The notes under the pieces: generated by a model | The model's input: the letters and a program-made list of their open reading frames with translations, nothing else | The model's database searches: none | Told to the model about the DNA's origin: nothing | In this document: piece after piece, positions 1 to 61,900 of the stretch | How positions within the stretch are numbered: the stretch's first letter is position 1 | How the letters are laid out: every line of letters begins with the position of its first letter | NCBI GenBank assembly: GCA_036803205.1 | Contig: DAIRUS010000003.1 | Location: 1 to 61,900, forward strand | DNA from: a bacterium | GTDB taxonomy: Bacteria > Patescibacteriota > Minisyncoccia > Minisyncoccales > GBS-2 | Direction of reading: 5' to 3' | DNA length: 61,900 nucleotides | Position numbers and translations under genes: made by a program

Positions 1-195
1 TGCCAAAAAAGCTCCAAACCTTGTCCAAATTATTCCGTTAACAAAAGGTTGAAACACAACAAAAATATTTAAAATACCAGCATAAAAAGTATAAAGGGTA
101 GGATTAATCAGCTTTTCCTTTAAAATATATTTATCTATCAAACCAACTAAAGCAAGCAAAAACCAAGAAAAAATTGTAATTACAATCCAAAGCAT
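1..195 (-). CDS. N-terminal fragment of a multi-pass membrane protein (runs off the window start)
   Basis: ATG at 195-193 (minus) opens the frame MLWIVITIFSWFLLALVGLIDKYILKEK..., which stays open to position 1. Hydrophobic. Absent from the ORF track because it has no stop in the window. Confidence 0.35.
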   Translation of the reverse strand, partial: MLWIVITIFSWFLLALVGLIDKYILKEKLINPTLYTFYAGILNIFVVFQPFVNGIIWTRFGAFLA

Positions 196-203
196 TTTGT
201 GTT

Positions 204-947
204 TTAATTTTGGGCAATTTCATCTTTTCGGCTTAAATAAATTAAATAAGGTATTAAAAAATAGGTAAAAAATATTATTATTTGAACAAAACCAGGAAGA
301 AAATAAAATATTTGAATCATGGCAATAGCACCATAAACGATTAAGGAATAATAAAAATAAAGAGGTCGAATATTTTGCCAGCTAATGATTTTGTTTTTAA
401 CATCTAAAAAAATAATCTTAAGAAAAAAATAAAAGAAAACTAAAAGAAAGGATGCCAAAATATAGGTAAGCACTCTTAATTTAGGAAAAATTAAAATAGG
501 CTCTTGATTTTTTATTTCCACTTTAGCGGCTTTAATAATAAAACTAAAACTAAAAACTAAAACGGCTAAAAAAATAAAAAAGGAAACTAATTTAATTTTT
601 TTAGAATAAGGTAATTTGAATAAGAGGTAAGAGAAAAATAAAAAGGGGTTTAAAAAAATGCTGAAAAAATACTGAAACAAAAGAAAAATTCTGATGAAAG
701 AAAAAGGGGCATTAAAAATAAAAAAGCTAACTATAGAAATATAGTAAAAAATAATATTAAAACCACAAGAGCACCAGAAGGCAAAAATAATTTTATCGCC
801 AAGGTTTAATTTTTTTTTCTTAAAAACAACTAAATAGGCAGATAAAAAATGTAAGAAAATAACAAAAGGAGAGGAAAAAAATCGGTAAAAAAAATTTACT
901 AGTTGATAATTCTCCATAAAAAATTTAGCCACAAACTTAAGGCTCAA
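204..947 (-). CDS. polytopic membrane protein, function unknown
   Basis: 247-aa ORF, extremely F/I/L-rich with several hydrophobic segments. No recognisable motif. Confidence 0.5.
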   Translation of the reverse strand: MSLKFVAKFFMENYQLVNFFYRFFSSPFVIFLHFLSAYLVVFKKKKLNLGDKIIFAFWCSCGFNIIFYYISIVSFFIFNAPFSFIRIFLLFQYFFSIFLNPFLFFSYLLFKLPYSKKIKLVSFFIFLAVLVFSFSFIIKAAKVEIKNQEPILIFPKLRVLTYILASFLLVFFYFFLKIIFLDVKNKIISWQNIRPLYFYYSLIVYGAIAMIQIFYFLPGFVQIIIFFTYFLIPYLIYLSRKDEIAQN

Positions 948-1452
948 TTTATAATAATCTTATCACAACTAACCAATATTCCATTATACCATTTTCGGTA
1001 ATATAAATGAATATAAATGGGTGAATTATATTTTTGAAAATTTTTAAAAAGATAACAAATACCTTTGGGGTAAATTCTTTCTTTTAAATTAAAAATGTTA
1101 TCTCTAATTTTTTTTATTGCACTTTGAAAATGAAAAAAATTCTGGCTCGGTAATAACAATTAAGGCTAATGAAATCTAAATAATTTTTAATCCTGTTTAG
1201 GAAAAATTTATTCCATGACCAATAGAAAAACTTGCATAAATTTTATCCAAAAAGCAGGGTCTTAGCGGTTCAAAAAAATAAACGCTTTTGCAAAGCCCTA
1301 CTTTTACTTCTGGTTTTTAAGAATGAAATGATTGATAAACTCTCTTTGATAAACTCTCTTGTGAGATTTAATTTGATTTTTTACTAATTTTAAAAGGTCA
1401 GAGAACTTTTTTGAAAAACGAAAACCGCTCCGCCAATATAATCTTCCGATTT

Positions 1453-2433
1453 TTAATTACTTAAATATCTTTTTCCTTCTTGCCAAAAAAAGTCATTTCC
1501 TTTGTTTTTTTGCCAGTACCACCATTCTCCTCCCCAAAAATAAAATGTATTAATTCCTGTTTCGAGAGCGAAATTGATGTTTTCTTTAAATTTTTCTTCA
1601 TCAAGAGTAATTTTTTGTTCTTCCAGAGAGCAATTATAAAGTAAATCTTTACACCAGGGTTCGGCCTGAAACTCTCCGCAAATTACTCTTTTTTTAAATA
1701 ACTTTTCGATTAGATTTTTTCTAAAAGTATAATATAAAGGAGGAAAAGGATATTTTACATATTTACTAATTTCTTTAAAATAAACCCTTCTATGTAAAGT
1801 AATACTTACTATATCCCCTATTTTTGCTGCCGTAAACCAAAAAGAAAATTCTCCGCTGTCTGCAAAAATAATAGGTCGATTGTCTAAAGACCTAACTAGC
1901 TCAATTTCTTTTTTGACCAATTCTTTTGTTATTTCTGGACACTCGCCAAAAGGAAAAAAGGGTTCATTTTCTATTTGCCAGGCAAAAATGGATTTTGAGT
2001 CTTTATGTCTTTCAACAACGTTTTCTATAAATTTTAATAAGTCTTTTTCATAGTTTTTTTTATCAATCCAAGAAGGAAAATGGCATTCTGGCCATCTACC
2101 AGTTTTAATCCCTATCACTAATATTAAACTAACATTTCTTTTTTCTGCTTCTTCTATTTGCCAATCTAAATCAGAAAAATGATATTCGTTTTTCTCTTTT
2201 TCAATTAAATCCCAGTGAGTGATAATCTTCAAATTTTTTGTCTTTAAATCATCTAAAAGGGCTAAATAATTTTCTTTCCAATCTAAACCCAAAAGAGAAG
2301 AATGCTTTTGAGAAAACACAACTCCAAAATTAACTTTTTCTGGTTTTTGAGTAAAGAAAAGAAAAAAACATAAAGAAAGAAAAACCAAAAAAAAGAAAAA
2401 TAAAATAATAATTTTTTTAAATTTAGCTTTCAT
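1453..2433 (-). CDS. membrane-anchored glycoside hydrolase, clan GH-A (GH5-like)
   Basis: N-terminal TM segment (KKIIILFFFFLVFLSLCFFLFF). WQIENEPF matches the N-E-P acid/base motif of clan GH-A (beta/alpha)8 hydrolases. Start moved to the internal ATG at 2433 (MKAKFKK). Confidence 0.5.
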   Translation of the reverse strand: MKAKFKKIIILFFFFLVFLSLCFFLFFTQKPEKVNFGVVFSQKHSSLLGLDWKENYLALLDDLKTKNLKIITHWDLIEKEKNEYHFSDLDWQIEEAEKRNVSLILVIGIKTGRWPECHFPSWIDKKNYEKDLLKFIENVVERHKDSKSIFAWQIENEPFFPFGECPEITKELVKKEIELVRSLDNRPIIFADSGEFSFWFTAAKIGDIVSITLHRRVYFKEISKYVKYPFPPLYYTFRKNLIEKLFKKRVICGEFQAEPWCKDLLYNCSLEEQKITLDEEKFKENINFALETGINTFYFWGGEWWYWQKNKGNDFFWQEGKRYLSN

Positions 2434-3754
2434 TTTTAATAATTTCTTCAATTTTTTTAGTGCCAAATTTTTCTCCCTCAATAAAAGCTTCTAAGGCCAT
2501 TTCAGCCAAATACCCTTTTTCTAACCAATCAAAAAACCATTGGTCGGTATAATTTGGGTCTTCTTGCAAAATTCCAAAACCTGATTTTAAAAGCCATCTC
2601 ATATTAAATTCTTCTTGAGAGCCAATTGGCGGCGCAATAATAATTGGTATTCCTAAAGCAGAATAAAAAGAAAGTTCGGAAGGTTTTGTCCATAGAATAT
2701 CTGTTTTTCTTAGGGCGAGATTAAATTTTTGAAAATAATTTTCAATGTTCTTTTCAAAAATAATTTCAACATTTGAACCAAATAGATTTAATTTTCTAAT
2801 TTGGTTAATAAAATATTCTTTAATTTTCTCTTTAATTCCAACCGCCAAAATCAATTTTACCTCTCGGGATAAAATTTTTTTGGCTAAAGATTTGGCAATT
2901 TTTATTCCTATTTCTTTTTGGGCGCCAGCTCCACCAACCGAAAATAAAATGGTCAATGGGTGATCAGATTTTTCGGCTAACCTGCCTAAGTTTTTTTCAA
3001 TTAATGTTTGATATTTTTCAAAATATTTCTTTTTTGGGTCTAAATTCAAAATCCGATGCTTTAAATCTTCTTTTAAAATCTCCATTTTTTCTGAGCCAAT
3101 ATTTTCTAACGGCAAAGGATAACCGGTTAAAAAAATATTTTCCTCTTTTACTCCATAAAGTTTTAATCTTTCCGTCACCCTTTCATTTGGAGCAAAATAT
3201 TTAATTTTGCTTTCTTTTGGGTTTAAGGGCGCCCAGACTCTTGAAATGTCGGCATCACAAATAATACAGAAAATTTTTCCGGGGTAATTAAAAAACTCGG
3301 CCATAAAAGCCGGTATAAAGAAAGTAGAAATTATTGGCAAATTAGCTCTTGACGCTCCGTTTTTATCCAATTGGCAGGCCTGAAAATTTGTTGCTTTCTG
3401 GACTTTCAATTTATTAATTAAGTCTCTCCCCCACCCTTTTTCAAGAAGAAAATAGATGTTATTTAGAGTAAAATTTGGTTTTGACAAATCCCTTTTGGGA
3501 TAAAAATTAAGAATTTTTTGAAATTGGTTATAAACCGAAAAAACAATTTTGCCAATGAAAGGCGTTTCGGAAAACCGAGATATAAACTCATAAAATTTTC
3601 GTGTCCTCTCCCAAATCTTTCTATCTTGCTCTGGAATTCCTTTATAATCGTTAGCATTAATAATTTCTCCTTCAGCCAAACCTCTAAGAGGAAAGGCCGT
3701 TCTTTGATGTCCATAACCCATATTTACCGAAATAATCCAAGCCCTATTTTGCAT
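2423..3754 (-). CDS. glycosyltransferase, GT28 / MGDG-synthase-like
   Basis: N-terminal ISVNMGYGHQRTA resembles the G-x-G-H motif of MGDG synthase/MurG-type GT-B enzymes. C-terminal VGGAGAQKE nucleotide-sugar loop. Confidence 0.5.
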   Translation of the reverse strand: MQNRAWIISVNMGYGHQRTAFPLRGLAEGEIINANDYKGIPEQDRKIWERTRKFYEFISRFSETPFIGKIVFSVYNQFQKILNFYPKRDLSKPNFTLNNIYFLLEKGWGRDLINKLKVQKATNFQACQLDKNGASRANLPIISTFFIPAFMAEFFNYPGKIFCIICDADISRVWAPLNPKESKIKYFAPNERVTERLKLYGVKEENIFLTGYPLPLENIGSEKMEILKEDLKHRILNLDPKKKYFEKYQTLIEKNLGRLAEKSDHPLTILFSVGGAGAQKEIGIKIAKSLAKKILSREVKLILAVGIKEKIKEYFINQIRKLNLFGSNVEIIFEKNIENYFQKFNLALRKTDILWTKPSELSFYSALGIPIIIAPPIGSQEEFNMRWLLKSGFGILQEDPNYTDQWFFDWLEKGYLAEMALEAFIEGEKFGTKKIEEIIKNES

Positions 3755-3798
3755 ATTTTAAAATTTTACCAAATTTTTGAAAAACTCCCAAAAATTCT

Positions 3799-3835
3799 AC
3801 TGCTACAAATTCTTTGCGATCGCAAAAAGAAAGTG
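3799..3835. repeat. upstream copy of a 37-bp direct repeat bracketing the PaaX/Cas2-like gene 1; contains the perfect 14-bp palindrome TTTGCGATCGCAAA (3813-3826)
   Basis: 27/37 identical to 4431-4467 in direct orientation. The palindrome overlaps a -35-like TTGCGA (3814-3819), which sits 17 nt upstream of TGaTAAAAT (3834-3842). Confidence 0.7.
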
Positions 3836-3848
3836 ATAAAATATTTTA

Positions 3849-4430
3849 ATGGGGATTAAAAAATATAAATATTATTTCTACAAACCAAAATCAGAAATAG
3901 TTAAAGATGTGTTATATTGGTTAGCCGTAACTGGGGCTGTTTATATTGCCGCCAGCTCTCCCTATTTTATTAGAAGTCTTTTAAAAAATATTAAAAAATT
4001 TAAAAAACACTCAAAAAGAAGGTTGGCCAATATCTTTTATAGATTAAAAAAAGAAGGGTTAATTGAAATAAAAAAAAGAGGTAAGCAATTTTACATAGGT
4101 TTAACCGAAGAAGGAAAGAAAAAGGCGGGAAGGTTTCAAATCGATGCCTTAAGAATAAAGAGGACCAAAAAATGGGATAGAAAATGGAGGCTGGTAATTT
4201 TTGATATTTCTGAGTTGAAAAAGTTTTTAAGAGAACTCTTTAGAGGAAAGTTAAAAGAATTGGGGTTTTATCAATTACAAAAAAGTGTCTGGGTTCATGC
4301 TTTTGATTGTGAGGCTGAAATTGAACTACTAAAAGAATTTTTTGGTTTATCAGAAAACGAATTGAAATTGGTGGTAGCTGAAAAAATAAGCAACGACGGC
4401 GTCCTAAAAGACTTTTTTAAAATAAAATAA
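3849..4430 (+). CDS. PaaX-like protein: hydrophobic N-terminal segment + winged-helix + Cas2-like (PaaX central) domain, paralog 1
   Basis: FYRLKKEGLIEIKKRGKQFYIGLTEEGKKK is wHTH-like. KKWDRKWRLVIFDI...LGFYQLQKSVWV matches the WDxxW-hydrophobic-strand and QxSVW pattern of the PaaX central / Cas2 ferredoxin fold. Roughly 55-60% identical by eye to ORF 57034-57606. Confidence 0.6.
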   Translation: MGIKKYKYYFYKPKSEIVKDVLYWLAVTGAVYIAASSPYFIRSLLKNIKKFKKHSKRRLANIFYRLKKEGLIEIKKRGKQFYIGLTEEGKKKAGRFQIDALRIKRTKKWDRKWRLVIFDISELKKFLRELFRGKLKELGFYQLQKSVWVHAFDCEAEIELLKEFFGLSENELKLVVAEKISNDGVLKDFFKIK

Positions 4431-4467
4431 ACTGCTGCGATATTTTTGCGACCGCTAAAAGAATGAG
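4431..4467. repeat. downstream copy of the 37-bp direct repeat bracketing gene 1 (core GCGACCGC)
   Basis: ACTGCTGCGATATTTTTGCGACCGCTAAAAGAATGAG versus ACTGCTACAAATTCTTTGCGATCGCAAAAAGAAAGTG. Confidence 0.6.
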
Positions 4468-4505
4468 GCTGTTTGAAAAGAAACAGATATTACATAAATG
4501 AAGTT

Positions 4506-5999
4506 TTACCTTAAAAAGCTTGGGCGAGTGAATTTTTCTTGAAGTCGCCAGATGATTAGACTTAAAATTAAATAAAAGACTATTAGCCAAAACCAGGAAA
4601 TCTCCAGCGATTTAAAGGCAAAAGGAAACCCAGAAAAAAAGTCAACGATTTTTATTAAATAAGTGAGTAAAAACCAAACGGGAAAGGAAAAAATCCAGCC
4701 CAGGGGTTGCCAAATCGCTCCCAAAAAGGCAAAGATAAAACCAAAAAGTATAATCCAATAAAGTCCAGGAACAATGAGGATGTTAGTAATCGGAGCAATA
4801 AAAGAAACATAGCCAAAATTATAAATCAAGATTGGCAAGGTGAAAACCTGAGCAGATAGAGTTATTGCCAAAATACTTCTTAATTGGAAGTGGTTTGGGA
4901 TCTTCCGGAGCCAAATTTGAAAAATTGGCAAAAGATAAATTATTCCCAGCATGGCCAAAAAAGAAAGCTGAAAACCAACGTCTAGCTTCAAAAGCAAGGG
5001 ATTTTGAGCTAACATTATAACAGCAGCAAAGACAATTGTGCGAGAGGAAACGTTCATTCTGCCTAAATATTGGGCTAAAAGAAAAAGGCCGCCCATAATT
5101 CCAGCCCTAACGGCTGAAGGTTGAAGTCCGGTTATAATTATAAATAGAACAATTAAAATAATTGAAAAATAAAAGGCTTGATGTCGCCAAAAACCTAACC
5201 CAATTAAGATGGTCATTAAAATACTTGTTACGATTGTGACATGAAGTCCGGAGACAGCGGTAATGTGTCTTACACCAGTCACATTTAGTTTCTGATTTAA
5301 ATCCTCGGAGATTTGTTTTTTATCCCCTAAAATCATTGCTCCTAAAATTGAACTCTGAGGTGGAGACAAATTTTGATAAATAACCTCTCTCAATTTATTT
5401 TTAAATTTCAAGATTTTTGCATACACAAAACTTCCTTTATTTTTTTCAATTATCTCAATTTTTGGCCAATCCATTACTGAATAGATTCCGTCTTTTTTTA
5501 AATAATCTTTATAGTTAAAACCTTCAATATCTTCTAAGGGGGTCTTTAGTTTTCCAAAAATTTTCAATTTATCGCCATAATGATATTCTGGATAGCGATT
5601 TGTAGTTATTAAAACCTTGCCAAAAATTAGCGAAGAACTGTCTCCCGCTAAAACTTGAGTTGTTTTAACTGTTAGTTTTTGGCTTTTTTCTCTCATCTCT
5701 GGCTCAGTTGAGACTATTCCGATTAGGGTGATTTTTTGATCTAAGTCATTAAATTTCCTTAATTCGTCATTCTTAATTCTCAATTCTTCAATATTGTGTC
5801 TCCAAATCCCTAAAACTAAAAACAAGAGAGAAAAGCCAACAATGACCAATTTTTTATATCTCCAGCAAGCCAAGATTAATAAAATTCCTAAAGTTAAAAA
5901 ACTCAATATTATTAGTTGAGAAATTTTAAAAAATGAACTCAAAAAAATCCCTCCAATAAAAGAGAGGCAAAAAAAGTAAAATATTTTCGAGGGAGTCAT
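4506..5999 (-). CDS. comEC: competence protein ComEC/Rec2 (DUF4131 + competence domain, no beta-lactamase domain)
   Basis: 497 aa. N-terminal TM helices, an OB-like segment (KLTVKTTQVLAGD...GDKLKIFGKLKTP), then a multi-pass channel domain with SGLHVT. Confidence 0.75.
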   Translation of the reverse strand: MTPSKIFYFFCLSFIGGIFLSSFFKISQLIILSFLTLGILLILACWRYKKLVIVGFSLLFLVLGIWRHNIEELRIKNDELRKFNDLDQKITLIGIVSTEPEMREKSQKLTVKTTQVLAGDSSSLIFGKVLITTNRYPEYHYGDKLKIFGKLKTPLEDIEGFNYKDYLKKDGIYSVMDWPKIEIIEKNKGSFVYAKILKFKNKLREVIYQNLSPPQSSILGAMILGDKKQISEDLNQKLNVTGVRHITAVSGLHVTIVTSILMTILIGLGFWRHQAFYFSIILIVLFIIITGLQPSAVRAGIMGGLFLLAQYLGRMNVSSRTIVFAAVIMLAQNPLLLKLDVGFQLSFLAMLGIIYLLPIFQIWLRKIPNHFQLRSILAITLSAQVFTLPILIYNFGYVSFIAPITNILIVPGLYWIILFGFIFAFLGAIWQPLGWIFSFPVWFLLTYLIKIVDFFSGFPFAFKSLEISWFWLIVFYLILSLIIWRLQEKFTRPSFLR

Positions 6000-6079
6000 T
6001 CCCCTATTTTACCTTGTTAGAAATTTTATTCAAAAACAATTTTTAAGAATAGGTAAATTATGATAATTTCTAACAAGCT

Positions 6080-6778
6080 TTACCTTACTTGACAGACTTC
6101 AAAAAATGGGGCTATTATTTTTTGAATTTCTAATAAGAATTCAGAGGGATAAGGTTTTATTTTTTCAAATTTTTTATCAATGGTTTTTTCCGGCCTAAAA
6201 TTCTGCAAATAATATCTTTTAGCGCCTCTAATCCATTTTGCCATTTCGATTACATCTTCTTTTTTATGCAAGGTAGGAACAATAGTGCTCCTGAATTCAT
6301 AATCAATTTTTCCTTCCATTAAAATGTCAATGCTTTTTTGAATTTTTTTTACATCAATTTTTGTGCCGGTAACTTTTTGGTATTTTTTTTTCGGTGCTTT
6401 CAGGTCCATCGCGACATAATCAATTAATCTCTCATCGATTAATTTTTTTAAGGTTTTAGGATCTGAACCATTGGTATCTAATTTCACAAAAAATCCCATT
6501 TTTTTTATTTTTTTAATAAGAGAAATTAATTCTTTAGATACTGTTGGTTCTCCCCCGCATAAAACCACTCCTTCAATTAAATTTTTTCTTTCTTTTAAAA
6601 ATTTAAAAAGTTCTTTTTGAGAGATTTTTGGTTGATTTTTAATTTTTTCTGGCAAAACGAGTTCTGAAGAATAACACCAAGGACAACGGAAATTGCAGCC
6701 AGTAAGAAAAATTGTGGCCGCTATGCGGCCCGGATAATCGATTAAAGTCAATTTTTGTAAACCTCCGATTTGAATCAT
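6080..6778 (-). CDS. nrdG: anaerobic ribonucleotide reductase activating protein (radical SAM)
   Basis: CNFRCPWC radical-SAM cluster motif and GGEPT. Probable start is MIQIGGLQK at 6778 (4-nt overlap with the nrdD stop) rather than the track start at 6853. Confidence 0.8.
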   Translation of the reverse strand: MIQIGGLQKLTLIDYPGRIAATIFLTGCNFRCPWCYSSELVLPEKIKNQPKISQKELFKFLKERKNLIEGVVLCGGEPTVSKELISLIKKIKKMGFFVKLDTNGSDPKTLKKLIDERLIDYVAMDLKAPKKKYQKVTGTKIDVKKIQKSIDILMEGKIDYEFRSTIVPTLHKKEDVIEMAKWIRGAKRYYLQNFRPEKTIDKKFEKIKPYPSEFLLEIQKIIAPFFEVCQVR

Positions 6779-8925
6779 TTTTTGGAAAGAATTTTTTCTC
6801 GTGGCAAATTTGTCAATTTTATATCCCTGTAGACTCGATATTCTCTTCTCCATCTAAATTCTTCCTGTTTTCCAACGTGCCATTGTTTAACGGGCCTAAG
6901 ATAGCCTACTATTCTTGAATAAACCTCGCAGGGCTGCTTAATGGCGCATTTTGGACATTCAAAATGTTCGCCAGCCAAATAACCGTGGACCGGACAGATG
7001 GAAAAAGTCGGGGTAAGAGTTATATAGGGTAAATGAAAATTCTCAAAAATTTTTTTGACTAAATTTTTAGCCACTCGCGGATCAGAAATCTTTTCTCCTA
7101 AAAAGAGGTGCAAAATTGTGCCGCCATTATAGCGACATTGTAACTCGTCTTGAAGTTTTAGGGCTTCAAAAATATCATCGGTATAGTTAACGGGCAAATG
7201 AGTGCTATTTGTGTAATATGGTACTTTTTTTGTCCCAGCAGTAATAATATCAGGATATTTTTCTTTATCAATTTTTGCCTGACGATAACTCGTTCCTTCA
7301 CCCGGAGTTGCTTCTAAATTGTATAAATTACCGGTTTCTTTTTGATATTCAACTAGTTTTTTTCTCATAAAATCTAAAACCTCTAAAGTAAATTTTTTGC
7401 CCTTTTTTGAAGCAATGTTTACTCCAAGGAAGTTTAAAAGTGCTTCATTCATTCCGATCAATCCAATAGTTCCAAAGTGATTGCCCAAATAAGAACCTCT
7501 TATCTTTTTAACTGGCGATAAATAATATCTTGAATAAGGATAAAGTCCTTTTTCCATAAAATTCTCTAAGGCCTTTCTCTTAATTTCCAAGGATCCTTTT
7601 GCTAAATTCATTAAATATTCTAATCTCTCGAAAAATTCCTTTTTAGTTTTTGACAAATATCCAATCCGCGGCATATTAATGGTTACCACGCCAATACTGC
7701 CGGTGGAAGGATTTGAACCAAAAAGTCCGCCGCCTCTTTTGTAAAGCTCGCGATTGTCCAGTCTAAGCCGGCAACACATTGACCTAGCATCTTCTGGTTT
7801 CATATCTGACTGAACAAAGTTTGAGAAATAATTTATCCCATATTTTGCTGTTGCTTCCCATAACGGGTCTAAAACAGAATTATCCCAATCGAAGTCTTTA
7901 GTAATGGAAACAGTTGGAATGGGAAAAGTAAAAGGTCTTCCTTTTGCGTCACCTTCCATTAATACCTCATAAAAAGCCCTAATAAACATATTCATTTCTT
8001 CTTGGAATTCCCCATAGGTTTCTTTTTGCGGTTTTCCACCAATAATTACTGGTTGTTTGGCTAAAAATTCTGGAGGCTTAATGTCTAAAGAAACATTAAT
8101 AAATGGGGTTTGAAAGCCAACCCGAGTTGGCACCATGCAGTTATACAAAAATTCCTGCATTGCTTGTTTGACTTGAGGATAATTTAAATTGTCATAGCGA
8201 ATGAAAGGCGCCAAAAGAGTATCGAAATTAGAAACCGCATTTGCTCCGGCTGTTTCTCCTTGAAGAGTGTATAAAAAGTTAACCAATTGACCAAGGGCTG
8301 TTCGAAAATGTTTTGCCGGCTTGCACTCTAATTTTCCTGGCACTCCGCCAAATCCTCGAACTAATAAATCATAAAGATCCCAGCCCATACAGTAAGGAGC
8401 TAAAATTTCCAAATTATGGATATGAAAGTCTTCATTGATTGCTGCTTCTCTGATTTCTTTAGGATAGATTTTGTTTAACCAATATTTTTTTGAAATAAAA
8501 GAGCCGACATATTGATTTAAACCCTGTAAAGAAAATGTCATATTGGCGTTTTCATAGATTTGCCAGTCAAGTTCTTGAATATATCTATCAATCGCCTCAG
8601 ACGATTCATCAATTACCGCTACTGCCTCCCTAATTCTCCTTCTTTGCTCTCGATATAAAATATAAGCCCTGGCAGTCTCCACAAGGCCTTCTAAAATTAA
8701 AACCTCTTCCACAATGTCTTGAATTTGTTCAACGTGGGGAATCTCTTCTTTTTTAAAGCGGCGATTTAAAATTCTAACAACTTTATCCGAAAGTCTTCTT
8801 GCTCTTTTGCCATCACCTTGACCAGTGGCAGTTAAGGCTTTGAAAATGGCATCTTGGATTTGATTCTGATCAAAATCCACAATCGTTCCATCTCTTTTTT
8901 GAACTTTAGTGATTTTATTTTCCAT
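6775..8925 (-). CDS. nrdD: anaerobic ribonucleoside-triphosphate reductase (class III) with N-terminal ATP-cone
   Basis: ATP-cone (VQKRDGTIVDFDQNQIQDAI). C-terminal Zn site (CPVHG...CPKC) and glycyl-radical motif SRIVGYLRP. Start moved to MENKITKV (8925). Confidence 0.9.
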   Translation of the reverse strand: MENKITKVQKRDGTIVDFDQNQIQDAIFKALTATGQGDGKRARRLSDKVVRILNRRFKKEEIPHVEQIQDIVEEVLILEGLVETARAYILYREQRRRIREAVAVIDESSEAIDRYIQELDWQIYENANMTFSLQGLNQYVGSFISKKYWLNKIYPKEIREAAINEDFHIHNLEILAPYCMGWDLYDLLVRGFGGVPGKLECKPAKHFRTALGQLVNFLYTLQGETAGANAVSNFDTLLAPFIRYDNLNYPQVKQAMQEFLYNCMVPTRVGFQTPFINVSLDIKPPEFLAKQPVIIGGKPQKETYGEFQEEMNMFIRAFYEVLMEGDAKGRPFTFPIPTVSITKDFDWDNSVLDPLWEATAKYGINYFSNFVQSDMKPEDARSMCCRLRLDNRELYKRGGGLFGSNPSTGSIGVVTINMPRIGYLSKTKKEFFERLEYLMNLAKGSLEIKRKALENFMEKGLYPYSRYYLSPVKKIRGSYLGNHFGTIGLIGMNEALLNFLGVNIASKKGKKFTLEVLDFMRKKLVEYQKETGNLYNLEATPGEGTSYRQAKIDKEKYPDIITAGTKKVPYYTNSTHLPVNYTDDIFEALKLQDELQCRYNGGTILHLFLGEKISDPRVAKNLVKKIFENFHLPYITLTPTFSICPVHGYLAGEHFECPKCAIKQPCEVYSRIVGYLRPVKQWHVGKQEEFRWRREYRVYRDIKLTNLPREKILSKK

Positions 8926-9107
8926 AAAAAGACAAAAAAAATAAGACAAAATATTTCCGGTCTAAAAAATTTCTTTTTCCAAGAGAATATTATCTTATTT
9001 TAATTATTTTAATTCAACAAAAAAACTGGGTCAATCCAGGCCAAGTACAGTTAAAAACCCTGAGTTATCCACAAGTAAAATTTAACAAAACTTTTTAAAC
9101 CTGTTTA

Positions 9108-10025
9108 TCAAAATCCGGTAGCAATTAAAGTTAATTTAATCTCTCCCTCCTTTAAGGTTTCATCTTCAATGGCACCAAAAATAACTTTTGCTTGAGGGTT
9201 TATTTCTTTAGTAAGAATTCTGCCAATTTCTTCAACTTCGTAAAGCGAAATATCTTGGCCAGAAACATTAAATAAAATTCCTTTTGCTCCAACCGGCGTT
9301 ATATCTAAAAGAGGGGAACTTAAAGCTAATCTGGTCACCGTCTCGGCTCTTTTTTCACCAAAAGCCCTACCTACACCAAAAAGAGCTGTTCCAGAATTTT
9401 TCAGAATTGATTTAATGTCAGCAAAATTGAGACTGATAATACCAGGCGCGGTTATTAAACCGGAAATCGCCCTGACTGCTTCTCTTAAGATCTCATCGCA
9501 GACCCAGAAAGCAGAAGAGATGGAGGTTTTTGGATCTAAAATCTCTAATAATTTGTCATTTTTTATACAAACTAAACTATCCACCTTTTCTTTTAGTTTT
9601 GCTATCCCCTCTTCGGCAATTTTTGTTCTCGTCTGGCCTTCAAAAGAGAATGGTTTTGTCACTACTGCTACTGTCAGGGCTCCTAAGTTTTTAGCAATTT
9701 CGGCCACCACCGGGCCAGCACCAGTTCCAGTCCCGCCACCAGCACCATAGGTAATAAAAATCATATCAGCTCCCTTTAAAATTTGGGTAATCTCTTTATC
9801 GCTTTCTTTAGCTGCCGCCTCACCAATTTCAGGTTTCATTCCTGCACCTAGGCCTTGGGTAACATTTTTACCAATTCTCAATTTTAAATCAGCTTTAGTT
9901 TTTTTTAAATCTTGATAATCAGTATTAACAGCAATCAGTTCTACTTCCTCGATTTTTGTCTTTTTCATCCTAGCAATAGCATTTCCACCCGAACCTCCAA
10001 CTCCTACCACTTTAATCTTTGTCAT
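9108..10025 (-). CDS. ftsZ: cell division GTPase FtsZ, core domain only (305 aa)
   Basis: GVGGSGGNAI and GGGTGTGAGPVVA tubulin signature. Ends at ...LIATGF, so there is no linker or C-terminal peptide. Start moved to MTKIKVVGVGG. Confidence 0.9.
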   Translation of the reverse strand: MTKIKVVGVGGSGGNAIARMKKTKIEEVELIAVNTDYQDLKKTKADLKLRIGKNVTQGLGAGMKPEIGEAAAKESDKEITQILKGADMIFITYGAGGGTGTGAGPVVAEIAKNLGALTVAVVTKPFSFEGQTRTKIAEEGIAKLKEKVDSLVCIKNDKLLEILDPKTSISSAFWVCDEILREAVRAISGLITAPGIISLNFADIKSILKNSGTALFGVGRAFGEKRAETVTRLALSSPLLDITPVGAKGILFNVSGQDISLYEVEEIGRILTKEINPQAKVIFGAIEDETLKEGEIKLTLIATGF

Positions 10026-10114
10026 AATTTGCCATTTAACTAATTGACCCCAATTAGCCAATTAGTATTAATTTTCTTCCGCTAATTTTTGCTAATTGAA
10101 CTGATCGACCTATC

Positions 10115-11305
10115 TTAAGGTATAAAAATTCTTAAAAATTTTTTTATTTTTGAAGTTATTCCGCTACCGAACTTGAAATTTTTTTCTTCTGCCTGGCATT
10201 CGGCTCCATAAAGAACTAATCCGCAAACCACAGCCAATCTTAAATCTTCTTCCAACCCAAAGATTCCCTTTGGTCTCCCAATTCGAACTGGTAAGTGGAG
10301 TTTATCTTTTGCCAAGTCCAAAATCTTTGGCAACTTGGCTCCTCCTCCCGTTAAGACAATACCGCCGGGAAGTAATTTTTCTTTTCTGATTTTTTTAAGC
10401 TCCTGATTAACTAAGTTAAAAAGCTCTGAAACTCTGTCTGAAATGATTTTGACTAAAAATTTTTTTGAAAAAATTAAGGGCGCATTTCCTCCAAAGTTAA
10501 TTTTTTGACGCATATCTTTTCCTTTAAAAAGACAACTCCCATATTCTTGTTTTATTCTCTCGGCGACTTCGACGTCTATTTTTAAACCAATAGCAATATC
10601 ATCGGTAATATTGTCAGAACCAATCGGTAAGACCGCCAAATGCAATAAATCTCCTTCTTCAAAAACAGCTAAACCGGTGGTGCCAGCCCCAATGTCTACC
10701 ACTGCTACCCCTAACTCTTTTTGTTTTTCATTCAAAACTGCTCTAGCTGCTGCCACGGGAGCGGGGATGGCATCCAAAACTTCTAAGTCGGCACCCAAAA
10801 TCGCCTTTTTCTGATTTTCCAAATAGGGAGAGAAACCTCCCAAGGCTAAAACCTCTGCCTCCAGTCTCACTCCCTGAAGACCAACCGCTTTTTTTACCTC
10901 CGCCTGACCATCAACAATAAATTCTTTAACTATAGCATCGAAAATTTCTTTGTTAGAAGGAAGATTAATTGTCTGAGCAGCTTGTAAGACCCTTTGGACA
11001 TCTTCTTCAGAAATTTTTTGGTCTGCCCGAGAAACCGAAATAAGCCCTCGGGAAAAAACCGAAAAAAGATGGCTACCGTTTAAAGCGGTATAAACTGAAT
11101 TGATTTTTTCCCCCACTTCGGCTGCTATCTTTTGAAAAAGAACTGAAAGAATATTAGAAACCTTTTCCCCATCAATTATTACTCCTCTTCTAACTCCTTC
11201 TGTCGGTTCTTCAGCTTTTGATATTAATTCCAAATTCCCCTCTTTGTTTCTTTCAACGAGGAGAATTTTTGTTTTTGATGTTCCAATGTCCAAACCACAA
11301 ATCAT
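10115..11305 (-). CDS. ftsA: cell division protein FtsA
   Basis: Actin-fold motifs (GLDIGTSK, VVDIGAGTT, VLTGGGAKL). C-terminal amphipathic tail (KIKKFLRIFIP). Sits directly upstream of ftsZ. Confidence 0.9.
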   Translation of the reverse strand: MICGLDIGTSKTKILLVERNKEGNLELISKAEEPTEGVRRGVIIDGEKVSNILSVLFQKIAAEVGEKINSVYTALNGSHLFSVFSRGLISVSRADQKISEEDVQRVLQAAQTINLPSNKEIFDAIVKEFIVDGQAEVKKAVGLQGVRLEAEVLALGGFSPYLENQKKAILGADLEVLDAIPAPVAAARAVLNEKQKELGVAVVDIGAGTTGLAVFEEGDLLHLAVLPIGSDNITDDIAIGLKIDVEVAERIKQEYGSCLFKGKDMRQKINFGGNAPLIFSKKFLVKIISDRVSELFNLVNQELKKIRKEKLLPGGIVLTGGGAKLPKILDLAKDKLHLPVRIGRPKGIFGLEEDLRLAVVCGLVLYGAECQAEEKNFKFGSGITSKIKKFLRIFIP

Positions 11306-11313
11306 ATCGCTTT

Positions 11314-11760
11314 TTATATTTTAGCGAAAATTTGATTTAAATAAAAATTCTCTCTTTCTTCCATTAATTTTGCCTTTTTCAAAGACTTCTCGTGGTTATA
11401 ATCCAGTAAATGTAAAATACCATGAATCAAAACTCGAGTTAGTTCTTTTTCAAAAGTAGTTTGAAATCTTTTGGCATTTTTCCTGACTTCTTCTAAACAA
11501 ATAACAATTTCGCCCAAAAGCGGCTCAACAAATTTTTGATTTTTGATTTTTGATTTTTGATTTTGACCAAAGGCTAAAACATCAGTCGTTCGATTCTTCC
11601 CTAAATATCGTTTATTCAACTCCTTCATCCTTCCTTGGTCAACAAAAACAATTGATAAATTGGATCGTTCTTTTTTCTCTTCTTTTAATACCTTTTGACT
11701 TACTCTTTTCAAAAATTCCTCATCAATTGGATTAGTTGTTAAATTAATAATTTCAATCAT
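11314..11760 (-). CDS. ybeY: rRNA maturation endoribonuclease YbeY
   Basis: HGILHLLDYNH zinc motif (H-x3-H-x5-H). 148 aa. Confidence 0.85.
   Translation of the reverse strand: MIEIINLTTNPIDEEFLKRVSQKVLKEEKKERSNLSIVFVDQGRMKELNKRYLGKNRTTDVLAFGQNQKSKIKNQKFVEPLLGEIVICLEEVRKNAKRFQTTFEKELTRVLIHGILHLLDYNHEKSLKKAKLMEERENFYLNQIFAKI
11533..11566. repeat. heptanucleotide tandem repeat (TTTTTGA x4.9) inside ybeY
   Basis: Direct reading of 11533-11566. Encodes QNQKSKIKNQKF on the minus strand. Confidence 0.9.
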
Positions 11761-11835
11761 AATTTACTCAAAAAACCGAAAAGTAAAAAAATAATCCTTA
11801 AATAATCCTATCAGATTAAAAATTAAAATCAAAAT

Positions 11836-13206
11836 TTATTCATAATTTTTTTCAACCCACTCTAGAATTTTTTCACCATCTCGGCAATTATCTTCTGAGC
11901 CCAAAACAACAATAACGATTGGTCTTTTTTCCTTTTTAAATTCTAATTCAAAAATGGAAAGCAAAACCTCTTGAGCCTCAGTAGTCTGGCCCACCTTTCC
12001 GCCAACAAAGTTTTCTTTTTCAAAAAAACAATTAAAATTTTTTAAATCTTTAAAATCTTTGGCAATTAAGTGGGAATAAATTTTACCCCGACTGATATCC
12101 AAAACAAATCGTCGATTGTTATAAAGATATTTTGCCAGCGAAAATAAATCTTCTGGCGAGGCAATATTTTCTTTATTTCCGCCAAAACTATCTTTAAAAT
12201 AGGCTGTTTTTAAACCGATGGCTTTGGTTTTTTTATTCATCAGCTCAATAAACTTATCTTCTCTCAAGAACCTTGATAGGGCTTTCGCTGCCTCATTAGA
12301 AGATTCTGTTAAAAGAGGATAGAGTAAATCAAAACCGGTCCAAAATTCACCTACTTTTAATCTCGGTCTTGAGGTAAAAATCAAATCTGACTCCTTAATC
12401 TCGATTTTTTGCCAGAGATTGATATATTCAGTAGCAACCAAAGCAGACATTAGTTTGCTAATTGAGGCAATGGGTAAAGCCTCTTTAGAATTTTTTTCCA
12501 GAAAAACAAAGTTACTTTTGAGATCGGCGGCTAAATAAGCCTTAGCCGAAATTTCTGGTTTTTTTAACTGATAAGAAAAATTATCTTTTAAAAAAGAATT
12601 TTCAATAATTAAAATGGGGGTTCCAATTTTAACTTCTTTAAAAATCTCCTCAGCATCGGAAGTAGATAATCTAATACAGCCACCAGAAAAGGTGGAAGCA
12701 ACTGGTTGACCGTTGGGATAATATGGCCAACCGTGAATAAAAAAATTGCCCTGAAATTGAAGAGAAAAGGGCATATAAACCTGACCAAAGGAAGAAAAAA
12801 CATTTTGAATTTTTGCTTCTACCTGATAAAAACCAACCGGCGTCTCCCAAAAAGAACCTTCTTTACCAAAAGCTAAAATCTGATAGCTTTTTTTAAAATT
12901 CCCTTTTTCAAAAAAATCAATTCTCTTCTCTGAAAGATTAACTAATAAAAAATCCGATTTCTCTTTGACTAACTCTTTTTTAACTCTCTCAAAAAAATCA
13001 TTCTCGATTAAATTAGGAAAGCCTCCAAATTGAAATCTTTCGGCTGGCAAACCTTTTTCGCCAATAATTTGCGAAATTCTTTTTATCCTTTCTTGAGATT
13101 CTCTGATTTTCGTTTCTTTTTTGAGATAAATTTGCCAAAAAATAAAAGAGGAAATTACAAAACAAAAAACTAAAAAAAGAAGGTAAAAAATTACAATTTT
13201 TTTCAT
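11836..13206 (-). CDS. fusion protein: L,D-transpeptidase (YkuD) domain + D-alanyl-D-alanine carboxypeptidase (S11/PBP5-like) domain
   Basis: N-terminal TM segment. FIHGWPY...SGGCIRLS is the YkuD H/C catalytic motif. ASISKLM (SxxK), SSNEA (SxN) and GKVGQT (KTG-like) are the penicillin-binding triad. Confidence 0.7.
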   Translation of the reverse strand: MKKIVIFYLLFLVFCFVISSFIFWQIYLKKETKIRESQERIKRISQIIGEKGLPAERFQFGGFPNLIENDFFERVKKELVKEKSDFLLVNLSEKRIDFFEKGNFKKSYQILAFGKEGSFWETPVGFYQVEAKIQNVFSSFGQVYMPFSLQFQGNFFIHGWPYYPNGQPVASTFSGGCIRLSTSDAEEIFKEVKIGTPILIIENSFLKDNFSYQLKKPEISAKAYLAADLKSNFVFLEKNSKEALPIASISKLMSALVATEYINLWQKIEIKESDLIFTSRPRLKVGEFWTGFDLLYPLLTESSNEAAKALSRFLREDKFIELMNKKTKAIGLKTAYFKDSFGGNKENIASPEDLFSLAKYLYNNRRFVLDISRGKIYSHLIAKDFKDLKNFNCFFEKENFVGGKVGQTTEAQEVLLSIFELEFKKEKRPIVIVVLGSEDNCRDGEKILEWVEKNYE

Positions 13207-13222
13207 TTTTCATTGGGAGTGA

Positions 13223-13792
13223 TCAGATTTTTTCATTTGAACCCAACAACTCTTTCACTATTTTGCTCACTAACTGACCATCGGCCCTTCCTTTGAGTTT
13301 TGGCATTAAATTGGCCATAATTTTTCCCATATGCTTAATTCCAATCTTTTCCTGCTCGGAAAGGGGAAAACTGGCTTTTAAGGCAGAAATTGCCTCTTGG
13401 ACTAATTTTCTAATTTCTTCTTCTGAAAGTTGTTTAGGTAAATATTTTTGAAGAATTTCTAACTCCTCCTTTTCTATTTTTACCAAATCTTCCCGCCCAC
13501 CATTTTCAAATTCTAAAATCGCCTCTTTTCTTTTTTTTATTTCAGAAAAAATAGCCTCGATTACCTCTTCGTCGGTGAGGGCGCTTTCTTTTTCTAGCTC
13601 TTGGGCTAACCTGCTTTCTTTTTTTAATTCTTCAACAACTATCCCTGATTTTTCTTGACTTAATCTATATCGTTTTTCCTTTTCTTTATTGAAAATAGCG
13701 GCCCAGAGCATTCGTAAGGTCGAAACCTCTCTCTCTTTTCTTTCTTTTAAGGCAGACTTTAAATCTCCTTGAATTTTTTCTTTTAAAGTCAT
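13223..13792 (-). CDS. GatB/YqeY domain protein
   Basis: MTLKEKIQGDLKSALKERKE...STLRML and the C-terminal KHMGKIM...LKGRADG pattern are typical of YqeY. Confidence 0.7.
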   Translation of the reverse strand: MTLKEKIQGDLKSALKERKEREVSTLRMLWAAIFNKEKEKRYRLSQEKSGIVVEELKKESRLAQELEKESALTDEEVIEAIFSEIKKRKEAILEFENGGREDLVKIEKEELEILQKYLPKQLSEEEIRKLVQEAISALKASFPLSEQEKIGIKHMGKIMANLMPKLKGRADGQLVSKIVKELLGSNEKI

Positions 13793-13797
13793 TATGA

Positions 13798-14016
13798 TTA
13801 CTTTATTTTCCCTAATTTCTTTAATTTTTCATACTCTTTTTTTAGTTCTTCCCGTCTTAAAGCCGCTCGCCTTTTCATATTTCTTGATTTCTCTCTGTCC
13901 TTAAACGTCTTTTCTCTAACTCTCGTTAAAATCCCACTCTGTTGAAGAGCGCGAGTAAAACGCCTAACCAGGTTTTGAGGATTTTCCTTTTCTTTTCTTT
14001 TAATTTCTAAAGGCAT
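13798..14016 (-). CDS. rpsU: 30S ribosomal protein S21
   Basis: 72 aa, highly basic. LVRRFTRALQQSGIL...REKTF S21 pattern. Confidence 0.8.
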   Translation of the reverse strand: MPLEIKRKEKENPQNLVRRFTRALQQSGILTRVREKTFKDREKSRNMKRRAALRREELKKEYEKLKKLGKIK

Positions 14017-14034
14017 ATTAGTAAAAATATTAAG

Positions 14035-14418
14035 TTAGTTGTTTTCCCCTTTATTTTGGGATTCGCTTTTATTAATCGGATGGATGTCTTCGAAAAGGGG
14101 AGCTCCTCCGATCAAATGTAAATGAACGTGCTCGATGACTTGGCCACCGTGGCGATGGACTCGAAATAAAAGTTTATATCCTCCTTCTGAGATTCCGAAA
14201 TTATCGGCTATCTTTTTAGCGATAAAAATCATCTCGCCTATTAATTTTATATCTTTCTCTTTTATATCAGCTATGCTCGGAATATGGTTTTTTGGAATAA
14301 TTAAAATATGAACCGGTGCCAAAGGGTTAATATCTTTAAAAGCGAGAATCTTCTTGTTTTCATAAACAATATCAGCCGGGATATTTCTATTGACAATTTT
14401 ACAAAAAAGACATTCCAT
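14035..14418 (-). CDS. HIT-family nucleotide hydrolase
   Basis: CLFCKI and histidine triad HVHLHLIGG. Confidence 0.85.
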   Translation of the reverse strand: MECLFCKIVNRNIPADIVYENKKILAFKDINPLAPVHILIIPKNHIPSIADIKEKDIKLIGEMIFIAKKIADNFGISEGGYKLLFRVHRHGGQVIEHVHLHLIGGAPLFEDIHPINKSESQNKGENN

Positions 14419-14431
14419 AATTTTTCATCAG

Positions 14432-15712
14432 TTATTTACTCAATCGTTTTTTTATCGTTGTGACCACCTCGTTTAATTTTATTGTTTCTTGTCTTCCCGA
14501 AGACATATCTCTTATAATGACTGTTCCGTCCAAAACCTCTTTCTGGCCCAAAATGAGAGTATATTTAACTCCTACCCTGTCTGCTAATCTTAACTGAGCT
14601 TTTAAAGAGTCTCGTCCAAATGATTCAAAAACATATATATTTTCTTTTCTAAAATCTTCTATCAGTTTTAAGCCCTTCCTCTTGGCTAACGGGCCTAATT
14701 GGGCTAAAAAAATATTGGCTTTTTTTTCTTTAGGAAATTTAAGGGCTTTTTCTTTCAACAAAGAAACTATTCTTTCAATACCGGCTGCTCCTCCAACCGC
14801 TGGAGTATCTTTTCCGCCTAAAATTTTTATCAAAGCATCATACCTCCCTCCCCCAATCAACGCTCCTAAAACTCTTCCCTTTTCGCTTTCCTCACATATT
14901 TCAAAAACAGTTTTAGTATAATAATCTAGTCCTCTCACTAAACAAGGGAATAGATAATAAGGCAGTCCTATTTCGTCCAAAAACTCTAAAAGTTCTTTAA
15001 AATGGCGATGACAAGATTCACAGAGATGATCGAGTATTTGAGGGGCTTGGGAAATTATTCTTTGACATTTTTCCTCTTTGCAGTCTAAAATTCGCAGAGG
15101 ATTTTGTTTAAACCTTCTTTTACAATCTCCGCATAAACCATCAAGTCTTGATTTTAAATAACTACTTAAAAGTTTTTTATAATAGGGACGGCAGGCTTTA
15201 TCGCCAATACTATTAATTTTTATAATTAGATTTTTCAATTTTAACTCCATCAAAATATTATAAAAAATTTGAATAATTTGAGCGTCAATAACTGGACCTT
15301 CTTCTCCTAAAACCTCAAAACCAAACTGCCAAAATTGCCGATATCTCCCAGCCTGGGGCTTTTCGTAGCGAAAAAATGGACCAAAATACCAAAGCTTGAC
15401 CGGCTGGGGCAGGTTTTGAAAGCCGTGTTCAATATAGGCCCGGGCAATAGGGGCAGTGCCCTCTGGTCTCAAGGTTAATAAATCGCCACCTTTAGTTTTA
15501 AAAGAGAACATCTCTTTTTGAACAATGTCGGTAGCCAAACCTATTCCTCTGGAAAAAAGCTCGGTTTCTTCTAAAATTGGAGTTTCAATTTTTTGGAAAT
15601 TATAAAATCCAGCTATTTCTTCGATAATGTTATAGATCTTTTGAAAATACTTTTGGTCTGCTGGTAAAATATCATGCATTCCGGTCGGAGATTGAAATTT
15701 GGGCTTTTTCAT
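14432..15712 (-). CDS. hisS: histidyl-tRNA synthetase
   Basis: Class II motifs (LRPEGTAPIAR, FRYEKPQAGRYRQF, GGGRYD) and a C-terminal anticodon-binding domain. Confidence 0.9.
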   Translation of the reverse strand: MKKPKFQSPTGMHDILPADQKYFQKIYNIIEEIAGFYNFQKIETPILEETELFSRGIGLATDIVQKEMFSFKTKGGDLLTLRPEGTAPIARAYIEHGFQNLPQPVKLWYFGPFFRYEKPQAGRYRQFWQFGFEVLGEEGPVIDAQIIQIFYNILMELKLKNLIIKINSIGDKACRPYYKKLLSSYLKSRLDGLCGDCKRRFKQNPLRILDCKEEKCQRIISQAPQILDHLCESCHRHFKELLEFLDEIGLPYYLFPCLVRGLDYYTKTVFEICEESEKGRVLGALIGGGRYDALIKILGGKDTPAVGGAAGIERIVSLLKEKALKFPKEKKANIFLAQLGPLAKRKGLKLIEDFRKENIYVFESFGRDSLKAQLRLADRVGVKYTLILGQKEVLDGTVIIRDMSSGRQETIKLNEVVTTIKKRLSK

Positions 15713-16251
15713 AAATTTTCATAATGAGGTGCTTCAAATTTAGCAAAGGCAGTCAGCGGCCAAGCTCTTAAAAAAACCCGACCGACAATATTTTTCTTTG
15801 GTAAAGCCCCCCAGTACCTCGAATCAGAAGAAGCCTCTCGATTGTCACCCAAGACGAAGTATTCGTCTTCCGATAATTTTAAGTGAACAACGCCCCTGGT
15901 TTCAATCCCTAAGGGAAGATAGGAAGTTTCATCCAAAAATTCTCCATTTATCTTCACCATTCCCCCTTCAATGCCGACTTCTTCTCCCGGTAGACCAATG
16001 ATTCTTTTAATATAACGTTGGCTAGGATTTCTCGGAAATCTAAAAACAACCACTTCTCCCCTTTTGGGCTCTCGTAATCTAAAAGATAATTCATCAATAA
16101 TCAAATAATCCCCCGGTTCAAAATTCGGCTTCATCGACTGACCGCTAACAATAAATGGCTGAAATAAAAAATAGCGAATGGGTAAAACTATTAATAAAGC
16201 AATAATAACAATTTTTATAATTTCCCAGATAAAGATTAAAAATTTTTTCAT
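15709..16251 (-). CDS. lepB: signal peptidase I
   Basis: N-terminal TM segment. SGQSMKPN (catalytic Ser), RIIGLPGE and GDNREASSDSRYWG boxes. Confidence 0.9.
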   Translation of the reverse strand: MKKFLIFIWEIIKIVIIALLIVLPIRYFLFQPFIVSGQSMKPNFEPGDYLIIDELSFRLREPKRGEVVVFRFPRNPSQRYIKRIIGLPGEEVGIEGGMVKINGEFLDETSYLPLGIETRGVVHLKLSEDEYFVLGDNREASSDSRYWGALPKKNIVGRVFLRAWPLTAFAKFEAPHYENL

Positions 16252-16304
16252 AACATTTTTATTATAACAAGATTTTCGGATTTTACAAGGAAAATGATAT
16301 AATA

Positions 16305-16949
16305 ATGAATTATAATATTTCCTCTATGACAATTATCATTGGGTTAGGTAATCCCGGAAAAAAATTTCAAAAAACTCGCCATAATCTTGGCTTCCGGGTA
16401 ATTGATGTATTTGGGAAAAAAAATCAGTTTCCCAATTTTAGAATCTTAAAGAAATGTCTGGCCTTAATTTCCGAAAAGAAATTGAATAATGAAAAAATCC
16501 TCCTGGCAAAGCCCCAAACCTTTATGAATCTATCAGGAAAATCAGTGAAGCTTCTCATCCACCACTTTTTCCCCAAACCCCAAATACTCCAAATAAATGC
16601 CATGGCTGATATTTGGAGTATTGAAGAGAGAGTTTGGATAGTTCATGATGAAATCGATTTGCCTCTGGGAGAGATAAAGATCGTCAAAAATCGAGGAGCA
16701 GCTGGTCACAAAGGAGTTCAATCAATAATCGATGAATTGAAAACTAAAAACTTTGTAAGAATCCGAATTGGAATCAGACCAAAAAATCAAGAAACTGAAA
16801 AACAAAAAAACATTGAAAAGTTTGTTCTTCAAAAATTTGATAAAGAAGAGGAAAAAATTGTTAAAGAAGTAATAAAAAAAACTGCCCAAGCTCTTGAATT
16901 TACCTTAAAAAATGGTTTAGAAAAAGCAATGAGCGAATATAACAGATAA
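16305..16949 (+). CDS. pth: peptidyl-tRNA hydrolase carrying a 22-codon palindromic insertion (probable true start at 16326)
   Basis: IIGLGNPGKKFQKTRHNLGF, FMNLSGKSV, VHDEIDLPLG, GHKGVQSI. An extra segment, PKPQILQINAMADIWSIEERVW, lies between the FF and IVHDE blocks. Confidence 0.9.
   Translation: MNYNISSMTIIIGLGNPGKKFQKTRHNLGFRVIDVFGKKNQFPNFRILKKCLALISEKKLNNEKILLAKPQTFMNLSGKSVKLLIHHFFPKPQILQINAMADIWSIEERVWIVHDEIDLPLGEIKIVKNRGAAGHKGVQSIIDELKTKNFVRIRIGIRPKNQETEKQKNIEKFVLQKFDKEEEKIVKEVIKKTAQALEFTLKNGLEKAMSEYNR
16573..16637. repeat. third copy of the type-2 palindromic element, in frame inside pth
   Basis: The 23-mer ATACTCCAAATAAATGCCATGGC (16584-16606) is identical to 57628-57650, and TGGAGTATT (16614-16622) is also shared. 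Outer arms are CCAAAC/GTTTGG. Confidence 0.85.
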
Positions 16950-16957
16950 AAAATAAA

Positions 16958-16976
16958 CCAGGCCCGGGGAGCCTGG
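16958..16976 (-). terminator. intrinsic terminator for the 69-aa ORF
   Basis: Minus strand reads CCAGGC-tccccgg-GCCTGG followed by TTTATTTTTT. Confidence 0.6.
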
Positions 16977-16989
16977 ATTATCTAAACAT

Positions 16990-17199
16990 CTACCGGCAGT
17001 TTGCTTGAAGGTACTCGTAAATTGCTTGAATGATACTTCCGGGCATAACAGTAGAAGCATTAAAAACTACTACCACTGTCTCCCCGTGGAGGAGATAAAC
17101 GTAAATCATATCTTCCCAAAGCTCGAAACCTTCCGGCAGATTAATGGTTGGATGTTTAACCCTCCAGCACTTCTCTCTTACCTCTTTAGCTGTCAGCAT
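16990..17199 (-). CDS. 69-aa orphan protein
   Basis: Strong SD (GTAAGGAGGTGAGAGAATG). Locally higher GC than its surroundings. Has its own terminator. No recognisable motif. Confidence 0.55.
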   Translation of the reverse strand: MLTAKEVREKCWRVKHPTINLPEGFELWEDMIYVYLLHGETVVVVFNASTVMPGSIIQAIYEYLQANCR

Positions 17200-17227
17200 T
17201 CTCTCACCTCCTTACTATTTCTTTTTG

Positions 17228-17381
17228 CCCTCCGGTCTGCCAGCGAGTTCTATAATCTTGGAGAAAACTCCAAAATCATAGAGATAGGCCTCATGGCTAA
17301 AGGAGGGATCGCCAGATTTTTGCCACCTGCTACCACAAAGTGAGTAGCAGAGACAGGCCAACTCGCCAGCAGATCGGAAGG
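17228..17381 (-). promoter_or_regulatory. structured 5' leader / candidate cis-regulatory RNA upstream of the 69-aa ORF
   Basis: A 22-bp closing stem (17228-17249 with 17360-17381) pairs 21/22 as minus-strand RNA (3 G-U) but only 19/22 as plus-strand RNA. Internal hairpins TTGGAG-aaaa-CTCCAA and CTGCTAC-N10-GTAGCAG. GC-rich island. Confidence 0.45.
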
Positions 17382-17436
17382 TAAAACCGTTTATAATTTT
17401 TGATGCTTCGATAATATTATTTTATAATTTATTTAA

Positions 17437-19458
17437 ATGGATTTGTCAAGGGTGAAGATTGACCAAGTTTTAATTTGTAGCCTCACTCCCTATTTTTTGG
17501 AAAAGGGGCTAGTTTGGTTTGAAAAAAATTTAAATAAAATTTTGGAGGCAAGAAAAACCCAATCTTTTTTTGAGGAAAATATAATTTTTTTAACTAAAGA
17601 CCAAATTTACAATTTTTCTCAATTTTTGAGGAAATTGGATGAAATGGGCTACGAAAAAGTCTTGACAGTTTCTGAACCGGGAGAATTTGCTCAAAGGGGA
17701 GGAATTATTGATGTCTTTCCGATAAATCTGAATTTTGCCGTCCGTTTTGAATTTTTGGGAAATAAAATTGAAAACATTGAAAAATTACCAATTGAGATTG
17801 AAGATGAAAAAGCGGCAAAAGAAATTTTAAAAAAGAAGTTAAAATCTCAAAAATTATTTTCTGATTTAAAAGGACTAAAACCAGGAGATTATTTGGTTCA
17901 TTTAGATCATGGTATTGGCAAATTCCTCTCATTTACTCAATTATATTGCGATCGCAATATAATTAAGTATTATGTTTTGGAATATGATAAAAATGATAGA
18001 CTCTATGTGCCAGTGGGGTTGGAACGAAAACTTTCAAGATATATTGGCTTTGTTGAGCCGAAACTCTCTAGACTAGGATCTTCTCTTTGGCAAAGAATAA
18101 AGAAAAAAGTTAAAGAAGAAGCTGAAAAATTAGCCAGAGAACTGCTGGAAATTTATGCTAAAAGAGAAATAGCTACTAGACCTCCTTATCTTCCAGAGGA
18201 CGAAATTGATTTTCAGCTTAAAGCCTCTTTTTCTTATACAGAAACGCCAGACCAAATTCAAACCCTTGAGGAATTAAAAAGGGATTTAGAAGGTTCAGAA
18301 CCAATGGACAGAATTGTCTGTGGTGATGTTGGTTTTGGCAAAACAGAAATTGCTTTAAGGGTAATGGTGAGAGTAGTAAAATCTGGCTATCAGGCAGCAA
18401 TGATTTGTCCGACGACCATTTTAGCTAATCAGCATTTTCAAAATTTTAAAGAAAGACTAAAGGATTTTCCAATCAAAATTGCAATGTTATCAAGGCTCCA
18501 GTCAAAAAAAGAACAAAAAGAAGTAATTGAAGGATTAAAAACTGGAAAAATTGATATTATTATTGGCACTCATCGTTTGTTGTCGAAAGATGTTGAAGAA
18601 TGTCTAGTTACCAACCTACCCCATTGTCCATTTTATGAGCCGGCACGAAAAGGATTAGGTCTTTTAGTTATTGATGATGAGCAAAGATTTGGAGTAAAGC
18701 AAAAAGAAAAATTGAAAAAAATGAGGGCTTCGCTTGATGTTCTTTCTCTTTCAGCCACCCCTATCCCCCGAACCCTCTATATGGCTTTGTCTTCCTTAAA
18801 AGATATTAGTTTAATTCAAACTCCACCTGTCGGTCGATTACCGGTAAAAACTTTTATTTTGCCATTTTCTGAAAAAATAATTAAAAAAGCAATTAAAAAT
18901 GAAATTTGTCGCGGCGGTCAAGTTTATTATCTTCATAATCGCGTCGAAACAATTGAAGCAACTAGAAAATTTTTAGAAAAACTAATACCCGAAGCAAAAT
19001 TTGAAATTGCTCATGGCCGGTTAAAAGAAAAAAGGTTAGTAAAAGTAATGGAAGATTTTCAGAAAAAAAAGATAGATGTTTTGGTTGCCACCACTATTAT
19101 TGAAAACGGTTTAGATTTGCCAAATGTCAATACCTTAATTGTTGCCGATGCCGCTCGTTTGGGTTTAGCTGAAGCCTATCAAGTTCGAGGAAGAATTGGT
19201 CGAAGTTATACCCAGGCCTTTGCCTATTTTTTGTACGGAAGCCATTTAACAGAAAAAGCTAAGTTGCGTTTAGATGCTCTAAAAGAGGCTGCAGAATTAG
19301 GTTCTGGTTATAAAATTGCTCTTAAAGATCTGGAAATTCGCGGCGCCGGTAATATCTTGGGGAAAGAACAATCGGGAAATATAAACCGAGTAGGGCTGAA
19401 CTTGTATTGCCAAATGCTAAACGAAGCGGTTGAAAAAATGAAAAGAAGGAACGCCTAA
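17437..19458 (+). CDS. mfd: transcription-repair coupling factor, minimal form (673 aa)
   Basis: CarD/RID-like GDYLVHLDHGIGKF...LYVPV. SF2 helicase motifs (GDVGFGKTE, DDEQRFG, SATPIPRT, QVRGRIGR). No UvrB-homology N-terminal module and no C-terminal D7. Confidence 0.85.
   Translation: MDLSRVKIDQVLICSLTPYFLEKGLVWFEKNLNKILEARKTQSFFEENIIFLTKDQIYNFSQFLRKLDEMGYEKVLTVSEPGEFAQRGGIIDVFPINLNFAVRFEFLGNKIENIEKLPIEIEDEKAAKEILKKKLKSQKLFSDLKGLKPGDYLVHLDHGIGKFLSFTQLYCDRNIIKYYVLEYDKNDRLYVPVGLERKLSRYIGFVEPKLSRLGSSLWQRIKKKVKEEAEKLARELLEIYAKREIATRPPYLPEDEIDFQLKASFSYTETPDQIQTLEELKRDLEGSEPMDRIVCGDVGFGKTEIALRVMVRVVKSGYQAAMICPTTILANQHFQNFKERLKDFPIKIAMLSRLQSKKEQKEVIEGLKTGKIDIIIGTHRLLSKDVEECLVTNLPHCPFYEPARKGLGLLVIDDEQRFGVKQKEKLKKMRASLDVLSLSATPIPRTLYMALSSLKDISLIQTPPVGRLPVKTFILPFSEKIIKKAIKNEICRGGQVYYLHNRVETIEATRKFLEKLIPEAKFEIAHGRLKEKRLVKVMEDFQKKKIDVLVATTIIENGLDLPNVNTLIVADAARLGLAEAYQVRGRIGRSYTQAFAYFLYGSHLTEKAKLRLDALKEAAELGSGYKIALKDLEIRGAGNILGKEQSGNINRVGLNLYCQMLNEAVEKMKRRNA
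17939..17964. repeat. perfect 26-bp palindrome AATTATATTGCGATCGCAATATAATT inside mfd
   Basis: Self-complementary over all 26 nt. Shares the 12-mer TTGCGATCGCAA with 3814-3825. Confidence 0.9.
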
Positions 19459-19535
19459 AATGGTCAAAGGGCAATTTTTAGACCTTAATTTCAGTTTTTA
19501 ATTTTAAAAAATAGTGTTATAGTTTAATAATTGTT

Positions 19536-20402
19536 ATGGAGGATATAAAAGAAATTTCAATTAACGACGAGAAATATCCTAAGCTTTTAAAAAAAATTAA
19601 AGACGGACCGAAAGTTCTCTATTATCGGGGAGAAATAAAAAATGAAGAAAATTGTTTTGCCATTGTGGGAACCAGACGGTGTTCAGATTATGGAAAGCAG
19701 GTGGCCTTGGAAATTGCCGGAGATTTAGCCGAGGCAGGATTAACAATTGTTTCCGGCCTGGCGCCAGGAATTGATACCTTTGCCCATCGGGCAACGGTTG
19801 AAAAAGGAAGAAGGACAATCGCCGTTTTAGGCACCGGAGTTGATGAAAAATCAATTTATCCCAAATCTAACCTAAAATTGGCAAGAAAAATTTTAGAAAT
19901 CGGTGGTTGTCTTATTTCTGAATATCCAGCAGGAACTCGCGGGACCCAATTTACCTTTCCTCAAAGAAATCGAATAATCTCTGGACTTTCTTTGGGAGTT
20001 TTAGTGGTTGAGGCGAAAGAAAAATCAGGAGCTTTAATTACGGCCAATTATGCATTTCAACAAAAAAGAAAAGTTTTTGCTGTACCTGGCTCAATTTATT
20101 CTTCCAATTCTAAGGGCCCCCATCTTTTAATTAAAAGCGGTGCCAAATTAGTTGAAAATGCCAACGACATCCTCAAGGAACTAAATCTTCCCCTTAAGAA
20201 GGTTAGTTTCTTTTGTGAAGGAGAAACAGAAGAAGAAATCTTTGTGTTAAATGCTTTAAGAGAGGGGGGATTAGATATTGATAAAATCATTGAGAAAACA
20301 AAATTATCAGCGGCTAAAGTAGTCAGCACTCTTGCCATTTTAGAAATAAAAGGTAAGGTAAAAAACTTAGGAGGAAATATTTATGCCCTTAGTCATAGTT
20401 GA
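19536..20402 (+). CDS. dprA: DNA processing protein DprA/Smf
   Basis: Rossmann-like domain with SGLAPGIDTFAHRATV and a C-terminal winged-helix-like tail. Confidence 0.85.
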   Translation: MEDIKEISINDEKYPKLLKKIKDGPKVLYYRGEIKNEENCFAIVGTRRCSDYGKQVALEIAGDLAEAGLTIVSGLAPGIDTFAHRATVEKGRRTIAVLGTGVDEKSIYPKSNLKLARKILEIGGCLISEYPAGTRGTQFTFPQRNRIISGLSLGVLVVEAKEKSGALITANYAFQQKRKVFAVPGSIYSSNSKGPHLLIKSGAKLVENANDILKELNLPLKKVSFFCEGETEEEIFVLNALREGGLDIDKIIEKTKLSAAKVVSTLAILEIKGKVKNLGGNIYALSHS

Positions 20403-22500
20403 AAGTCCGACAAAAGGAAATACTATTAAAAAATTTTTAGGTCCTCAATACAAGGTTCTTGCTTCTTACGGGCATATTAGGGATTTACCGGAAGATGAGT
20501 TTGGAATAGATGTTGAAAAAAATTTTAAGCCAAAATACATTATTATTCCAAAAGCCAAAAAAATTGTTCAGTTTCTGAAAAAAGAGGCAGAAAAAGCCAA
20601 CTTAATTATAATTTCGACCGACCCCGATAGAGAAGGAGAAGCTATTGCTTACCACTTAATTCATCTTCTAAATCTAAACGGAGAAAAACCATATCAAAGA
20701 ATTGTTTTTCATGAAATTACCAAATCGGCAATCGAGGAAGCGTTTAAAAAGCCGAGAAAGATTGACCTAAATTTAGTTGATGCTCAGCAAGCCAGAAGAA
20801 TTTTAGATAGAATTGTTGGCTATAAATTAAGCCCATTTCTCTGGAAAAAAGTAGCCAGAGGTTTATCAGCCGGAAGAGTGCAATCAGTAGCGGTGAGGTT
20901 AGTGGTGGAAAGAGAAAGGGAAATTCAAAATTTTGTTCCCCAAGAATATTGGACCATAACAGCCCAACTCAAAAAATTAGAGAACAAAACTCAGCAAGTT
21001 TTACAGGGGTCGGACCTCTGTCAATCGGACCTCTGTCAATCGGACCTCTGTCAATCGGACCTCTGTCAATTTGACGCTCTTTTGGTCAAAAAAGATGAAA
21101 AAATGATTCCCAAATTGGGAATTAAGACAAAGGAAGAGGCAGAAAAAATTATTAAAGAATTAAAAGATGCTGAATATAAAGTAGCAAATATTGAGAAAAA
21201 AGAGGTCAAAAGAAATCCCCTACCGCCATTTGTTACTTCCACTTTGCAACAGGCGGCCTGGCAGAGGTTTAAATGGCCAGCAAAATTGACAATGCAAATT
21301 AGCCAGCAACTTTATGAGACAGGATATATTACCTATCATCGTAGCGATTCTTTAAATGTTTCAGAATTGGCTTTAGCAATGGCTAAAAGATTTATTGTTA
21401 AAAATTACGGTCAAAATTATTATCAATTTCGAAAATATAAAACAAGGGCAAAAGTAGCCCAAGAAGCCCATGAAGCTATTAGACCAACCTATCCGGAAAA
21501 TATTCCAGAAAAAATTTCCAGAAAATTAGAAAAAAGCCAATTAAAGCTTTATGAACTCATTTGGAAAAGATTTATCGCCTGTCAAATGGCTCAAGCAATT
21601 TTTGAGTCAACAATTGTTGATATTTCAGCCAAAAATTATATTTTTCGGGCTAACGGACAAGTTTTGAAATTTGATGGATTTTTAAAGGTTTATCCAATTA
21701 AATATGAAGAGGTTGAATTGCCTTCTTTAAAAATAAATGAAATTTTAGAATTAATAAACCTCGTTCCTTCCCAACATTTCACCCAACCCCCTCCCAGATA
21801 TACCGAAGCAACTCTAATTAAAGCCTTAGAAGAAAATGGCATCGGTCGACCATCAACCTATGCACCAATATTATCGACAATTCAGGAAAGAAACTACATT
21901 GAAAAAGATGAGAACAAAAAATTTCGACCAACTGAAATCGGATTAGTGGTTAATGATTTGTTGGTCAATCACTTTTCGGAAATTGTTGATATTGGTTTTA
22001 CTGCCAAGATGGAAGAGAATTTAGATAAAATTGCTTTGGGAGAAAAAAAATGGCTACCAGTAATAAAAGAGTTTTATCAATCTTTCGATGAGAATTTAAA
22101 AAAGAAATATCAAGAAATTTCAAAAAAGAGTTTAATTGAAAAAACAGAAAAAATTTGTCCCCAATGTCAAGCTCATCTTTTAATTCGTTTAGGTAAATTT
22201 GGAAAATTCTACGCCTGTTCTAAATTTCCAAAATGTAAATACACTGAATCTTTAGAGGAAAACGATTTGGGTCCCAAATGTCCAAAATGTGGACAGGGAA
22301 AGATAGTGAAAAAAAGAACTAAAAAAAGGAAAATATTTTATGCCTGTAATCGGTTCCCGAAATGTAATTTTGCCTTATGGGAAAAACCAACAGGAGAAAT
22401 TTGCCCGAAATGCCAATCCCTCTTAGTGGAAACCAAAAGAAAGCAGATAAAATGTTCAAATCAAGAATGTGATTACAAATGGATAAATTCCTCAACCTAA
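20383..22500 (+). CDS. topA: DNA topoisomerase I
   Basis: Toprim (VESPTK, DPDREGE). YITYHRSDS active-site Tyr region. Three C-terminal CxxC...CxxxxC zinc ribbons. Confidence 0.9.
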   Translation: MPLVIVESPTKGNTIKKFLGPQYKVLASYGHIRDLPEDEFGIDVEKNFKPKYIIIPKAKKIVQFLKKEAEKANLIIISTDPDREGEAIAYHLIHLLNLNGEKPYQRIVFHEITKSAIEEAFKKPRKIDLNLVDAQQARRILDRIVGYKLSPFLWKKVARGLSAGRVQSVAVRLVVEREREIQNFVPQEYWTITAQLKKLENKTQQVLQGSDLCQSDLCQSDLCQSDLCQFDALLVKKDEKMIPKLGIKTKEEAEKIIKELKDAEYKVANIEKKEVKRNPLPPFVTSTLQQAAWQRFKWPAKLTMQISQQLYETGYITYHRSDSLNVSELALAMAKRFIVKNYGQNYYQFRKYKTRAKVAQEAHEAIRPTYPENIPEKISRKLEKSQLKLYELIWKRFIACQMAQAIFESTIVDISAKNYIFRANGQVLKFDGFLKVYPIKYEEVELPSLKINEILELINLVPSQHFTQPPPRYTEATLIKALEENGIGRPSTYAPILSTIQERNYIEKDENKKFRPTEIGLVVNDLLVNHFSEIVDIGFTAKMEENLDKIALGEKKWLPVIKEFYQSFDENLKKKYQEISKKSLIEKTEKICPQCQAHLLIRLGKFGKFYACSKFPKCKYTESLEENDLGPKCPKCGQGKIVKKRTKKRKIFYACNRFPKCNFALWEKPTGEICPKCQSLLVETKRKQIKCSNQECDYKWINSST
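21010..21069. repeat. perfect 15-bp x4 tandem repeat (TCGGACCTCTGTCAA) in topA, encoding (SDLCQ)x4
   Basis: Direct reading; four identical units, in frame. Confidence 0.95.
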
Positions 22501-22606
22501 TGGAAAAATTTGACGTCAGACATCAACATTAACATTAATTGACAGATGTTTGAAAATTGATAAATTAGAAAAGGAAATTAATTTTGAGGGGAAATTGAAA
22601 TCTCAA

Positions 22607-22694
22607 GCCGCGGTGCTGGAATTGGCAGACAGGATGGACTCAAAATCCATTGTCCCAAAAGGACGTGTGGGTTCAACTCCCACCTGCGGCACCA
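22607..22694 (+). tRNA. tRNA-Leu(CAA), type II with long variable arm, CCA encoded
   Basis: Acceptor GCCGCGG/CTGCGGC. Anticodon stem ATGGA/TCCAT with loop CTCAAAA. Variable arm GTCCCAAAAGGAC. T-arm GTGGGTTCAACTCCCAC. 3' ACCA. Confidence 0.9.
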
Positions 22695-22862
22695 GCGAGA
22701 AAAAGTCAATGATTGGTGGGTCGCCTCGCTTCGCTCGGCGACCAAATTATACGGGATTTTCCAGTCAAAATTTAATTTTTGGTTTTGTGCCAGCTTCGCT
22801 GGCCATAAAAGAAAATTTTAAAAGGTCGGATTTTTTTAAGTTCGTTAATCTTAATTAATTTA

Positions 22863-23477
22863 ATGCCAGAAGAAAAGAACACCAAATTTTGTTCCAATTG
22901 CGGAGCAGAGATAGATATAAAAGCTAAAATATGTCCAAAGTGCGGAGTTGAACAACCACTTATTCCGGAAAAAGTTTCTAACTGGTGGTATGTCTTAGCA
23001 ATTTTTTTAGGAATTATTGGTGGCGTAATAGCTTGGGCTGTTAATAAAGATCGCAATCCTAAAAAAGCTATTCGTTTTCTTATTGCTGGATTAGCTCTGC
23101 CTGCGATCTACATGGTGGGTATTCTTGCTTTGATCTTTTTAGTTTCATTAGGTGAAGAGAGAAAGCAAGCTCAAGAAGCTAAAGTTGTGACTGACATGAA
23201 TCAACTTCGAGTAGCAATTGAAGTTTATTCGATGGAACAAGGCAGTTATAGGGAGGCGAACTGCTCATTAACTGAGTTATCTCCCATTTGCAGCAGGATA
23301 AAGGAATATACGGGCGAAATGCCAACCATTGAGTCGTCCACAAAAAATTATTGTCTTTATGTAAAATTGCCAAGCGGAGAATACTACTGCTTGGCCAAAA
23401 CCATGTCCAGTCGCAAAACAACCATTTTCCCCGGAGGACCAAAATATTGCGATGGGATAACTTTTTCTTGCCCCTAA
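22863..23477 (+). CDS. zinc-ribbon / TM / pilin-like ectodomain protein
   Basis: N-terminal CSNCG...CPKCG zinc ribbon. Two hydrophobic segments. The C-terminal part (AQEAKVVTDMNQLRVAIEVYSMEQGSY, paired Cys) resembles the globular head of type IV pilin / pseudopilin-like proteins. Confidence 0.5.
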   Translation: MPEEKNTKFCSNCGAEIDIKAKICPKCGVEQPLIPEKVSNWWYVLAIFLGIIGGVIAWAVNKDRNPKKAIRFLIAGLALPAIYMVGILALIFLVSLGEERKQAQEAKVVTDMNQLRVAIEVYSMEQGSYREANCSLTELSPICSRIKEYTGEMPTIESSTKNYCLYVKLPSGEYYCLAKTMSSRKTTIFPGGPKYCDGITFSCP

Positions 23478-23743
23478 GAATACTATTTTTTCTAAAAATA
23501 ACAGGTTGCTTTTTACTTTTCGGTTTGGAGAGAAATTTGCCGCCAAAGAAAAATTTGAAATTATTAAAGAGTGCGGCGAGCCCGCCCCTGGCGGGCGAGC
23601 CGCCTAATCGGAGGGGGTTACCTTTCTGCCTTCGGCAGCAAAAAATTTTCGAACTATCTTTAATATAGTGCACCACTTAGGAAAATCAACGATATCATCA
23701 AAGGTCGAAGATAAAAGAAAACAAATAAAAGACTTTGGGCGTT

Positions 23744-24340
23744 ATGGAAAAATTAGATCCTAAAGCAGTTTGGATGTTTTTTTTCCAATCCCTTGGCGTT
23801 GGATTATTTTTACTCATATTTTTTGGAATCTTTGGAGCTCTTTTATTGATAGATAGATCAATTAAAGATATACAGAGAGCAATAACAGAGAGTATAGATA
23901 GATCATCAATTACAGAGAGATCAATTATTATAGAGAGAGAGGCTAAACTTGACTTAAGTTGGGGGGTAATAATTCTTTTAGCTGTGGTTGTTATTTGGAT
24001 TTTTGGTAGTTATGGTTGGGCCAAGCTATCTTACAATGCTTATAAGTTTGAACTTACCGAGGAGGTTTTTAAAAAAGAACATGGAGTGATTTGGAAAAAA
24101 TATGTTTCTATCCCCTATGAAAGAATCCAAAATATAGATATTCATCGAGGAATTATAGCTCGAATCCTTGGGCTTAGTGATCTAATGATTCAAACTGCCG
24201 GGCATTCTGGGACATATGGACATTATGGAATAATAGGGGGAGAGCCAGAAGGAAGATTGCCGGCACTTTCTAAAGAAAGAGCTGAGGCAATAAGAGAAGA
24301 GTTAATAAGAAAAGCTAAGGGAGAAAAATCAAAGTTATAA
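23744..24340 (+). CDS. membrane protein with bacterial PH (YdbS/YdbT-like, bPH_2) domain
   Basis: Two TM segments, then YKFELTEEVFKKEHGVIWKKYVSIPYERIQNIDIHRGIIARILGLSDL, which is the bPH_2 pattern. Start taken at ATG 23744. Confidence 0.6.
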   Translation: MEKLDPKAVWMFFFQSLGVGLFLLIFFGIFGALLLIDRSIKDIQRAITESIDRSSITERSIIIEREAKLDLSWGVIILLAVVVIWIFGSYGWAKLSYNAYKFELTEEVFKKEHGVIWKKYVSIPYERIQNIDIHRGIIARILGLSDLMIQTAGHSGTYGHYGIIGGEPEGRLPALSKERAEAIREELIRKAKGEKSKL

Positions 24341-24547
24341 GAGAAATTATTAAAATTCTTTTTATATCTTGGAATTAATTAAAGTTGAGATTTCGTTTTT
24401 CAACTTTTTTCAACGTTCAGAAAATTGCCAGTAAAGAACACTTGGAATCGTCAAGGGGTATAACTTTACGCCGGCTTGGAGGTTTTTTGCCGTCGCAGGC
24501 ACTAAGATGTGTCCAAACCATCTTAATAAGAAGGGGGTATTTCAATT

Positions 24548-24823
24548 ATGACCAATAATAATAAATCAGAGCCTCTTAAAAAAATTAAAGAGGAGATTAA
24601 GGAGGTGAAAAGGGAATTTAAAGAAAAAATGATCACCCTGATTTTGAGTGGTTTTGGCTTGGTGGCAGCTTTAGCCTGGAATGAGGCAATAAAAACTTTA
24701 TTTGAAACCCTTTTTCCAAAAAAGAGTGAGTTAATCGGAAAATTTTTTTATGCCGTGGTGGTAACGATTATTGTAGCAATTGTTTCCTTGCAATTGAGAA
24801 AAATTGCCGAAAAAAGAGAGTAA
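24548..24823 (+). CDS. small two-TM membrane protein (DUF5654-like)
   Basis: 91 aa. GFGLVAALAWNEAIKTLFE motif. SD AAGAAGGGGG upstream. Confidence 0.5.
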   Translation: MTNNNKSEPLKKIKEEIKEVKREFKEKMITLILSGFGLVAALAWNEAIKTLFETLFPKKSELIGKFFYAVVVTIIVAIVSLQLRKIAEKRE

Positions 24824-24825
24824 AT

Positions 24826-25866
24826 TTAAATTTTTAAATTAGCATTGGCTCTAATTTTTTCTGGTTCAATTTTTTTATGACGTTGGAAAAAAGTAACCAT
24901 TGCCACCATCGCTCCATTATCAGTGCAGAATTTAAGATCAGGAATTAAATATAGTGTATTTGGAATTTCTTCTTGAATTTTTCTCTCAAACTCTCTTCTC
25001 AGTTCCTCGTTGGCAATCACTCCTCCTCCCAAAATGATTGTTTTTGTCCCAAAATCTTTGGCTGCCTTTAAGGTTTTATAAACTAAAACATCAATGATTG
25101 CCCTTTGAACTTCAGTTGCCATTGCCCGAATATACTCTTTTGACTCTCTAATTCTTTTTGGCTGATTTTTGAAATCGTATAAAACAGCAGTTTTTAATCC
25201 GGCGAAAGAAAAATCATAATTTTTTTGATAGAGCATTGGTCGAGGCAATTTAATTTTATAATCGCCAATTGGCGATTGCTGAGCTGCTAATTTAGCAATC
25301 GCCGGACCTCCCGGATATCCTAAACCCAATAACCTAGCAACTTTATCAAAACATTCTCCAGCCGCATCATCTCTGGTTTCGCCAATTAATTTATATTTTC
25401 CAATTGCTTCGACTAAAATCAATTGGGTATGACCCCCACTAACTACTAAAGAAACGGCTGGAAAGATTTGAGGTTTAAGATTTAAGATCTGAAATTTATC
25501 AAGGAAATTAGCCAGAATATGGGATTCGATATGATTTACTGGAACCAGGGTTTTATTTAATTTTTTAGCTAAATTTTTGGCAAAATTAATTCCCTGCCAC
25601 AAACAAGGCTCTAGGCCTGGTCCAACTGTAATGCCAATCAAATCAATCTTTGAAATCTCTATTCCTTCGATTACCTTTTTAAAAACAATTGGTAAATTTT
25701 TTTGATGCTCCCTTTTTGCCAAAAATGGATAAACTCCACCGTATTGGGCGTGAAGTTTTGTTTGGGAAGAAATAATATTGCTTAAAACTTTTACCTCTGA
25801 CCTTTTAATCTTTAAAAGAGAAATAGAGGTCTCGTCGCAAGAGGTATCAATACCTAAAATTAGCAT
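24826..25866 (-). CDS. tsaD: tRNA N6-adenosine threonylcarbamoyltransferase
   Basis: ILGIDTSCDETS, HIESHI, SGGHT and GGVIANEELR motifs of Kae1/TsaD. Confidence 0.9.
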   Translation of the reverse strand: MLILGIDTSCDETSISLLKIKRSEVKVLSNIISSQTKLHAQYGGVYPFLAKREHQKNLPIVFKKVIEGIEISKIDLIGITVGPGLEPCLWQGINFAKNLAKKLNKTLVPVNHIESHILANFLDKFQILNLKPQIFPAVSLVVSGGHTQLILVEAIGKYKLIGETRDDAAGECFDKVARLLGLGYPGGPAIAKLAAQQSPIGDYKIKLPRPMLYQKNYDFSFAGLKTAVLYDFKNQPKRIRESKEYIRAMATEVQRAIIDVLVYKTLKAAKDFGTKTIILGGGVIANEELRREFERKIQEEIPNTLYLIPDLKFCTDNGAMVAMVTFFQRHKKIEPEKIRANANLKI

Positions 25867-26794
25867 ATTTTTCCTTAAAATTTTCTAAAGCAATTTTTAT
25901 TCCTCCAAAAATTGGAGGTTTTTTAGGTCGAATAAATTGAACTTGAGGATAATATTTTTTAATCTCTTTTTTTACTCTTTGAAAAACAAATTTTGAATTA
26001 AAAACCTCACCCACTAAAACTAACGGAAATTGCTTTCTGAATTTTAATTTCTTTATTACCGAAAGAGCCATCTGGTTTAACTCTTTTCCAGCTTCTTCTA
26101 AAATTTTCCTGGCTGTTTTATTCCCTTTTAAAGCAATCTCATCTACCATTACTGAAATCGAAGCTACCTTTTTAACAAAATTCTTTTGATAAAATTTCTG
26201 ATAAAGCTCTTTTCCATTTTTTATCTTCAACTTCTGAAAAATTGTTTTCCTTAAAAGAGTTTCTTTTCTTCGTCCATCAAAGGTTTTAATAGCTTCTTCC
26301 AAGGCTTTTTTTCCAATCCAAAAGGCTGAACCTTGATCTCCTAATAGCCAATCCCATCCGCCAGAAACTTCTTCTTTTTTTCCTCTCCAACCCATTGAAA
26401 TTGAACCGGTGCCGGCAATAATTAAAACCCCATCTATTTCATCGGTTCCGGAACGAAAGGCAATTTTTTGATCCCCTTCAACTTTTATTGGAAAGGAAAA
26501 AATTTTCTTCAAAAATTTTTCTATTTTTTTCTTTTTTTCTTTATCCTTTTCCAGTCCACCAGCCAAACCTAAATAACAAAAACCTATTTGATTTCTTGGA
26601 CAACCTTTAGTTATCTTAAAGATGATTTTTTTCAAATTAAAAATTGCTTTTTCAAAACCAATTTTATTAGGATTGGTAGAACCTGTTTTGGCTTTTTTTA
26701 AAATCCGGCCTTTTAAATCGCTCATAACGGCTATTGTCTTTGTTCCGCCACCATCAACGGCAATAAGATATTTTTCTTTCATTGGCTTTGACAT
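25847..26794 (-). CDS. BadF/BadG/BcrA/BcrD-type ATPase (N-acetylglucosamine kinase-like)
   Basis: LIAVDGGGTKT phosphate-1 motif, IAGTGS, GDQGSAFWIG. Confidence 0.65.
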   Translation of the reverse strand: MSKPMKEKYLIAVDGGGTKTIAVMSDLKGRILKKAKTGSTNPNKIGFEKAIFNLKKIIFKITKGCPRNQIGFCYLGLAGGLEKDKEKKKKIEKFLKKIFSFPIKVEGDQKIAFRSGTDEIDGVLIIAGTGSISMGWRGKKEEVSGGWDWLLGDQGSAFWIGKKALEEAIKTFDGRRKETLLRKTIFQKLKIKNGKELYQKFYQKNFVKKVASISVMVDEIALKGNKTARKILEEAGKELNQMALSVIKKLKFRKQFPLVLVGEVFNSKFVFQRVKKEIKKYYPQVQFIRPKKPPIFGGIKIALENFKEKYANFRY

Positions 26795-27962
26795 TTTCTT
26801 TTACGCAAGAATGGGGACCTAATATGGTATTAGGTCCAATTAAAGTTCCGGGCATTAAAGAGCAATTAACACCAATTTTCACATTATCCCCAATGATTGC
26901 TCCTAATTTTTTTCTTTTGGTATCAATGATTTTTCCGTCCAAACAAACTTTTACCGGTCTTTCATCAAATCTTAAATTAGCAAAAATAGTTCCAGCGCCA
27001 ACATTGCAGTTTTCACCAATAATTGAATCGCCAACATAGGAGAAGTGAGAAATATAAGTATTTTCACCGATAATTGAATTTTTAAGTTCTACCCCAGCTC
27101 CAATTCGACAATTATCACCAATAACACATCCTTCCCTCACAAAACAATTCGGACCCAAAACCGTTTTTTTTCCAATGTAAACAGGACCCACAATATAGCT
27201 TCCACTTCTAATTTGAGCTCCTTTCTCTAAAATGATTTTTCCCTTCAAAATGACATTTTTTTCTATTTTTCCCTCTCTTTTCTCTTTTTCCCTTTTCATT
27301 AATAAATTTGTTGCCCCAAATAAATTCCAGGGGAAGGTTATTGGAAACCATTTTTTTGCTTCGCTAAGATAAAGTTTTTGTTTTTGAATAAATTTTTTAA
27401 CAAAATCAGTAAATTCGTATTCTCCTCTTACTGATTTTTTGATTGAAAATTGAAAAATACTTTTTGGCAGAAAATAAGCTCCGACATTAACTAAATTTGA
27501 GGGAGGATTTTTCGGCTTTTCTAAAATTTCCGAAACTGTTTTTCCTTTTATCAAAATGACACCGAAATTTTCCGGATTTTCTACTTTTTTTACCAAAATT
27601 GCCGGAAATTTCTTTGTCAGTTTTTTCAAATCTTCTTCAAAATAAAAATCGTCACCATTGAGTATTAAAAATTGATCGGGTAAAAGATTTTTTGCCAAAA
27701 GAGCGGCACTACCAGTACCTGTTGGATTTTTCTGCCACAAATAATAAATTTTTATTCCCTTGTAATTTTTACCAATTTTCTTTTCAATCTGTTCTCCCAA
27801 ATACCCAACAACTAAAATAACCTCTTTAACCCAACCCTTTAATTGTTCAAGGTTGTGTTCCAAAATAGTTTTATTTAAAATCTTCAAAAGGGGTTTTGGT
27901 TTTGTCAAAGTTAATGGTTTTAATCTTTTTCCTAGGCCAGCTGCCAAAATTAAAGCTTTCAT
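26754..27962 (-). CDS. bifunctional sugar-1-phosphate nucleotidylyltransferase / left-handed beta-helix acetyltransferase (GlmU-like)
   Basis: MKALILAAGLGKRLKPLT nucleotidyltransferase signature. C-terminal hexapeptide repeats. Confidence 0.75.
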   Translation of the reverse strand: MKALILAAGLGKRLKPLTLTKPKPLLKILNKTILEHNLEQLKGWVKEVILVVGYLGEQIEKKIGKNYKGIKIYYLWQKNPTGTGSAALLAKNLLPDQFLILNGDDFYFEEDLKKLTKKFPAILVKKVENPENFGVILIKGKTVSEILEKPKNPPSNLVNVGAYFLPKSIFQFSIKKSVRGEYEFTDFVKKFIQKQKLYLSEAKKWFPITFPWNLFGATNLLMKREKEKREGKIEKNVILKGKIILEKGAQIRSGSYIVGPVYIGKKTVLGPNCFVREGCVIGDNCRIGAGVELKNSIIGENTYISHFSYVGDSIIGENCNVGAGTIFANLRFDERPVKVCLDGKIIDTKRKKLGAIIGDNVKIGVNCSLMPGTLIGPNTILGPHSCVKENVKANERKISYCR

Positions 27963-28918
27963 AAAAGTTTAATTAAAATTTTAGCTAATTTTGTGGGGTC
28001 ATGATTGATTGCATTTTTAGCTAATAAGGGAAAACCAAGAAATTTATCTTTATTATTTTTATCAAGATTTTCATTTATTTTTACCATTTCTAACAATTCA
28101 GGATGTAATTTTTTCCACTTTAATAAAAGCTTTTTTGAAGGTTTTTGGCTATTATAAATTACAAAATTTAGTGCCTTACCTATCCAATTTTCAATTTGAT
28201 TAGTAAAATCTAAAATTTTAAAATTATTAGTTTCGCCATATTTTGTCATTAGATTGCAAATATAAACCGTTCTTCCTTTGCTTTCTCGAATGGTTTTGGC
28301 TATTCCTTCTGTCAATAAAATTTGAGCTAAGGTAGAGTAAAGATCGCCAGGTCCAATAACAATCAAGTCAGCTTTTCTTAAGGCAACAATAGTTTTAGGA
28401 TAGGCTTTTGCTTTTGGCTGAAGAAAAACTTTTTTGATTTTTAAATTCCCATTATGTTTTGGTCGATCAATATTGTTCTCTCCATAAATTATTTTTCTAT
28501 TTTCTAAAATCGCACAAAGTTGGGCCCTATCTAAAGTTACAGGCAACACTTCATGTTCTACTTTCAAAAGGTCTCTTAAAGTAGCTAGTGTCTTTTCGTA
28601 ATTGTTTGTTGTTAGCTCTAAAGCAGCAATTAATAAATTAGCAAAATTGTGTCCTTTTAATTGGCCAGCCTCAAATCGATAATTGAACAAATCCTCAATT
28701 AAAGGAGAGGTATTAGCTAAAGTAATAAAAGCCCGTCTGATGTCACCGGGAGAAATAATTTTGTAATCTTTTCTCAATCTTCCGGCTGATCCGCCCGAGT
28801 CAAGCATGGCACAAATTGCCGTCAATTTTATCGGATATTTTTTTAATCCTTGCAAGACCGCCCTTGGCATAGCATTACCCCCGCCGAGACAGACAATTTT
28901 TTTTATTTTCTTTGACAT
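27959..28918 (-). CDS. YvcK/CofD-family protein (UPF0052, gluconeogenesis factor-like)
   Basis: IVCLGGGNAMPRAVLQGLK, MLDSGGSAGRLR, IGPGDLYST. Confidence 0.75.
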   Translation of the reverse strand: MSKKIKKIVCLGGGNAMPRAVLQGLKKYPIKLTAICAMLDSGGSAGRLRKDYKIISPGDIRRAFITLANTSPLIEDLFNYRFEAGQLKGHNFANLLIAALELTTNNYEKTLATLRDLLKVEHEVLPVTLDRAQLCAILENRKIIYGENNIDRPKHNGNLKIKKVFLQPKAKAYPKTIVALRKADLIVIGPGDLYSTLAQILLTEGIAKTIRESKGRTVYICNLMTKYGETNNFKILDFTNQIENWIGKALNFVIYNSQKPSKKLLLKWKKLHPELLEMVKINENLDKNNKDKFLGFPLLAKNAINHDPTKLAKILIKLL

Positions 28919-28952
28919 TTTTTCTTTTTTATTCTACACTAAACTATCGATT

Positions 28953-30218
28953 ATGACAACCAAATTTTTAATTAAAGGAGGCGTTCCTCTTTCCGGAGAA
29001 GTTGAAATTTCTGGTTCGAAAAATGAAGCCGGTCCTATTTTGGCGGCAACTCTATTAACTGAAAGCGAGTGCGAGATTGAAAATTTGCCTTTGGTAAGTG
29101 ATATTTTAAACCAAATTGAATTACTAAAAAAAATTGGGGCAAAAGTTGAATGGTCGGGGTCAAAAAAAATAAAAATTGGAGCAAAGAATATTGAGCCAGA
29201 AAAAATTCCTGTTAATCTTTTTGAAAAGATGAGAATTTCTGTTTTGTTAATTGGTCCTCTTTTGGCTCGTTTTGGAAAAATAAAAGTGCCTCATCCAGGC
29301 GGAGATAAAATTGGTTTAAGACCAATCTTAACCCACCTTGAAGCTTTTAAAGATTTTGGAATTAAAATTAAAACCAAAAATGGTTTTTATTATTTTGAGA
29401 TGCCAAAAAATTTAAGAGGAAAAAGGGTTGTTTTAAAAGAATTCAGCGTCACGGCAACTGAAAATCTGATGATGTTGGCTGCTCTTTGTCCCGGCCAAAC
29501 CAGAATTGATATGGCTGCTTCTGAGCCTCATGTTCAAAATTTAGGAAAATTTTTAAAATCAATGGGGGTAGAAATTGAAGGAATAGGAACCCATACCCTC
29601 ATCATCAAAGGAAAGAAAAAGTTGGCAGGAGTAAATTTTGTTACCTCTCCTGACCCCATCGAAACTGGTACTTTTTTGATTGTTTTTGCCATCACCGGGG
29701 GCGAAGGAGAAATAAAAAATATCAATGCTGAAGACCTGGTTTGCTTTTTAGAAAAAATGAAAGAAATTGGTGTTAATTTTAAAGTTAAAAACAATCAAAT
29801 TTTAGTTAAACCTTCTTCTAATTTTAGGGCAACAAAAATTCAAATTCTCCCCCATCCCGGTTTTCCTACTGATTTACAACCCCAAAGTTGCGTTTTATTA
29901 ACCCAAGCTCAAGGAAAAAGTTTAGTTCACGAACCTCTTTATGAGAATAGATTTCAACATTTGCACGAACTAAGAAAAATGGGGGCGGATATTGAAATTA
30001 CCGATCCTCATCGAGCATTAATTTTTGGAAAAACGAAATTAAGCGGAACAAAATTAAATGGTACTGACATTAGAACCGGAGCTTCCTTGGTTTTAGCCGG
30101 ATTGATTGCTAAAGGAGAAAGCGTTGTCGAGGGGGTTGAACAAATTGAAAGAGGTTATGAAAAAATCGAGGAAAAATTAAAAAAACTCGGGGCGAAAATT
30201 AAAAAAATAACAAATTAA
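28953..30218 (+). CDS. murA: UDP-N-acetylglucosamine 1-carboxyvinyltransferase
   Basis: FLIKGGVPLSGEVEISGSKNEA N-terminus and a two-domain EPSP/MurA fold pattern. Start moved to ATG 28953; the upstream 49 codons overlap yvcK antisense. Confidence 0.9.
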   Translation: MTTKFLIKGGVPLSGEVEISGSKNEAGPILAATLLTESECEIENLPLVSDILNQIELLKKIGAKVEWSGSKKIKIGAKNIEPEKIPVNLFEKMRISVLLIGPLLARFGKIKVPHPGGDKIGLRPILTHLEAFKDFGIKIKTKNGFYYFEMPKNLRGKRVVLKEFSVTATENLMMLAALCPGQTRIDMAASEPHVQNLGKFLKSMGVEIEGIGTHTLIIKGKKKLAGVNFVTSPDPIETGTFLIVFAITGGEGEIKNINAEDLVCFLEKMKEIGVNFKVKNNQILVKPSSNFRATKIQILPHPGFPTDLQPQSCVLLTQAQGKSLVHEPLYENRFQHLHELRKMGADIEITDPHRALIFGKTKLSGTKLNGTDIRTGASLVLAGLIAKGESVVEGVEQIERGYEKIEEKLKKLGAKIKKITN

Positions 30219-30262
30219 GCAAAATATATAAAAATTCTTCTTATCTTTGAAAAATCTAAAAC

Positions 30263-30742
30263 CTATCCAACTGTAATATCAACTCTCTTTTTTATATCGA
30301 AAGCAGCGGGTAATTCTATGGCTGCCTCTAAATACCATTCAATCCTGGAAATGGAAGACTTAGCCTTAAGCATCTCAAATGTTTTAAACATTGTACCCAA
30401 AACACCTTCGGTTGCCTCTGTTGGTTTAGATGGCATGGTCAAAACATTAGCAGGAATTTTTATCTCAAAAGGATATTCTCCTTTTAAATATTCTTTTTCA
30501 CCATCGAGAACTAACTCAAAACGATGAATAAAATCTTTCCTTGTCTGTCTGGTTGGCGGGCGGTTTAGCCTTTTTTCCAAATAAGTAGTAATTCTTACAC
30601 CGTTTAAGGTCACTCTTAATTTTTTGGCCAAGGTAGGTTTTTTAAGTTCAAAAGAAACCCTTCCTTTAATTGTTTCTCCTGGCAAAAAATTGAATTTCTC
30701 TAAACTAATATCGATTTTTCCTGCTCCAAAACCAAAAATCAT
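30263..30742 (-). CDS. Spo0M-like (arrestin-fold) protein
   Basis: GFGAGKIDISLEKFNFLPGETIKGRVSF resembles the Spo0M family N-terminus. Confidence 0.45.
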   Translation of the reverse strand: MIFGFGAGKIDISLEKFNFLPGETIKGRVSFELKKPTLAKKLRVTLNGVRITTYLEKRLNRPPTRQTRKDFIHRFELVLDGEKEYLKGEYPFEIKIPANVLTMPSKPTEATEGVLGTMFKTFEMLKAKSSISRIEWYLEAAIELPAAFDIKKRVDITVG

Positions 30743-30933
30743 ATTATTTTATTTTACCAAAAACCCCCGTACCAATCAATAGGGATAGTGTGAGACAGAC
30801 CGCCTAAACGAATTCTAACTAATAGCTTGTCCGAGACAAGAAGAAATAGAATCACCGGTGAAAATAGTATTAAAGCCCTTAGATAGTGCTAAAGTAGATA
30901 AAGTGTTACAATTTATTCATCTAGTACAAGGAC

Positions 30934-30961
30934 TTGACAAAGTTTTTTAATTTGCTATAAT
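30934..30961 (+). promoter_or_regulatory. sigma70-type promoter with extended -10 driving the orphan RNA
   Basis: TTGACA (30934-30939), 16-nt spacer, TGcTATAAT (30953-30961). Confidence 0.6.
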
Positions 30962-30967
30962 AAGGGT

Positions 30968-31279
30968 AGCACTATAAAATAAAAAATATTGTAGGGATTG
31001 CCTGCGAGGCCTTGAATGAGGTTTGGCGGGCAATCCCTACCAGTTGGATGGAAGGTGTTGGGGCGCCACGACGCCTTTCTGGTTAACCTGGTTTTTCCCT
31101 AGCCTCAAGATGGCGAACCGGTTCCCCGGCCGGAGGGAGAGGGTTAACTAAAAATCCAGCTGTTGCACTTCCCACCCATTTTTTGGGGGGGAAGCGGGTT
31201 TTGGTAGTTGCGAAGAGGGCAGTAGGGACCCTCTTCGCTATTGCTCTTGAATGGGTGCGAAAGCACCCTTTTCTTTTTT
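30968..31279 (+). ncRNA. orphan structured RNA of about 310 nt, class unknown
   Basis: GC-rich island in AT-rich DNA with no ORF of 60 codons or more. Stems: 30991-31002/31029-31040 (12 bp perfect), 31041-31049/31154-31162, 31081-31088/31142-31149, 31168-31177/31185-31194, 31210-31219/31229-31238 (10 bp perfect). Ends in a GNRA-capped terminator. Confidence 0.6.
31253..31279 (+). terminator. intrinsic terminator of the orphan RNA
   Basis: GGGTGC-gaaa-GCACCC followed by TTTTCTTTTTT. Confidence 0.75.
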
Positions 31280-31539
31280 ATAATCAATTTTTTTAATAAA
31301 AAATTAAAAAATTTTTTAAATTAAAATAGGTTATTTACGGCACAAAAATTAACTTACGAAAAGAAAACTAAAGAGGAAACACCTAAAGATCTTGATATTT
31401 CAATTATTGATTTAGTTGCTCAGCTAGTTTGACCTGCTTTTTTAATTCTAGAATTTTTAGAAAAACTGAGTAAAAAGGTTCTCTTAAATCGCAAAAAAAT
31501 AGCAAAACTTTACTTACCTAAAATCCTCTCAGCGGAAGA

Positions 31540-32145
31540 CTATCCTTTGCTGATAAACTGGGAACGAGCAAAATTAAAAGTTTTGAGATTTAATTCCAGA
31601 TATTTTTCTGGAATCATTTTTTTAATAGCTTTTTCAAGAGAGTTTGGTTTTATCGGAATTAACCCTTTAAAGGTAGCGAAGCTTATTAAATAAATACCGG
31701 CTAAAACCTCATTTCCTAATTCTTTTTTGCAAATTTCATTGGCTGGAACAAGATTAATTTTTTGAGTGAATTTTTTTATCTCATTTAAAATTTCATTTTC
31801 TGAAAGTGAAGGTTGACCAGGAATGGGTAGTAAATATTTATTTATTAAAAATTGACTATTTTTGTTGGCATAATAGAGTCCTCTTAAAGCTTCGTGCATT
31901 TCCAAGGCTAAAATTAAATCAGCGCCTGCCTGAAAAACCAAAGGAGAAAAAATTTCTTTGCCAAACCTTATTTGTGCCTCAACTGAACCCCCTCTTTGAG
32001 ACAAACCATGGAGTTCAGAAGTTTTAACCTGATAACCTTCGCTAAAAGCGGCTTCAGATAAAATCTCCAGCAGGGTAATTTGGCCCTGGCCGCCAATTCC
32101 AATAATTATAATGTTAAAATCTTTTTTTAGATTCTTAGATTTCAT
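31540..32145 (-). CDS. iorB: indolepyruvate:ferredoxin oxidoreductase beta subunit
   Basis: IIIGIGGQGQITL (POR gamma-type domain). Immediately downstream of iorA. Confidence 0.75.
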   Translation of the reverse strand: MKSKNLKKDFNIIIIGIGGQGQITLLEILSEAAFSEGYQVKTSELHGLSQRGGSVEAQIRFGKEIFSPLVFQAGADLILALEMHEALRGLYYANKNSQFLINKYLLPIPGQPSLSENEILNEIKKFTQKINLVPANEICKKELGNEVLAGIYLISFATFKGLIPIKPNSLEKAIKKMIPEKYLELNLKTFNFARSQFISKG

Positions 32146-32161
32146 AAGATTGAAGGTTTTC

Positions 32162-33892
32162 TTACTTTTTCTCTACAAAAATACATGGATGCCTGGCGAT
32201 AATCACTGAAACTTCCTCTTTTTTAAGAAATTCTCTTAATGTTTCTTCAAGTTCTTTTTGATTAATCGTTTGGTCAATTACTTTTAGATTTTCCACCCCA
32301 CAAGCTTTGACAATCTCTTCAATTTTAATTGGTTTTACTCCATTTTCTTCAATTTTTTTCCCCGTCCCGGGATGGGGTTGACGGCCGGTCATAGCGGTTG
32401 TTTGATTGTTAAAAATGATAATCAAAGGATTTGATTTATTAAAGACGGTGTTTATCAAGGCGGGAATTCCGGCGTGGAAAAAAGAAGAATCACCAACAAA
32501 GGCAATTATCTTTTGGCCAGTGGCTTTGCTAATTCCGTGAGCTATGCCGGTAGAAGAACCCATACAATATAAATAATCTTGGAGGTTGACTACCGGATGG
32601 CCGGCCATCATATAACAACCAATTTCTCCGCCAAAAATCACATTTTTTAAATCAACCACTTTCTTAATAGCAGAAAAAATTGACCAGTAAGGACAAGGTG
32701 GACGGCCAGAAACAGTGACGGGGGTGCAAAAAATCGGTTGTCTTGGCGGAATTTTTGTTTTTTCAAATTTTTCCAGATGAGCTTTAAAATTAATTTTTGG
32801 TCTTTTCTCTGAAACTCTTGAAATAGCCAATAAAACATATTCTGGTTTTAGTTCACCAGCAATTGGCAAAATGGCCTTTCTTTTTTTCCAAACTCTTCCT
32901 CCCTCAAACGGCTGATTCTCTTTTCCCAAAACCTCTAATTTTGGATTTATTTCTTTAGCCAAAATTTTGGCTTCTCTTTCTAAATAAGGATCTAATTCTT
33001 CTACCACTAAAAGTTTTTTCAAGTTTTTAATAAAATTCTTAATTTTTCTTTCTGGCAAAGGATGAATAAAACCTAATTTTAAAACCGGCAATTTTAAATT
33101 TAATTCTTTTAAGGCCTCCTTGACATATAAATAAGTTATTCCCGAAGCCAAAATTCCAATTTTTGCTTTGTTTTGGTTTTCGATCAAATTTAATTTGCTC
33201 TTTTCAGCGATTTTTTTGATTTCTTCTATTTTTTGAAAAAGCTCTAATTTCTGTTCCAAAACCCGGGGCGGCATAGTAACAAATTTTTTAAAATCCTTGA
33301 TAAATTTTCCTTTTTTCTCTACTCTTTCAATTTTTCCTAATATAACCTCTGCTGATTGATGGGCGACCCTAGTTGTTGTTCTAACTATAAATGGTATTTC
33401 AAATTTTTCCGACAACTCAAAAGCCAATTTTATAAAATCTTTGCACTCTTGAGAATTAGATGGCTCTAACATGGGTAAATGGGCTTTGTTAGCATATAAT
33501 CTAGTGTTGTCTTCTGACTGAGCAGAACTCCAGCAAGAAGGATCGTCGGCAACATAAATTACCATTCCTCCTTTTGTGCCGGTATAAGCCAAAGGAAAAA
33601 GGAAATCAGAAGCAACATTTAAACCAAAACTTTTCATTGCCACTAAGGACCTTAAGCCAGAAAAAGCTGCTCCGGCTGCTGCTTCCATAGCTACTTTCTC
33701 GTTAGTGGAAAATTCAAAGTAAACACCAACTTTTTTGGCAATTTGGTAAAAAATATTTCCGATTTCCGAAGCCGGCGTTCCGGGATAAGTAGAAACAAAA
33801 TTAACGCCAGCTTCTAAAGCTCCTCGACAAATTGCTTCGTTGCCAAGAAGAATAATTTTTTCTCCCTCTTTTTCAAAAATAATTTTCTCCAT
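32162..33892 (-). CDS. iorA: indolepyruvate:ferredoxin oxidoreductase alpha subunit (no C-terminal ferredoxin domain)
   Basis: GNEAICRGALEAGV, YPGTPASEI, TPP-binding GDSSFFHAG...NN pattern. 576 aa. Confidence 0.75.
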   Translation of the reverse strand: MEKIIFEKEGEKIILLGNEAICRGALEAGVNFVSTYPGTPASEIGNIFYQIAKKVGVYFEFSTNEKVAMEAAAGAAFSGLRSLVAMKSFGLNVASDFLFPLAYTGTKGGMVIYVADDPSCWSSAQSEDNTRLYANKAHLPMLEPSNSQECKDFIKLAFELSEKFEIPFIVRTTTRVAHQSAEVILGKIERVEKKGKFIKDFKKFVTMPPRVLEQKLELFQKIEEIKKIAEKSKLNLIENQNKAKIGILASGITYLYVKEALKELNLKLPVLKLGFIHPLPERKIKNFIKNLKKLLVVEELDPYLEREAKILAKEINPKLEVLGKENQPFEGGRVWKKRKAILPIAGELKPEYVLLAISRVSEKRPKINFKAHLEKFEKTKIPPRQPIFCTPVTVSGRPPCPYWSIFSAIKKVVDLKNVIFGGEIGCYMMAGHPVVNLQDYLYCMGSSTGIAHGISKATGQKIIAFVGDSSFFHAGIPALINTVFNKSNPLIIIFNNQTTAMTGRQPHPGTGKKIEENGVKPIKIEEIVKACGVENLKVIDQTINQKELEETLREFLKKEEVSVIIARHPCIFVEKK

Positions 33893-34007
33893 ATGTAAAT
33901 GTTTTAATTATAGCAAAGAATCAAAAAAAGGCAACATTTAAATTTGACAAAAACTATTGAAAATTATATTATTAAAATAGCACTTAAAAAAGGAGGTGAT
34001 ATAGTTC

Positions 34008-34487
34008 ATGGTTCAGGACGAAAAGGAAAAAGATAAAACCCTTTCCTCGAAATTAGAAATCTATCATACACAGGATTTAATCGCCTTAATTGCCAATGGT
34101 ACCATTGCCCCTTCTTCTCCTCTCCCCTTACATCTTGAAAATCCTGCCACCCGTGCAGTCATCAAATCAATCAGTTCCCCCTTCAAGGCAAAGGATGAAC
34201 CTTACCAATCACCGATTGCCAATGGGTTACGGCTAAAAGCCACTTTCCTGGATAAAAAAGGCAAGGAATTTGCGCCTCATTTGGCCCAATTGCCCGGGCC
34301 AAAAAAAATCTCAAGGTGGCTAGAAGAAAAATTCTTTGTCGTTCCTTGTCGGATCTGCGGACAAAACACCATCTTTATTCAACTTGTCGTTATTACGCCC
34401 AGCAGGGTAAAAGCAGGATTTTACAGTATTGAGTGTGGAATAATAAGGCTTGATAACTTAGAGGAGAAAGATTTTCTCCTCAAATAA
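34008..34487 (+). CDS. 159-aa orphan protein
   Basis: SD AAAGGAGGTGAT and upstream TTGACA (33944-33949). Own terminator. CRICG...C...C near the C-terminus. No recognised family. Confidence 0.55.
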   Translation: MVQDEKEKDKTLSSKLEIYHTQDLIALIANGTIAPSSPLPLHLENPATRAVIKSISSPFKAKDEPYQSPIANGLRLKATFLDKKGKEFAPHLAQLPGPKKISRWLEEKFFVVPCRICGQNTIFIQLVVITPSRVKAGFYSIECGIIRLDNLEEKDFLLK

Positions 34488-34536
34488 AAACCATGCTCAA
34501 AAGGAGGGAGAAATGCGAGGGCAAACAAGTTTCGCT

Positions 34537-34580
34537 AGGGTTTCTGGCGGCACGCTTTGCCAAAGGAAACCCTTTTTATT
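34537..34580 (+). terminator. intrinsic terminator after ORF 34008-34487
   Basis: AGGGTTTC...GAAACCCT stem (34537-34544/34566-34573) followed by TTTTATT. Overlaps the glmS stop. Confidence 0.55.
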
Positions 34581-36414
34581 CTACAGTCACGCTTTTAGCT
34601 AAATTGCGAGGTTTATCTGGATCATAACCTAATAAAAGAGCCATATAATAGGCAAAAAGTTGAAGGGGAACGACTGAAAGAATGGGGGTAAGCATTTCCA
34701 AGGTTTTGGGAACAGCAAAGAAATCATTGACTATTTTTTTTATTTTTTTATCTCCTTCATTAACGATTGCTAAAACTTTTCCTTGTCTGGTTTTAATTTC
34801 CTCAATGTTAGAAATCATTTTTTCATAAACTGAATCCAAGGGGCAGATTGCCACCGTGGGAAAGTCTTCGTCAATTAAAGCAATAGGTCCATGTTTCATT
34901 TCGCCAGCCGGATAACCTTCAGCATGCAAATAAGAAATTTCTTTTAACTTTAAAGCTCCCTCTAAAGAAATGGGGAAATTGTATTTTCGTCCCAAAAAAA
35001 GAAAATTTTTATATTTTGAATATTTTTGGGCTAAATTTTTAATTTCTTCTTTTCTCCTCAAAATTTTTTTTACCAAATTTGGTAATTTCAAAAGCTCCCC
35101 TAAAATCTTTTTCCCTCTTTTTAAAGACATTCCTCTTTTTCGGCCCAAAAAAACTGTTAATAAAGCCAAAATAGTCAATTGGGAGACAAAAGTTTTAGTA
35201 GCTGCTACCCCAATTTCCGGACCAGCATGATTGTAAATTCCCGCCTCTACTTCTCTGGCAATAGATGAACCGACAATATTTACAATTCCTAAAGTCAAAA
35301 TTCCTCTTTTCTTTGCTTCTTTGACGGCAAAAAGAGTATCGGCAGTTTCTCCAGATTGGGAAATAGCTAAAACTGCTTCATCTTTTGTTAAAATTGGTTT
35401 TTTGTATTTAAATTCAGAAGCATTTTCAACTTCTACTGGCAAATTGGCATACTCTTCAAGCATATATTCTCCCACTCTTCCTGCCAAAAGAGCTGTGCCC
35501 ATCCCAATGATTGTGAATTTTTCAATTTTTTTTAATTTTTCTTCAATCATTTCTAATCCTCCCAATTTTACTAATCCCTTTTTTAAAATTATCCTTCCCC
35601 TTAAGGCATTTTCAATTGTTTCTGGTTCTTCCATAATTTCCTTGAGCATAAAATGGGGAAAGTTTCTCTTTTCTACTTCTCTTGGCTTCCAGTCAAGATA
35701 ATGAGAAGTTTTGTTGATGATTTTTTGATCAAAGTCAAAAATTTCCAAATGGTCTTTGGTCATAACTCCCATTTCTCCATCTTCGAGGTAGATTACTTTT
35801 TTGGTCCGGGCTAAAATTGCCGGTGTGTCTGAAGCCAAAAATTTTCCCTCTTTTCCTAAGCCAATAATCAAAGAACTTCCTTTTTTAGCAAATACAATTT
35901 TTTGAGGATCTTTTTTTGAAATCACGGCAATAGCGTAAGCGCCAACTATTTCTTTTAAGGCAAGTGAAACTGCCTTTTCCAAATTCCCTTTAAAATATTT
36001 TTCGATTAAGTGAGACAAAACCTCAGTATCGGTCTCACTATTGAATCGATGGCCTTGTTTAATTAATTCTTCTTTGAGTTTTTGGTAATTTTCAATAATT
36101 CCATTGTGAACCAAAAAAATATTTTTTTGGCAATCGAAATGAGGATGGGCGTTAATATCGGAAGGAGTTCCATGAGTCGCCCAACGAGTGTGCATAATAA
36201 ATAAATTGGTATTTAAATTATAGCCGCTATTTAAAATTGCCTTTTCTAACTCCCTCACCTTTCCCACTCTTTTTACCAAACAAATCTCTTTTTTTTCTAA
36301 ATCGTACCAGGCACCACCAGCTGAATCATAGCCCCGATATTCTAAACGTTTTAAAAAATTAATTCCAAGTGTTATTTTCTTTGTTTTTCCAATATACCCA
36401 ATTATTCCGCACAT
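34576..36414 (-). CDS. glmS: glutamine--fructose-6-phosphate aminotransferase
   Basis: MCGIIGYIG N-terminal nucleophile and two SIS domains. C-terminus ...NLAKSVTVE. Start moved to 36414. Confidence 0.9.
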   Translation of the reverse strand: MCGIIGYIGKTKKITLGINFLKRLEYRGYDSAGGAWYDLEKKEICLVKRVGKVRELEKAILNSGYNLNTNLFIMHTRWATHGTPSDINAHPHFDCQKNIFLVHNGIIENYQKLKEELIKQGHRFNSETDTEVLSHLIEKYFKGNLEKAVSLALKEIVGAYAIAVISKKDPQKIVFAKKGSSLIIGLGKEGKFLASDTPAILARTKKVIYLEDGEMGVMTKDHLEIFDFDQKIINKTSHYLDWKPREVEKRNFPHFMLKEIMEEPETIENALRGRIILKKGLVKLGGLEMIEEKLKKIEKFTIIGMGTALLAGRVGEYMLEEYANLPVEVENASEFKYKKPILTKDEAVLAISQSGETADTLFAVKEAKKRGILTLGIVNIVGSSIAREVEAGIYNHAGPEIGVAATKTFVSQLTILALLTVFLGRKRGMSLKRGKKILGELLKLPNLVKKILRRKEEIKNLAQKYSKYKNFLFLGRKYNFPISLEGALKLKEISYLHAEGYPAGEMKHGPIALIDEDFPTVAICPLDSVYEKMISNIEEIKTRQGKVLAIVNEGDKKIKKIVNDFFAVPKTLEMLTPILSVVPLQLFAYYMALLLGYDPDKPRNLAKSVTVE

Positions 36415-36441
36415 ATATTGAATTATAACAAAAAAAGGGGG

Positions 36442-36470
36442 TTGACAAAAAGTGAGTAATAGCCTAAAAT
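36442..36470 (+). promoter_or_regulatory. sigma70-type promoter for ORF 36541-36837
   Basis: TTGACA (36442-36447), 17-nt spacer, TAAAAT (36465-36470). Confidence 0.5.
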
Positions 36471-36540
36471 GAATATGCCCCGGAAAGGAGGGGGAAGATT
36501 TTATTAGAAGGGGCAAAAAAAAAGGAGGAGGGAAACATTT

Positions 36541-36837
36541 ATGGCTGTAATAAGGGATGGCAAACTGGTGTTAAGCGGGGAAGAATTAGATATAATCATC
36601 GGAAAAAAGGTGATTAAGTTGTTGCTAACCTCGCGGGGATTGAATGAATACGGGCTTTTGCTCCTTTACACGCCCCAAAAAACCTCCAACCCTATGGACA
36701 AGTCCTTAACGGACATAAGTCTTCCAGTTCCAGAGGAGGTTTTATCAAAATTTCCCGAAGGAAGTTCCTTCGGGAAAGTTTCCAAAGTCTTCCATCCCAC
36801 AACAAAAAAACCCATCGGCATTGTTCTTTGTCCATAA
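36541..36837 (+). CDS. 98-aa orphan protein
   Basis: SD AAGGAGGAGGG, own promoter and terminator. No recognised family. Confidence 0.5.
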   Translation: MAVIRDGKLVLSGEELDIIIGKKVIKLLLTSRGLNEYGLLLLYTPQKTSNPMDKSLTDISLPVPEEVLSKFPEGSSFGKVSKVFHPTTKKPIGIVLCP

Positions 36838-36845
36838 GTTCTTCT

Positions 36846-36875
36846 AAGGCAGGTTTCTAACCTGCCTTTTTTTTA
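36846..36875 (+). terminator. intrinsic terminator
   Basis: AAGGCAGGTT-tct-AACCTGCCTT followed by a T-run. Confidence 0.75.
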
Positions 36876-37173
36876 AAAAACAACAGATTTTCTGATTTTC
36901 GCTCCTATTTATTTTGAAATTTTTTGCACCAATAGGTTAATAATTTTGTTAATGTCATTTTATTAAAAATAAAAAGGTTCCAAAAAAGAACCAAAAAACT
37001 AACTTTTTAAAAGCCGAAGTTCAAAGTTTTTGAAGTTTCTCTCAGTTTTTATTATTATCCCAAAAAGTCACCAATGTAAATAAGACTACAACCTTTAGGT
37101 CCAATTTTTTGTTTTAAATCTGGAATATTATCTATCCGCTTAGAGAAAAATCTATCCAGAAAAAAGGTTACGC

Positions 37174-39639
37174 CTAAACTACAAAATTTATCAATCTCCG
37201 GGGAATAAAAATTATTTTTTCAATCTTTTTTCCTTTTATCCATTTTTGAATTTTTTCACGAGATAAAGCAATTTCCTTTGCTTTTTCTTCAGAGATATCT
37301 TTTTCTACTTCAACTTTATCGCGGACCTTGCCATTAATTTGAATTACGAAGGTAAATCTCTCTTCTTTAATCAGTGGAGGCGCATATTTTGGCCATTTTT
37401 GTTTAAAGATTGAATTCTTGTTGCCGATTTTTTGCCAAAGCTCCTCGCTAATGTGAGGAGCAAAAGGAGAAAGCAAAATGAGAAATATTTTAATTGCCTC
37501 CTTGCCAAATTCTTTTTTCCTCTCTTGAACAAAATTCAAAAACTCCATAAAACCGGCAATGGCGGTGTTAAATTTCATTGCCTCTAAATCCTCACTAACC
37601 TTCTTTATCAGTTGATGAATTTTTTTTAAAACTTCTTTTGAGCTTTTTTGATTATTTTTACATTCTAAAATTAAGTTTTGAACTCGCTGCAAAAAACGAA
37701 ATACCCCCAAGATGCCAGCGGTTGACCAGGCAACCGTCTGGTCAAATGGACCCATAAACATTTCATAAACCCTCAAAGTATCGGCGCCATATTTTTTAAC
37801 TATACTATCGGGATTAATCACATTACCCAAAGACTTTGACATCTTTCTTCCATCTTCTCCTAAAACTATCCCATGAGATGTTCTTTTTTGATAAGGCTCG
37901 AGAGTGGGTACAATGTCAATGTCATATAAAAATTTATAAATAAAGCGAGAATATAACAAATGCAAAGTAGTATGTTCCATCCCGCCATTGTACCAATCTA
38001 CTGGTAACCAATATTTAAACAATTTTAAATTTTGAATTCTAAATTTTGAATTTCCAGCCATAATATAGGCGAGATAATACCAGTTAGAACCAGCCCAATT
38101 TGGCATGGTATCAGTTTCTCTCTTGGCTGGTCCTTGGCATTTCGGGCATTTGGTATTTACCCAATCTGAAATGAGGGCTAAAGGAGATTTACCGCTTCCG
38201 GTTGGTTGATATTTTTTAAGATAAGGAAGTTTCAATGGCAAATCTTTTTCTGGAATTGGCACTAAACCACATTTTGGGCAATGAATAATTGGAATTGGCT
38301 CTCCCCAGTAACGCTGTCTTGAAAAAACCCAATCTCTCAATTTATATTGAATCGATTTCCTCCCTACTCCTCTTTCTTCTAACCATTGGGTAATTTTTTC
38401 AATCGCTTCTTGAGAAGATAAACCACTAAAATTGCCCGAATTAATCAATCTGCCGTAATCAACAAAAATTTCTCTTTTTAAATCTTTTTCTTTTTTCTCT
38501 TTTCCCTCCGGAACAATCACTTCTTTAATCGGAAGATTATAGCGCTTGGCAAAATCAAAGTCCCTTTTATCATGGGCTGGTACCACCATCACTGCTCCTC
38601 CGCCATAAGTGCCTATTACATAATCAGCAATCCAAACGGGAATTTTTTCTTGATTAACTGGATTAATTGCCCAAATTCCTTCTAATCTTACTCCTATTCT
38701 CTTTTTTTCCAATTTTGTTCTTACAAATTCACTTTTTCTTTGTGCCTTTTTAATGTATTCTTTAATCTCTTTTATATTTTGGATTTTTAATTGTGATTTA
38801 TTTTTAAAAAGAGAAACAACAAAAGAATGCTCTGGCGCTAAAACAATCGCCGTAACGCCAAAAATGGTGTCTACCCGAGTGGTAAAAACTTTAATCACTG
38901 TTTGACTGGTTTCTTTTGAATTTTGCTCGTCGGCTAAAGGAAAATCTATTTCTGTTCCTTCGCTTTTGCCAATCCAGTTGATCTGTTGGGATTTAATTTT
39001 CTCGGGATATTCAACCTTTTCTAAATCTTTAATCAATCTGTCAGCATATTTGGTAATTTTCAACATCCATTGTTTTAATTTTTTTGGCCAAACTTTTGCC
39101 CCGCATCTTTCATGTCTTCCTTCAATCACTTCTTCATCGGCCAGTCCAATTTTACATTTGGGACAAAAATTAATTGGAATTTCGGCCTGATATGCCAGTC
39201 CTTTTTCAAAAAGTTTTAAAAAAATCCATTGGGTCCACTTGTAATATTTAGGGTCAGTAGTATTAATTTCTCTTGACCAATCAAAAGAAAGACCCAAGCT
39301 TTTCAACTGTCTTTTAAAATTAGCAATATTTCTTTTTGTGGCAATTTCCGGATGAATACCAGTCCTCACGGCATAATTTTCAGTTGGCAAACCAAAAGCA
39401 TCCCAGCCAATGGGAAACAAAACATTAAAACCCTCCATTCTTTTTTTTCTGGCAATAGCATCCATTGCTGAATAAGAACGGCAATGACCAACATGAAGTC
39501 CTTCAGCTGATGGATAAGGAAATTCAACCAAAAGATAAATTTTTTTCTTTTTAGAAAAATCCTTTGCCCTAAAAATTCCAATCTTTTCCCAATATCTTTG
39601 CCACTTTGGTTCTATTTTTTGAGGATTGTATTTTTCCAT
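37174..39639 (-). CDS. leuS: leucyl-tRNA synthetase
   Basis: FPYPSAEGLHVGH (HIGH), KMSKSLGN, CP1 editing domain. 821 aa. Confidence 0.9.
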   Translation of the reverse strand: MEKYNPQKIEPKWQRYWEKIGIFRAKDFSKKKKIYLLVEFPYPSAEGLHVGHCRSYSAMDAIARKKRMEGFNVLFPIGWDAFGLPTENYAVRTGIHPEIATKRNIANFKRQLKSLGLSFDWSREINTTDPKYYKWTQWIFLKLFEKGLAYQAEIPINFCPKCKIGLADEEVIEGRHERCGAKVWPKKLKQWMLKITKYADRLIKDLEKVEYPEKIKSQQINWIGKSEGTEIDFPLADEQNSKETSQTVIKVFTTRVDTIFGVTAIVLAPEHSFVVSLFKNKSQLKIQNIKEIKEYIKKAQRKSEFVRTKLEKKRIGVRLEGIWAINPVNQEKIPVWIADYVIGTYGGGAVMVVPAHDKRDFDFAKRYNLPIKEVIVPEGKEKKEKDLKREIFVDYGRLINSGNFSGLSSQEAIEKITQWLEERGVGRKSIQYKLRDWVFSRQRYWGEPIPIIHCPKCGLVPIPEKDLPLKLPYLKKYQPTGSGKSPLALISDWVNTKCPKCQGPAKRETDTMPNWAGSNWYYLAYIMAGNSKFRIQNLKLFKYWLPVDWYNGGMEHTTLHLLYSRFIYKFLYDIDIVPTLEPYQKRTSHGIVLGEDGRKMSKSLGNVINPDSIVKKYGADTLRVYEMFMGPFDQTVAWSTAGILGVFRFLQRVQNLILECKNNQKSSKEVLKKIHQLIKKVSEDLEAMKFNTAIAGFMEFLNFVQERKKEFGKEAIKIFLILLSPFAPHISEELWQKIGNKNSIFKQKWPKYAPPLIKEERFTFVIQINGKVRDKVEVEKDISEEKAKEIALSREKIQKWIKGKKIEKIIFIPRRLINFVV

Positions 39640-39697
39640 AAGATAATTTTATCTTACTTAAAAAATATTTTTTCTTCAAGAACATTGTCTATTTCTC

Positions 39698-39725
39698 TTG
39701 ACAATAAAGATTTAAATGATATAAT
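39698..39725 (+). promoter_or_regulatory. sigma70-type promoter with extended -10 for ORF 39763-40203
   Basis: TTGACA (39698-39703), 16-nt spacer, TGaTATAAT (39717-39725). Confidence 0.55.
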
Positions 39726-39762
39726 TAATTTAGCACCTAATTTAATTTAGGAAGGAGGGAAA

Positions 39763-40203
39763 ATGAATAAATGTATATTGTGTGGAAAGGGTAAAAGTAA
39801 AGAAGGTCATGTAGTGTGTAGTGAGTGTTATCAAAAATATCGGGAAGAAAGTGTCAGGGCCTTAATTGGTGGAAAAGCGATAACTTTAGTCAGTTGGGTA
39901 AAAGAAGAAGCCGAAAAAAGGCTTCAAGTTCTTCGAGAAGAAGTGGAAAAAAGTCAAGAAGAACTCCAAAAACTTAATACGAAGGTTCGAGAGGAAGCAT
40001 ACAGTTTCGTTACTCTTTCCCTTAAGGGTCAAAGAGTGCCTAAAGAGGTTTTCCAAGAGGCATTCAAAGAAAAAAAGAGGCAGTTGTGGGAAGAGGCTGG
40101 CGGAAATAGGCTATACTCTAAACACAAACAATTAGAGGAGAATGTCGTTAACCTCGAAAAATTCCTCACAATGGCCCAAAATTTGTCCAATAAAAACCCC
40201 TAA
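39763..40203 (+). CDS. 146-aa orphan: N-terminal zinc ribbon + coiled coil
   Basis: CILCG...CSECY, followed by E/K-rich heptad-like sequence. SD GGAAGGAGGG. Confidence 0.55.
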   Translation: MNKCILCGKGKSKEGHVVCSECYQKYREESVRALIGGKAITLVSWVKEEAEKRLQVLREEVEKSQEELQKLNTKVREEAYSFVTLSLKGQRVPKEVFQEAFKEKKRQLWEEAGGNRLYSKHKQLEENVVNLEKFLTMAQNLSNKNP

Positions 40204-40226
40204 GTTGTCTTAGGGGTTTCTTTTTA
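40194..40226 (+). terminator. intrinsic terminator overlapping the stop codon
   Basis: AAACCCCTAAG-ttgt-CTTAGGGGTTT followed by CTTTTT. Confidence 0.75.
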
Positions 40227-40355
40227 AATCTTTTCTTTTTTCTAAAATCTTCTTAGAGAAAAGCTGATTTCCAAACTTCCAAACAAAACTCTTCAATCTC
40301 CATTATTAACACAACTGTAATAAAAAAAGCCATGGCAATCTTATTACAGGAGATT

Positions 40356-41609
40356 TTATTTAAATGAGGATAATTTTTGAGCGATTTTGTTAGTTTCTTT
40401 TATGATTTTTTCTTCTCCTTCAATTTTTCTATCCCTCATTAAAATTTTTCCATCGCAAATTAAATCGGAAACACAATCTCCTGAGGCTGAATAAATTAAA
40501 TCAGAAAGAAAGTTATGTCCCGGTTTAAAATAAATTTTATTTAAATCAATTAAAATTAAATCAGCTAGATATCCTTCTTTGATTTTTCCAGCTTTAATTT
40601 GAAGAGCTTTTGTCCCATTTTCAGTTAAAATTTTTAAAGCCTCTTTTTTGTTAAAAATTTTTGGATCTTTTTCAATTCCCTTTTGTAAAAGAGAAGCGAT
40701 TTTAATTTCTCTGGTCATGTCCAAACTATTGTTAGAAGCCGGACCATCAGTGCCCAGACAAATATTTATTTTCTTTTCTTTAATTTTTTTGTAAGGAAAA
40801 ATTCCCGAAGCTAATTTCAAATTGGAAGAGGGATTATAAATTAAATGGGGTTTTCTTTTGGCTAAAATCTCTATCTCTTTTTCTGAAAGCCAAATTGAAT
40901 GAGCAAAAAGGCAATTTTTACCCAAAAAGCCAATTTTTTCTAAAAATTCTACCGGTCTTAATTTATATTTTTTTAAACTATACTCTCCTTCCCACTCAGT
41001 TTCTGCTAAATGCATGTGAATGAGAAGATGATTTTTCTCGGCAAAATTTCTTACCCAAATTAAATTGTCTTTTGAAACAGTATAGATTGCGTGAGGAGCT
41101 AAAGCTAATTTTATCGTTGAAGGTATTTTATTTTTTAATTCCTGAAAATTTTTTTCTGCATTTTCTCTGGTGCAACCTTTCAAAGAAATGTCTACTACTA
41201 CCAATCCGATTATTGCTCTCATTCCGATTGCTTTTATTGCTTCAATTTGAGCTTGAGGATAAAAATACATTTCGTTAAAAGAAGTTGTTCCCGATTTTAT
41301 CATTTCCAAACAAGCTAATTTTGTTCCCCAGTAAACATCGTCTTGGGTTAATTTTTCTTCCAGCGGCCAAATCTTCTTTTCTAACCATTCTTTTAATGGG
41401 AAGTCGTCGGCTATTCCCCTAAATAAAACCATTGACGAGTGACAATGACAATTAATAAAACCAGGTAAAATTGCCTTTTCTCCCTTGCCATCAATTTTTT
41501 GGTCGGCTTTAAAATTCAAATTTTGGCCAATTTCAGCAATTTTTTCTCCTCTAATAAAAACATCTTTTCTCTTTCCATCTAAAATTACATTTTTGATTAA
41601 AATCTTCAT
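40356..41609 (-). CDS. amidohydrolase, MTA/SAH-deaminase-like (MtaD family)
   Basis: FINCHCHSSM (HxH metal site), HLAET, GTDGPASNN. Confidence 0.7.
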   Translation of the reverse strand: MKILIKNVILDGKRKDVFIRGEKIAEIGQNLNFKADQKIDGKGEKAILPGFINCHCHSSMVLFRGIADDFPLKEWLEKKIWPLEEKLTQDDVYWGTKLACLEMIKSGTTSFNEMYFYPQAQIEAIKAIGMRAIIGLVVVDISLKGCTRENAEKNFQELKNKIPSTIKLALAPHAIYTVSKDNLIWVRNFAEKNHLLIHMHLAETEWEGEYSLKKYKLRPVEFLEKIGFLGKNCLFAHSIWLSEKEIEILAKRKPHLIYNPSSNLKLASGIFPYKKIKEKKINICLGTDGPASNNSLDMTREIKIASLLQKGIEKDPKIFNKKEALKILTENGTKALQIKAGKIKEGYLADLILIDLNKIYFKPGHNFLSDLIYSASGDCVSDLICDGKILMRDRKIEGEEKIIKETNKIAQKLSSFK

Positions 41610-42121
41610 AAAAGACCTTAGTTTATTTTAAATCAGGGTTTAGATTTTGCAAGAAAAAAGGGGCCGAAAATTTTGTCGGCGCCATCAATGAACTGACTCT
41701 CGGAAAAAGAGTTTTAGTTTGCCTTTCTCAAACAGTTTACTCACCGAACCTTCCCGATAAATCTCAGAGATGGCCAATGCTAAAAGTGGGCTACTGACAA
41801 AACTTTAAAAGGAAGACTATTTTGCAACTTTTCGGAAACGGCAAGAGTATTAGTTACTCCTATTTCTGAGAGAGGTAGGTTTTTAAGTGGTCAACGACCC
41901 TTGTTCCTGCGAAAATCCTTCAAATTAGGGTGAATGAAAATCTATACCAGCCATTCGATCCATACTGGTGTCTCTAAAAAGGGACAAGCAACTTGCCAAC
42001 AACAGTCATTCTTCCACGGTGGTCATTCTTCCGTGCTATTTTTGTCTGGCTGGCAAGAACCATTATAAGGAATTACCGCGGTGATTTCGCGGCTAGAAAA
42101 TTTTTTGCCGCATTCACTTTA

Positions 42122-42979
42122 TCAAATTTTGATTGAAGTGTTTAACCCAAATAATGTCCTTGCGTTTTGGGTTGTTTTTTCGGTTATTTTTTCTAAAGAT
42201 AAATTTTTGATTTCTGCTATTTTTTCTGCCACATATTGGATAAAAAGCGGATTATTTCTCTTCTCTTTTTCTTGGGGCGGAGTTAAATAGGGACAATCAG
42301 TTTCAATCAAGATTCTCTCCAAAGGCGTATTTTTTATATTTTTTTCAAAATTTATTCCTTCAATTTTTTTAAAAATAATTCCATTAAAACCAATATAAAA
42401 TCCGAAATCCAAATATTCTTTTAATTCCTCTAAACTACCAACAAAGCCGTGGGCAACTGCTTTTTGGGGTTTTAAATTTTCATTTTCCCTTAAAAAATTA
42501 ATTAAATCTCGATGGGCCATTCGGCAATGAAAAATTACCGGTAAATTAAGTTCTTTCGCTATTATTAATTGTTTTAAAAGCAAATCTTTTTGTTTTTGTT
42601 TAAAAAGCTTTTTCTTTGTTGTCGTCTTCGGTCGCCAATAAAAATCAAGGCCAATTTCACCAATAGCGACAACTTTTTTGAAAGAAGCCAATTTTTTGTA
42701 ATTTTCAAAATCAAATTCTTTTTCAAAAAAGCTTCCTTCAAAGGTGTCAGTTTTCATTTTTACCAATCCAGTATCTAAATTTAAAGGATGCAGCCCAACG
42801 GTGGCATAAATTGGAAAATCGAAGAACTTTTCGGCAATTTCTATCGCTCTTTTTGAAGTTTGGAAATTACTTCCGATATTAATTATCCCTATTTGTTCTT
42901 TTAAGCATTTTTGAATAATTTCTTCCCAATCATTTTTAAATGCCGGGAAATTTAAATGAGAATGGGTATCAAAAATCAT
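42122..42979 (-). CDS. tatD: TatD-family metal-dependent hydrolase
   Basis: MIFDTHSHLNF, EIGLDFYW, ETDCPYLTP. Confidence 0.85.
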   Translation of the reverse strand: MIFDTHSHLNFPAFKNDWEEIIQKCLKEQIGIINIGSNFQTSKRAIEIAEKFFDFPIYATVGLHPLNLDTGLVKMKTDTFEGSFFEKEFDFENYKKLASFKKVVAIGEIGLDFYWRPKTTTKKKLFKQKQKDLLLKQLIIAKELNLPVIFHCRMAHRDLINFLRENENLKPQKAVAHGFVGSLEELKEYLDFGFYIGFNGIIFKKIEGINFEKNIKNTPLERILIETDCPYLTPPQEKEKRNNPLFIQYVAEKIAEIKNLSLEKITEKTTQNARTLFGLNTSIKI

Positions 42980-43017
42980 TTTTTTTGTAAAAATATCTAA
43001 AAAAAGAAAGTTTTGGC

Positions 43018-43048
43018 AAGAGAAAGGCGGGGTTTTAGTCCCCCGCCT
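43018..43048 (-). terminator. intrinsic terminator after the 58-aa ORF
   Basis: Minus strand reads AGGCGGGG-gactaaaa-CCCCGCCT followed by TTCTCTT. Confidence 0.5.
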
Positions 43049-43056
43049 AAAAAGAG

Positions 43057-43233
43057 CTATTTGGGGTTTTTATTTTGCTTGCGATCGGCTGAACGAGAAC
43101 GCCCGCACTTGGTACACACCCAAAAAGATTCTTCTTGGAGAGGGGACCTTTCAATGATTATTGTTGTCCAAACGTGGCGACTGCTTTTTCCACAATTTCT
43201 ACAATACATTTTTTTTGTTTTACTCTTGGACAT
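43057..43233 (-). CDS. 58-aa zinc-ribbon protein (below the ORF-track length cut-off)
   Basis: My translation: MSKSKTKKMYCRNCGKSSRHVWTTIIIERSPLQEESFWVCTKCGRSRSADRKQNKNPK. SD AAGGAGGAGAAATG. Two CxxC pairs. Terminator downstream. Confidence 0.55.
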   Translation of the reverse strand: MSKSKTKKMYCRNCGKSSRHVWTTIIIERSPLQEESFWVCTKCGRSRSADRKQNKNPK

Positions 43234-43342
43234 TTCTCCTCCTTGTTTTTTCCTTGTTTTTTAACTTTTTCTTGGCGCTATCAGCCTCTCATATCTCCCT
43301 AACCTTTTTCTTTACTTCTTATTCTATCACCCCCCATTCTTT

Positions 43343-43433
43343 AAAAATTAAGACTCCCAGCTTCAGCTGGGAGATCTCTGCTTTAGAAGAATTCGATTTT
43401 TGTGTTTAATTTTTCCTAACGCAGAGATCTCCC
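43343..43433 (-). promoter_or_regulatory. attenuator-like pair of mutually exclusive helices
   Basis: A 13-bp perfect stem, 43421-43433/43369-43381, shares 5 nt (43369-43373) with the terminator-like hairpin CTCCCAGC-tgaa-GCTGGGAG (43354-43373), which is followed by TCTTAATTTTT on the minus strand. Confidence 0.45.
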
Positions 43434-43681
43434 AACCAGAAAGCAAACTTTAAGGCAAAAATTTTTAAATCAAAAACTAGTAAATCAAGCCTTTTGGTTT
43501 CTAAATTCAAAATTTCCATGTTTCTTAAACAATATTTATTTTAATTTTTCATTCTCCTTTGTCAAGAGTAAAAAGGATATCAAAAAATCTTTTAGAATAA
43601 AAAAGATTAAGATATTGGAAGGATTTGAGGTCCTTTTTCGCTTCTTTCAGCTGCTGGTTTTTAGCTCCTATTTTTATATTG

Positions 43682-45133
43682 TTAACTTAAAGTTTTCAGG
43701 CGAGGAAATAAGGGTTGACTTTTTTTGGTTTCCAATTGATTAAAAATTTTTTCAGAAGTTTCCGGTAAAAATGGTTTTAGCATTTCGGCAATGTTTTTAA
43801 TTGCAAATTGGAGGTCATAAATTATAGTTTGCTTTTTCTCGGTTTCTTCCCAAGGTTTTTTCTTTTCAATATAACGGTCGCAAAAACTAATCAAATCCCA
43901 AGTTGAAATTAAAGCCTCATTAAATTTAAAGTTCTCTAAAGCTTTTTGCCAATTTTCCCAGGTTTTATTTAAAATCTTTTTCAATTCAGAATCAGAGATT
44001 TTAGAAGGCAAATCAGAACTAAAAATTCTTTTTGCCAAAGCAATCACTCTTGCCACTAAATTTCCCAATCCGCTTGCTAAATCAGAATTATATCTCTTTT
44101 CAAACTTTTCATAGGTAAAATCGCCGTCTTCAAAAGGCGGAATTTCTCTTAAAAGAAAATATCTCACCGCATCAGTGCCATATTTTTCAACCAACTCAAA
44201 AGGATCGATTACATTTCCCAAACTTTTTGACATTTTTTGTCCTCCTGAAGTCAAATAACCATGAACAAAAATTATTTTCGGCAAAGAAAGCTTAGCCGAC
44301 AAAAGAATGCCGATCCAATAGACGCTATGGAAGCGATTAATACCTTTGCCGATAATATGAACTTTGCGACGATTTTTTTGCCAAAATTTCTCAAATTTTT
44401 CACTTTCCTTAGCATAGCCTAAGGCGGTAATGTAGTTACTCAAGGCATCAAACCAACACCACATCTTTTGACTGGGATCACCCGGGACATCAATCCCCCA
44501 TCCTTTGGTTCTTTGAGCTGAGCGGGAAATACAAATATCTTTAAGGCCAGTTTTAATGAATTGCAAAACCTCTCTTTTCCGTTCTTCAGGAATAATTTTG
44601 AGTTTTTCTTCTATAATAATTTTTCTCAGTTTTTTTTGGTATCTTGAAAGGGCAAAAAAGTAATTTTCCTCGTCAACCATTTCTGGTTTATCTAAATGTT
44701 CCGGACACTTTCCATTTTTTAATTCCTCTTTCTTAAAAAATTCTTCACAGCCAGGACAATAAAGTCCACGATACTTTTTCTTGTAAATATCTTTTTGACA
44801 AGTAAGCCATAATTTTTGAGCTCCTTTAATATGACGCTCTTGAGTGGTTCTAATAAAATCATCAAAAGATAAATTTAGAGCATCCCTTAATTCATAAAAT
44901 CGTTGAGCATTGCGGTCAACTAATTTTTTAACTGGAATTCCCTCTTTTTCGGCAGCTTGAACACTTTTTAAAGAATTTTCGTCAGTCCCAGTTAAAAAGA
45001 AAACTTCCTCGCCTAAAATTCGATGATAGCGGGCAATAACATCAGCTTGGACAATTTCTAAAGCAAAACCCAAATGAGGGGCCGAATTAACATAAGGAAG
45101 GGCGGTTGAGAGATAAAATTTTTTTGATTTCAT
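43682..45133 (-). CDS. metG: methionyl-tRNA synthetase (core enzyme, no C-terminal dimerisation domain)
   Basis: ALPYVNSAPHLGF (HIGH-like), KMSKSLGN, CPGC...CPEH zinc knuckle. Start moved to MKSKKFY (45133). Confidence 0.9.
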   Translation of the reverse strand: MKSKKFYLSTALPYVNSAPHLGFALEIVQADVIARYHRILGEEVFFLTGTDENSLKSVQAAEKEGIPVKKLVDRNAQRFYELRDALNLSFDDFIRTTQERHIKGAQKLWLTCQKDIYKKKYRGLYCPGCEEFFKKEELKNGKCPEHLDKPEMVDEENYFFALSRYQKKLRKIIIEEKLKIIPEERKREVLQFIKTGLKDICISRSAQRTKGWGIDVPGDPSQKMWCWFDALSNYITALGYAKESEKFEKFWQKNRRKVHIIGKGINRFHSVYWIGILLSAKLSLPKIIFVHGYLTSGGQKMSKSLGNVIDPFELVEKYGTDAVRYFLLREIPPFEDGDFTYEKFEKRYNSDLASGLGNLVARVIALAKRIFSSDLPSKISDSELKKILNKTWENWQKALENFKFNEALISTWDLISFCDRYIEKKKPWEETEKKQTIIYDLQFAIKNIAEMLKPFLPETSEKIFNQLETKKSQPLFPRLKTLS

Positions 45134-45194
45134 AATTTTAGATTTTGTCAAAAACTGTTTTCCGAAAAGGAATTTTTCCAATCTAAATGAAAAT

Positions 45195-45902
45195 TTATTC
45201 CTCAAAACTTTTTGAAGTTCCCTCAATCACCACAACAAACTCTCCCTTAACGAAATCTTTCTCAATTGCCTTTGTTACTTCGTCAATGTTCCCACGATAA
45301 ACGGTTTCAAATTTTTTTGTCAACTCTCTTGCCACCATCACCTGACGCCTACTTTTGTCAGTCTCACCAATTAAAGATCTTAGTTCTTTAAGGGTTTTAA
45401 GTATTCTATAAGGAGATTCGTAAAAAATGACGGGATATTTTGAATTTATTACTTCTTCAAAAAATTTTTTCCTTTTTCTTTTGACGGGTAAAAAGCCCAA
45501 AAACAAAAATTTATCCATTGAAAAACCAGAAATTGAGGCAGCTGTCGTTAGTGCCGAAGGGCCAGGAATTGGAACGATGGCTACTAACTCCCCCAGTTCC
45601 TCGACAATTTTTCTCACTAATTTGTTGCCAGGGTCAGAAATGCCGGGAGTGCCAGCGTCAGAAACTAAAGCCAAACTTTTGCCTTCTTTCAAGAGTTGAC
45701 TAATATAATTGACTTTCTTTAATTTTGAGTGTTGGTGATAACTTAAAATGGGTTTTGAAATCTGATAATGGTCTAGTAATTTTTTGGTTACTCTAGTATC
45801 TTCACTTAAAATCAAATCAACCTCCTTTAAAACTTTTAATGCTCGGAGGCTGATATCTTCTAAATTTCCAATCGGAGTGGCGACAAGATAAAGTTTATTC
45901 AT
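45195..45902 (-). CDS. rsmI: 16S rRNA (cytidine1402-2'-O)-methyltransferase
   Basis: LYLVATPIGNLEDISLRA...SEDTR, DAGTPGISDPG. Confidence 0.85.
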   Translation of the reverse strand: MNKLYLVATPIGNLEDISLRALKVLKEVDLILSEDTRVTKKLLDHYQISKPILSYHQHSKLKKVNYISQLLKEGKSLALVSDAGTPGISDPGNKLVRKIVEELGELVAIVPIPGPSALTTAASISGFSMDKFLFLGFLPVKRKRKKFFEEVINSKYPVIFYESPYRILKTLKELRSLIGETDKSRRQVMVARELTKKFETVYRGNIDEVTKAIEKDFVKGEFVVVIEGTSKSFEE

Positions 45903-46920
45903 GGGATTCTTCAAACTTTCTGGTAGTTAAAAAACCCTTTGCTATTTCAAAAATAATAACCGAAAAAGGAACGGCAAAAATCGCTCCCAGAAAGCCAAAA
46001 AGTTTTCCACCAAACAATAAAGAAAATAAAACAACAAGTGGAGGAGCTTGAATAAATCTTTTTGTTAAAATCGGCGTTAAAATATTACCCTCTATTTGTT
46101 GAATGAGAATTAAGACCGTTGCCACTAAAAAAGCCTCTAACCAGGAATTGGCGAAAGCAAAAAAAACAATTGGAATACCGGCTAAAAAAGGACCGAAAAC
46201 AGGGATTAAATCTAAAAATCCGGCCAAAAGGGCAAATATTCCGGCATACTCAATATCAAACAAATAACAAGTAATAAAAACCATTAATCCAACTAAAAAA
46301 CAGGTTAAAACTCTTATCCCAAACCAGCCAGCAACTTTTTGGCATGATTTTTGCCAAAGATTGCCAACCAGCTCTTCATATTTTTTGGGGACAAGAAGAT
46401 AAATAAATTTTTCAATCGCCCCTTCTTCCAGGGAAATAAAAATCGCCATGATAAAGATAGTTAAAAAAGCAAAGATTCCTCCGAAGACAGAAATAATAGC
46501 TGAAAAAATATTAGCCGAAGCCTTCAAAAGCCATTCTTGGAAAAAATTAATAAAAGACTGGAGGTCCTCAAAAATTTTCAGTCCTAACAGTCTGAACGGA
46601 GAATAAAATTTTTCAAAAACCTGAGGGAAAGTTTGAATGAATATTCTCGTTTCTTCGACTAAAATGGTAGCCGAGAAATAGACAAGAAGAGAAAAAAAGA
46701 GGAAAAAAAGTAAATAAACCAAAATGGTGGCTAAAAGTCTTCTGATTTTAAATTTTTGAAAAAGTTTGATGGCTGGCTCAAATAAAACTGCCAAAATAAC
46801 TGAAAAGAAAACCAAAATCAAAATATCTCTTGTCAAAAAGAACAAATAGAAAATAAAGCCAGTAAAAATAATTTTTAAAATTGTATTCCAAGAAAGGTCA
46901 AGGTTGCGTTCTTGATTCAT
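45895..46920 (-). CDS. AI-2E family transporter (PerM-like permease)
   Basis: 341 aa, about 8 TM segments, with the conserved C-terminal IPxxGxxxxxIP-like region (LIPVFGPFLAGIPIV). Confidence 0.7.
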   Translation of the reverse strand: MNQERNLDLSWNTILKIIFTGFIFYLFFLTRDILILVFFSVILAVLFEPAIKLFQKFKIRRLLATILVYLLFFLFFSLLVYFSATILVEETRIFIQTFPQVFEKFYSPFRLLGLKIFEDLQSFINFFQEWLLKASANIFSAIISVFGGIFAFLTIFIMAIFISLEEGAIEKFIYLLVPKKYEELVGNLWQKSCQKVAGWFGIRVLTCFLVGLMVFITCYLFDIEYAGIFALLAGFLDLIPVFGPFLAGIPIVFFAFANSWLEAFLVATVLILIQQIEGNILTPILTKRFIQAPPLVVLFSLLFGGKLFGFLGAIFAVPFSVIIFEIAKGFLTTRKFEESHE

Positions 46921-46921
46921 T

Positions 46922-48187
46922 TTAAAATTTTAATATTCTTTCAAAAGACCTTTTCTCTTTAAATGGCCCAATGAGGGCTAAATTTAATTTTTCCGGCCGA
47001 AAAATCTCTTTAGCTAACTTGAGAACATCATTTGTTGAAACTTTATCAATCTTTTCGAAAACTTCTTTTGGCGTTAAAGTTTGCTTTTCTAAAAGTTCCT
47101 GGCCAGCATAAAATGATGCCTGGGCCTCTGAAGATTCCAATTCCAAAATTAGTTTTCCTTTTAAAAAATCTTTTGCCTTTTTTAACTCTTTTTCAGGAAT
47201 TTTCTTTTGAGAAATTTTTTTATATTCCTTTAAAATATTTTTGATTGCCTTATCAACGTTTTTATTATCAATTCCGGTCAGGGTAACCAAATAACCGGTG
47301 TCAGGATTGGTTTCAACCTCAGTTCTAATATAATAAGCAATTCCTAGTTTTGTCCTAATTTTATCGAATAATCGGGAGCTCATCATCCCCCCCAAAATAG
47401 TAGCTAAAATCTCCTGAGTATATTTTTGAGGATGAAAAAGATTATATCCCCTCACCCCTAAGGCTAAATGGGTCTGATCGGTTTCTCTGGGATGTAAAAG
47501 AATTTGAGGTCGAGTTTGTTTTTCAACAACTGGAGCCTTGTTTATTGGTTTTTTAATACGAATCTTAAAAAAATATTTTTTCACCAGAGAAATGGCTCTT
47601 TTCTCGTCTATTTTTCCAGCTATGGAAACGATTGTATTTGAAGCCACATATTGGTTTTTCATATAATTTAAAAGTTTTTCTCTGGTCATTTTTGCTATAG
47701 TCTCTTTTTTGCCTGCTATTTCCCAGCCAGCTGGTTGATCACCGTATAACAATTTTGGCCATAAAATGCCAATATAGGACATTGGATGATCATAATACAT
47801 ATTAATTTCTTCAATAATCACCCCTTTTTCTTTTTCAATCTCTTTTTTCGGTAATAAACTATTCAAAAAAATATCCGAAACCCAATCTAAGGCTAGCTCA
47901 AAATGTTGGGCAGCTACTTTGGCAAAGTATCCGGTATATTCTTCACCGGTAAAGGCGTTGTAAATTCCGCCAACCCGATCTAGGGCTTCAGCGATGGCAA
48001 GAGTGGAAGGTCTTTTTTTTGTCCCCTTAAAATACATATGTTCCAAAAAATGGGAAATGCCATTAATTTCCTTAGTTTCATATTTTGAGCCTGTCCCAAC
48101 TAAAACTAAAACCGTCACCGCCTGAGTGTTTTTCTGATAAACAGTGATAATTCTTAAACCATTGTCAAGAGTGATTTTTCTAAGCAT
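46922..48187 (-). CDS. M16-family zinc peptidase (insulinase-like)
   Basis: HFLEHMYFKGT inverted zinc motif HxxEH. Confidence 0.8.
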   Translation of the reverse strand: MLRKITLDNGLRIITVYQKNTQAVTVLVLVGTGSKYETKEINGISHFLEHMYFKGTKKRPSTLAIAEALDRVGGIYNAFTGEEYTGYFAKVAAQHFELALDWVSDIFLNSLLPKKEIEKEKGVIIEEINMYYDHPMSYIGILWPKLLYGDQPAGWEIAGKKETIAKMTREKLLNYMKNQYVASNTIVSIAGKIDEKRAISLVKKYFFKIRIKKPINKAPVVEKQTRPQILLHPRETDQTHLALGVRGYNLFHPQKYTQEILATILGGMMSSRLFDKIRTKLGIAYYIRTEVETNPDTGYLVTLTGIDNKNVDKAIKNILKEYKKISQKKIPEKELKKAKDFLKGKLILELESSEAQASFYAGQELLEKQTLTPKEVFEKIDKVSTNDVLKLAKEIFRPEKLNLALIGPFKEKRSFERILKF

Positions 48188-49547
48188 AGTTTAATTTTTC
48201 TTTTAAAAACGGAATTAAATCTTTAATTTTGACTCTTTCTTGCGCCATTGTATCACGATCGCGGACAGTTAAATCATCATTTTTAAAAGAATCAAAATCA
48301 ATAGTTAAACAAAAAACGGTTCCGATTTCGTCTTGACGGCGATATCTTCTTCCAATTGAACCTACTTCATCGTATTGACAAACAAAATGGGGCTTTAACA
48401 TTTGATAAACCTCCATAGCTTTTTTAACTAATTCGGGTCTATTTCTAACTAAAGGTAAAACCGCCACTTTTACGGGGGCAATTTTTTTATCTAATTTTAA
48501 TAAAATCTCAACTTCTTTTGTTGGCTTTGTCGTTTTTGTCCTTCCGCCGGGAATTTCTTGATAAGCATCGCACAAAAGGGCTAAAATTATTCTCTCCAAA
48601 CCAACGGTTGGCTCAATAACATAAGGATAATATTTTCTATTTTTTTCATCGTCAAAATATCGCAAATCCTGACCGGAAAATTCGGAATGCCTTTTTAAAT
48701 CATAATCGGCTCTATTGGCTATTCCGGCTAATTCCTGCCAGCCGAAAGGAAATTTATATTCAATATCAACAGTTCTTTTGGAATAATGGGCCAAACTTTC
48801 TTTGGGATGTTCAAACCTTTTCAGATTTTCTTTTTTTATTCCTAATTCTAAGAAAAATTTCTCCCATTTATCAACCCAGATCTCAAAATATTTTTCATCT
48901 TCGCCCGGTTTAACAAAGTATTCAATTTCGGCAATATCAAATTCCCTACCCCGAAAAATAAAATCACCCAAAGTAATCTCATTTCTAAACGACCTGCCAA
49001 TTTGGGCAATACCAAAGGGTAATTTCAATCTCATTGAATTTAAAACATTTTCAAAGTTGGTAAACATTGATTGAGCAGTTTCTGGCCTTAAGAAAGTTTG
49101 GTGAGCTTTATTTTCGACCGGGCCCAAAAAAGTTTTAAACATTAAATTAAACATTTTTGGTTCGGTGAATTCTTTGCTGCCGCAGTTTGGGCACTGATTT
49201 TTTGTTTGCCCTTTTCCCTGACCAACAAATCTACCAGCTAAGATATGATCAGCCCGATAACGAAAATGGCAATTTTTGCATTCAACCAGCGGATCGGTAA
49301 AATGCTCTAAGTGACCGGAGGCTTGCCAGACTTTAGGATGCATCAAAACTGTTCCTTCAATCAGAACGATATTTTCTTCTTCTAAAACAAATTTTTTTAT
49401 CCAAAATTCTCTCAAATTATTTTTCATCAAAGCTCCCAAAGGTCCCAAATCCCAAAGTCCTTCAACCCCTCCATAAATTTCCGAAGACTGAAAAATAAAT
49501 CCTCGCCGTTTAGCTAAAGAGATAATTTTTGCCATTAAGTCCCTCAT
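48180..49547 (-). CDS. glyQS: glycyl-tRNA synthetase (alpha2 type)
   Basis: RRGFIFQSSEIYGG, FRNEITLGDFIFRGREF, LERI, C-terminal anticodon-binding domain. Confidence 0.9.
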   Translation of the reverse strand: MRDLMAKIISLAKRRGFIFQSSEIYGGVEGLWDLGPLGALMKNNLREFWIKKFVLEEENIVLIEGTVLMHPKVWQASGHLEHFTDPLVECKNCHFRYRADHILAGRFVGQGKGQTKNQCPNCGSKEFTEPKMFNLMFKTFLGPVENKAHQTFLRPETAQSMFTNFENVLNSMRLKLPFGIAQIGRSFRNEITLGDFIFRGREFDIAEIEYFVKPGEDEKYFEIWVDKWEKFFLELGIKKENLKRFEHPKESLAHYSKRTVDIEYKFPFGWQELAGIANRADYDLKRHSEFSGQDLRYFDDEKNRKYYPYVIEPTVGLERIILALLCDAYQEIPGGRTKTTKPTKEVEILLKLDKKIAPVKVAVLPLVRNRPELVKKAMEVYQMLKPHFVCQYDEVGSIGRRYRRQDEIGTVFCLTIDFDSFKNDDLTVRDRDTMAQERVKIKDLIPFLKEKLNYA

Positions 49548-49556
49548 ATTGATAAA

Positions 49557-51221
49557 TTATTGGACTATTCCCATTTCCTTAGTAATTGTTTTATCATCTG
49601 GCAGGGTGGTATTTAGAGGAGAAATTTCATTGACTAAATCAGCTTCCGTCCAAGCATCTAAACCTTCAATCCTCACCTGACTGATAATTTCTGGGGTTTT
49701 ACCTTTTTCTGACTCTCCTGGCAATAAGGCAACCTGAAAAGCAATTGTCTGGCCGGGCTTGACAATTCCACTCCCCTTTTCCAAATCACCCACCGTCCAA
49801 ACAATCTCCCTTGAAACGGAATCAAAAGCAAACTTTGAGACTTGGTCTTCGGGAAAAATTTTTCCCGTAAGCTCAACAATTGGAGGAAGCTTAGCTTTAA
49901 CTTTTACATTTTTAACATCTGAATAATAATTTTTAGTCTGCCAGATGATTGTATAGGTTGTTTTCTGACCAACAATCGGCGGAATAGGTCCAGAGTTTCC
50001 AAAAATTTCATCATTAAAATATCCCCTCTGAACTAGTTCTAATTTTGTACTAACTTTGGTGACAAATTCTTCTTTCGCTTCACCAATAAAAATTTTATTT
50101 CGCAAAACTGGCTCTTTAATAGGGCCAAAATCTTCTTTTAATTTTATCCAAAAATCAACCTTTCCTTCATCCATTGGAAAAAGATATTGAAGTTTTTGAA
50201 TTTTTTTCCATTCAAAAATGATGGAATTGTCGCCAGGATGAGAAATACCTAACTCTGATTTAATTGTCTGAAAATCAAAAACTTCTCCTTCCAGTTTTGA
50301 AATCAAAGTTAAATTAACTAATTCTTCCTCGCCGATATTTTTAAAATAAATTTCATAGTGAAGCCAATCCCCAGGCATAGCAACATATTCTGGACTACCG
50401 TTAATTTCTTGACGCAGAAAGATTAAGGGTTTAACAATTTCTACTCCCTTGGTTGTTTCTTTCAATAAAATAAATTTACCATCCTTTACCATCCCCAGTT
50501 TGGCTTTAAAGACTTTAGCCTCCCCAACTTCTCCTGAAAGTCTGCCAGAAATTTCAATTCGCCCACCCTGGGATTTGTTTAAAAGTGGGATTTGCCATTC
50601 TGTTTTTTCAAGGGATTTTGGAATAGAAGAAACAAATTCAAAACCGGGGGGATATTCTACCTGACATCTTAAGCCTAATAGAGGAGAATCTAGGTTTGAG
50701 AAATAATTTATTCTAAAAATAAAATTTCCTCCGCTTGGAACTTTTGAGGCCAAATCAAATTCAAAGGTTAAAGGGATAGGTTTAATAATAGTGGTAAAAC
50801 TGGTTGTTGACTCATATCTTGCCTTGAGATTTTTTGGTTGGTAGCTCAAGATGGCTTTGGCAATTTTTGCTTCTCCTTCTTTACCTAAAATTTGGACCTT
50901 AAAAGAGAGACTTGCCTCTTGTCCAGGATAAATTGCCTCTCCCAATTTTTCGCTTTCAAAGATTTCTCTTTCAAAGATTTTTCCATCTTTGAGGGTGTTT
51001 TCTGGGGGGATAAAAACAAGTTGAGGTTTTTCTAATCTGAATTTCCCATTGTTTTTATATCTAACAATATATTCAACCTCCTCCAATAAGCCCACTTCTT
51101 TTGGCCCTAAAATTTCTAATTTTAAGTCTTCTTTTGAATAAACATTTCTCTGCCAATGCCAAACCAAAAAGGCCAAACCTAAAATAACAAAGAGAACAAA
51201 AAAATTAAAAACTTTTTTCAT
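49557..51221 (-). CDS. membrane-anchored beta-rich surface protein, function unknown
   Basis: N-terminal TM/signal anchor (FNFFVLFVILGLAFLVW), then about 520 aa of beta-strand-like repeats. No catalytic motif seen. Confidence 0.55.
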   Translation of the reverse strand: MKKVFNFFVLFVILGLAFLVWHWQRNVYSKEDLKLEILGPKEVGLLEEVEYIVRYKNNGKFRLEKPQLVFIPPENTLKDGKIFEREIFESEKLGEAIYPGQEASLSFKVQILGKEGEAKIAKAILSYQPKNLKARYESTTSFTTIIKPIPLTFEFDLASKVPSGGNFIFRINYFSNLDSPLLGLRCQVEYPPGFEFVSSIPKSLEKTEWQIPLLNKSQGGRIEISGRLSGEVGEAKVFKAKLGMVKDGKFILLKETTKGVEIVKPLIFLRQEINGSPEYVAMPGDWLHYEIYFKNIGEEELVNLTLISKLEGEVFDFQTIKSELGISHPGDNSIIFEWKKIQKLQYLFPMDEGKVDFWIKLKEDFGPIKEPVLRNKIFIGEAKEEFVTKVSTKLELVQRGYFNDEIFGNSGPIPPIVGQKTTYTIIWQTKNYYSDVKNVKVKAKLPPIVELTGKIFPEDQVSKFAFDSVSREIVWTVGDLEKGSGIVKPGQTIAFQVALLPGESEKGKTPEIISQVRIEGLDAWTEADLVNEISPLNTTLPDDKTITKEMGIVQ

Positions 51222-51948
51222 GATTAGTTTGCTCTGCAATCTGGGCACAATAGTTTTCTGAAATTTTTCTTAAAAAATCAAAATGAAACTTTTCAACCTT
51301 TAATCGCGATAATATTTTCCAGTCTTGTTTTAAAATCTCTCTCAATATCTTTACAATCTCTGGTTTTGTTTCAATGCCGGATTTGATTTCTTTAAAACAA
51401 TTTTGGCAAATTATTCCTCCTGCCCGGGAATTAAAATAAAGTTTTTCTGGCCGAAGTCGTTTTTGACAAGAGAGACAAAAATATAATTCCGGCTTATATC
51501 CTAAAAGAGAAAAAAGATTCCAAAAAAAATAGTAATAGACAATTCTCAATTTCCAATTACTAATTTCTGGTTTATTTAATATTTTGATAACCTCCAAAAG
51601 AAGACGCCAAATTTTTTCATCAGCCTCTTGACCTCTCACTAAATTATCAAAGACCTCTGAAATTTTATAGGCAATTTTTAACCTCACTAAACTCTTCCTT
51701 AAATTTTCAAATTTCTCAATGGAAATGGCATCAGTTAATGTTTTATAAGTTTTCCCTTGAATAAACTCAATCTCTGATAAATAGAAAATTTCTGTTCCTG
51801 CTCTCAATTTGGAAGTAATCTTTCTGATTGCCCTTCCTAAAACTTCTAATTTTCCAAAATCTTTTGTGTAAATCGTAAACAACTGATCAGCCTCCTCTCG
51901 GTCTTCTTTCTTCAAAAATAACCCTTGGGTTCGATAATGGAGGAACAT
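51205..51948 (-). CDS. recO: DNA repair protein RecO
   Basis: N-terminal OB pattern and CLSCQ...CQNC zinc motif. Confidence 0.75.
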   Translation of the reverse strand: MFLHYRTQGLFLKKEDREEADQLFTIYTKDFGKLEVLGRAIRKITSKLRAGTEIFYLSEIEFIQGKTYKTLTDAISIEKFENLRKSLVRLKIAYKISEVFDNLVRGQEADEKIWRLLLEVIKILNKPEISNWKLRIVYYYFFWNLFSLLGYKPELYFCLSCQKRLRPEKLYFNSRAGGIICQNCFKEIKSGIETKPEIVKILREILKQDWKILSRLKVEKFHFDFLRKISENYCAQIAEQTNHEKSF

Positions 51949-51970
51949 TTTTAATTATATTGAAGTTGAC

Positions 51971-52294
51971 TTATTTGAATCCAAAAGACCTTTTAATCCG
52001 TTCAATTAGTTGAGTATCAACTGGGTCACGAGTGTTATTCCTCATCTTTTCTAGTCCTTCCAAAAATTCTTTACGTGTAATATGTGGGCTCCCAGGATTA
52101 TGATATCCTTCCATCACTCTTTTCACATATTCTCTTGGTATGCCCAACATGGGTAATCTTGAAACGAGTTTGTTAAATTGGTTCACTGTAATCCGACCTC
52201 CATAGCGACTAAAAATATCAGAATGAGAAGGTCTTCCTGACGGTGTCTTTTGGGGCTTAGAAAAAGGTGCCATATTAATATTAAAATTAAACAA
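51971..52294 (-). CDS. 107-aa orphan protein
   Basis: ORF only; start uncertain (M1 or M8). No recognised motif. Confidence 0.4.
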   Translation of the reverse strand: MFNFNINMAPFSKPQKTPSGRPSHSDIFSRYGGRITVNQFNKLVSRLPMLGIPREYVKRVMEGYHNPGSPHITRKEFLEGLEKMRNNTRDPVDTQLIERIKRSFGFK

Positions 52295-52314
52295 TTAATC
52301 AAACGACCTTTATT

Positions 52315-53322
52315 TTAAAAAATGTCAAAAAGTTTAACCACAAACAAAATATAAATTAATAAAAACATTGAACCTTCCCAAATACTGATCCGACGGGTAA
52401 TTCCGGAAATAATCAAAAGCAAAGTGGCAATAACCATAAAGGGAAAACCGATATAAAAAGTTAAAGAATCAACAATTAAAGGCTTAAACAAACCAGACAA
52501 ACCCATCACTGTTAGGCTATTAAAGACATTGGAGCCAAAAACATTACCCAAAGCAATTTCATACTTTTTCTGCCAGGCTGCTCTAACTGAAACGATCAGT
52601 TCGGGAAGAGAGGTGCCAACTGCTACTCCCAAAATAGTAATCAAGGAAGTGGTTATTTTTAAAATTTCAGACAATTTCAAAACTGAATCGATTAGATAAT
52701 TAGCACCTAAAATCAAACTGGCTATTCCTAAAATCAGAAAAAGCAAGGTTTTAAATTCAATTTTTTCTACTTTTTCCCTCACCTCTCTCCGGTCTACTCT
52801 TGAAGGTAAAACTTCGAAAATTTCTCCCGGCACCATTTCTTCTGGTAATAGCTTCTCTGGCACTTCTGATCTCTGGGCGATAGTATAAAAAAGATAGACT
52901 AAAAAGGCAATTAAAAGCAAAAATCCCTCTTGCCAAACAACCTTTCCGTCTAAAAGAATAAAGCCAAATAAAACCGTAGTTGAAGCCAGTAGGGGTAAAT
53001 CAACGTCAATTAAGCTTCTTCTGACCGCTAATCTCCTCCCCACCACCGCTGATAATCCAACAATTAAAAGAATATTGGCAATGTTTGAACCAATCACATT
53101 AGCTGCCACGATTTCCGTTGCTTCTTTAAAAACAGCTGTTAAAGAAGAAGCCAGTTCGGGAAAAGAAGTGCCAATAGCAACAATAGTGACACCAATAATA
53201 AAAGGAGAAATCTTTAGAGCTAGTCCTATTTTTTCTGAACTTTCAACAAACCAATCTGCGCCTTTTACTAAAATAATTAGGCTTAAGACAAAAATTAATG
53301 ACCAGAAAATTAAAATTGCCAT
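52315..53322 (-). CDS. Ca2+/cation antiporter (CaCA, YrbG-like)
   Basis: Two alpha-repeats, GTSFPELASS and GTSLPELIVS. Confidence 0.8.
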   Translation of the reverse strand: MAILIFWSLIFVLSLIILVKGADWFVESSEKIGLALKISPFIIGVTIVAIGTSFPELASSLTAVFKEATEIVAANVIGSNIANILLIVGLSAVVGRRLAVRRSLIDVDLPLLASTTVLFGFILLDGKVVWQEGFLLLIAFLVYLFYTIAQRSEVPEKLLPEEMVPGEIFEVLPSRVDRREVREKVEKIEFKTLLFLILGIASLILGANYLIDSVLKLSEILKITTSLITILGVAVGTSLPELIVSVRAAWQKKYEIALGNVFGSNVFNSLTVMGLSGLFKPLIVDSLTFYIGFPFMVIATLLLIISGITRRISIWEGSMFLLIYILFVVKLFDIF

Positions 53323-53323
53323 T

Positions 53324-56300
53324 TTAAATTTTCTTTATCGCTAAGTGTAAAGTTTGACCTTCAATTTTTATTTCTTTTTCCAGATCAAAAACAATTTTTT
53401 CTTTTTCCGAATAAAAATCTTTTATCTTTGCCTGAAGAGCAATGAGTTTCTGATTTTTAAGTAAAATTTCAGCCAAACTTCCCTCTGTGGAATATCTTAC
53501 CATAATTTTATCTTTTGGTCTAAATCCGGCCTCTTTTCTCATTGATTGAATGTAGCGAATAACTTCTCGCAAAATCCCTTCTTCTTTCAGTTCGGAAGTA
53601 ATTTTTGTATCCAATTCTATTTCTTTTTTAATTCTTCCATCAAAAACTATTTCTTTTACATTCACTTCCTCTTTTAATAATTTTAATAATTTATCATCAA
53701 ACCTAAGCTTTAAATCTTTTATTTTTAGCCTTGAAAGGGGCTGCCTCACTTTTATTTTTGCATTTGACCTTTCAGCTAAAACTAAAGTTGCCATTTCCCT
53801 GATTTTTTCCATTTTCTTTTCCAAATTCTTATCAATCAACTCTTTGTTTGCTTTTGACCAGTCAACTAAATGGATGGAGGTTGGTAGTCGAAAGTTAAAA
53901 CTCAAAAGTTTTTGATAAATGAATTCGCTTAAAAATGGGATAAATGGAGCGGATAATTTGCTGATGGTCAAAAGGACAAATCCTAAAGTTTGAGAAACTA
54001 TTTCAAGTTCTTTTTTTGTTTCTGGTTTTTGAAACCTTTCCCTTGACCTCCTAATATACCAAAGAGAAAGCTCATCAGCAACAAATTTTTCAATTAATCT
54101 TGCCCCTTTAGTTATATCGTAGTTGTCTAAACTTTCAGTAACATCTTGAATTAAAGTATTTAGTTTCGAAATAATCCATTTGTCTAAAACATTTTCCCCT
54201 CTCAGAGGATAAGACTTTCTTATTATTCTCCTAAAATTGGAAGTGGTCTTAGCATAGGTTTGGAAAAATAAAAAGCAATTCCAAAAAATGATTATGAATT
54301 TCCTTAAACTTTCTTCAATATCTTTTTCCGAAAATAGTTTTGCCTCGCCTGGTTGATTAATAGTGTAAAAATACCATCTGACAGCATCGACTCCGTATTT
54401 TTCAATAATATACCAGGGGTCAACTACGTTACCTTTTGACTTAGACATTTTTTCTCCCTTTTCATCTAAAACATGACCCAAAGAAATAACATTTTTGTAA
54501 CTCGGACCAAAGTCCAAAAGAGTAGAAATTGCCAATAGAGTATAAAACCAACCCCGGGTTTGGTCTATTCCTTCGGAGATATAGTCAGCGGGAAATAATA
54601 TTTTTTTAATTAACTTTCGATAGTTTTGGATTTTAAGCTCGAGGTTTTTGGTTTTAAAACAAGAAAGTGGGAAATGGGCTTGGGCAAAAGGCATTGCTCC
54701 AGAGTCAAACCAACAATCAACCACTTCTGAGACTCTTGCCATTAAATTGCCGCACTTTGGACAATAAAATCTTACCTCATCAATATACGGCCGATGAAAA
54801 TCTAATTCTCCTTTCTCATTCATTGGTAAAAATTTAAATTCTAATCTTCTTAACTCGCCATTTTTAATAATGCCCTTTTTCTTTTTTTCCGCAACTAATT
54901 CTTTTTTTGTTTGTCCCTTCAAGGCTCCTGCCAACAGCCAGAAAGGATCACCATGACCAACAATTAAGATTTTTTTATCCTGATATTTTTTATCAATTTC
55001 TTTTAAAAATTCAGTCATTCTCATTTGGCAATGAAGCCAACTTTCTCCTTTTGGTAACTTTTTTTCAAAGCGCTCTTCAGAAATTGGAAAATCCCGAAAA
55101 TATTCTTCTTTTGGTCGACCATGGTAAATGCCCAAATTAATATCTCTTAATCTTCTGTCGAAATTGACTTTTAATTTCAACTCTTTGGCTATAATTTCAG
55201 CAGTTTGTTTTGTCCGGAAAAAATCGGAAGAATAAATCAAATCAATCCCTAATTTTTTCAATTTCGGAATCACTCTTTTTATTTGCTCAACTCCCTCTTC
55301 TGTTAAACCAATGGGTTCTTTTTCTGGAAAAGGATAGGTCAGGTCTTTTTTTCTTGTTTGATAAATTGTTTGGCCATGTCTTAAGAAAAAATATTGATTG
55401 GTCGAAAATTTTTGAGAAAGTAAATCTCTTTTTCCGCCAATGACTTCTAAGTATTGGCAACTTTGGCATTGCCAAATTGGCAAAGGTGTCCCCCAATACC
55501 TTTCTCTCGATAGGGCCCAATCTTTTATTTCTTTTAACCATTCACCAAATCTCCCTTCTTTTAAATGTCCTGGAATCCAATTGATTTTTTGATTATTTTT
55601 GATTAAGTTTTCCTTCAGGGCGGTCATTCTAATAAACCAACTTTTTTTAGCATAATAAAGAAGGTGGCTGCGGCATCTCCAGCAAAAAGGATAATCGTGT
55701 TCGTACAATTCTTCCTTAAAAAGCAAGTTTCTCTCTTTGAGGTCTTCAATAATTAGTGGATCAGCTTTTTTGACGAAAAGTCCGGCCCATTTTTTGATAT
55801 CAAGCCTAAACCTTCCTTCTTCATCAACTGTTAACAAAATTGGAAACTCCGGCCTATTCTCCAATCGGTAATTTTCATTTACCAATTTTATTAATGCCAA
55901 GTCTTCCTCTCCAAAAGCCGGGGCAATATGAACCAAGCCTGTCCCCTCTTCCAATGAAACAAAATCAGCCGGAAGAGTTTTGTAAATTGTTATTCCCACC
56001 CGGGATTCAACCGGATAAAGAGGTTGATAGTAAAGATTAACCAAATCTTTTCCTTGAAACTCTTTTACAATTTCTCCTTGAATACCTGTAGCTTCAATCC
56101 GCTCTTTAGCCAGAATTAAAAACTCCTGGCCAATTTTTAATTTGGCATAAACGAAATTTTCATTTAGAGCAATGGCTACATTTCCTGGTAAAGTCCAAGG
56201 GGTGGTTGTCCAAACTAAAAGAGAGGTGTTTTTGAATTCCGGATTTAAAATGGGAAATTTAACATAGATTGAAGGCTCCTTTATTTTTTCGTAACCCAAA

Positions 56301-56866
56301 GCTAGCTCGTGACTAGAAAGAGAGGTTTGACACCGCGGACAATAAGGAACAACTTTAAAATCTTGATATAACAGTCCTTTTTGCCAAATGGTTTTTAAAA
56401 TCCACCAGACGCTTTCAATGTATTCAGGGGTATAAGTAATATAGGGGTCTTTCATGTCTAGCCAAAAACCAATCCTTTCGGTCAATTTCTCCCAATCTTT
56501 TTTGTATTGCCAGACAGATTTTTTACATTCTTCGTTGAATTTGGCAATGCCATATTTTTCTATCTCTCTTTTTGATTTCAATCCTAATTTTTTTTCAATT
56601 TCCAATTCAACCGGCAAGCCGTGAGTATCCCAACCCGCCCTTCTTAAAACTCTAAATCCTTGCATCGTTTTGTAGCGACAAATAATATCTTTAAAAACCC
56701 GACTCAAAACATGATGGATTCCCGGCTTGGCATTAGCCGTCGGTGGCCCCTCATAAAAAACAAAATCAATTTTCTTTTTTCTTCTTTTGATGCTATTTTC
56801 AAAAATTCTATTTTTCTTCCAAAACCTAAGTACTTTTTCCTCTAATTTTGGAAAGTTTATCTCCAT
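53324..56866 (-). CDS. ileS: isoleucyl-tRNA synthetase with an internal histidine-phosphatase-like domain
   Basis: PPTANAKPGIHHV (HIGH-like), CP1 editing region, WGTPLPIW, KMSKSKGN, anticodon-binding domain. 1180 aa, including an insert of about 196 aa (FLRHGQT...VGHGD). Confidence 0.9.
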   Translation of the reverse strand: MEINFPKLEEKVLRFWKKNRIFENSIKRRKKKIDFVFYEGPPTANAKPGIHHVLSRVFKDIICRYKTMQGFRVLRRAGWDTHGLPVELEIEKKLGLKSKREIEKYGIAKFNEECKKSVWQYKKDWEKLTERIGFWLDMKDPYITYTPEYIESVWWILKTIWQKGLLYQDFKVVPYCPRCQTSLSSHELALGYEKIKEPSIYVKFPILNPEFKNTSLLVWTTTPWTLPGNVAIALNENFVYAKLKIGQEFLILAKERIEATGIQGEIVKEFQGKDLVNLYYQPLYPVESRVGITIYKTLPADFVSLEEGTGLVHIAPAFGEEDLALIKLVNENYRLENRPEFPILLTVDEEGRFRLDIKKWAGLFVKKADPLIIEDLKERNLLFKEELYEHDYPFCWRCRSHLLYYAKKSWFIRMTALKENLIKNNQKINWIPGHLKEGRFGEWLKEIKDWALSRERYWGTPLPIWQCQSCQYLEVIGGKRDLLSQKFSTNQYFFLRHGQTIYQTRKKDLTYPFPEKEPIGLTEEGVEQIKRVIPKLKKLGIDLIYSSDFFRTKQTAEIIAKELKLKVNFDRRLRDINLGIYHGRPKEEYFRDFPISEERFEKKLPKGESWLHCQMRMTEFLKEIDKKYQDKKILIVGHGDPFWLLAGALKGQTKKELVAEKKKKGIIKNGELRRLEFKFLPMNEKGELDFHRPYIDEVRFYCPKCGNLMARVSEVVDCWFDSGAMPFAQAHFPLSCFKTKNLELKIQNYRKLIKKILFPADYISEGIDQTRGWFYTLLAISTLLDFGPSYKNVISLGHVLDEKGEKMSKSKGNVVDPWYIIEKYGVDAVRWYFYTINQPGEAKLFSEKDIEESLRKFIIIFWNCFLFFQTYAKTTSNFRRIIRKSYPLRGENVLDKWIISKLNTLIQDVTESLDNYDITKGARLIEKFVADELSLWYIRRSRERFQKPETKKELEIVSQTLGFVLLTISKLSAPFIPFLSEFIYQKLLSFNFRLPTSIHLVDWSKANKELIDKNLEKKMEKIREMATLVLAERSNAKIKVRQPLSRLKIKDLKLRFDDKLLKLLKEEVNVKEIVFDGRIKKEIELDTKITSELKEEGILREVIRYIQSMRKEAGFRPKDKIMVRYSTEGSLAEILLKNQKLIALQAKIKDFYSEKEKIVFDLEKEIKIEGQTLHLAIKKI

Positions 56867-56957
56867 ATATTTTTAGAATATCATTTTAACTAAATTTAAG
56901 CAAAATAGAAAAGTCTTCACCTTAATCAAAAATTCAATACCAAACTTCTTCCTCCTC

Positions 56958-57009
56958 GACACCCCTCAAATACTCCATTTAATTGCCATGGCATTTATTT
57001 GGAGTATAA
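56958..57009. repeat. left arm of a perfect 52-bp inverted repeat (type-2 palindromic element)
   Basis: The reverse complement equals 57626-57677 at 52/52 positions. Internal quasi-palindrome ATACTCCA-N6-TGCCATGGCA-N6-TGGAGTAT. Contains TTGCCA (56983-56988), a 16-nt spacer, then TATAAT (57005-57010). Confidence 0.95.
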
Positions 57010-57033
57010 TAAATATGGAGAAAGGTGGATTTT

Positions 57034-57606
57034 ATGAGTAAATATAAATATTATTTTAAAAAACCTAGGTCTGAAATTGTGAAAGATATTTTGAGTTGGT
57101 TAATGATTGGTGGGGCGGTTTATATTGCCGCTTCTTCCCCTTATTTTATTCACAATTTATTAAAAGCTTTTAAAAGAGGAAGACTATATCCTGAAAAGAA
57201 AGTTTATAATACATTTTATAAACTTCGAAAACAAGGGTGCATTAAAATTGAAAAAAAAGGAAAACAAATCTATATCTCTTTAACCGAAGAAGGAAAAAGA
57301 AAGGTTGGTTGGCTTCAAATAGATAGTTTGAAAATAAAAAAACCAAAAAAATGGGATAGAAAGTGGAGGATGGTTATTTTTGATATTTCTCAATTGAAAA
57401 AAATTTATCGAGAGGCTTTAAGGGGAAAATTGAAGGAGCTTGGCTTTTATCCTTTTCAAAAAAGTGTTTGGGTCTATCCTTATCCTTGTCAAGATGAAAT
57501 CGCTCTCCTTAGAGATTTTTTTGGTTTAACCTATAAAGAACTTTGTCTTATTACTGCTGAAAATATAGAGAAGGCGGATTTTTTACATAAAATTTTTAAA
57601 CTTTAA
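57034..57606 (+). CDS. PaaX-like protein: hydrophobic N-terminal segment + winged-helix + Cas2-like domain, paralog 2
   Basis: Same architecture as 3849-4430 (KKWDRKWRMVIFDI...LGFYPFQKSVWV). ATG at 57034 preceded by GGAGAAAGGTGG. The track start at GTG 57025 is also possible. Confidence 0.6.
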   Translation: MSKYKYYFKKPRSEIVKDILSWLMIGGAVYIAASSPYFIHNLLKAFKRGRLYPEKKVYNTFYKLRKQGCIKIEKKGKQIYISLTEEGKRKVGWLQIDSLKIKKPKKWDRKWRMVIFDISQLKKIYREALRGKLKELGFYPFQKSVWVYPYPCQDEIALLRDFFGLTYKELCLITAENIEKADFLHKIFKL

Positions 57607-57625
57607 ACTTTCAACTTATACTCAC

Positions 57626-57677
57626 TTATACTCCAAATAAATGCCATGGCAATTAAATGGAGTATTTGAGGGGTGTC
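57626..57677. repeat. right arm of the perfect 52-bp inverted repeat
   Basis: TTATACTCCAAATAAATGCCATGGCAATTAAATGGAGTATTTGAGGGGTGTC. Starts 19 nt after the stop codon. Confidence 0.95.
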
Positions 57678-57817
57678 AATTTTGAAAAGTTATTTTTTCT
57701 TAGAGAAAACTTTTCTAAAAAATTAAGGATGCCTTTTAGAATAATTCAAAAATAGTAAAATTATCCTTCTAACTTCTTTATGATTTTTTTATTGGCAACA
57801 TCTTTTGATTTTACTTT

Positions 57818-59434
57818 TCACATCCTTTCTGGCGCGGAAATTCCTATTAGAGAAAGAGTCTTTTTTAATACAATTTTAGTGGCTAAAATTAAAGACAGTC
57901 TTGCTTCCATTAAATCCTTATTTTCTGAAATCACTTTACAATCTCGATAAAATTGGTGAAAATTTTTAGCTAAATCAAGAAGGTATTGGGGAATCCTCTG
58001 TAATTGATAATCTTTAGCGCTATCTTCAATAATTTCCGGAAATCGAATAAGTTGTTTAATAAGGGTTAGTTCGCTGGGATGATTTAATAATTTCAAATTT
58101 TTAACTCTCGTTTTCCCTTTTGCGCTTTCCATCTTGGATTTTTTAGATTTTTTAAAGATGCTACATATTCTAGCGTGGGCATATTGAACATAATAAATTG
58201 GATTTTTCTCTGACTGTTCTTTTGCCAATTCTAAATCAAATTCCATTTGGGCATTGAGAGACTTTGTCAAATAAAAGAACCTAGCTACATCTAATCCTAC
58301 TTCATCAATCAATTCTTCCAAAGTAACTATTTCTCCTTTTCTCTTTGAAATCTTTCCCTTTTTTAATCTTACCAGCTGGCAGATTAAGATGTTTAAATCT
58401 CCCTTGTAGTTAAGAATTTTTGCTATTGCTTTAATTTTTGGCACGTGACCCTGATGATCTGCCCCCCAGATATTAATAATTTTTTTAAAACCCCTATCAA
58501 ATTTATCTTTATGATAAGCAATATCAGATAAAAAATAGGTTGGCTCGCCGTTTTGTCTAACAACGACCTCATCTTTTGGCGCGCCAAATTCTGAAATTTT
58601 TAACCATTCTGCCTCTTCTTTCTCATAAATTAAACCTTTCTTTTTTAACCAATGATAAATTTTTTTAATTTTATTTTTTTGATACAAATCTTCTTCCGAA
58701 ATCCAACTATCAAATTTAATCCGCAGTTTATTTTTAATAAAATTTTTAATATCTTTTTGAACCTCTTGAGCCAATAAATAACCTGCTTTCCCCGGGTTAG
58801 AAATTTTCTCCAGTTTTTCTTTGAGTTTCGTTATCCGGGATTTAAGATAATCATTTAAATAAACGACTCCTTTCCCTAAAGCAGTTTGACCCAAGGTTTT
58901 AATCTGAGTGTTCACTTTGGCATCATTAATATAATATTCACGGACTGTCTTATATCCCGCCCACTCCAAAACATTGGCTAAGGTATCGCCAAAAAATGCT
59001 CCTCGACCATTGCCAATATGAAGGGGACCAGTGGGATTAGCGGAAATAAATTCAACCTGGATTTTTCGATTTCTACCAATTTTTAATCTGCCAAATTTCT
59101 TCCCTTGTTTTAGAATCTCTCCAACCTGTTTTTGTAAATATTCCTTTGAAAGAAAAAAATTAATAAATCCTGGTTTAGCCACTTCAATTTTCTCAAAGAA
59201 CCTTTCGGTTTTTAAGTTTTTTAATTCTTCTACCACCCGATAAGCTATGTCCATCGGATTTTTTTTTATCTCCTTAGTAATTGTCATAGCGATATTAGTC
59301 GCATAATCTCCATGAATTTTCTCTTCTGAATGCTCAACCTGAATTTCCGGCATCTCAACTCCAGGCAAAACCCTTTCTTTTTGAAGCTTTTGTACTGATT
59401 TTTCAATTAAATTTTTAATCTTTTGACAAATCAT
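57818..59434 (-). CDS. argS: arginyl-tRNA synthetase
   Basis: SANPTGPLHIGNGR (HIGH). C-terminal DALR anticodon-binding domain ending ...GISAPERM. Confidence 0.9.
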   Translation of the reverse strand: MICQKIKNLIEKSVQKLQKERVLPGVEMPEIQVEHSEEKIHGDYATNIAMTITKEIKKNPMDIAYRVVEELKNLKTERFFEKIEVAKPGFINFFLSKEYLQKQVGEILKQGKKFGRLKIGRNRKIQVEFISANPTGPLHIGNGRGAFFGDTLANVLEWAGYKTVREYYINDAKVNTQIKTLGQTALGKGVVYLNDYLKSRITKLKEKLEKISNPGKAGYLLAQEVQKDIKNFIKNKLRIKFDSWISEEDLYQKNKIKKIYHWLKKKGLIYEKEEAEWLKISEFGAPKDEVVVRQNGEPTYFLSDIAYHKDKFDRGFKKIINIWGADHQGHVPKIKAIAKILNYKGDLNILICQLVRLKKGKISKRKGEIVTLEELIDEVGLDVARFFYLTKSLNAQMEFDLELAKEQSEKNPIYYVQYAHARICSIFKKSKKSKMESAKGKTRVKNLKLLNHPSELTLIKQLIRFPEIIEDSAKDYQLQRIPQYLLDLAKNFHQFYRDCKVISENKDLMEARLSLILATKIVLKKTLSLIGISAPERM

Positions 59435-59532
59435 ATTTTCAGTTTATCTCATTTTTCCCAAAAATAAAAGAGTAATTTAAAACCGAAATCTAAAATTTGT
59501 TGAAAATAATTCCTTTATGATAGACTAAATTA

Positions 59533-59982
59533 GTGAAAATAATTTCTGAAAATAAAAAGGCTTATTTTAATTATCAAATCGAGGAAATGCTTGAGGCGGG
59601 AATTGTTCTGATTGGTCAGGAGGTAAAATCTTTAAAAACAAGAGGGGTAAATTTGGCAGGCTCTTATGTCGTTTTAAAGGGCGAAGAAGTTTTTTGGGTC
59701 GGAGCTAAAATTGCTCCTTATCAACCAAAAAATGCACCATCGAATTATAATCCCGAAAGAACAAGAAAGCTTTTATTGAAAAAATCAGAGATTAAATATC
59801 TCATCGGCAAATCAAAGCAAAAGGGCTTGACTTTAATTCCTTTAAGAGTATATACTAAAAGAGGGAAAATAAAGCTGGAGTTTGGAATAGCCAGAGGGAA
59901 AAGAAGGGTAGACAAAAGAGAGTTAATTAAAAAAAGAGAAATAGAGAGGGAAATTCAAAGAGCATTAAAACAAAAACTCTGA
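59533..59982 (+). CDS. smpB: SsrA-binding protein
   Basis: NKKAYFNYQIEE, GIVLIGQEVKSL, LLLKKSEI. GTG start. Immediately upstream of tmRNA. Confidence 0.9.
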   Translation: MKIISENKKAYFNYQIEEMLEAGIVLIGQEVKSLKTRGVNLAGSYVVLKGEEVFWVGAKIAPYQPKNAPSNYNPERTRKLLLKKSEIKYLIGKSKQKGLTLIPLRVYTKRGKIKLEFGIARGKRRVDKRELIKKREIEREIQRALKQKL

Positions 59983-60043
59983 AAGAAAACAAAGAAAGTA
60001 CATAATAAAAATAAAAAGATTTAAATTCTTATCAAAACAGTTT

Positions 60044-60402
60044 GGGGATGATTGGAATCGATGAAGAGTTGACTAAAATAGGCAAACCGAGTATTCTCAA
60101 ATCTCGTTAAGCTTTGAGAAAAAGAATAAGTGCCAACTTATTCAGAGAACCAGCATTAGCCTACGCTTAATGGCTGATGCCATCGAGGTTGGTGACTCTC
60201 GCTAACCGACCACGGTGTTATAACCAGCGAGATAAATAGTTCTTTTGAAAATCCAAAAAGAACTATTAAGAGTTCTTAGGATTTAAGTATAGAAATTTTT
60301 GTCCAATTTTTAATTCTATACCTATTGACTAAATTGGACTAAGCTTGTAGAACTATTTTAGAAAAACTCTTCAGACGTGGGTTCAATCCCCGCCATCTCC
60401 AC
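60044..60402 (+). ncRNA. ssrA: tmRNA
   Basis: 5' GGGGATG pairs with 3' CATCTCC, including a G3-U pair. T-arm GTGGGTTCAATCCCCGC. Tag reading frame 60132-60170 encodes ANLFREPALAYA then a stop. Confidence 0.85.
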
Positions 60403-60407
60403 TAAAT

Positions 60408-60917
60408 TTGTTAAAAAAACCTTTAGTCAACAATCAAATAAGGGCAAGCGAGGTAAGAGTGATTGATGAAGAGGGAAAACAATTAGGCGTTTTACCAGTG
60501 GCTGAAGCGCTCCGATTTGCCAAGGAGCGCAATTTAGATTTAATCCAAGTTACGGAAAAGGTAGAACCTCCTGTTTGTAAAATAATGGATTATGGAAAAT
60601 ACCTTTATCGACTTGAAAAAAAAGAGAGACAAGCCAGGCTGAAAATGACCAGCGGAATCAAAGGGATAAGGTTGGGGTTCAACATTTCTTTGCACGATTT
60701 AGAAACCAGGGCAAATCAAGCCGAGAAATTTTTAAAAAAAGGAAAAAAAATTAAAATTGAGATAATTCTCAAAGGTCGAGAAAAAGCTCATGGAGAGTTA
60801 GCAAAAGAAAAAATTAAACAATTTCTGGAAATTTTAGGAAAAAAAATTTCAATAAAGATTGAAAGAGAATTGAAAAGAGAACCAAGAGGCTTTACGATGA
60901 TTATCTCGAAATCTTAG
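60408..60917 (+). CDS. infC: translation initiation factor IF-3
   Basis: NNQIRASEVRVIDEEGKQLGV, LDLIQV, PPVCKIMDYGKY. Non-ATG (TTG) start, as is usual for infC. Confidence 0.9.
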   Translation: MLKKPLVNNQIRASEVRVIDEEGKQLGVLPVAEALRFAKERNLDLIQVTEKVEPPVCKIMDYGKYLYRLEKKERQARLKMTSGIKGIRLGFNISLHDLETRANQAEKFLKKGKKIKIEIILKGREKAHGELAKEKIKQFLEILGKKISIKIERELKREPRGFTMIISKS

Positions 60918-60975
60918 TCCATAAATAACATCCGAATTGTCCCATTATTCAGACATTAATTCTTCCAACATTTTA

Positions 60976-61161
60976 ATGAAAACAAGAAAATCAATTATAA
61001 AAAGATTCAAAATTACCAAAACTGGTAAAATTTTAAGAAGGCCGACCGGTCTTGATCATTATTTAGCTAAAAAATCGGGAAAGAAAATTCGCCAGAGTCG
61101 AAAATGGATCCCTTTGTCAAAAGCTGAAGCAAAAAAAATAAAAAAGCTTTTAGCTTCTTAG
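60976..61161 (+). CDS. rpmI: 50S ribosomal protein L35
   Basis: MKTRKSIIKRFKITKTGKILRR. Start moved to the internal ATG. Confidence 0.85.
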   Translation: MKTRKSIIKRFKITKTGKILRRPTGLDHYLAKKSGKKIRQSRKWIPLSKAEAKKIKKLLAS

Positions 61162-61277
61162 GTGTTCATTGAAACTTATGAAATTTGATCGCTTCGCTCT
61201 CGACATTACCATACCAGTTTCTATCAATATCACAACCGAAAGCTACAAATATCTTATGAATATCTAAATATATCATT

Positions 61278-61622
61278 ATGGTAAGAGTAAAAAGAGGTAC
61301 AATTGCACATAAACGTAGGAAGCGTTTATTAAAACAAGCCAAAGGTTTTCGTTGGGGAAGGAAATCAAAATATCGACTGGCAAAAGAAGCTCTCTATCAT
61401 GCTTGGACCCACGCTTATCGAGGAAGAAAAGAAAAAAAGAGAAATTTCAGAACTCTCTGGCAAACCCAAATCAATGCTGCCTGCCGCCAATATGGCATTT
61501 CTTATAGCAAGTTTATTGCCGGCTTAAAGAAAAATAAAATTGAGTTAAACAGAAAAATTTTGGCAGAATTAGCCCAGAATCACCCTAAAATTTTTCAATC
61601 TGTTTTAGAAAAAGTAAAATAG
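61278..61622 (+). CDS. rplT: 50S ribosomal protein L20
   Basis: MVRVKRGTIAHKRRKRLLKQAKGFRG-type N-terminus. 114 aa. Confidence 0.9.
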   Translation: MVRVKRGTIAHKRRKRLLKQAKGFRWGRKSKYRLAKEALYHAWTHAYRGRKEKKRNFRTLWQTQINAACRQYGISYSKFIAGLKKNKIELNRKILAELAQNHPKIFQSVLEKVK

Positions 61623-61655
61623 TTTTCCCTATTTTTAATAAAATAATAAAATCAA

Positions 61656-61690
61656 AAACCCGCCACAAGGAAACGGGTTTTTATATTTTT
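61656..61690. terminator. bidirectional intrinsic terminator
   Basis: AAACCCG-N11-CGGGTTT with T-runs on both strands. Serves rplT (+) and the convergent partial ORF (-). Confidence 0.7.
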
Positions 61691-61698
61691 AATCTGTT

Positions 61699-61900
61699 TT
61701 ATCTTAATTTTTCAATAAAACCTTGTAAGTGATTGATCAGAGAAGAGAGATTATTTATTAACGAGGCTAACTGAGAATATAAACCCTCGAGTTCTAATGG
61801 AAGCGAAGCAATAGGAGAAACAGGAAGACCAGGTAGAGTAGCTGGGGGAACAACAATATATGTAGTATAACCTGTTGCTGAATAAGAAGTGGCAGCACTA
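61699..61900 (-). CDS. C-terminal fragment of a protein entering from beyond the window end
   Basis: Open frame from position 61899 down to stop TAA (61701-61699): ...PPATLPGLPVSPIASLPLELEGLYSQLASLINNLSSLINHLQGFIEKLR. Confidence 0.35.
   Translation of the reverse strand, partial: SAATSYSATGYTTYIVVPPATLPGLPVSPIASLPLELEGLYSQLASLINNLSSLINHLQGFIEKLR

Follow-up and report, generated by a model that had tools for sequence, protein, structure and literature searches.

We suggest that the palindrome translated within the essential peptidyl-tRNA hydrolase gene (pth) of this ultra-small CPR bacterium belongs to a family of short boxes of the REP/RPE kind, that it is a cognate site of the PaaX-like protein whose gene such boxes flank, and that it was copied into a permissive loop of Pth; on balance we think this reading probable. 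The 38-nt dyad in pth is the same element as the boxes near 57 kb of the window, by which we mean the whole analysed stretch of 61,900 nt. Those boxes bracket a resident and conserved PaaX-like gene, and the upstream copy overlaps its predicted promoter. No description of such a PaaX-like/palindromic box system was found in the literature searched.

The 23-mer ATACTCCAAATAAATGCCATGGC occurs exactly at three places in the window, namely at 16584-16606 (+) within pth, at 57628-57650 (+) and at 56985-57007 (-). An earlier sequence-only reading had noticed the 23/23 match to the right repeat arm at 57628-57650, which is indeed exact, and the third copy adds to it. With up to three mismatches the 23-mer gives six matches, compared to 0.00 expected from 100 dinucleotide-preserving shuffles. 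It is one half of a 38-nt dyad, ATACTCCA-N7-GCCATGGC-N7-TGGAGTAT, in which TGGAGTAT follows a 7-nt spacer just as that reading described. The full dyad ATACTCCA-N22-TGGAGTAT is found three times against 0 expected, and the pth dyad is one of only three strong gapless palindromes in the window, with none in five shuffles. A chance match of the 23-mer or the dyad is ruled out, since the shuffles predict none.

Arms and core are the same in the three copies, and the identity covers also the non-consensus spacer AATAAAT and flanking bases. The likeness of the pth copy to the 57-kb copies runs a few bases past the dyad on both sides (CCCCTCAAATACTCC / GGAGTATTTGAGGGG), so that the element in pth reaches about 60 nt with its degenerate extensions. 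Identity in spacer and flanks argues for copying rather than convergence. The sequence-only reading had delimited a larger unit of 66 nt, which does comprise 22 codons in the pth frame and reads PKPQILQINAMADIWSIEERVW. The hexamers CCAAAC and GTTTGG, taken to close this unit, are both present (16573-16578 and 16632-16637), but at 6 nt each they carry no statistical weight alone. Neither a promoter-like signal at the pth copy nor a target-site duplication around it is visible. The Pth protein is present on two contigs and the second locus also on an independent 14.7-kb assembly (L009), which makes an assembly artefact an unlikely source of the box.

Table. Boxes, genes and associated features in the window
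Feature	Positions	Strand	Basis
38-nt dyad box within pth, ATACTCCA-AATAAAT-GCCATGGC-TGATATT-TGGAGTAT	16584..16621		exact arms and core, 0 expected
66-nt unit of the earlier reading, dyad with degenerate outer extensions (CCCC-AAATACTCC ... GGAGTATT-GAAGAG)	16572..16637	+	similarity to the 57-kb copies
pth (peptidyl-tRNA hydrolase) ORF	16305..16949	+	PF01195, E 1.6e-55; 36 solved Pth matches; thousands of homologues
15-codon insert ILQINAMADIWSIEE relative to insert-free Pth	16584..16628	+	gap in alignments to solved structures; edges ambiguous by a few codons
36-nt box within mfd, TACTCAATTATATT-GCGATCGC-AATATAATTAAGTA, in frame, coding LYCDRNIIK	17934..17969		sequence
P2, 190-aa PaaX-like protein (winged helix and Cas2-like PaaX_M domain)	57034..57609	+	PF20803, E 4e-19
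Upstream box of P2, left arm of a 52-nt perfect inverted repeat	56958..57009		100% complementarity over 52 nt
Predicted sigma-70-like promoter in the P2 upstream box, TTGCCA (-35, within core), 16 nt, TATAAT	56983..57010	+	11/12, best in region
Downstream box of P2, right arm of the 52-nt inverted repeat, 19 nt past the P2 stop	57626..57677		inverted-repeat match
P1, second PaaX-like paralogue, 193 aa	3849..4430	+	DNA 73% identical to P2
Box upstream of P1, TTTGCGATCGCAAA, core GCGATCGC; promoter-like spacing TTGCGA-17-TAAAAT	3813..3826		sequence
Degenerate box downstream of P1, TTTTTGCGACCGCTAAAA	4443..4460		sequence
Intergenic box CTGTAATAA-aaaaa-GCCATGGC-aatc-TTATTACAG, between convergent genes	40315..40349		sequence

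The Pth of the window is a full-length member of its family, covering profile positions 1-183 of 183, with the likely true start at the ATG at 16326 (MTIIIGLGNPG). The catalytic motifs (GNPG..TRHN; HDE/D) are present, and H19, H107 and D108 are invariant in the alignment. Against three solved Pth structures, compared residue by residue, there is a single 15-residue gap just ahead of the IVHDE strand, which falls inside the 15-18 extra residues estimated earlier, and none of the solved Pth structures in the alignment has the insert. Between FMNxSG and IHDD there are 35 aa here and 18-21 aa in those 72 of 116 relatives that have no insert; the other 44 carry 3-17 extra residues. The insert is absent, then, from 62% of the relatives and its occurrence is scattered over the Pth tree, a neighbour-joining tree with resolution too weak for counting gains and losses. 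The sequence-only reading had proposed to search relatives for Pth without the 22 codons, which these 72 provide, and to place the insert on a structure model. In the AF2 model residues ~82-102 form a coil with pLDDT of 50-60, while the remainder of the model is at 94 or more. Judging from this model, Pth presumably accommodates the insert as a disordered loop of 15 aa at its surface. The box is a palindromic repeat inserted in frame in a protein-coding gene that it leaves undisrupted.

At least 25 other CPR Pth proteins, ~60% identical, bear boxes in that loop too, with arms of their own type; hence, the window copy is not a private, recent hop. In the relatives L001, L003, L005, L007 and L008 the pth inserts are palindromes or degenerate copies of the box, each with its own arms, and that of a sixth relative (L006) is of another, GC-rich type. 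Degenerate forms are seen in L008 and in the INATA and AVAE variants. Use of the same loop in many lineages is equally compatible with selection, and this observation counts against the reading favoured above. The 25 inserts of the Ala-Met-Ala (AMA) type are palindrome-compatible at the codon level in 2.84 of 5 pairs, compared to 1.70 in permutations (maximum 2.28), and real inserts such as RKIQAMALILR closely match the translated consensus box RKIKAMAFILR.

The sequence-only reading ascribed the preserved pth frame to selection. We find a simpler cause for the constant frame: only the GCC-ATG-GCx (Ala-Met-Ala) frame of the box is stop-free, and most boxes have stop codons in both remaining frames. 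A copy in the PW frame, different from that in pth, lies in frame within a probable uvrC on another contig (L084), and one more is probably present in the P0013 Pth. With stops in the alternative frames and PW-frame copies in existence, the argument from the constant AMA frame to a single ancient insertion fails.

The gene between the two 57-kb boxes encodes P2, for which the best solved relative is E. coli PaaX (8A39). The P2 family has invariant WD..WR, FDI and Q.SVW motifs, with Asp117 in FDI invariant, and gives weak matches to Cas2. A domain search with P2 returned only PaaX_M and winged-helix domains, and no transposase or HUH domain. An AlphaFold model of the PaaX-like protein (pLDDT 58.5, too low for a fold search and used for secondary structure only) agrees with a winged helix followed by a Cas2-like domain. 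More than 1,500 PaaX-like homologues were found, named 'hypothetical' or 'PaaX' in their sources.

Of 39 CPR PaaX-like loci, 31 have a perfect palindromic core upstream of the gene (within 150 nt), 24 have one downstream and 23 have both, as against 8 of 502 control windows (1.6%). The upstream copies have TTGC[CTG]A followed, after 16-18 nt, by a -10-like hexamer, with the mean -10 score of 4.3 compared to 2.8 for the downstream copies, which lie 8-60 nt past the stop codon. The sequence-only reading likened the element to the selfish palindromes of Rickettsia; a box family that brackets a conserved PaaX-like gene in dozens of CPR genomes is not an anonymous selfish palindrome. The gene adjoins ileS in 10 loci, distant lineages included, and the boxes there differ. 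Flanking copies are direct, not inverted, repeats of one another in P1, L024 and L039, and a target-site duplication is seen neither at 56958 nor at 57677. With flanks direct or inverted, no target duplication and the gene resident at ileS, a classical transposon, MITE or IS with terminal inverted repeats is rejected.

The arms of the boxes vary together with the protein. All 7 proteins that are flanked by GTA[ATC]AA arms and have a residue after F[YS] in the recognition helix carry Asn at this position, C[TG]CC-type arms flank the majority of proteins with Lys there, and arm types follow protein clades; this covariation comes from 36 related proteins on a weakly resolved tree. In the window the pth box has the arm type of P2 and P2 has the matching helix residue. 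The one other genome that yielded both loci, GCA_030016765.1, is arranged differently, with the pth box core GCCATGGC and the sole PaaX-like gene recovered flanked by GCTATAGC boxes; this counts against the favoured reading as far as one genome goes, in which further paralogues were not found by name.

The box family is defined by a conserved 8-bp core, usually GCCATGGC, with the variants GCTATAGC, GCGATCGC and ACCATGGT. The core is flanked by an A/T-rich spacer and lineage-specific arms, the length of the box is 38-54 nt, and the C/G pair at +/-12 is conserved. The pooled half-site has this paired C at -12 and G at +12, and no one-sided tag. Seven boxes of several arm types are present in the 62-kb window, a part of a genome, where REPs typically number hundreds per genome; this modest copy number counts against the favoured reading.

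The mfd loop with the box is 16 aa long in the window and 12 aa in L006 and L008, and in L001 this loop holds a different palindrome. Boxes with identical arms occur in unrelated intergenic contexts of other metagenomes, where four near-identical copies have longer flanks in common, two of the four lying at the ends of contigs. A metagenome scan gave 15 stretches with the ATACTCCA-type box, none within pth, and three of these (L082, L088 and L089) are chance matches. The claim of the sequence-only reading that the palindrome is, or was, a mobile repeat colonising coding DNA stands as far as coding DNA is concerned, with in-frame copies of the same family in mfd (window and L001) and in the probable uvrC (L084); mobility itself we infer, and gene conversion between copies or selection for a binding site inside the gene may account for them as well.

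We propose the following course of events. The boxes would be the candidate recognition sites of the winged-helix/Cas2-like protein, and the upstream copy would act as an autoregulatory operator. Box copies may spread or be homogenised within the genome via copy-and-paste or gene conversion. One copy would have entered the sequence of the Pth loop between helix 3 and the strand bearing the catalytic Asp, and the coding copies that survive would be those read in the stop-free Ala-Met-Ala frame, with the disordered, tolerated 15-aa loop as the outcome. Since the pth copy has the ATACTCCA arm type of the boxes flanking P2, P2 is most probably its binder. Its binding there may affect the gene, for example as a roadblock on pth transcription.

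This last effect could also be the reason why the box is kept. In such a case the PaaX-like repressor binds the pth box and controls pth, maybe also mfd, by roadblock or looping, and the site, having arisen by insertion, is kept for regulation. The PurR operator within purB and lacO2 within lacZ are parallels. The PaaX family consists of repressors, most genomes have the box overlapping the promoter of the regulator itself, and palindromy, core and C at -12 are kept in the pth inserts of lineages ~60% identical while the residues vary; the match between pth arms, P2 arm type and P2 helix residue also fits. Operators, however, normally arise via point mutation, not via 33-45-nt insertions in protein loops of three different genes, and the identity of the copies reaches into non-consensus spacer and flanks. 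The scattered and often missing or degenerate inserts in Pth relatives, the silence of the pth copy in the promoter search, and the genes adjoining boxes, which form no coherent regulon, speak further against selection for regulation, which we consider unlikely. Operators in coding sequences (PurR/purB, lacO2/lacZ, cre sites) do share with the box a regulator's palindromic site inside an ORF, but those are carved from existing codons and here a 15-codon segment is added.

Another possibility is an RNA element, a hairpin formed by the pth mRNA and by both UTRs (5' and 3') of the PaaX-like mRNAs, serving processing or stability or bound by the Cas2-like domain. The 91-nt pth box region folds as RNA at -22.7 kcal/mol (z = -3.5), the downstream copies lie at the usual place of stabilising hairpins, and the protein has conserved Cas2-like motifs. 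RNA cleavage has been reported for Cas2 and VapD proteins. Across 49 sites the complementarity of positions 5-12, counted from the core, is 80-94%, with 24 G:T and 31 A:C mismatches. A helix of the sense strand would give an excess of G:T, so that the sense-strand RNA hairpin is rejected in this test and the symmetry is suggested to act at the level of DNA. Complementarity extends through the core centre (CATG, TATA, GATC), which a hairpin loop does not need, copies lie in both orientations relative to transcription, one of them between convergent genes, and Rfam gave no match in the window at the gathering threshold and none at E up to 1 on three box-carrying loci. All this leaves the RNA element very improbable.

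The least probable of the alternatives is that the extra Ala-Met-Ala loop is a functional, lineage-specific insertion of Pth with an incidental likeness to the palindrome, for although many CPR Pth retain the AMA insert at the same place, its 23/23 nucleotide identity is to non-coding copies, the residues beside AMA vary in codon pairs that keep the DNA complementarity, the loop is predicted to be disordered, and most relatives manage without it.

Returning to the copied box, its nearest analogues are REP elements. Many intragenic in-frame REPs lie in excision-repair genes (uvrA, uvrB, uvrC, uvrD) and RNA-related genes, RAYT genes are flanked by their own REPs, and RPE-4 and RPE-6 have been equated with CGTC-tagged REPs (Di Nocera et al. 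2013, PMC3733652). The boxes are likewise short palindromes, mostly intergenic but also in frame within genes, where they are translated and tolerated, here in pth, mfd and the probable uvrC. Unlike intragenic REPs and RPEs they reside in CPR/Patescibacteria, form a complete two-fold dyad around the conserved 8-bp core with no unpaired GTAG or CGTC tag, probably stay at low copy number and occupy the same protein loop in many lineages. RPE-1 is ~100-150 nt long, well above the box, and RPE families are genus-restricted to Rickettsia. Hence, the RPE-like behaviour noted earlier holds for the in-frame position, the ~15 aa and the copies in mfd and the probable uvrC, whereas length and host set the box apart from any Rickettsia RPE family.

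In REP/REPIN-RAYT systems one resident gene with vertical inheritance is flanked by its repeats, which are found scattered through the genome as well, the repeat type is specific to the protein clade, and several families may coexist per genome (PMC3116915, PMC3337134). The PaaX-like loci are similar in the gene flanked on both sides, its residence, the clade-specific repeat type and the coexisting arm types. They differ in the flanked gene, which is winged-helix and Cas2-like (PaaX_M) rather than an HUH/Y1 transposase (IS200/IS605-like), in copies that probably number tens at most instead of hundreds, and in the upstream repeat that doubles as promoter. That the flanked protein mobilises the boxes is pure inference. 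We tentatively extend it to a doubtful proposition, in which the winged-helix/Cas2-like protein would maintain and spread its own boxes by nicking or cutting the dyad via a Cas2-type site (Asp117), seeding copying or gene conversion; this would be a REP-RAYT-like system, common among CPR bacteria, with a Cas2-fold nuclease in place of the HUH transposase, writing loops into pth, mfd and uvrC. The flanked protein lacks a transposase or HUH domain and its nearest characterised relative, PaaX, is a repressor, both of which count against the favoured reading.

With PaaX itself P2 shares the N-terminal winged helix and the Cas2-like middle domain, and the palindromic site predicted to overlap the promoter. 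Yet P2 has no C-terminal domain of PaaX (316 aa in 8A39), scores 44 bits on TIGR02277 against a cut-off of 264 with positions 33-134 of 279 covered, and keeps the Cas2-type motifs (FDI, Q.SVW), whereas E. coli PaaX has no Asp in the alignment where P2 has that of FDI. The box is longer than the PaaX operator, with copies also downstream of the gene and in coding DNA, and no paa genes were seen near P2 in the window.

CPR genomes are tiny and streamlined, and repeats are thought to be rare there. The box family is tied to one of the most conserved small CPR DNA-binding proteins and is translated within essential genes. For the uncharacterised PaaX-like family we thereby obtain three predictions, namely a recognition site, an autoregulated promoter and a specificity residue, and the decoration of translation and repair proteins by intragenic REP/RPE-type elements reaches a further superphylum, in association with another protein. 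Should the Cas2-like domain indeed act on the boxes, we would have a repeat-maintaining system of a new kind, bearing on the recruitment of the Cas2 fold to DNA transactions. For annotation, box-encoded loops such as ..R-K-I-x-A-M-A-x-I-L-R.. are to be expected in CPR proteins.

Last, the core of the P1 and mfd boxes, GCGATCGC, is what we take to be the 8-bp palindrome of cyanobacterial HIP1, which occurs in coding and non-coding DNA. HIP1 is a bare and extremely abundant octamer, whereas here the octamer is rare and always accompanied by complementary arms of ~15 nt.

Our leading interpretation, held with slight preference, is that the palindrome inside the peptidyl-tRNA hydrolase gene (pth) belongs to a family of boxes that resembles REPs and Rickettsia palindromic elements (RPEs), has a cognate PaaX-like protein and has spread by copying. 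The 23-mer ATACTCCAAATAAATGCCATGGC has three exact copies in the window, and at up to 3 mismatches it gives 6 matches against 0.00 in shuffles. It is one half of the dyad ATACTCCA-N7-GCCATGGC-N7-TGGAGTAT, found three times in the window against 0 expected. Hence, the observation of the sequence-only reading is confirmed: the 23-mer is shared exactly between pth and the repeat near 57 kb, and the 66 nt claimed as an in-frame element are indeed 22 codons of pth.

Aligned residue by residue with solved structures, the window Pth shows a single 15-residue gap, ILQINAMADIWSIEE (16584-16628), after the helix following FMNLSG and before the strand with the catalytic HDE at its end. In the AlphaFold model (47 sequences, mean pLDDT 89.7) residues ~82-102 form a coil with pLDDT of 50-60, falling below 50 at 88-92 and 94-97, between helix 67-81 and strand 103-113. 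Since the insert connects the far ends of these two elements, it should, judging from the general Pth fold, be distant from the active site. No promoter-like arrangement was found at the pth copy.

Coordinates of the boxes and associated genes (window positions unless a fetched locus, L, of a relative or another CPR contig is named)
Feature	Position	Description
pth	16305/16326-16949	PF01195, E 1.6e-55
23-mer, exact copies	16584-16606 (+), 57628-57650 (+), 56985-57007 (-)	one half of the dyad
66-nt element in pth	16572-16637	22 codons
52-nt perfect inverted repeat	56958-57009, 57626-57677	encloses 616 nt
Box in mfd (17437-19458 +)	17934-17969	36-nt near-perfect dyad TACTC-N9-GCGATCGC-N9-GAGTA, in frame as LYCDRNIIK
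P1, paralogue of P2	3849-4430	palindrome pair around gene: core GCGATCGC upstream, GCGACCGC downstream
Intergenic box, different arm type	40315-40349	CTGTAATAA..GCCATGGC..TTATTACAG, between convergent genes 39763-40203 (+) and 40356-41609 (-)
ATACTCCA-type box within longer common sequence	L080 3230-3400, L081 9390-9554, L091 3480-3590, L084 12270-12466	
Box CTGTAAAAccaaaGCCATGGCaagcaTTTTACAG, third arm type	L084, about 8452-8485	in frame in 443-aa ORF 7938-9269 (-)

Insert-free orthologues, which the earlier reading had proposed to look for, do exist: 72 of 116 Pth homologues have a plain 18-21-residue segment, and the other 44 carry 3-17 extra residues in the same loop. Ala-Met-Ala, the reading of the box core, is present in 25 of these 44. 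The insert-bearing sequences are scattered in a neighbour-joining tree, which is weak. Among six relatives whose insert DNA was obtained, four have palindromes centred on CCATGG, each with its own arms, such as GTAATACtTCA-GCCATGGC-TGAgGTATTAC in L003 and GCGTcAAATTcaa-GCCATGGC-aagAATTTtACGC in L007. A CGT-type consensus fits L001, L003 and L007, and L005 has a related GTAAAA arm. The insert of L008 is a degenerate window-type copy (27/38 positions, read by eye), that of L006 is GC-rich and of another kind, and the Pth P0013 appears to hold a degenerate box in another frame. The translated CGT-type consensus, RKIKAMAFILR, is close to real inserts (RKIQAMALILR, RQIQAMARILR, RQIKAMAVIQR). We note that the Ala-Met-Ala frame is the sole stop-free one in most boxes, so a common frame is no proof of a single origin.

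The window contains 7 boxes. Strict scoring leaves only three gapless palindromes in the 62 kb, among them those in pth and mfd, with 0 in five shuffles; the third, AAAATTTCCCGAAGGAAGTTCCTTCGGGAAAGTTT (36747-36781), lies outside the family and is terminator-like. The mfd box occupies a variable loop that follows the HGIG motif and exceeds its counterparts in L006 and L008 by 4 residues. At this loop L001 carries another palindrome, ATTTATGGAGATCgGATCTCCATAAAT, and L003 a repetitive insert of 28 aa. Separately, ~4.7 tandem copies of the 15-nt (5-codon) unit TCGGACCTCTGTCAA lie at 21010-21084 in a 705-aa ORF (20383-22500 +).

The 15 stretches returned by a metagenome scan with the window arm type comprise PaaX-like genes (four complete, one partial) with only 57-69% identity to P2, several unrelated sites between genes and 3 chance matches; none was a pth copy. 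Near-identical copies occur on four contigs of one metagenome, in differing gene contexts, and have in common ~75 nt of flanking sequence on the left or ~60 nt on the right; two of them are at contig ends, which is expected for a dispersed repeat. The ATACTCCA-type unit with shared flanks resembles either a dispersed repeat of larger size or a promoter module that recurs; a tRNA gene is found 190 nt downstream of its L080 copy. The third-type box of L084 is read as TVKPKPWQAFYR, in a Pro-Trp frame rather than Ala-Met-Ala, in an apparent linker region of an ORF that we read by eye as a putative uvrC. In L081, uvrA lies downstream of a box near the contig end. A link of the boxes to excision-repair genes (mfd, putative uvrC, uvrA), like that of REPs in other phyla, is thus possible.

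The 52-nt repeats enclose the gene of P2, a 190-aa protein that combines a winged helix with a PaaX_M Cas2-like domain; among solved structures, E. coli PaaX (8A39) is its best relative. Its Cas2 profile matches are weak. The family has 1,658 homologues at E<1e-10, the best 65-75% identical, and surpasses Pth in conservation (~64% identity for the best Pth relatives). Among the elements invariant in members down to 35% identity are WD..WR, F-D-I at the end of the first strand and Q.SVW, which we take to resemble canonical Cas2 motifs. The gene adjoins ileS in 10 of 72 loci, distant Nomurabacteria included; L022 keeps the window's order of ileS, gene and argS, yet its boxes are GCTATAGC with other arms. 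The PaaX-like gene is a resident gene. The ileS of the window (53324-56866, -; 1180 aa) has, by precomputed Pfam matches, a His_Phos_1 (histidine-phosphatase, RHG motif) domain inserted mid-protein.

The palindromic bracket is a hallmark of this gene family. We sampled 67 PaaX-like loci from species-representative CPR genomes, plus a single NCBI MAG locus. In the 150 nt upstream of the gene, 31/39 loci have a perfect palindromic 8-mer core; one is present downstream in 24/39 and on both sides in 23/39, against 8/502 control windows of the same loci. The core is mostly GCCATGGC, and GCTATAGC, GCGATCGC, ACCATGGT or ACGTACGT in the remaining loci; the arms are usually common to both copies of one gene, with two dominant types, aCGTAAAAT and the window's ATACTCCAAAT. 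In the 49 pooled sites the arms are 80-94% complementary over positions 5-12 from the core and less so beside it, and the half-site has C at -12 (70%), G/T at -11, T/C at -10, exclusively A/T at -6 and -7, and T at -1 (74%).

We predict that the upstream copy serves as a promoter-operator. At P2, TTGCCA within the core, 16 nt and TATAAT form the region's best promoter-like site (11/12), ending 24 nt 5' of the start codon. TTGC[CTG]A starts most of the 31 upstream copies, 16 of which have a hexamer matching TATAAT at no fewer than 5/6 positions at 16-18 nt; the mean -10 score is 4.3 upstream versus 2.8 downstream. In the presumed recognition helix, the residue that follows F[Y/S] also appears to go together with the arm type. 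All seven proteins with Asn there have GTA[ATC]AA-type arms around three different cores, and those with Lys mostly C[TG]CC arms (ATACTCC in window P2, L085 and L090; ATACGCC in L041; GTCGCCG in L027); further arm types also follow protein clades. This covariation is supportive rather than conclusive, given the small sample of related sequences.

We suggest that box copies would spread by copy-and-paste with a cognate protein, a model that explains the loop insertions, the identity reaching spacers and flanks, the patchiness, the covariation and the bracket, and that would also allow autoregulation from the upstream copy. Low copy number, the lack of a transposase fold and the repeated use of one Pth loop count against it. 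In GCA_030016765.1, the only second genome compared, the pth box core differs from the boxes at the sole PaaX-like gene recovered. That the intragenic copies are selected operators is rather unlikely: a pure regulon does not readily account for 33-45-nt insertions in loops of three different genes, for identity in non-consensus spacers and flanks, or for the patchy distribution of inserts among relatives. An RNA element is highly improbable, since G:T and A:C arm mismatches are about equally frequent (24 and 31 at the 49 sites) and symmetry continues through the core centre; the constraint looks like one on two-fold symmetric double-stranded DNA, not on a sense-strand hairpin. A protein-only feature is the least credible, and the 25 Ala-Met-Ala inserts have 2.84 of 5 arm codon pairs palindrome-compatible against 1.70 in permutations (maximum 2.28, 2,000 runs).

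Palindromic repeats inserted in frame have been described as RPEs in Rickettsia and, more broadly, as intragenic REPs, many in excision-repair and RNA-related genes (PMC3733652); that source also describes RAYT transposase genes flanked by their own REPs and CGTC-tagged REPs without a known transposase. The window box behaves alike, as an in-frame palindromic repeat with a gene flanked by repeats. However, by profile search the PaaX-like protein lacks an HUH/Y1 domain, and the 49 pooled sites lack a one-sided tag. The earlier RPE-like reading is thereby partly borne out and sharpened: the in-frame repeat behaviour stands, but in size and host the box is not an RPE. As in PaaX-type repressors, the predicted P2 operator overlaps its promoter; unlike them, P2 has no C-terminal domain and scores far under the curated cut-off. 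We found no description of the box or of its link to the PaaX-like gene in the literature, and the pair offers a testable, potentially novel protein partner for a known intragenic-repeat behaviour.

Last, several PaaX-like genes have a second conserved hairpin ~60-115 nt upstream (L077 3408-3440, L023, L024, L038), with variable stems, a conserved apical (A/C)CTCGAGC and, in L077, a following T-run; this hairpin could be a terminator or some other motif. The window's RNAs are a tmRNA (60044-60404) and one tRNA (22607-22691); according to L009, an independent 14.7-kb assembly, the tmRNA is flanked by smpB and infC and lies shortly downstream of the P2-argS region. Inteins occur in nrdD of L003 and L005 and in topA of L006.

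Follow-up and report, generated by a model that had tools for sequence, protein, structure and literature searches.

Large structured RNAs of bacteria, such as OLE, ROOL, GOLLD, raiA and HEARO, are represented by many homologues, which exhibit covariation and conserved nucleotides. Scans of the GC content and the intergenic regions of AT-rich genomes are the method by which large structured RNAs have been obtained (PMC6429828, PMC8723152, PMC11109978). The RNA reported here is like them in forming a GC spike within a long intergenic region of an AT-rich genome, in its size of a few hundred nucleotides and in its multi-helix junction, but it has no detectable homologue and matches none of their Rfam models; in addition, its long perfect stems suggest less tertiary complexity. 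A second group of described systems is that of the lineage-specific stand-alone sRNA genes, among them RNAIII and the RsaE/RoxS RNAs of Firmicutes with their C-rich loops. Orphan sRNA genes are common in bacteria. With this group the RNA shares a transcription unit of its own, several hairpins, a CCCC apical loop, a terminator, the lack of an ORF and a narrow taxonomic distribution, although it shows no sequence or covariance-model similarity to RNAIII or RsaE/RoxS and, in comparison with typical base-pairing sRNAs, has a much higher GC enrichment and a larger share of its bases paired. The third group consists of the RNA partners of mobile or defence proteins (the omega-RNA of IscB/TnpB, the bridge RNA of IS110, the msr-msd of retrons and the type III antitoxin RNAs), in which, as here, a structured RNA lies in a small variable island beside one protein gene. 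In our case, however, the neighbour encodes an arrestin-like beta-sandwich protein and not a nuclease, a recombinase, a reverse transcriptase (RT) or a ToxN-type RNase, and the RNA has no tandem repeats, does not overlap the arrestin-like gene and is transcribed divergently from it. It must be noted that the genomes of the CPR/Patescibacteria are tiny and gene-dense and that, to our knowledge, almost nothing is known on their non-coding RNAs.

In this study, we analysed a 61.9-kb stretch of DNA (61,900 nucleotides, hereafter the window) from a Patescibacteria/CPR bacterium, whose nearest relatives by IorA are Nealsonbacteria-type metagenome-assembled genomes (55-65% identity). According to Pfam, the genes of the window include those for CofD, MurA, IorAB, GlmS, several aminoacyl-tRNA synthetases, TopA, DprA, Mfd, SmpB, IF3 and L20. 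Two of the genes carry further features. The isoleucyl-tRNA-synthetase-like gene at 53324-56866 (1,180 aa) has a His_Phos_1 histidine-phosphatase domain inserted at residues 493-656, and the topoisomerase I gene (20383-22500) contains, at 21010-21084, slightly more than three tandem copies of the 15-nt unit TCGGACCTCTGTCAA, which form an in-frame 5-residue repeat.

The RNA lies in a non-coding gap of 797 bp (30743-31539), in which the longest ORF has 47 codons. It is flanked by an Arrestin_N/C (Spo0M-like) gene and by a POR-family gene adjoining an IorA-like gene (Pfam). A sigma-70-type promoter was found on the plus strand at 30934-30961, with the −35 box TTGACA at 30934-30939, a 16-nt spacer and the extended −10 sequence TGcTATAAT (TATAAT at 30956-30961). 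In a consensus scan it matched the consensus at 12 of 12 positions, with the TG present upstream of TATAAT. Perfect TTGACA-N16-18-TATAAT sites occurred only twice on both strands of the 61.9 kb, where 0.02 were expected from 100 shuffles. The other one (39698-39725, TTGACA-N17-TATAAT) drives an orphan 146-aa ORF at 39763-40203, for which no Pfam, NCBIfam or PADLOC family was found; the calculated, not aligned, far end of a contig from another assembly of the same organism (L089) falls at 39763, the exact start of this ORF. From the promoter at 30934-30961, transcription of the RNA gene would start near 30968, and the RNA is probably abundant, judging solely from the match of that promoter to the consensus. 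The unit ends at an intrinsic terminator, also on the plus strand (31253-31279), which consists of the hairpin GGGUGC-GAAA-GCACCC (31253-31268) followed by UUUUCUUUUUU in the RNA (TTTTCTTTTTT in the DNA). The next plus-strand ORF of at least 100 codons starts at 34008, that is 2.7 kb downstream of the RNA. Therefore, the bracketing by a consensus promoter and a terminator, the gap of some 800 bp devoid of ORFs of 60 codons or more, and the absence of a plus-strand gene over about 2.7 kb, on which a preliminary description made from the sequence had relied, were all borne out.

The GC content of the RNA region peaked at 0.55-0.62, against a mean of 0.336 for the window, and this is the strongest GC island in it. 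Other GC-rich hairpins were observed elsewhere. Between leuS and glmS, a non-coding region of about 650-760 nt upstream of glmS (36415-37173, minus strand) contains several such hairpins, among them GGAAACTTTCCCGAAGG...CCTTCGGGAAA and GGCAGGTTAGAAACCTGCC, with no match to the glmS ribozyme or any other Rfam family at E<=1, and hairpins with C(UUCG)G-type loops and without Rfam annotation stand just downstream of tRNA genes both in the window (22692-22810) and in a Nealsonbacteria metagenome-assembled genome (L002, 1290-1450, three in a row).

The minimum free energy (MFE) of the 310-nt stretch 30970-31279 was −153.7 kcal/mol, which corresponds to z = −8.5 with respect to 100 dinucleotide shuffles. 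In a scan of 56 windows of this length, the RNA region gave the most extreme value (−10.2), beyond that of the tmRNA (−6.9), while the 54 others had a z of −0.43 ± 1.3 with a minimum of −4.5. About three quarters of the bases of the RNA are predicted to be paired. Both the MFE and the centroid structures consist of five separate modules and contain all the helices named in the preliminary description, namely the perfect stems of 12 and 10 bp, the 9-bp long-range helix and the C-rich/G-rich hairpin, and the dense complementarity of its GC-rich island agrees with the fold z of −8.5 to −10. The first module, H1 (30991-31040), is a hairpin of 22 bp. Its outer stem has 15 bp (12 perfect pairs and a G.U), its inner stem has 7 bp, three of them G.U pairs, and the loop is GAAU. 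H1 has −38.7 kcal/mol on its own and was also detected as an inverted repeat (I3). The second one is a multi-helix domain (31041-31162; −57.4 kcal/mol alone), in which the closing helix P2 (31041-31049/31154-31162, 9 bp with one G.U) surrounds P2a (31050-31079) and the branched P2b (31080-31150), whose apical hairpins are 31102-31114 and 31118-31133, the latter with a CCCC loop at 31124-31127. They are followed by H3 (31168-31194), with a C-rich arm, a G-rich arm and a U-rich loop and with a T6G7 homopolymer run inside, and by H4 (31203-31245), of about 16 bp with the inner 10 bp perfect and the loop CAGUAGGGA, whose heptamer GUAGGGA is identical to the 7 nt with which H1 begins. The terminator completes the series. 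GC enrichment and pairing above those of the tmRNA of the window point to selection for a stable fold, as would be expected for a protein-binding or scaffold RNA more than for a simple antisense seed. On the other side, it must be considered that long perfect stems are commoner in young or selfish hairpins than in old RNAs with a tertiary fold, which counts against a genuine ncRNA gene.

With respect to the strand, the minus strand of the RNA region also folds well (z = −6.05), because any set of hairpins must do so. However, the plus-strand fold was 34 kcal/mol more stable, with 18 G.U pairs versus 6 on the minus strand, and the plus strand is favoured because its G.U pairs turn into A.C mismatches on the opposite one. 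Given this asymmetry, together with the promoter and the terminator, the RNA is assigned to the plus strand. The alternative is that the region is a feature of the minus strand, a long structured 3' UTR plus terminator of the iorAB operon, and that the plus-strand signals are incidental. A terminator scan found none on the minus strand between the iorB stop codon and the RNA, and direct reading of the sequence shows that on this strand H1 is followed by the U-run AAUAUUUUUUAUUUUAU, the counterpart of the AU-rich 5' leader of the plus strand (30968-30990, predicted to be unpaired in the centroid structure), so that H1 may possibly act as terminator of iorAB read-through too. As a full account of the region we nevertheless regard the iorAB 3' UTR as very unlikely, since the plus strand is the better one by the above energy and by three times the G.U pairs, the promoter and the terminator are on the plus strand, and the relatives end iorB directly against murA without such a UTR.

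The whole window was compared with the 4,227 covariance models of Rfam 15 at gathering thresholds and the segment 30750-31450 was searched permissively, at E<=10. The only matches in the window at gathering thresholds were the tmRNA (60044-60404) and one tRNA (22607-22691). In 30750-31450 no family matched the RNA at E<=10 except through the H4 hairpin or the terminator, with scores that fell far short of the thresholds set for the families; the best of these sub-threshold matches, STnc400 (23.6 bits versus a threshold of 80), covered H4 and the terminator only. None of the models for RNase P, SRP, 6S, riboswitches, ribozymes, group II introns or large ornate RNAs gave a match at E<=10. The covariance-model scan which had been suggested to verify that the RNA belongs to no recognised class thus yielded nothing real. 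A literature search found papers on the method of scanning GC-rich intergenic regions and nothing on the RNA at 30968-31279.

The individual housekeeping RNAs were also compared by their hallmarks. Bacterial RNase P RNA has a P4 pseudoknot with the tracts GGAAAGUCC and ACAGAA and a core closed by P1. It was rejected on the lack of a model match at E<=10, the absence of both P4 tracts and a fold that is a row of local hairpins with no P1-closed core. SRP RNA is recognised by a helix 8 with a GNAR tetraloop, by conserved symmetric and asymmetric loops and by a long helix 5. Neither its small nor its large form matched at E<=10, and both the long-range 5'/3' helix and the helix-8 signature were absent. 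For 6S RNA, which is a single extended rod with a large central bubble, there was no model match, and the five separate modules do not correspond to such a rod. That the RNA is a highly divergent version of any of these three is, in our opinion, practically negligible, even if its size and GC enrichment are similar and housekeeping genes surround it; besides the missing model matches and signatures and a row of local hairpins that is neither a rod nor a P1-closed core, the RNA is within an insertion that relatives do not have. A riboswitch or other cis-regulatory leader was also rejected, given that the next plus-strand ORF of at least 100 codons is that at 34008 and that iorB converges from the other strand.

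As GC-rich RNA islands of AT-rich genomes are often mis-called as ORFs, the small ORFs and the open frame of the region were also searched as proteins. None of its five small ORFs (at least 30 codons) was on record in an exact look-up among 15 billion proteins, and when the 69-residue open frame was compared by phmmer with 1.84 billion representative proteins, there were two matches only, both of them repeat-protein noise. These results bear on the possibility that the transcript is the mRNA of a small protein or of a type I toxin. A 28-codon ORF (31016-31102) has a GAGG 7 nt upstream of its AUG, with both of them buried in H1, and type I toxins typically have structured mRNAs in which the Shine-Dalgarno sequence is concealed; a 42-codon ORF (31023-31151) is also present. 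However, these ORFs are short and without a clear transmembrane segment, ORFs of such size are expected by chance in GC-rich sequence, those of at least 30 codons are missing from the protein collection and the translated search gave repetitive junk only. Therefore, we consider a coding function highly improbable.

The search for homologues covered 99 related loci. In it, nhmmer with the RNA, run on successive sets of loci, matched only the own contig of the same organism, and a single-sequence covariance model (R1) built from H1 and the P2 domain had no match but itself when run on the window and on 13 CPR loci. Synteny based on IorA in GTDB genomes returned 80 loci, 7 of them from CPR, with no nhmmer match to the RNA, and the GC islands in these loci were tRNAs or unrelated hairpins. 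Exact-pattern scans of DNA collections, which used stop-free translations of the RNA as pseudo-proteins and six wobble-tolerant 24-mers per scan on both strands, did not find it in JGI metagenomes (12 of such 24-mers) or in viral contigs, and blastn gave no match in phage and plasmid records. Conservation, which the preliminary description had proposed to verify through homologues and covariation, gives the RNA no support, with zero homologues wherever they were searched and five relatives without the RNA at the matching site. The same description had named the absence of homologues or covariation, together with a lack of transcription, as what would speak against a functional RNA, and the first half of this is what we observed. 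In summary, the RNA shows what is proper to a generic stand-alone ncRNA gene (a promoter and a terminator of its own on the same strand, the absence of an ORF and a stable structure that composition does not explain), and the homologues with compensatory changes proper to a conserved structured RNA class were not found.

Although the synteny of iorB and murA gave no RNA homologue, it revealed an insertion. Many CPR relatives of IorB exist, and five loci are those of the closest ones (70-78% identity) with returned DNA and with murA downstream. In these loci (L094, L096, L097, L098 and L099; 69-78% nucleotide identity to the window) the alignment with the window is lost at 31567/8 and picked up again at 30199-30208, the two aligned stretches being separated by 3 to 25 nt, and in L094, L096 and L097 iorB and murA overlap. 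Given that iorB abuts murA in the five relatives, the window carries a lineage-specific insertion of 1,358 bp (30209-31566) between the converging 3' ends of both genes. In this insertion, the arrestin-like gene is followed by a divergent control region (about 190 bp), and the RNA gene by an AT-rich spacer (260 bp). A search for border repeats found neither terminal repeats nor a target duplication, and there was no second copy of the RNA element in the 61.9-kb window. In a sixth relative (L093), the same iorB junction is occupied by a PaaX_M-type gene, homologous to two cassettes elsewhere in the window; therefore, the 3' junction of iorB is a repeated insertion site. On these sequence grounds the RNA is a young or highly mobile element and not a housekeeping RNA, because it is inside an insertion missing from the relatives and the homologues of the arrestin-like gene are in unrelated contexts.

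The PaaX_M cassettes deserve a description of their own. The window contains two paralogous genes of 193 aa (3849-4430 and 57025-57606; about 73% DNA identity in parts of the genes), with a wHTH and a PaaX_M Cas2-like domain, and the homologue at the iorB junction of L093 is located at 4834-5403. The copy at 57025-57606 is flanked by perfect 52-nt inverted repeats (56958-57009/57626-57677) which contain the palindrome ATACTCCAAATAAATGCCATGGCATTTATTTGGAGTAT, and a third copy of this palindrome stands alone at 16578-16621. By this arrangement, the wHTH/PaaX_M genes look like a mobile regulator cassette.

The preceding results have to be weighed against the possibility that the region is a functionless or selfish cluster of GC-rich hairpins, a relic or a palindromic element of AT-rich genomes, which was brought by the insertion and for which transcription is irrelevant. 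In agreement with such a cluster, the region is lineage-specific, with zero homologues and missing at the same site in five relatives, its stems are long and perfect, other intergenic islands of GC-rich hairpins exist in the clade (22715-22805 in the window and 1290-1450 in L002), and the PaaX_M cassette of L093 marks the junction as a repeated insertion site. As regards repeated mobile hairpin elements (REP, MITE or GC clusters), a comparison limited to the 61.9-kb window showed a single copy without border repeats. The absence of a second copy, of terminal repeats and of a target duplication in these 61.9 kb speaks against a selfish cluster, as do the perfect promoter and the terminator, which bracket the RNA exactly on one strand, and the G.U asymmetry, which is that of helices tuned for a plus-strand RNA and not of DNA palindromes. 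We consider this explanation rather unlikely, and it must be taken into account ahead of the other alternatives discussed here. Our preference is for a genuine stand-alone ncRNA gene of about 310 nt, species-specific and outside any known family, to which we would give slightly better than an even chance from its sequence. Since it is a singleton, with no homologue found, it cannot be shown to constitute a new RNA class. The preliminary reading, a stand-alone structured RNA of the plus strand belonging to no recognised class, stands with respect to the promoter and terminator statistics, the fold z and the G.U asymmetry, and also as regards the missing ORF, downstream gene and Rfam match, but not with respect to conservation.

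Other assemblies of the same organism, which are 99.9-100% identical, all end in or next to the RNA. The left-side contigs end at 30679 (ENA ERZ1744544), 30725 (JGI 3300010288) and 31087 (Logan SRR5214706), while on the right side two assemblies (Logan SRR5214706 and ENA ERZ27245459) have contigs whose end is at 31222. As a consequence, among the contigs compared (L081 and L088-L092) only that of the window itself spans the 134 nt at 31088-31221. The central 134 nt could then be a chimeric join and the RNA an assembly artefact, as every other assembly stops at one of these four positions. Nevertheless, up to the breaks the RNA sequence of the independent contigs agrees with that of the window at 100%, and the perfect pairing of P2 and H4 spans both break points, which makes such a join unlikely; we find it barely plausible. 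SNPs with respect to other assemblies are rare elsewhere and do not cluster at the RNA. The breaks would be compatible either with strain-level variation inside the island or with coverage lost over the very stable hairpins. Two further origins of the breaks at 31087 and 31222 were rejected: an invertible segment, as the flanking inverted repeat is absent, and the template and variable repeats of a DGR, as there was no second copy and no RT gene in the scanned parts of the window.

The arrestin/Spo0M-like gene (30263-30742, minus strand) encodes a protein of 159 aa with an Arrestin_N domain (1.9e-8, Pfam) and is divergent from the RNA gene and co-inserted with it. Its homologues have at most 70% identity, one of them is named spo0M by JGI, and they stand in unrelated gene contexts in other genomes. 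Neither a defence system (PADLOC) nor an NCBIfam family was found for the protein, and no homologue of it was found in viral contigs. The preliminary description had stated that no adjacent gene suggests a partner for the RNA. This is maintained as far as RT, IscB/TnpB, Cas and IS110 genes are concerned, none of which was found by Pfam among the neighbours of the RNA and most ORFs of at least 100 codons from 16.3 kb on. A guide or partner RNA of IscB/TnpB, IS110, Cas or a retron RT was rejected on the same data, in which the neighbours and the scanned ORFs from 16.3 kb on were housekeeping genes only. The statement does not extend to the arrestin-like gene, which is the only candidate partner because it was co-inserted with the RNA in the block of 1.36 kb.

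In this regard, two sites ahead of the start codon of the arrestin-like gene, GGGGG and UCCCUAU, show complementarity to the CCCC loop (31124-31127) and to the GUAGGGA loop of H4; the sites overlap a candidate promoter of this gene. Unconstrained duplex prediction against all start regions was discarded, as the duplexes were too long to mean anything. When the screen was restricted to loops, the 5' region of the arrestin-like gene was the best and the second-best of 50 start regions for loops L2b-ii and L4, with an estimated chance of p ~0.07 that a pre-chosen gene ranks so. Pairing of the loops with this 5' region is a weak lead only, and a specific link of the RNA to the arrestin-like gene by this means seems unlikely at best.

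A broader proposal is that the RNA and the arrestin/Spo0M-like protein form a two-part module, either an RNP or a regulator with its target, which moves between variable sites of CPR genomes. There are three hints of it. Homologues of the arrestin-like gene adjoin a different promoter-driven small RNA (L082-L084 and L085) or an RRM gene (L086/L087), the breaks of every other assembly fall within the island, perhaps as a result of strain-level variation, and the two RNA loops are complementary to the 5' region of the arrestin-like gene. Even so, we regard the module as improbable; if it were true, it would be a previously undescribed kind of RNA-protein pairing. As for the neighbours of these homologues, an RNA-like element of about 95 nt, CCCCGACUAGG...CUAGACGGnGnUGGGGCA, is conserved downstream of them in L082 (approximately 4270-4390), in L085 (approximately 925-1050) and also in L083. 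A TGCTAnAAT extended −10 promoter precedes this element, in L085 a terminator follows it, and Rfam gave no match. In L086/L087 the neighbouring RRM gene is of the RNA-binding type.

Returning to the stand-alone RNA gene, the following course may be proposed. The RNA would have arrived, or arisen, within the 1.36-kb insertion along with the divergent arrestin/Spo0M-like gene. RNA polymerase would start near 30968 from the extended −10 promoter and stop at the terminator at 31253-31279, and the transcript would fold into five stable modules (the 22-bp hairpin, the branched domain with its 9-bp closing helix, two hairpins and the terminator). We infer that the gene is transcribed, that its product is stable and that this RNA acts in trans. 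Our best guess is a regulatory or protein-binding role, specific to this lineage and linked in function to the arrestin-like gene of the same insertion; for instance, the apical loops CCCC and GUAGGGA of the RNA might pair with GGGGG and UCCCUAU ahead of the start codon of that gene.

The value of this RNA at present is that of a flagged candidate and not of a discovery. Its co-insertion with the arrestin-like gene provides a concrete, testable hypothesis, and a strongly promoted, very stable RNA of 310 nt which is kept in a tiny genome is a reasonable candidate for a lineage-specific regulator or an RNP component.

What the first reader, a model, noticed from the sequence alone, without database searches (positions are those of the whole stretch)
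54809..55396. Isoleucyl-tRNA synthetase with an apparently intact histidine-phosphatase (PGAM-like) domain inserted in its Zn-knuckle
Seen: the ileS ORF is 1180 aa and uninterrupted. About 196 residues (roughly aa 491-686) lie between ...[22 protein letters not shown]... and ...ELDFHRPYIDEVRFYCPKCGNLMARVSEVVDCWFDSG. They start [12 protein letters not shown], continue ...[16 protein letters not shown]...RLRDINLGIYHGRP, and end ...[14 protein letters not shown]. Established: R-H-G near the N-terminus plus a distal (S/G)-H-G is the catalytic signature of histidine phosphatase superfamily branch 1 (dPGM, SixA, CobC, PhoE). In the IleRS sequences I can recall (for example Thermus), the PIW and HRPY blocks are only about 30-40 aa apart, and the two Cys pairs form one zinc knuckle. 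Inference: a complete phosphatase fold has been grafted into a surface Zn hairpin of the Rossmann-fold catalytic domain. It keeps its catalytic residues, so it is probably functional rather than decaying. Possible substrates are pure speculation: tRNA 3'-terminal (cyclic) phosphates, aaRS-made dinucleoside polyphosphates, or a phosphorylated inhibitor. I do not know of a described aaRS-histidine phosphatase fusion.
Basis: partly seen in the sequence, partly recalled or inferred. Interest (0 to 1): 0.8.

Follow-up and report, generated by a model that had tools for sequence, protein, structure and literature searches.

The report
Phosphatase inserted inside isoleucyl-tRNA synthetase
The gene for the enzyme that loads isoleucine onto tRNA carries a complete, apparently active phosphatase in its middle; this is real, is shared by hundreds of Parcubacteria species, stands in for a separate phosphatase gene that otherwise sits directly in front of the same gene, and I found no paper that describes or explains it.

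Summary
Confirmed. The window's ileS (53324-56866, minus strand, 1180 aa) is one open frame. It encodes a type-2 IleRS with a branch-1 histidine phosphatase (Pfam His_Phos_1, E 3e-33) at aa 485-687. The insert lies between the two Cys pairs of the CP3 zinc knuckle, where Thermus IleRS has 9 residues.

It is not an assembly artefact. The exact protein recurs in an independent assembly. All 120 closest homologues and at least 188 GTDB species (Parcubacteria/Paceibacteria) have the same architecture.

The catalytic set R496/H497/R551/E608/H638 is intact in 146 of 151 inserted copies.

New here: about 193-aa free-standing homologues, up to 66% identical to the insert, lie directly upstream of an insert-less ileS in orthologous loci (argS-phosphatase-ileS). 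This held in 5 of 5 look-ups and 46 of 54 non-fused metagenome loci. No locus has both forms. The two states switched at least twice. Rare fusions to ArgRS and TsaC also exist.

So this is an IleRS-dedicated, probably active phosphatase, encoded in cis or in trans. Its substrate is unknown. My leading guess, at low confidence, is a phosphate-blocked tRNA 3' end. No paper describing it was found. I rate it a new variant of a known kind, interest about 0.7.

The parts
53324..56866 (-). ileS: type-2 isoleucyl-tRNA synthetase with an internal phosphatase domain, 1180 aa, one ORF
   Evidence: the exact protein is also in an independent Logan assembly
55415..56866 (-). IleRS N-terminal part (aa 1-484): first Rossmann half, CP core, editing domain, CP2, and the start of CP3 with the first Cys pair
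   Evidence: aligns to Tth IleRS residues 7-478
56711..56722 (-). class-I signature motif in the non-canonical GXHH form (G49-I-H-H52)
   Evidence: meaning of the motif from PMC10485003
55457..55468 (-). first Cys pair of the CP3 zinc knuckle (C467-Q-S-C470)
   Evidence: invariant in 80 relatives
54806..55414 (-). inserted segment (aa 485-687): short linkers plus the whole histidine-phosphatase ORF equivalent
   Evidence: gap in the alignment to Tth IleRS; 59-66% identical to free-standing ~193-aa proteins over their full length
54899..55390 (-). His_Phos_1 (PF00300) core match, aa 493-656
   Evidence: E 3.3e-33; AF2 pLDDT 89-96 in the full-length model and 94 alone
55373..55381 (-). R496-H497-G498: RHG motif with the predicted phospho-accepting histidine
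55214..55216 (-). R551, second phosphate-pocket arginine
   Evidence: invariant in 151/151 inserted and 190/190 free-standing copies
55043..55045 (-). E608, predicted general acid/base
   Evidence: 149/151 inserted and 189/190 free-standing copies
54953..54955 (-). H638, second catalytic histidine
   Evidence: 151/151 inserted and 188/190 free-standing copies
54752..54763 (-). second Cys pair of the CP3 zinc knuckle (C702-P-K-C705)
53324..54805 (-). IleRS C-terminal part (aa 688-1180 plus stop): second Rossmann half with KMSKS (54437-54451), anticodon-binding domain, DUF5915
57818..59434 (-). argS (ArgRS, 538 aa), the conserved upstream neighbour in the argS-(phosphatase)-ileS cluster
   Evidence: synteny
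57025..57606 (+). PaaX_M/Cas2-like ORF on the opposite strand, in the argS-ileS gap where split relatives carry the free-standing phosphatase gene

Best explanation
The window encodes a type-2 IleRS fused to its own operon partner. A complete PhoE/PspA-like branch-1 histidine phosphatase (about aa 490-677) is inserted in frame into the loop of the CP3 zinc knuckle of the catalytic domain. In sister Parcubacteria the same phosphatase is a separate ~193-aa gene directly in front of an insert-less ileS (argS-phosphatase-ileS). The two arrangements are mutually exclusive and have interconverted at least twice. Shown: the architecture, its spread, the linkage to ileS, and the invariance of the catalytic residues in both forms. 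Inferred: the phosphatase is active and works together with IleRS, in cis when inserted and in trans when separate. This is the same duality as aaRS editing modules such as ProRS-INS/YbaK (my knowledge). Most speculative step: its substrate is a phosphomonoester that IleRS handles. My first choice is a phosphate-blocked 3' end of tRNA(Ile) (2'/3'-phosphate, or a 3'-pyrophosphate as made by toxSAS toxins) that must be removed before charging. My confidence by layer: real and conserved about 0.97; active phosphatase about 0.85; functionally dedicated to IleRS about 0.65; tRNA 3'-end substrate about 0.2.
For: Architecture: one ORF, Pfam E 3e-33, insert borders mapped on 1ILE. Not a chimera: the identical protein is on three contigs, including an independent Logan assembly. 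All 120 nearest homologues from JGI, ENA, NCBI and Logan carry PF00300 inside IleRS. 188 GTDB species matched, and 78 of the 80 fetched loci have N-part, insert and C-part in one frame. Catalysis: the RHREH pentad is intact in 146/151 inserted and about 184/190 free-standing copies at 33-70% identity. The domain model has pLDDT 94 and TM 0.73-0.80 to solved phosphatases. Dedication to IleRS: free-standing homologues up to 66% identical to the insert lie directly upstream of an insert-less ileS, on the same strand, in 5 of 5 look-ups (gap -11 to +58 nt) and in 46 of 54 non-fused metagenome loci. Three more have one gene in between. The window locus is orthologous to these: IF3-SmpB-argS-...-ileS-...-RecO-DUF7619. 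None of 106 fused loci has a second phosphatase gene nearby. At least two fused/split switches occur in 100/100 bootstrap trees. Hints of an RNA link: the free-standing form is very basic, +0.12 charge per residue, at or above the 90th percentile of neighbouring ORFs in four of the five loci compared. The tethered form is ordinary at +0.04. There are rare fusions of the same clade to ArgRS and to TsaC; the TsaC fusion lies beside the CCA-adding enzyme, TGT and TruD. Phosphate-blocked CCA ends do occur in bacteria (10.1101/2021.04.30.441581, PMC11559606).
Against: No assay exists and no substrate is known. The nearest characterised relatives (PhoE, PspA, GpgP, CobC, riboflavin HFP) all act on small molecules. 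No curated subfamily cut-off is reached. I know of no histidine-phosphatase-family enzyme shown to dephosphorylate RNA ends. The orientation of the phosphatase pocket relative to the synthetic site and tRNA path could not be measured, because the tool returns no coordinates or PAE, and the papers read do not say that CP3 contacts tRNA. Host and insert phylogenies are discordant, which argues against a tightly co-evolved interface. TsaC in these bacteria is fused to many unrelated domains, so that fusion is weak evidence. The ArgRS fusion may only reflect adjacency. There are no PADLOC defence hits.
Confidence: 0.5

Rival explanations
1. Housekeeping small-molecule phosphatase (PhoE/PspA/CobC-like, for example phosphoserine, sugar-phosphate or nucleotide phosphatase). 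It is co-transcribed with ileS, and sometimes fused into it, only because streamlined genomes tolerate or favour such fusions. The CP3 loop is simply a permissive site, and there is no mechanistic coupling to aminoacylation.
For: All closest solved relatives are small-molecule phosphatases. CP3 is a variable peripheral subdomain whose topology differs among IleRSs. Host and insert trees are discordant, as expected for a loosely coupled passenger. Promiscuous fusions are common in these bacteria, for example TsaC.
Against: The linkage is extremely specific and persistent. Linkage was directly upstream of ileS in 5 of 5 look-ups and 46 of 54 non-fused metagenome loci, across lineages whose IleRS is only 40-50% identical. 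Insertion is repeatedly at the same internal site rather than as an end-to-end fusion. The cis and trans forms are strictly exclusive. The charge difference between the free and tethered forms suggests the free form needs its own affinity for a partner.
Confidence: 0.28
2. Product-removal module. The phosphatase hydrolyses a product released at the adenylate-forming site (pyrophosphate, or AMP) and so pulls Ile-AMP formation forward. This would also make sense for the other fusion partners, ArgRS and TsaC, which likewise release PPi and AMP.
For: All three observed fusion partners are ATP-to-AMP+PPi enzymes. The insert sits in the catalytic domain, between the WGTPLP and DCWFDSG active-site motifs.
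Against: I know of no branch-1 histidine phosphatase that is a pyrophosphatase. PPi is produced by all 20 aaRS and many other enzymes, yet the linkage is specific to ileS. The ArgRS fusion is explained by adjacency, and the TsaC fusion is weak evidence.
Confidence: 0.1
3. Protein phosphatase. The domain removes an inhibitory phosphate from IleRS itself or a partner, for example one placed on the KMSKS region by a HipA/HipT-type kinase toxin. Such toxins are known to phosphorylate the class-I enzymes GltX and TrpS (my knowledge).
For: The superfamily includes protein phosphatases (SixA, PGAM5, Sts-1; my knowledge). The domain is small, about 187 aa. The insert is in the catalytic domain.
Against: Sequence and fold neighbours are small-molecule phosphatases, not SixA (28.6 bits against a cut-off of 74.5). 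No kinase toxin is seen in the conserved neighbourhood. There are no PADLOC hits.
Confidence: 0.07
4. Catalytically dead structural or RNA-binding appendage that merely retains the fold.
For: A few copies have substitutions: P0154 H497A, L007 E608D, P0260 domain 1 E608Q.
Against: The pentad is intact in about 97% of more than 340 divergent copies, whereas the domain overall is only 33-70% conserved.
Confidence: 0.03
5. Assembly chimera or gene-calling artefact at 54809/55396.
For: None found. Read mapping could not be done.
Against: The same junctions occur in an independent assembly of another run. They also occur in 120 of 120 closest homologues from four sources, and in one frame in 78 of 80 GTDB loci. 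There is no compositional break.
Confidence: 0.01

Closest known systems
Type-2 (eukaryote/archaea-like) bacterial IleRS, e.g. Thermus thermophilus IleRS (PDB 1ILE) and Priestia megaterium IleRS2 (8C8U)
   Same: Every canonical part is present and collinear: Rossmann fold, CP core with CxxC/CxxC, editing domain, CP2, CP3 with a second CxxC/CxxC zinc knuckle, KMSKS, anticodon-binding domain, and the DUF5915-type C-terminus. E 8e-261 to 1ILE.
   Different: About 203 residues replace the 9-residue tip of the CP3 knuckle. The signature motif is GIHH rather than HxGH.
PhoE/YhfR broad-specificity phosphatase (1EBB, 1H2E), metal-independent phosphoserine phosphatase PspA (4IJ5), GpgP Rv2419c (4PZ9), CobC (6NRU, 6E4B): small branch-1 histidine phosphatases
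   Same: Same fold (TM 0.73-0.80) and same catalytic Arg-His / Arg / Glu / His set, with 24-26% identity.
   Different: No curated subfamily threshold is reached. The domain exists as an insert inside an aaRS or as an ileS-linked gene. Its substrate is unknown.
aaRS editing modules that occur both inserted and free-standing (bacterial ProRS INS domain versus YbaK/ProX; AlaRS editing domain versus AlaX); from my knowledge
   Same: The same cis/trans duality: one catalytic module is either an internal insertion in the synthetase or a separate protein serving the same synthetase.
   Different: Those are aminoacyl-tRNA deacylases with an understood role. This module is a phosphatase fold with no known link to aminoacylation chemistry.
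Bifunctional RNase H / CobC-type acid phosphatase (Rv2228c, SCO2299; NCBIfam NF005567)
   Same: A branch-1 histidine phosphatase fused to a nucleic-acid enzyme, with an unclear rationale. Weak profile match of 64-68 bits.
   Different: That is an end-to-end fusion to RNase H, not an insertion in an aaRS. The score is far below the cut-off of 326.
NCBIfam NF040702 'isoleucine--tRNA ligase, N-acetyltransferase domain-containing'
   Same: A curated precedent for an IleRS carrying an extra enzymatic domain (listed).
   Different: The extra domain is a GNAT, not a phosphatase. The window protein scores 282 bits against a cut-off of 1999. I did not determine where the GNAT sits.

Membership tests
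Isoleucyl-tRNA synthetase (TIGR00392), type 2 | Whole-protein score above the curated equivalog cut-off | tested here: met
   877.9 bits against a cut-off of 621.4; E 8e-261 to Tth IleRS
Isoleucyl-tRNA synthetase (TIGR00392), type 2 | Class-I signature motifs HxGH and KMSKS | tested here: met
   KMSKS at aa 806-810. The first motif is the GXHH variant (GIHH, aa 49-52), which is known to be functional in IleRS2
Isoleucyl-tRNA synthetase (TIGR00392), type 2 | Type-2 C-terminal organisation (no C-terminal treble-clef ZBD; DUF5915/ARD3-type end) | tested here: met
   PF19302 DUF5915 at aa 1005-1179. MupA/MupB-like scores of 810-820 bits, below their exception cut-offs
Isoleucyl-tRNA synthetase (TIGR00392), type 2 | Aminoacylation of tRNA(Ile) | not testable with these tools
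   Needs an enzyme assay
Histidine phosphatase superfamily, branch 1 (PF00300) | Profile score above the Pfam gathering threshold | tested here: met
   115-121 bits against 21.7
Histidine phosphatase superfamily, branch 1 (PF00300) | N-terminal RHG with nucleophilic His, second Arg, Glu acid/base, distal His | tested here: met
   R496, H497, R551, E608, H638. Intact in 146/151 inserted and about 184/190 free-standing relatives
Histidine phosphatase superfamily, branch 1 (PF00300) | Alpha/beta fold superposable on solved members | tested here: met
   AF2 pLDDT 94; Foldseek TM 0.73-0.80, prob 1.00 to 6S2Q, 4IJ5, 4PZ9, 1H2E, 1EBB. Pocket geometry itself was not inspected because no coordinates were available
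Histidine phosphatase superfamily, branch 1 (PF00300) | Phosphatase or mutase activity via a phospho-histidine intermediate | not testable with these tools
   Needs an assay with wild type and H497A
Cofactor-dependent phosphoglycerate mutase (dPGM) | Curated equivalog/subfamily score | tested here: not met
   TIGR01258 22 bits against 81.7; NF038349 81 against 225; NF002901 GpmB 68 against 261. Foldseek mutase hits are worse than phosphatase hits
Alpha-ribazole phosphatase CobC | Curated equivalog score | tested here: not met
   TIGR03162 87 bits against 162.9; NF011580 51 against 250
Phosphoserine phosphatase PspA / phosphohistidine phosphatase SixA | Curated equivalog score | tested here: not met
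   NF045917 66 bits against 350; TIGR00249 28.6 against 74.5
Intein or other self-excising insertion | Splicing junction residues and Hint-domain motifs | tested here: not met
   The only Pfam hit in the insert is His_Phos_1. The junctions read ...QKFSTN|QYFF... and ...NEKGE|LDFHRPY, with no Cys/Ser start or HN-Cys/Ser/Thr end

The most novel reading that the evidence does not exclude
The phosphatase is a dedicated IleRS cofactor that heals phosphate-blocked tRNA(Ile) 3' ends (2'/3'-phosphate, cyclic phosphate after opening, or toxin-added pyrophosphate) on the synthetase itself. If so, Parcubacteria would have an aminoacyl-tRNA synthetase with a built-in tRNA end-repair or anti-toxin activity. 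The module would also shuttle repeatedly between an upstream gene and one fixed internal site of ileS.
Probability: 0.15. Interest if true: 0.9.

Novelty: new variant of a known kind. Interest (0 to 1): 0.7.

Why it matters
Aminoacyl-tRNA synthetases are among the best-studied enzymes, and their added domains usually have a known role such as editing, tRNA binding or signalling. Here a second catalytic centre of an unrelated enzyme class sits inside the catalytic domain of an essential synthetase. It is conserved across a large branch of the Candidate Phyla Radiation and is genetically interchangeable with a separate gene placed directly in front of ileS.

Together these features (fusion, strict synteny and mutual exclusion) are a strong genomic signal of functional coupling. 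Yet no known step of isoleucine charging needs a phosphomonoesterase. Solving it would either reveal a new accessory reaction in tRNA charging (end repair, detoxification or product removal) or give a clean case of a passenger enzyme riding in an essential gene.

The question is directly testable with two proteins and a point mutant. The repeated relocation of a whole ORF to the same internal site is also an unusual case of domain insertion caught in both states at orthologous loci.

Tried and rejected
- **Assembly chimera:** rejected.
- **Intein or mobile self-splicing element:** rejected. There are no splicing junction residues and no other domain in the insert.
- **dPGM, CobC, PspA or SixA membership:** all fall below curated cut-offs.
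- **Second, free-standing phosphatase in the window:** none found by tblastn.
- **Anti-phage defence association:** no PADLOC hit for the insert or the free-standing protein.
- **Orientation of the phosphatase pocket relative to the synthetic site:** the full-length AF2 model was run (pLDDT 78, pTM 0.55). The tool returns no coordinates or PAE, and nothing is written to /data, so this could not be measured.
- **Literature:** several of the seven full-text searches run targeted aaRS plus histidine phosphatase, Patescibacteria or Parcubacteria, and none found a description. A 2026 IleRS survey does not mention one.
- **TsaC-phosphatase fusion as an independent functional clue:** down-weighted, because TsaC in these bacteria is fused to many unrelated domains.
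- **ArgRS-phosphatase fusions:** rare. None appeared among the 80 metagenome loci, and adjacency explains them.
- **ORF 55287-55541 (-), 84 aa, inside the insert region:** it is in another frame and I treat it as spurious.
- **Not done:** read mapping, dN/dS (the sequences are too diverged), and checking where the GNAT domain sits in NF040702 proteins.
Full report
**Observation.** The minus-strand ORF 53324-56866 encodes 1180 residues without interruption. Pfam finds tRNA-synt_1 split into two stretches, with His_Phos_1 (PF00300) at aa 493-656: E 3.3e-33 in the whole protein and 8e-35 for the insert alone. Anticodon_1 and DUF5915 follow. NCBIfam identifies the protein as ileS (TIGR00392, 878 bits against a cut-off of 621), closest to the type-2 MupA/MupB-like enzymes. 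GC content runs smoothly through both junctions.

**Insert borders and site.** Against Thermus thermophilus IleRS (1ILE), residues 2-484 align with Tth 7-478 and residues 688-1035 with Tth 488-818. About 203 residues (aa 485-687, nt 54806-55414) therefore replace 9. The insert lies between C467-x-x-C470 and C702-x-x-C705. [quoted passage not shown] It adds that CP3 carries a zinc-binding motif in Tth IleRS and has a different topology in each solved IleRS (PMC7191050).

**Not an artefact, and not unique.**
- The exact 1180-aa protein is on three contigs, including an independent Logan assembly of run SRR5214706 with the same downstream genes.
- All 120 best homologues (60-67% identity; JGI, ENA, NCBI, Logan) have PF00300 together with the IleRS domains and are 1027-1237 aa long.
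- A scan of one genome per GTDB species found 188 species with the junction. Named taxa are Nealson-, Wolfe-, Kaiser-, Nomura-, Lloyd- and Niyogibacteria and Paceibacterales, i.e. Parcubacteria/Paceibacteria. A few records carry other labels (Pacearchaeota, Spirochaetia, Humimicrobiaceae), and their IleRS sequences sit among those of the Parcubacteria.
- In 78 of the 80 fetched loci the N-part, insert and C-part are in one uninterrupted frame. The other two are cut or frameshifted.

**The phosphatase looks functional.**
- In 80 close relatives R496, H497, R551, E608 and H638 are invariant.
- Across 341 domain copies at 33-70% identity, the pentad is intact in 146/151 inserted or fused copies and about 184/190 free-standing ones. 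Most exceptions are truncated sequences.
- The domain modelled alone has pLDDT 94. In the full-length model it is the best-predicted part, at 89-96.
- Foldseek places it with small branch-1 phosphatases at TM 0.73-0.80: mycobacterial hydrolase 6S2Q, PspA 4IJ5, GpgP 4PZ9, riboflavin HFP 9MMH, PhoE 1H2E/1EBB and CobC. These rank ahead of the mutases. Sequence search gives the same neighbours.
- No curated subfamily cut-off (dPGM, CobC, PspA, SixA, GpmB) is reached. It is a member of the superfamily with unassigned specificity.

**The new finding: a split form at the orthologous locus.** An exhaustive phmmer search with the insert returned 75 IleRS-embedded representatives in the top 150, and about 69 free-standing proteins of 180-217 aa. 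These begin M-K-L-K-N-x-Y-F-x-L-R-H-G and end G-E-L-R-K-L, and are up to 59% identical to the insert. One of them, P0291, is 66% identical.

Five such proteins on long contigs were looked up. In all five the gene lies on the same strand directly upstream of an ileS of 942-966 aa that lacks the insert (gap -11 to +58 nt). It lies downstream of argS, sometimes with a Pterin_4a gene in between.

In an independent sample of 80 metagenome loci:
- 26 are fused.
- 46 have the free-standing gene directly upstream of ileS.
- 3 have one gene in between.
- 5 are short or otherwise unresolved.

No locus, fused or split, carries two copies. In fused loci argS usually abuts ileS directly.

The window itself is orthologous to the split loci. 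It reads IF3, tmRNA, SmpB, argS, ileS, RecO and a DUF7619 protein in the same order as L084, L086 and L088. The phosphatase has in effect moved about 1.4 kb from in front of ileS to codon 485. Insert-less IleRSs keep the CP3 Cys pairs and a Thermus-like short loop.

**Evolutionary behaviour.** With the insert removed, an NJ tree of IleRS places the split lineages L084/L088 inside a clade of fused enzymes, while L081 and L083/L086 branch elsewhere. Parsimony on 100 bootstrap trees needs 2 (27%) or 3 (73%) fused/split changes and never 1. The quartet (L084, window | L047, L078) has 100% support.

Host and insert histories disagree. The window's IleRS is 75% identical to that of L036, but their inserts are 41% identical. 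Its IleRS is about 53% identical to that of L001, but their inserts are 70% identical. The window insert clusters within the free-standing clade. The insertion point is the same in all lineages. I cannot say how a whole ORF repeatedly relocates to one site. A tandem duplication spanning the phosphatase and the 5' part of ileS, followed by deletions, is one formal route. Variants with 2-4 tandem phosphatase domains (P0176, P0202, P0260) show that duplication does happen here.

**Other fusions.**
- P0130 is an ArgRS with the same phosphatase clade at its C-terminus, 48% identical to the insert. This is readily explained by read-through between neighbours. None was seen among the 80 metagenome loci.
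- Four clusters are TsaC (Sua5/YrdC)-phosphatase fusions. One sits beside the CCA-adding enzyme, TGT, a queuosine-salvage gene and TruD, and not beside ileS.
- That looks tRNA-related. However, TsaC in these bacteria is also fused to MGMT, TruB, 2H phosphoesterase, NUDIX, GNAT and MPG domains, so I give it little weight.

**What it does.** Shown: an intact, selected phosphatase active site, and a near-obligate and mutually exclusive cis/trans association with IleRS. Inferred: the enzyme serves IleRS. This cis/trans duality parallels editing modules such as ProRS-INS/YbaK (my knowledge).

One further hint is charge. The free-standing form has a median net charge of +0.121 per residue, at or above the 90th percentile of ORFs in four of the five loci compared. 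The tethered form has +0.038, about the local median. The free protein therefore seems to need its own affinity for an acidic partner, which could be tRNA or an acidic protein surface.

My preferred but weakly supported mechanism is removal of a phosphate block from the tRNA(Ile) 3' end before charging. Such blocks exist: toxSAS toxins pyrophosphorylate CCA ends (10.1101/2021.04.30.441581, PMC11559606).

Against this:
- All characterised structural neighbours act on small molecules.
- I know of no histidine-phosphatase-family RNA-end phosphatase.
- The pocket orientation could not be examined.
- The discordant trees argue against a finely co-adapted interface.

The main rival is a housekeeping phosphatase that merely travels with ileS. 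Lesser rivals are PPi/AMP removal, a protein phosphatase, and a dead scaffold.

**Comparison with the known, and novelty.** The host is an ordinary type-2 IleRS and the guest an ordinary branch-1 histidine phosphatase. The combination, its site and its split alternative are what is new. The sequences are in public databases, where they are named only 'isoleucine--tRNA ligase' or 'class I tRNA ligase family protein'. The full-text searches aimed at such a fusion found no description, and a 2026 analysis of 96,219 IleRS sequences contains no mention of a phosphatase, Patescibacteria or CPR. NCBIfam does curate an IleRS with a GNAT domain, so extra enzymatic domains in IleRS have a precedent. I rate this a new variant of a known kind, with interest 0.7.

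Noticed in passing
window 56711-56722 (-), IleRS aa 49-52: The class-I signature motif is GIHH rather than HxGH. This is the GXHH variant shown to give IleRS2 mupirocin hyper-resistance (PMC10485003). G49, H51 and H52 are nearly invariant in 80 fused relatives.
   Followed up: partly
window 57025-57606 (+): A 193-aa ORF with a PaaX_M (Cas2-like) domain and a weak winged-helix match lies on the opposite strand between argS and ileS. This is exactly where split relatives carry the free-standing phosphatase gene.
   Followed up: partly
window 59533-60917 (+): SmpB (59533-59982), a tmRNA gene (60044-60404, tag peptide ANLFREPALAYA) and IF3 (60408-60917) are adjacent. SmpB and IF3 lie in the same order next to argS in the split loci.
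   Followed up: partly
window 22607-22694 (+): tRNA-Leu(CAA), the only tRNA gene in the window.
   Followed up: no
window 52315-53322 (-): A Na+/Ca2+ exchanger family gene lies directly downstream of ileS. It is absent from this position in the split loci L084, L086 and L088.
   Followed up: no
P0176, P0202, P0260 (representative proteins): IleRS variants carry two to four histidine-phosphatase domains. P0176 has four in tandem after the N-terminal IleRS part. P0202 has a second copy between the catalytic and anticodon-binding domains.
   Followed up: partly
P0130: An ArgRS has the same phosphatase clade fused to its C-terminus, 48% identical to the window insert. This probably arose by read-through of the argS-phosphatase gene pair.
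   Followed up: partly
P0200, P0390-P0392; locus L090 1964-3292: TsaC (Sua5/YrdC)-histidine phosphatase fusions. One sits next to the CCA-adding enzyme, TGT, a queuosine-salvage gene and TruD. TsaC in these bacteria is also fused to MGMT, TruB, 2H phosphoesterase, NUDIX, GNAT and MPG domains.
   Followed up: partly
L078 (Kaiserbacteria) about 4450-5200, compared with window 54752-55468: This fused IleRS has lost the CP3 cysteine ligands on both sides of the insert, so the zinc knuckle is not required to hold the phosphatase.
   Followed up: no
free-standing phosphatases in L081-L089 and P0122-P0389, compared with inserts: Free-standing copies are much more basic (median +0.121 net charge per residue) than inserted copies (+0.038).
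   Followed up: partly
L081 11462-15569 and L083 11488-15603: In two split loci, HAMP, histidine-kinase and two response-regulator genes follow ileS. The other split loci have RecO there instead.
   Followed up: no

Follow-up and report, generated by a model that had tools for sequence, protein, structure and literature searches.

A PaaX/Cas2-like gene between matching operator-like palindromes in a Patescibacteriota bacterium and its probable role as an autoregulated repressor

We analyzed a window of 61,900 nucleotides, that is, the whole stretch from position 1 to 61,900 of contig DAIRUS010000003.1 (assembly GCA_036803205.1), from a bacterium of the Patescibacteriota lineage GBS-2. Between the minus-strand genes ileS and argS lies a single plus-strand open reading frame, here called mini-PaaX, enclosed by an inverted repeat; the open reading frames agree with the original prediction in making it the lone plus-strand gene there. 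The features of the locus, together with a third cognate site inside pth, are as follows.

53324–56866, minus strand: ileS.
56958–57009, no strand assigned: left arm of the inverted repeat, comprising the outer tail GACACCCCTCAA and the upstream operator-like palindrome; a like architecture lies upstream of relatives.
56970–57007: upstream operator-like palindrome, dyad at 56988/56989.
56983–57010, plus strand: predicted sigma-70-type promoter inside the upstream palindrome.
57034–57606, plus strand: mini-PaaX gene, 190 aa (193 aa from GTG 57025), with a PaaX_M/Cas2-like domain.
57626–57677, no strand assigned: right arm of the inverted repeat, comprising the downstream operator-like palindrome and the outer tail TTGAGGGGTGTC; the downstream sites of relatives touch the stop codon.
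57628–57665: downstream operator-like palindrome, dyad at 57646/57647.
57818–59434, minus strand: argS.
16584–16628, plus strand: third cognate site, a 45-nt in-frame insertion in pth that encodes QILQINAMADIWSIE.

The two arms are 100% complementary over 52 nt and enclose 616 nt with one open reading frame, exactly as had been described. Either arm is a 38-nt near-palindrome, ATACTCCA-N6-TGCCATGGCA-N6-TGGAGTAT, in which 16 of the 19 pairs match, extended on its outer side by a one-sided tail of 12 nt that falls within the perfect repeat here; the earlier view of the arms as quasi-palindromes with a one-sided tail was thus correct. The number of matches expected in shuffled sequence is 0 for either pattern. 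The gene had been described as a 193-aa frame with gaps of 24 nt to the left arm and 19 nt to the right arm. Both spacings stand (left arm to ATG 57034, stop at 57606 to right arm), whereas the length does not, as the conserved start MSKYKYYF lies at this ATG and gives 190 aa. The downstream palindrome adjoins the stop codon. The flanks of the repeat differ (CCTCCTC and AATTTTG), and, in line with the prediction, there is no target-site duplication.

The upstream palindrome also carries a predicted promoter: TTGCCA (56983–56988), a 16-nt spacer and TATAAT (57005–57010) agree with the sigma-70 consensus at 11 of 12 positions. The predicted −35 is the left half of the palindrome core, and the −10 adjoins the right arm of the palindrome. 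Among close family members, 42% of the upstream sites have a −10 hexamer matching at 5 or more of 6 positions, at equal spacing and directed toward the gene (4% in the opposite direction, and 4–6% when downstream sites are scored), and the enrichment of T at −6 and −5 is limited to the upstream sites. This upstream-only placement agrees with the earlier reading of a promoter in the left arm aimed at the gene. An antisense promoter in the right arm had been proposed as well. The mirrored minus-strand copy, TATAAG, is present, but it is not a conserved feature; because promoter-like hexamers are rare at the downstream sites of relatives (0–6%), the antisense promoter here seems to be a side effect of the repeat being perfect.

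What kind of protein is encoded here? A profile search affirmed the proposed PaaX/Cas2-like identity, with Pfam PF20803 (PaaX_M) matching the 190-aa protein at 4.5e-19 and 68.8 bits (cutoff 24). An N-terminal KYKYYF motif and hydrophobic helix are followed by a winged helix-turn-helix and a Cas2-like beta-alpha-beta-beta-alpha-beta domain, after which the protein stops, the C-terminal domain of PaaX being absent. The PaaX equivalog model TIGR02277 gave 44.3 bits against a cutoff of 264.55 and covered profile positions 33–134 of 279, and the Cas2 model TIGR01573 gave 13.9 bits, under its cutoff of 24.5. The structure model contains the winged helix and the beta-alpha-beta-beta-alpha-beta fold, with the N-terminal hydrophobic helix modelled at low confidence. 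Foldseek ranked E. coli PaaX (8a39) and Rv0674 highest; many Cas2 structures (3exc, 2ivy and 5zyf among them) and VapD came next, all of these matches being weak (E at least 1.9e-3, none at or below 0.001); PaaX was likewise the best PDB match by sequence, again weak (E 0.025). FD, with its acidic residue of the Cas2 type, is invariant across 111 members, and so are several other positions.

The family is large, with more than 2000 relatives found, most of them unnamed or annotated as hypothetical or PaaX, and its proteins are under strong purifying selection (60–75% identity over many lineages). A second paralogue in the window (PaaX_M 3.8e-18) lies between a DUF6938 gene and comEC. The mini-PaaX protein contained no transposase, integrase or recombinase domain, with PaaX_M and weak winged-helix matches only. 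A phage origin was rejected, as the family profile found no relative in viral contigs and PHROGs gave only weak "transcriptional regulator" matches. Membership in a defence system was also rejected, as the PADLOC matches were all weak: Cas2 (E 1e-3 to 4e-5, ~35 residues only), CARF-wHTH and LmuC. Tandem Repeats Finder showed no array-like repeat in the window that could be a CRISPR array, and no Cas1 domain occurred among the annotated window genes or the listed neighbours of family loci. These neighbours are ileS, argS, murB, comEC, rpoD and M16 peptidases, with no paa genes nearby. An association with translation genes does not generalize, since other groups adjoin comEC/DUF6938, murB, rpoD or M16 peptidases. 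Our search of the literature on PaaX, Cas2-like proteins, CPR and palindromes found no description of the family or its architecture.

Among ~110 relatives, a matching palindrome of 32–48 bp was present on both sides of the gene in ~80 of the 100 loci with both flanks readable. The palindromes agree within a locus and differ from locus to locus and from genome to genome; many are perfect, spacer included, and the downstream ones begin at, or overlap, the stop codon. The two copies align best in direct orientation in 38 loci and in inverted orientation in 20, with 22 loci showing no preference, so inverted terminal repeats are not constant across the family. The arrangement is a family rule in many candidate-phyla-radiation bacteria, not a local accident, whereas the 52/52 identity of the arms is specific to the window's lineage. 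There are several paralogues per genome, and the paralogue groups, the ileS-, rpoD-, M16- and comEC-linked ones among them, retain their neighbours over deep divergence. The two sites lie 619–755 bp apart with no 10–11 bp periodicity, and the phasing of a DNA loop was rejected on this ground.

Could the arms act at the RNA level, either as hairpins or as a 52-bp double-stranded clamp for RNase III, in the gene's own mRNA or in argS–ileS read-through? The arms are perfectly complementary, relatives have argS and ileS side by side on one strand, and minus-strand read-through from argS to ileS would carry both arms. However, because the predicted promoter lies within the left arm, most of this arm should be missing from the mRNA of the gene itself, and in relatives the two sites are direct as often as they are inverted. 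The pairing profile points away from RNA as well. Pairing is ~100% at core positions 1–4 (of which 1–3 pair by selection of sites), 86–96% at arm positions 10–16 and 42–70% at spacer positions 5–9; that is, the symmetry peaks at the dyad, where a hairpin would have its loop, and is lowest in the adjacent stem. Mismatches of the G:T and A:C kinds are about equally frequent (34:29 and 29:21), with no strand-specific G:U bias. No T-run is present at the arms, which argues against a terminator, and Rfam returned nothing at the arms, either at gathering scores over the whole window or at E up to 1 over 56700–57900. Symmetry of this kind is to be expected where a protein binds duplex DNA, and not in a hairpin. 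The clamp of the original prediction is not supported, and we consider any RNA-level element very improbable.

Co-variation between protein and DNA points in the same direction. Residue 63, in the predicted recognition helix, co-varies with arm position −14 (K with C, N with T); this is the top pair by mutual information (0.84 bits), with a z of 10.7 compared with 4.0 for the runner-up. Residue 120, two past the invariant Asp of the Cas2-like domain, co-varies with core position −2, Q or H going with CCATGG and E or D with CGATCG, CTATAG, CGGCCG or CGTACG. This second rule is concordant at 57 of 60 tips, and the tree implies 11 or more changes; both rules hold for both paralogues of the window. 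The central tetranucleotide is identical between partner sites and differs among loci. Since the symmetry is confined to core and arms, G:U bias is absent and two co-variations are seen, the protein most likely has the palindromes as its own sites on double-stranded DNA.

The third cognate site lies within the coding sequence of pth. Its palindrome (16584–16621) is a copy of the 38-mer with 1 mismatch, with ATACTCCA arms and a GCCATGGC core. In this one case, then, the pth site has the arms of a paralogue resident in the window, an agreement for which the odds by chance are about 3 in 65 arm types. The insertion has a conserved position in the same pth loop of several genomes, and across lineages the site occurs in two reading frames, the second-frame case being L122. 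The pth insert "PWQ" of L117, considered as the same core in another frame, proved to be a different, GC-rich insert. GC skew near pth, examined for a replication origin, follows the coding strand only. The solitary pth copy had been taken as a sign of selfish spread, a view that its conserved position in one loop does not bear out.

Is the site–gene–site unit mobile? In a selfish or mobile cassette, the wHTH–Cas2-like protein would cut or pair the palindromes at the dyad, as a site-specific nuclease or recombination factor, leading to inversion, excision, insertion or gene conversion of the unit, with solo sites such as that in pth as footprints or targets. The mini-PaaX gene is indeed inverted, relative to the conserved smpB–argS…ileS flanks, when compared with L051 and L099, an inversion between lineages. 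The argS–ileS junction is empty and palindrome-free in the four closest ArgS relatives (L118–L121), and L031, L041 and L022 carry a family gene between two M16 peptidase genes at a junction that is unoccupied in the window. A cassette of this kind would also accord with the multiple paralogues per genome, with the perfect 50–52 nt repeats in both orientations (inverted in the window, direct in L061), with the central tetranucleotide that, like a crossover region, is shared by partners and variable among loci, and with the position of the invariant Cas2-type Asp beside the residue that tracks the core.

On the other hand, there is neither a target-site duplication nor a transposase or integrase domain, viral contigs have no match, the two sites have no constant relative orientation, the paralogue groups keep their neighbours and the proteins are under strong purifying selection. 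A scan of 1.18 Mb found 78 palindromes of such architecture beside family genes and only 7 solo, 3 of them in pth. No locus contained an extra copy of another locus's own palindrome, and no solo site lay beside another locus's cassette. REP- or MITE-like spread was rejected, as two scans for solo copies were negative and no dispersed identical copies turned up. Quasi-palindrome template switching can make palindromes perfect with no dedicated enzyme required. Furthermore, loss is as possible as gain as the source of the presence/absence polymorphism at orthologous sites, and the neighbour-joining protein tree, which bears on whether the argS–ileS site was occupied once or twice, was poorly resolved. 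REP/RAYT units and Rickettsia palindromic elements offer a likeness, in that a single gene is flanked by palindromes and a palindrome is inserted in frame in a coding gene. Unlike these elements, the family has no HUH/Y1 transposase and no hundreds of dispersed copies, and its in-frame insertion is limited to one position-conserved loop of pth. The invertible or mobile cassette of the original prediction is thus weakly supported, by the inversion and the empty junctions, and is weakened by the lack of dispersal, target-site duplication, recombinase and viral copies; a selfish nuclease or recombination factor seems to us rather unlikely.

A bolder form of this reading, which we regard as unlikely too and a shade more so, starts from the Cas2-like domain. 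In it, the domain would do more than hold a dimer together: it would be a sequence-reading, possibly DNA-cutting module sitting on the dyad of a CRISPR-repeat-sized palindrome, within a Cas2-related selfish or self-rearranging cassette; the unit would invert, convert and occasionally relocate through its own palindromes. Mini-PaaX shares with Cas2 and VapD the beta-alpha-beta-beta-alpha-beta fold and an acidic residue ending beta1 (FDI), and it has weak Cas2 profile matches and a Q-x-SVW that resembles the Q-x-SVF motif of Cas2. The Cas2 dimer of Cas1–Cas2 complexes occupies the middle of the DNA duplex. Unlike Cas2, mini-PaaX scores below the Cas2 cutoff, is fused to a winged helix and has no CRISPR array in the window, and its loop beside the Asp appears to read specific central bases. 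If this were true, such a cassette would be related to the side of CRISPR adaptation that recognises repeats, but free-living, and the in-frame pth footprint would be explained.

Could the palindromes instead be anchoring sites with no transcriptional role? The protein would then label a small number of places on the chromosome and so serve its organisation or segregation, much as a centromere or Noc does, possibly tethered to the membrane by its N-terminal hydrophobic helix, and the site at its own promoter would be incidental. The number of putative high-affinity sites per genome is small, some lie within coding regions, the N-terminal hydrophobic segment resembles a signal or membrane-anchor sequence, and there is a weak similarity to AspA, a centromere-binding winged-helix protein (E 0.08–0.2). 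However, that similarity is not significant, it is the upstream site in particular that contains the promoter, and each paralogue has its sites at its own gene, not all in one chromosomal region. We therefore hold anchoring to be distinctly unlikely.

The original prediction had left three interpretations side by side, and the comparative data support the autoregulated PaaX/Cas2-like repressor with two-sided operators, the mobile unit faring weakly and the dsRNA clamp poorly. To judge from the sequence comparisons, mini-PaaX is probably an autoregulated repressor with operators on both sides of its gene. By analogy with Cas2 and PaaX, the protein is probably dimeric, with the Cas2-like domains as the dimer core. 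The dimer would bind a tripartite palindrome of ~38 bp, the outer arms (about −16 to −13 from the dyad) being read by two winged helices and the central GC-NNNN-GC core by the beta1-alpha1 loops of the Cas2-like pair, beside the invariant Asp. Because the upstream site overlaps the promoter, whose −35 falls within the core and whose −10 falls at the edge of the arm, the bound protein should exclude RNA polymerase at its own promoter. The post-stop site would, at a guess, strengthen repression by looping or serve as a roadblock or insulator toward neighbouring genes, and the pth site could be an intragenic roadblock or an auxiliary site. The identity of the arms most likely arose by recent homogenisation, or by gene inversion between two near-palindromic sites.

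In Lrp/AsnC-type regulators, a helix-turn-helix is joined to a RAM domain, a small ferredoxin-like oligomerising domain, and autoregulation occurs at palindromic sites; this is a design analogy only, as no sequence relationship was detected. The phenylacetyl-CoA-responsive repressor PaaX (PDB 8a39 from E. coli, 3l09 from Jannaschia, 3kfw for M. tuberculosis Rv0674) shares the winged helix and the Cas2-like central domain. E. coli PaaX recognises the 39-bp operator TGATTC-N27-GAATCA and is a repressor of its own promoter too (PMC9493321), which compares with the predicted long-span operator (~38–39 bp) and the promoter overlap here. Unlike PaaX, mini-PaaX has 190 aa instead of ~300, lacks the C-terminal effector-binding domain and the neighbouring paa genes, and has the extra N-terminal KYKYYF motif and hydrophobic helix. 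Its putative operator has a conserved central core besides the arms and stands once on each side of the gene, and there are several paralogues, with predicted differences in specificity.

Several points count against the repressor. The N-terminal hydrophobic helix, a low-confidence part of the model, has no explanation in it, and a pure DNA-binding scaffold need not require the invariant Cas2-type acid and other residues. For the spacer-through palindromes and the tail in the repeat, a further mechanism has to be assumed, for instance template switching, gene conversion or recombination; the presence of the cassette at the argS–ileS junction is polymorphic; and a 45-nt in-frame operator within an essential gene is not expected for a simple repressor. 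Nor is there helical phasing between the two sites.

If the operator reading is right, it would give a concrete function to a very widespread family of the candidate phyla radiation. It would also provide a simple recognition code, in which a recognition-helix residue corresponds to an arm base and the residue two past the Asp to the central tetranucleotide. A Cas2-like domain would then read specific DNA at the center of a palindrome, which would bear on how PaaX works and on the role of Cas2-like folds outside CRISPR. A putative regulator site kept in frame within the essential pth gene, in two reading frames across lineages, is unusual, and it may help in the study of gene regulation in organisms that are not yet available in pure culture.

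The repeat finder returned two arms of 52 nt each, at 56958–57009 and 57626–57677, which are 616 nt apart and 100% complementary (52/52), so the perfect inverted repeat described in the original prediction stands, as does the single ORF inside it. Each arm contains a 38-nt near-palindrome, ATACTCCA-N6-TGCCATGGCA-N6-TGGAGTAT, with a one-sided tail, GACACCCCTCAA, on its outer side; neither pattern had any match in shuffled sequence. The enclosed ORF (57025/57034–57606), the only one between the arms, had been read as 193 aa. The proteins in a 40-sequence alignment of relatives share the start MSKYKYYF, which places the true initiation codon at the ATG of 57034 and makes the product 190 aa long.

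The predicted PaaX/Cas2-like domain was recovered as a Pfam match to PaaX_M ("PaaX central Cas2-like domain") at 4.5e-19, with weak matches to winged-helix families at residues 52–93. The PaaX equivalog model scored 44 bits versus the 264 required, and the Cas2 model likewise scored under its cutoff. An AlphaFold2 model built from the 40-sequence alignment, confident from residue 60 on, showed a winged helix followed by a beta-alpha-beta-beta-alpha-beta fold; in Foldseek it matched E. coli PaaX (8a39) and Rv0674 best, with many Cas2 structures and VapD behind them, every match being weak (E of at least 1.9e-3). Residues 1–60, modeled with low confidence, hold the KYKYYF motif, which is invariant, and a hydrophobic helix. 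Compared with PaaX, the gene product is truncated, as the C-terminal effector domain is absent. The search for relatives gave 2018 matches (the best at 65–75% identity), all from Patescibacteria/CPR and mostly without a name; no family members were found in viral contigs.

Is the bracketed arrangement a property of the family? We examined 123 loci, which together contain ~110 different genes of the family, one of them a second paralogue in the window; for each gene, a script searched up to 130 nt from either end for the best palindrome. The great majority of the genes had a 30–48 nt palindrome on both sides, and the upstream and downstream copies were clearly similar in 80 of the 100 loci with both flanks available. 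The two copies are alike within a locus; between loci, the arms differ and sometimes the core does as well. The common plan combines arms that vary, AT-rich spacers and, in the middle, a GC-NNNN-GC core, most frequently GCCATGGC, with GCGATCGC/ACGATCGT, GCTATAGC, ACGGCCGT, GCATATGC, CACGTG and GCGTACGC as the other cores. Across the family, the direct orientation of the copies matched better in 38 loci and the inverted one in 20, with 22 ties, and a 50/50 direct repeat is present at one locus (L061). The perfect inverted arrangement is thus not conserved across the family. The second paralogue, which lies between a DUF6938 gene and comEC, as it also does in two related loci (L045, L093), has direct copies:

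3849–4430, strand opposite to its neighbours: second family paralogue, 60% identity, PaaX_M 3.8e-18
about 3801–3838 and 4433–4470, direct orientation: its flanking sites, both with ACTGCT...TTTGCGA(T/C)CGC.AAAAGAA

Do the palindromes act as RNA or as DNA? Counted from the dyad, pairing was ~100% at positions 1–4, a figure that follows in part from our site selection, which demanded the central three pairs, 42–70% at positions 5–9 and 86–96% at positions 10–16; the core motif is itself conserved, and this does not depend on the rule. The numbers of G:T and A:C mismatches were nearly equal (34:29 upstream, 29:21 downstream), leaving no strand-specific RNA signal, and the sites matched no Rfam family. 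Consequently, the proposal that the arms form a 52-bp dsRNA clamp is unsupported, as the pairing is not hairpin-like either. Judged from sequence, the palindromes are most likely protein sites on double-stranded DNA rather than hairpins.

Furthermore, the sites co-vary with the protein. In the arms, the base at −14 follows residue 63 (ATG numbering) of FY[K/N/R]L, the predicted recognition helix: K occurs with C and N with T. No other tested pair scored higher (MI 0.84 bits; z 10.7, the next residue reaching 4.0). In the core, the base at −2 follows residue 120, located two residues past the invariant Asp (FDIx[Q/E...]): Q/H goes with CCATGG, E/D with CGATCG, CTATAG, CGGCCG or CGTACG, I/M with CATATG and N with CACGTG, a rule with which 57 of 60 close-family members were concordant. 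Parsimony on a neighbour-joining tree gave at least 11 residue-class and at least 13 base-class changes, rough numbers given the weak resolution of the tree; that several switches took place is nevertheless clear. Residues 183 and 187, the other ones with high MI, serve as an internal control, since the downstream palindrome physically overlaps their codons at the C-terminal end. Both rules hold for the paralogues of the window: the first combines K63 and Q120 with CTCC in the arms and GCCATGGC in the core, the second R63 and E120 with GCGA(T/C)CGC cores. These correlations suggest an apparent recognition code that would involve the Cas2-like domain.

The placement of the sites is likewise informative. 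The promoter predicted in the left arm (TTGCCA, a 16-nt spacer and TATAAT at 56983–57010) is present and matches the sigma-70 consensus at 11 of 12 positions. At upstream sites of the family, the −35 (TTGCCA) comes from the left core half and TATAAT often adjoins the right arm; only these sites are enriched for T at −6 and −5. By strict thresholds (≥5/6 match, spacing 16–18 nt), 42% of close-family upstream sites had a gene-facing −10, compared with 4% pointing the opposite way and 4–6% at downstream sites. Since such promoters are rare at downstream sites, the promoter-like copy predicted in the right arm and aimed into the gene, which does exist as a near-promoter, is probably a by-product of the perfect repeat and no feature of the family. 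Downstream sites start at or overlap the stop codon (median stop-to-dyad distance ~20 nt). The site bound by E. coli PaaX is TGATTC-N27-GAATCA (39 bp), and the protein represses the promoter of its gene by keeping RNA polymerase off (PMC9493321). The placement is that of a putative autorepressed promoter with a second candidate operator at the 3′ end. With promoters in the upstream sites and site–protein co-variation, an autoregulated repressor with operators on both sides, one of the original proposals, is the best-supported mechanism.

Could the site-gene-site unit instead be mobile, with the protein as a nuclease or recombination factor? Some comparisons speak for it: in two related loci (L051, L099), argS, the gene and ileS share one strand, and the window has the same order with the gene inverted and smpB-argS and ileS unchanged. 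In the four closest ArgS relatives (68–71% identity), the argS-ileS gap is 47–86 nt and holds neither gene nor palindrome, and the M16 peptidase genes of the window are adjacent and overlapping where L031, L041 and L022 hold a family gene. On the other hand, we found no target-site duplication in the sequence flanking the arms, in agreement with the original prediction, and neither a recombinase nor dispersal; paralogue groups keep their context (11 ileS-linked, 10 murB-linked, 4 rpoD-linked and 3 comEC-linked loci). The proposed mobile cassette holds only as evolutionary rearrangement, and a nuclease or recombination role of the protein has a low probability. Our conclusion is that the unit passes on mainly by vertical descent and is now and then lost, gained or inverted, for which the near-palindromic flanks are obvious substrates. 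The 52/52 identity, which includes the 12-nt tail, and the many fully perfect palindromes at other loci point to recurrent homogenisation. Quasi-palindrome template switching and gene conversion are established mechanisms, and the protein may play an active part.

The neighbourhood is translation-related (tmRNA, smpB, infC-rpmI-rplT, argS, ileS) and conserved in L118–L121; the tmRNA (60044–60404, 138.7 bits) adjoins smpB (59533–59982). In ileS (53324–56866, minus strand), a histidine-phosphatase insert at residues 493–656 (His_Phos_1, 3.3e-33) splits the halves of the catalytic domain; it also occurs in L118–L120, and the L121 phosphatase is a separate gene. The topoisomerase I gene (20383–22500) has a perfect 15-nt tandem repeat, TCGGACCTCTGTCAA, of 4.1 copies at 21010–21070 and no intein; related genomes have inteins in nrdD (L115, 672–4016) and, with a LAGLIDADG domain, in topA (L117, 7441–11241).

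Sites also occur away from family genes:

16584–16621, inside the pth ORF: third copy of the 38-mer, one mismatch
17935–17968, inside the mfd ORF: palindrome ACTCAATTATATTGCGATCGCAATATAATTAAGT, 16/17 paired, GCGATCGC core
40316–40350, intergenic, between two convergent genes: solo site CTGTAATAA-AAAAA-GCCATGGC-AATC-TTATTACAG

A census of 1.18 Mb gave 78 high-quality palindromes beside family genes, only 7 elsewhere and 0 after shuffling. The seven comprise three in pth, in loci picked for containing pth (the window's case being independent of that choice), one in the window mfd and three apparently unrelated. Relative to solved structures, the window Pth has a 15-residue insertion, QILQINAMADIWSIE (nt 16584–16628, the palindrome plus 7 nt). 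Of 34 CPR homologues, ~13 carry an insert with an A-M-A core (GCC ATG GCx) at this same loop, ~13 have none and the others have different inserts. At the DNA level, five of six pth loci carry a GCCATGGC-core palindrome of family architecture with differing arms (ATACTCCA, CGTAATAC, CGTATTAA, CAACTTAAC and GCGTCAAAT). In one of these genes (L122) the identical core is translated in a different frame (AGC CAT GGC, S-H-G), which indicates that the nucleotide palindrome is conserved rather than the peptide. The window pth arms equal those beside the first paralogue, an arm type present in only 3 of 65 loci. In L117, pth has a different GC-rich insert in the same loop (2945–2990, …GCCAGTCGCCTAGGCTCCAGGCCTTGGCAGGC…), without the GCCATGGC palindrome. 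The mfd palindrome, read as LYCDRNII, does not lengthen the protein and is absent from mfd of L115–L117 and L122; its core and −14 base fit the second paralogue. The intergenic site has a GCCATGGC core and an arm type known beside family genes in L046 and L092, and it could serve as operator for a paralogue encoded beyond the window, or be a remnant.

We found no description of this CPR PaaX/Cas2-like family or its bracketed architecture in the searchable literature. Relative to known systems, the family stands as a new form of the PaaX type, truncated and widely expanded in CPR, in which putative twin operators would bracket each gene and a probable cognate site is kept in-frame within the essential pth.
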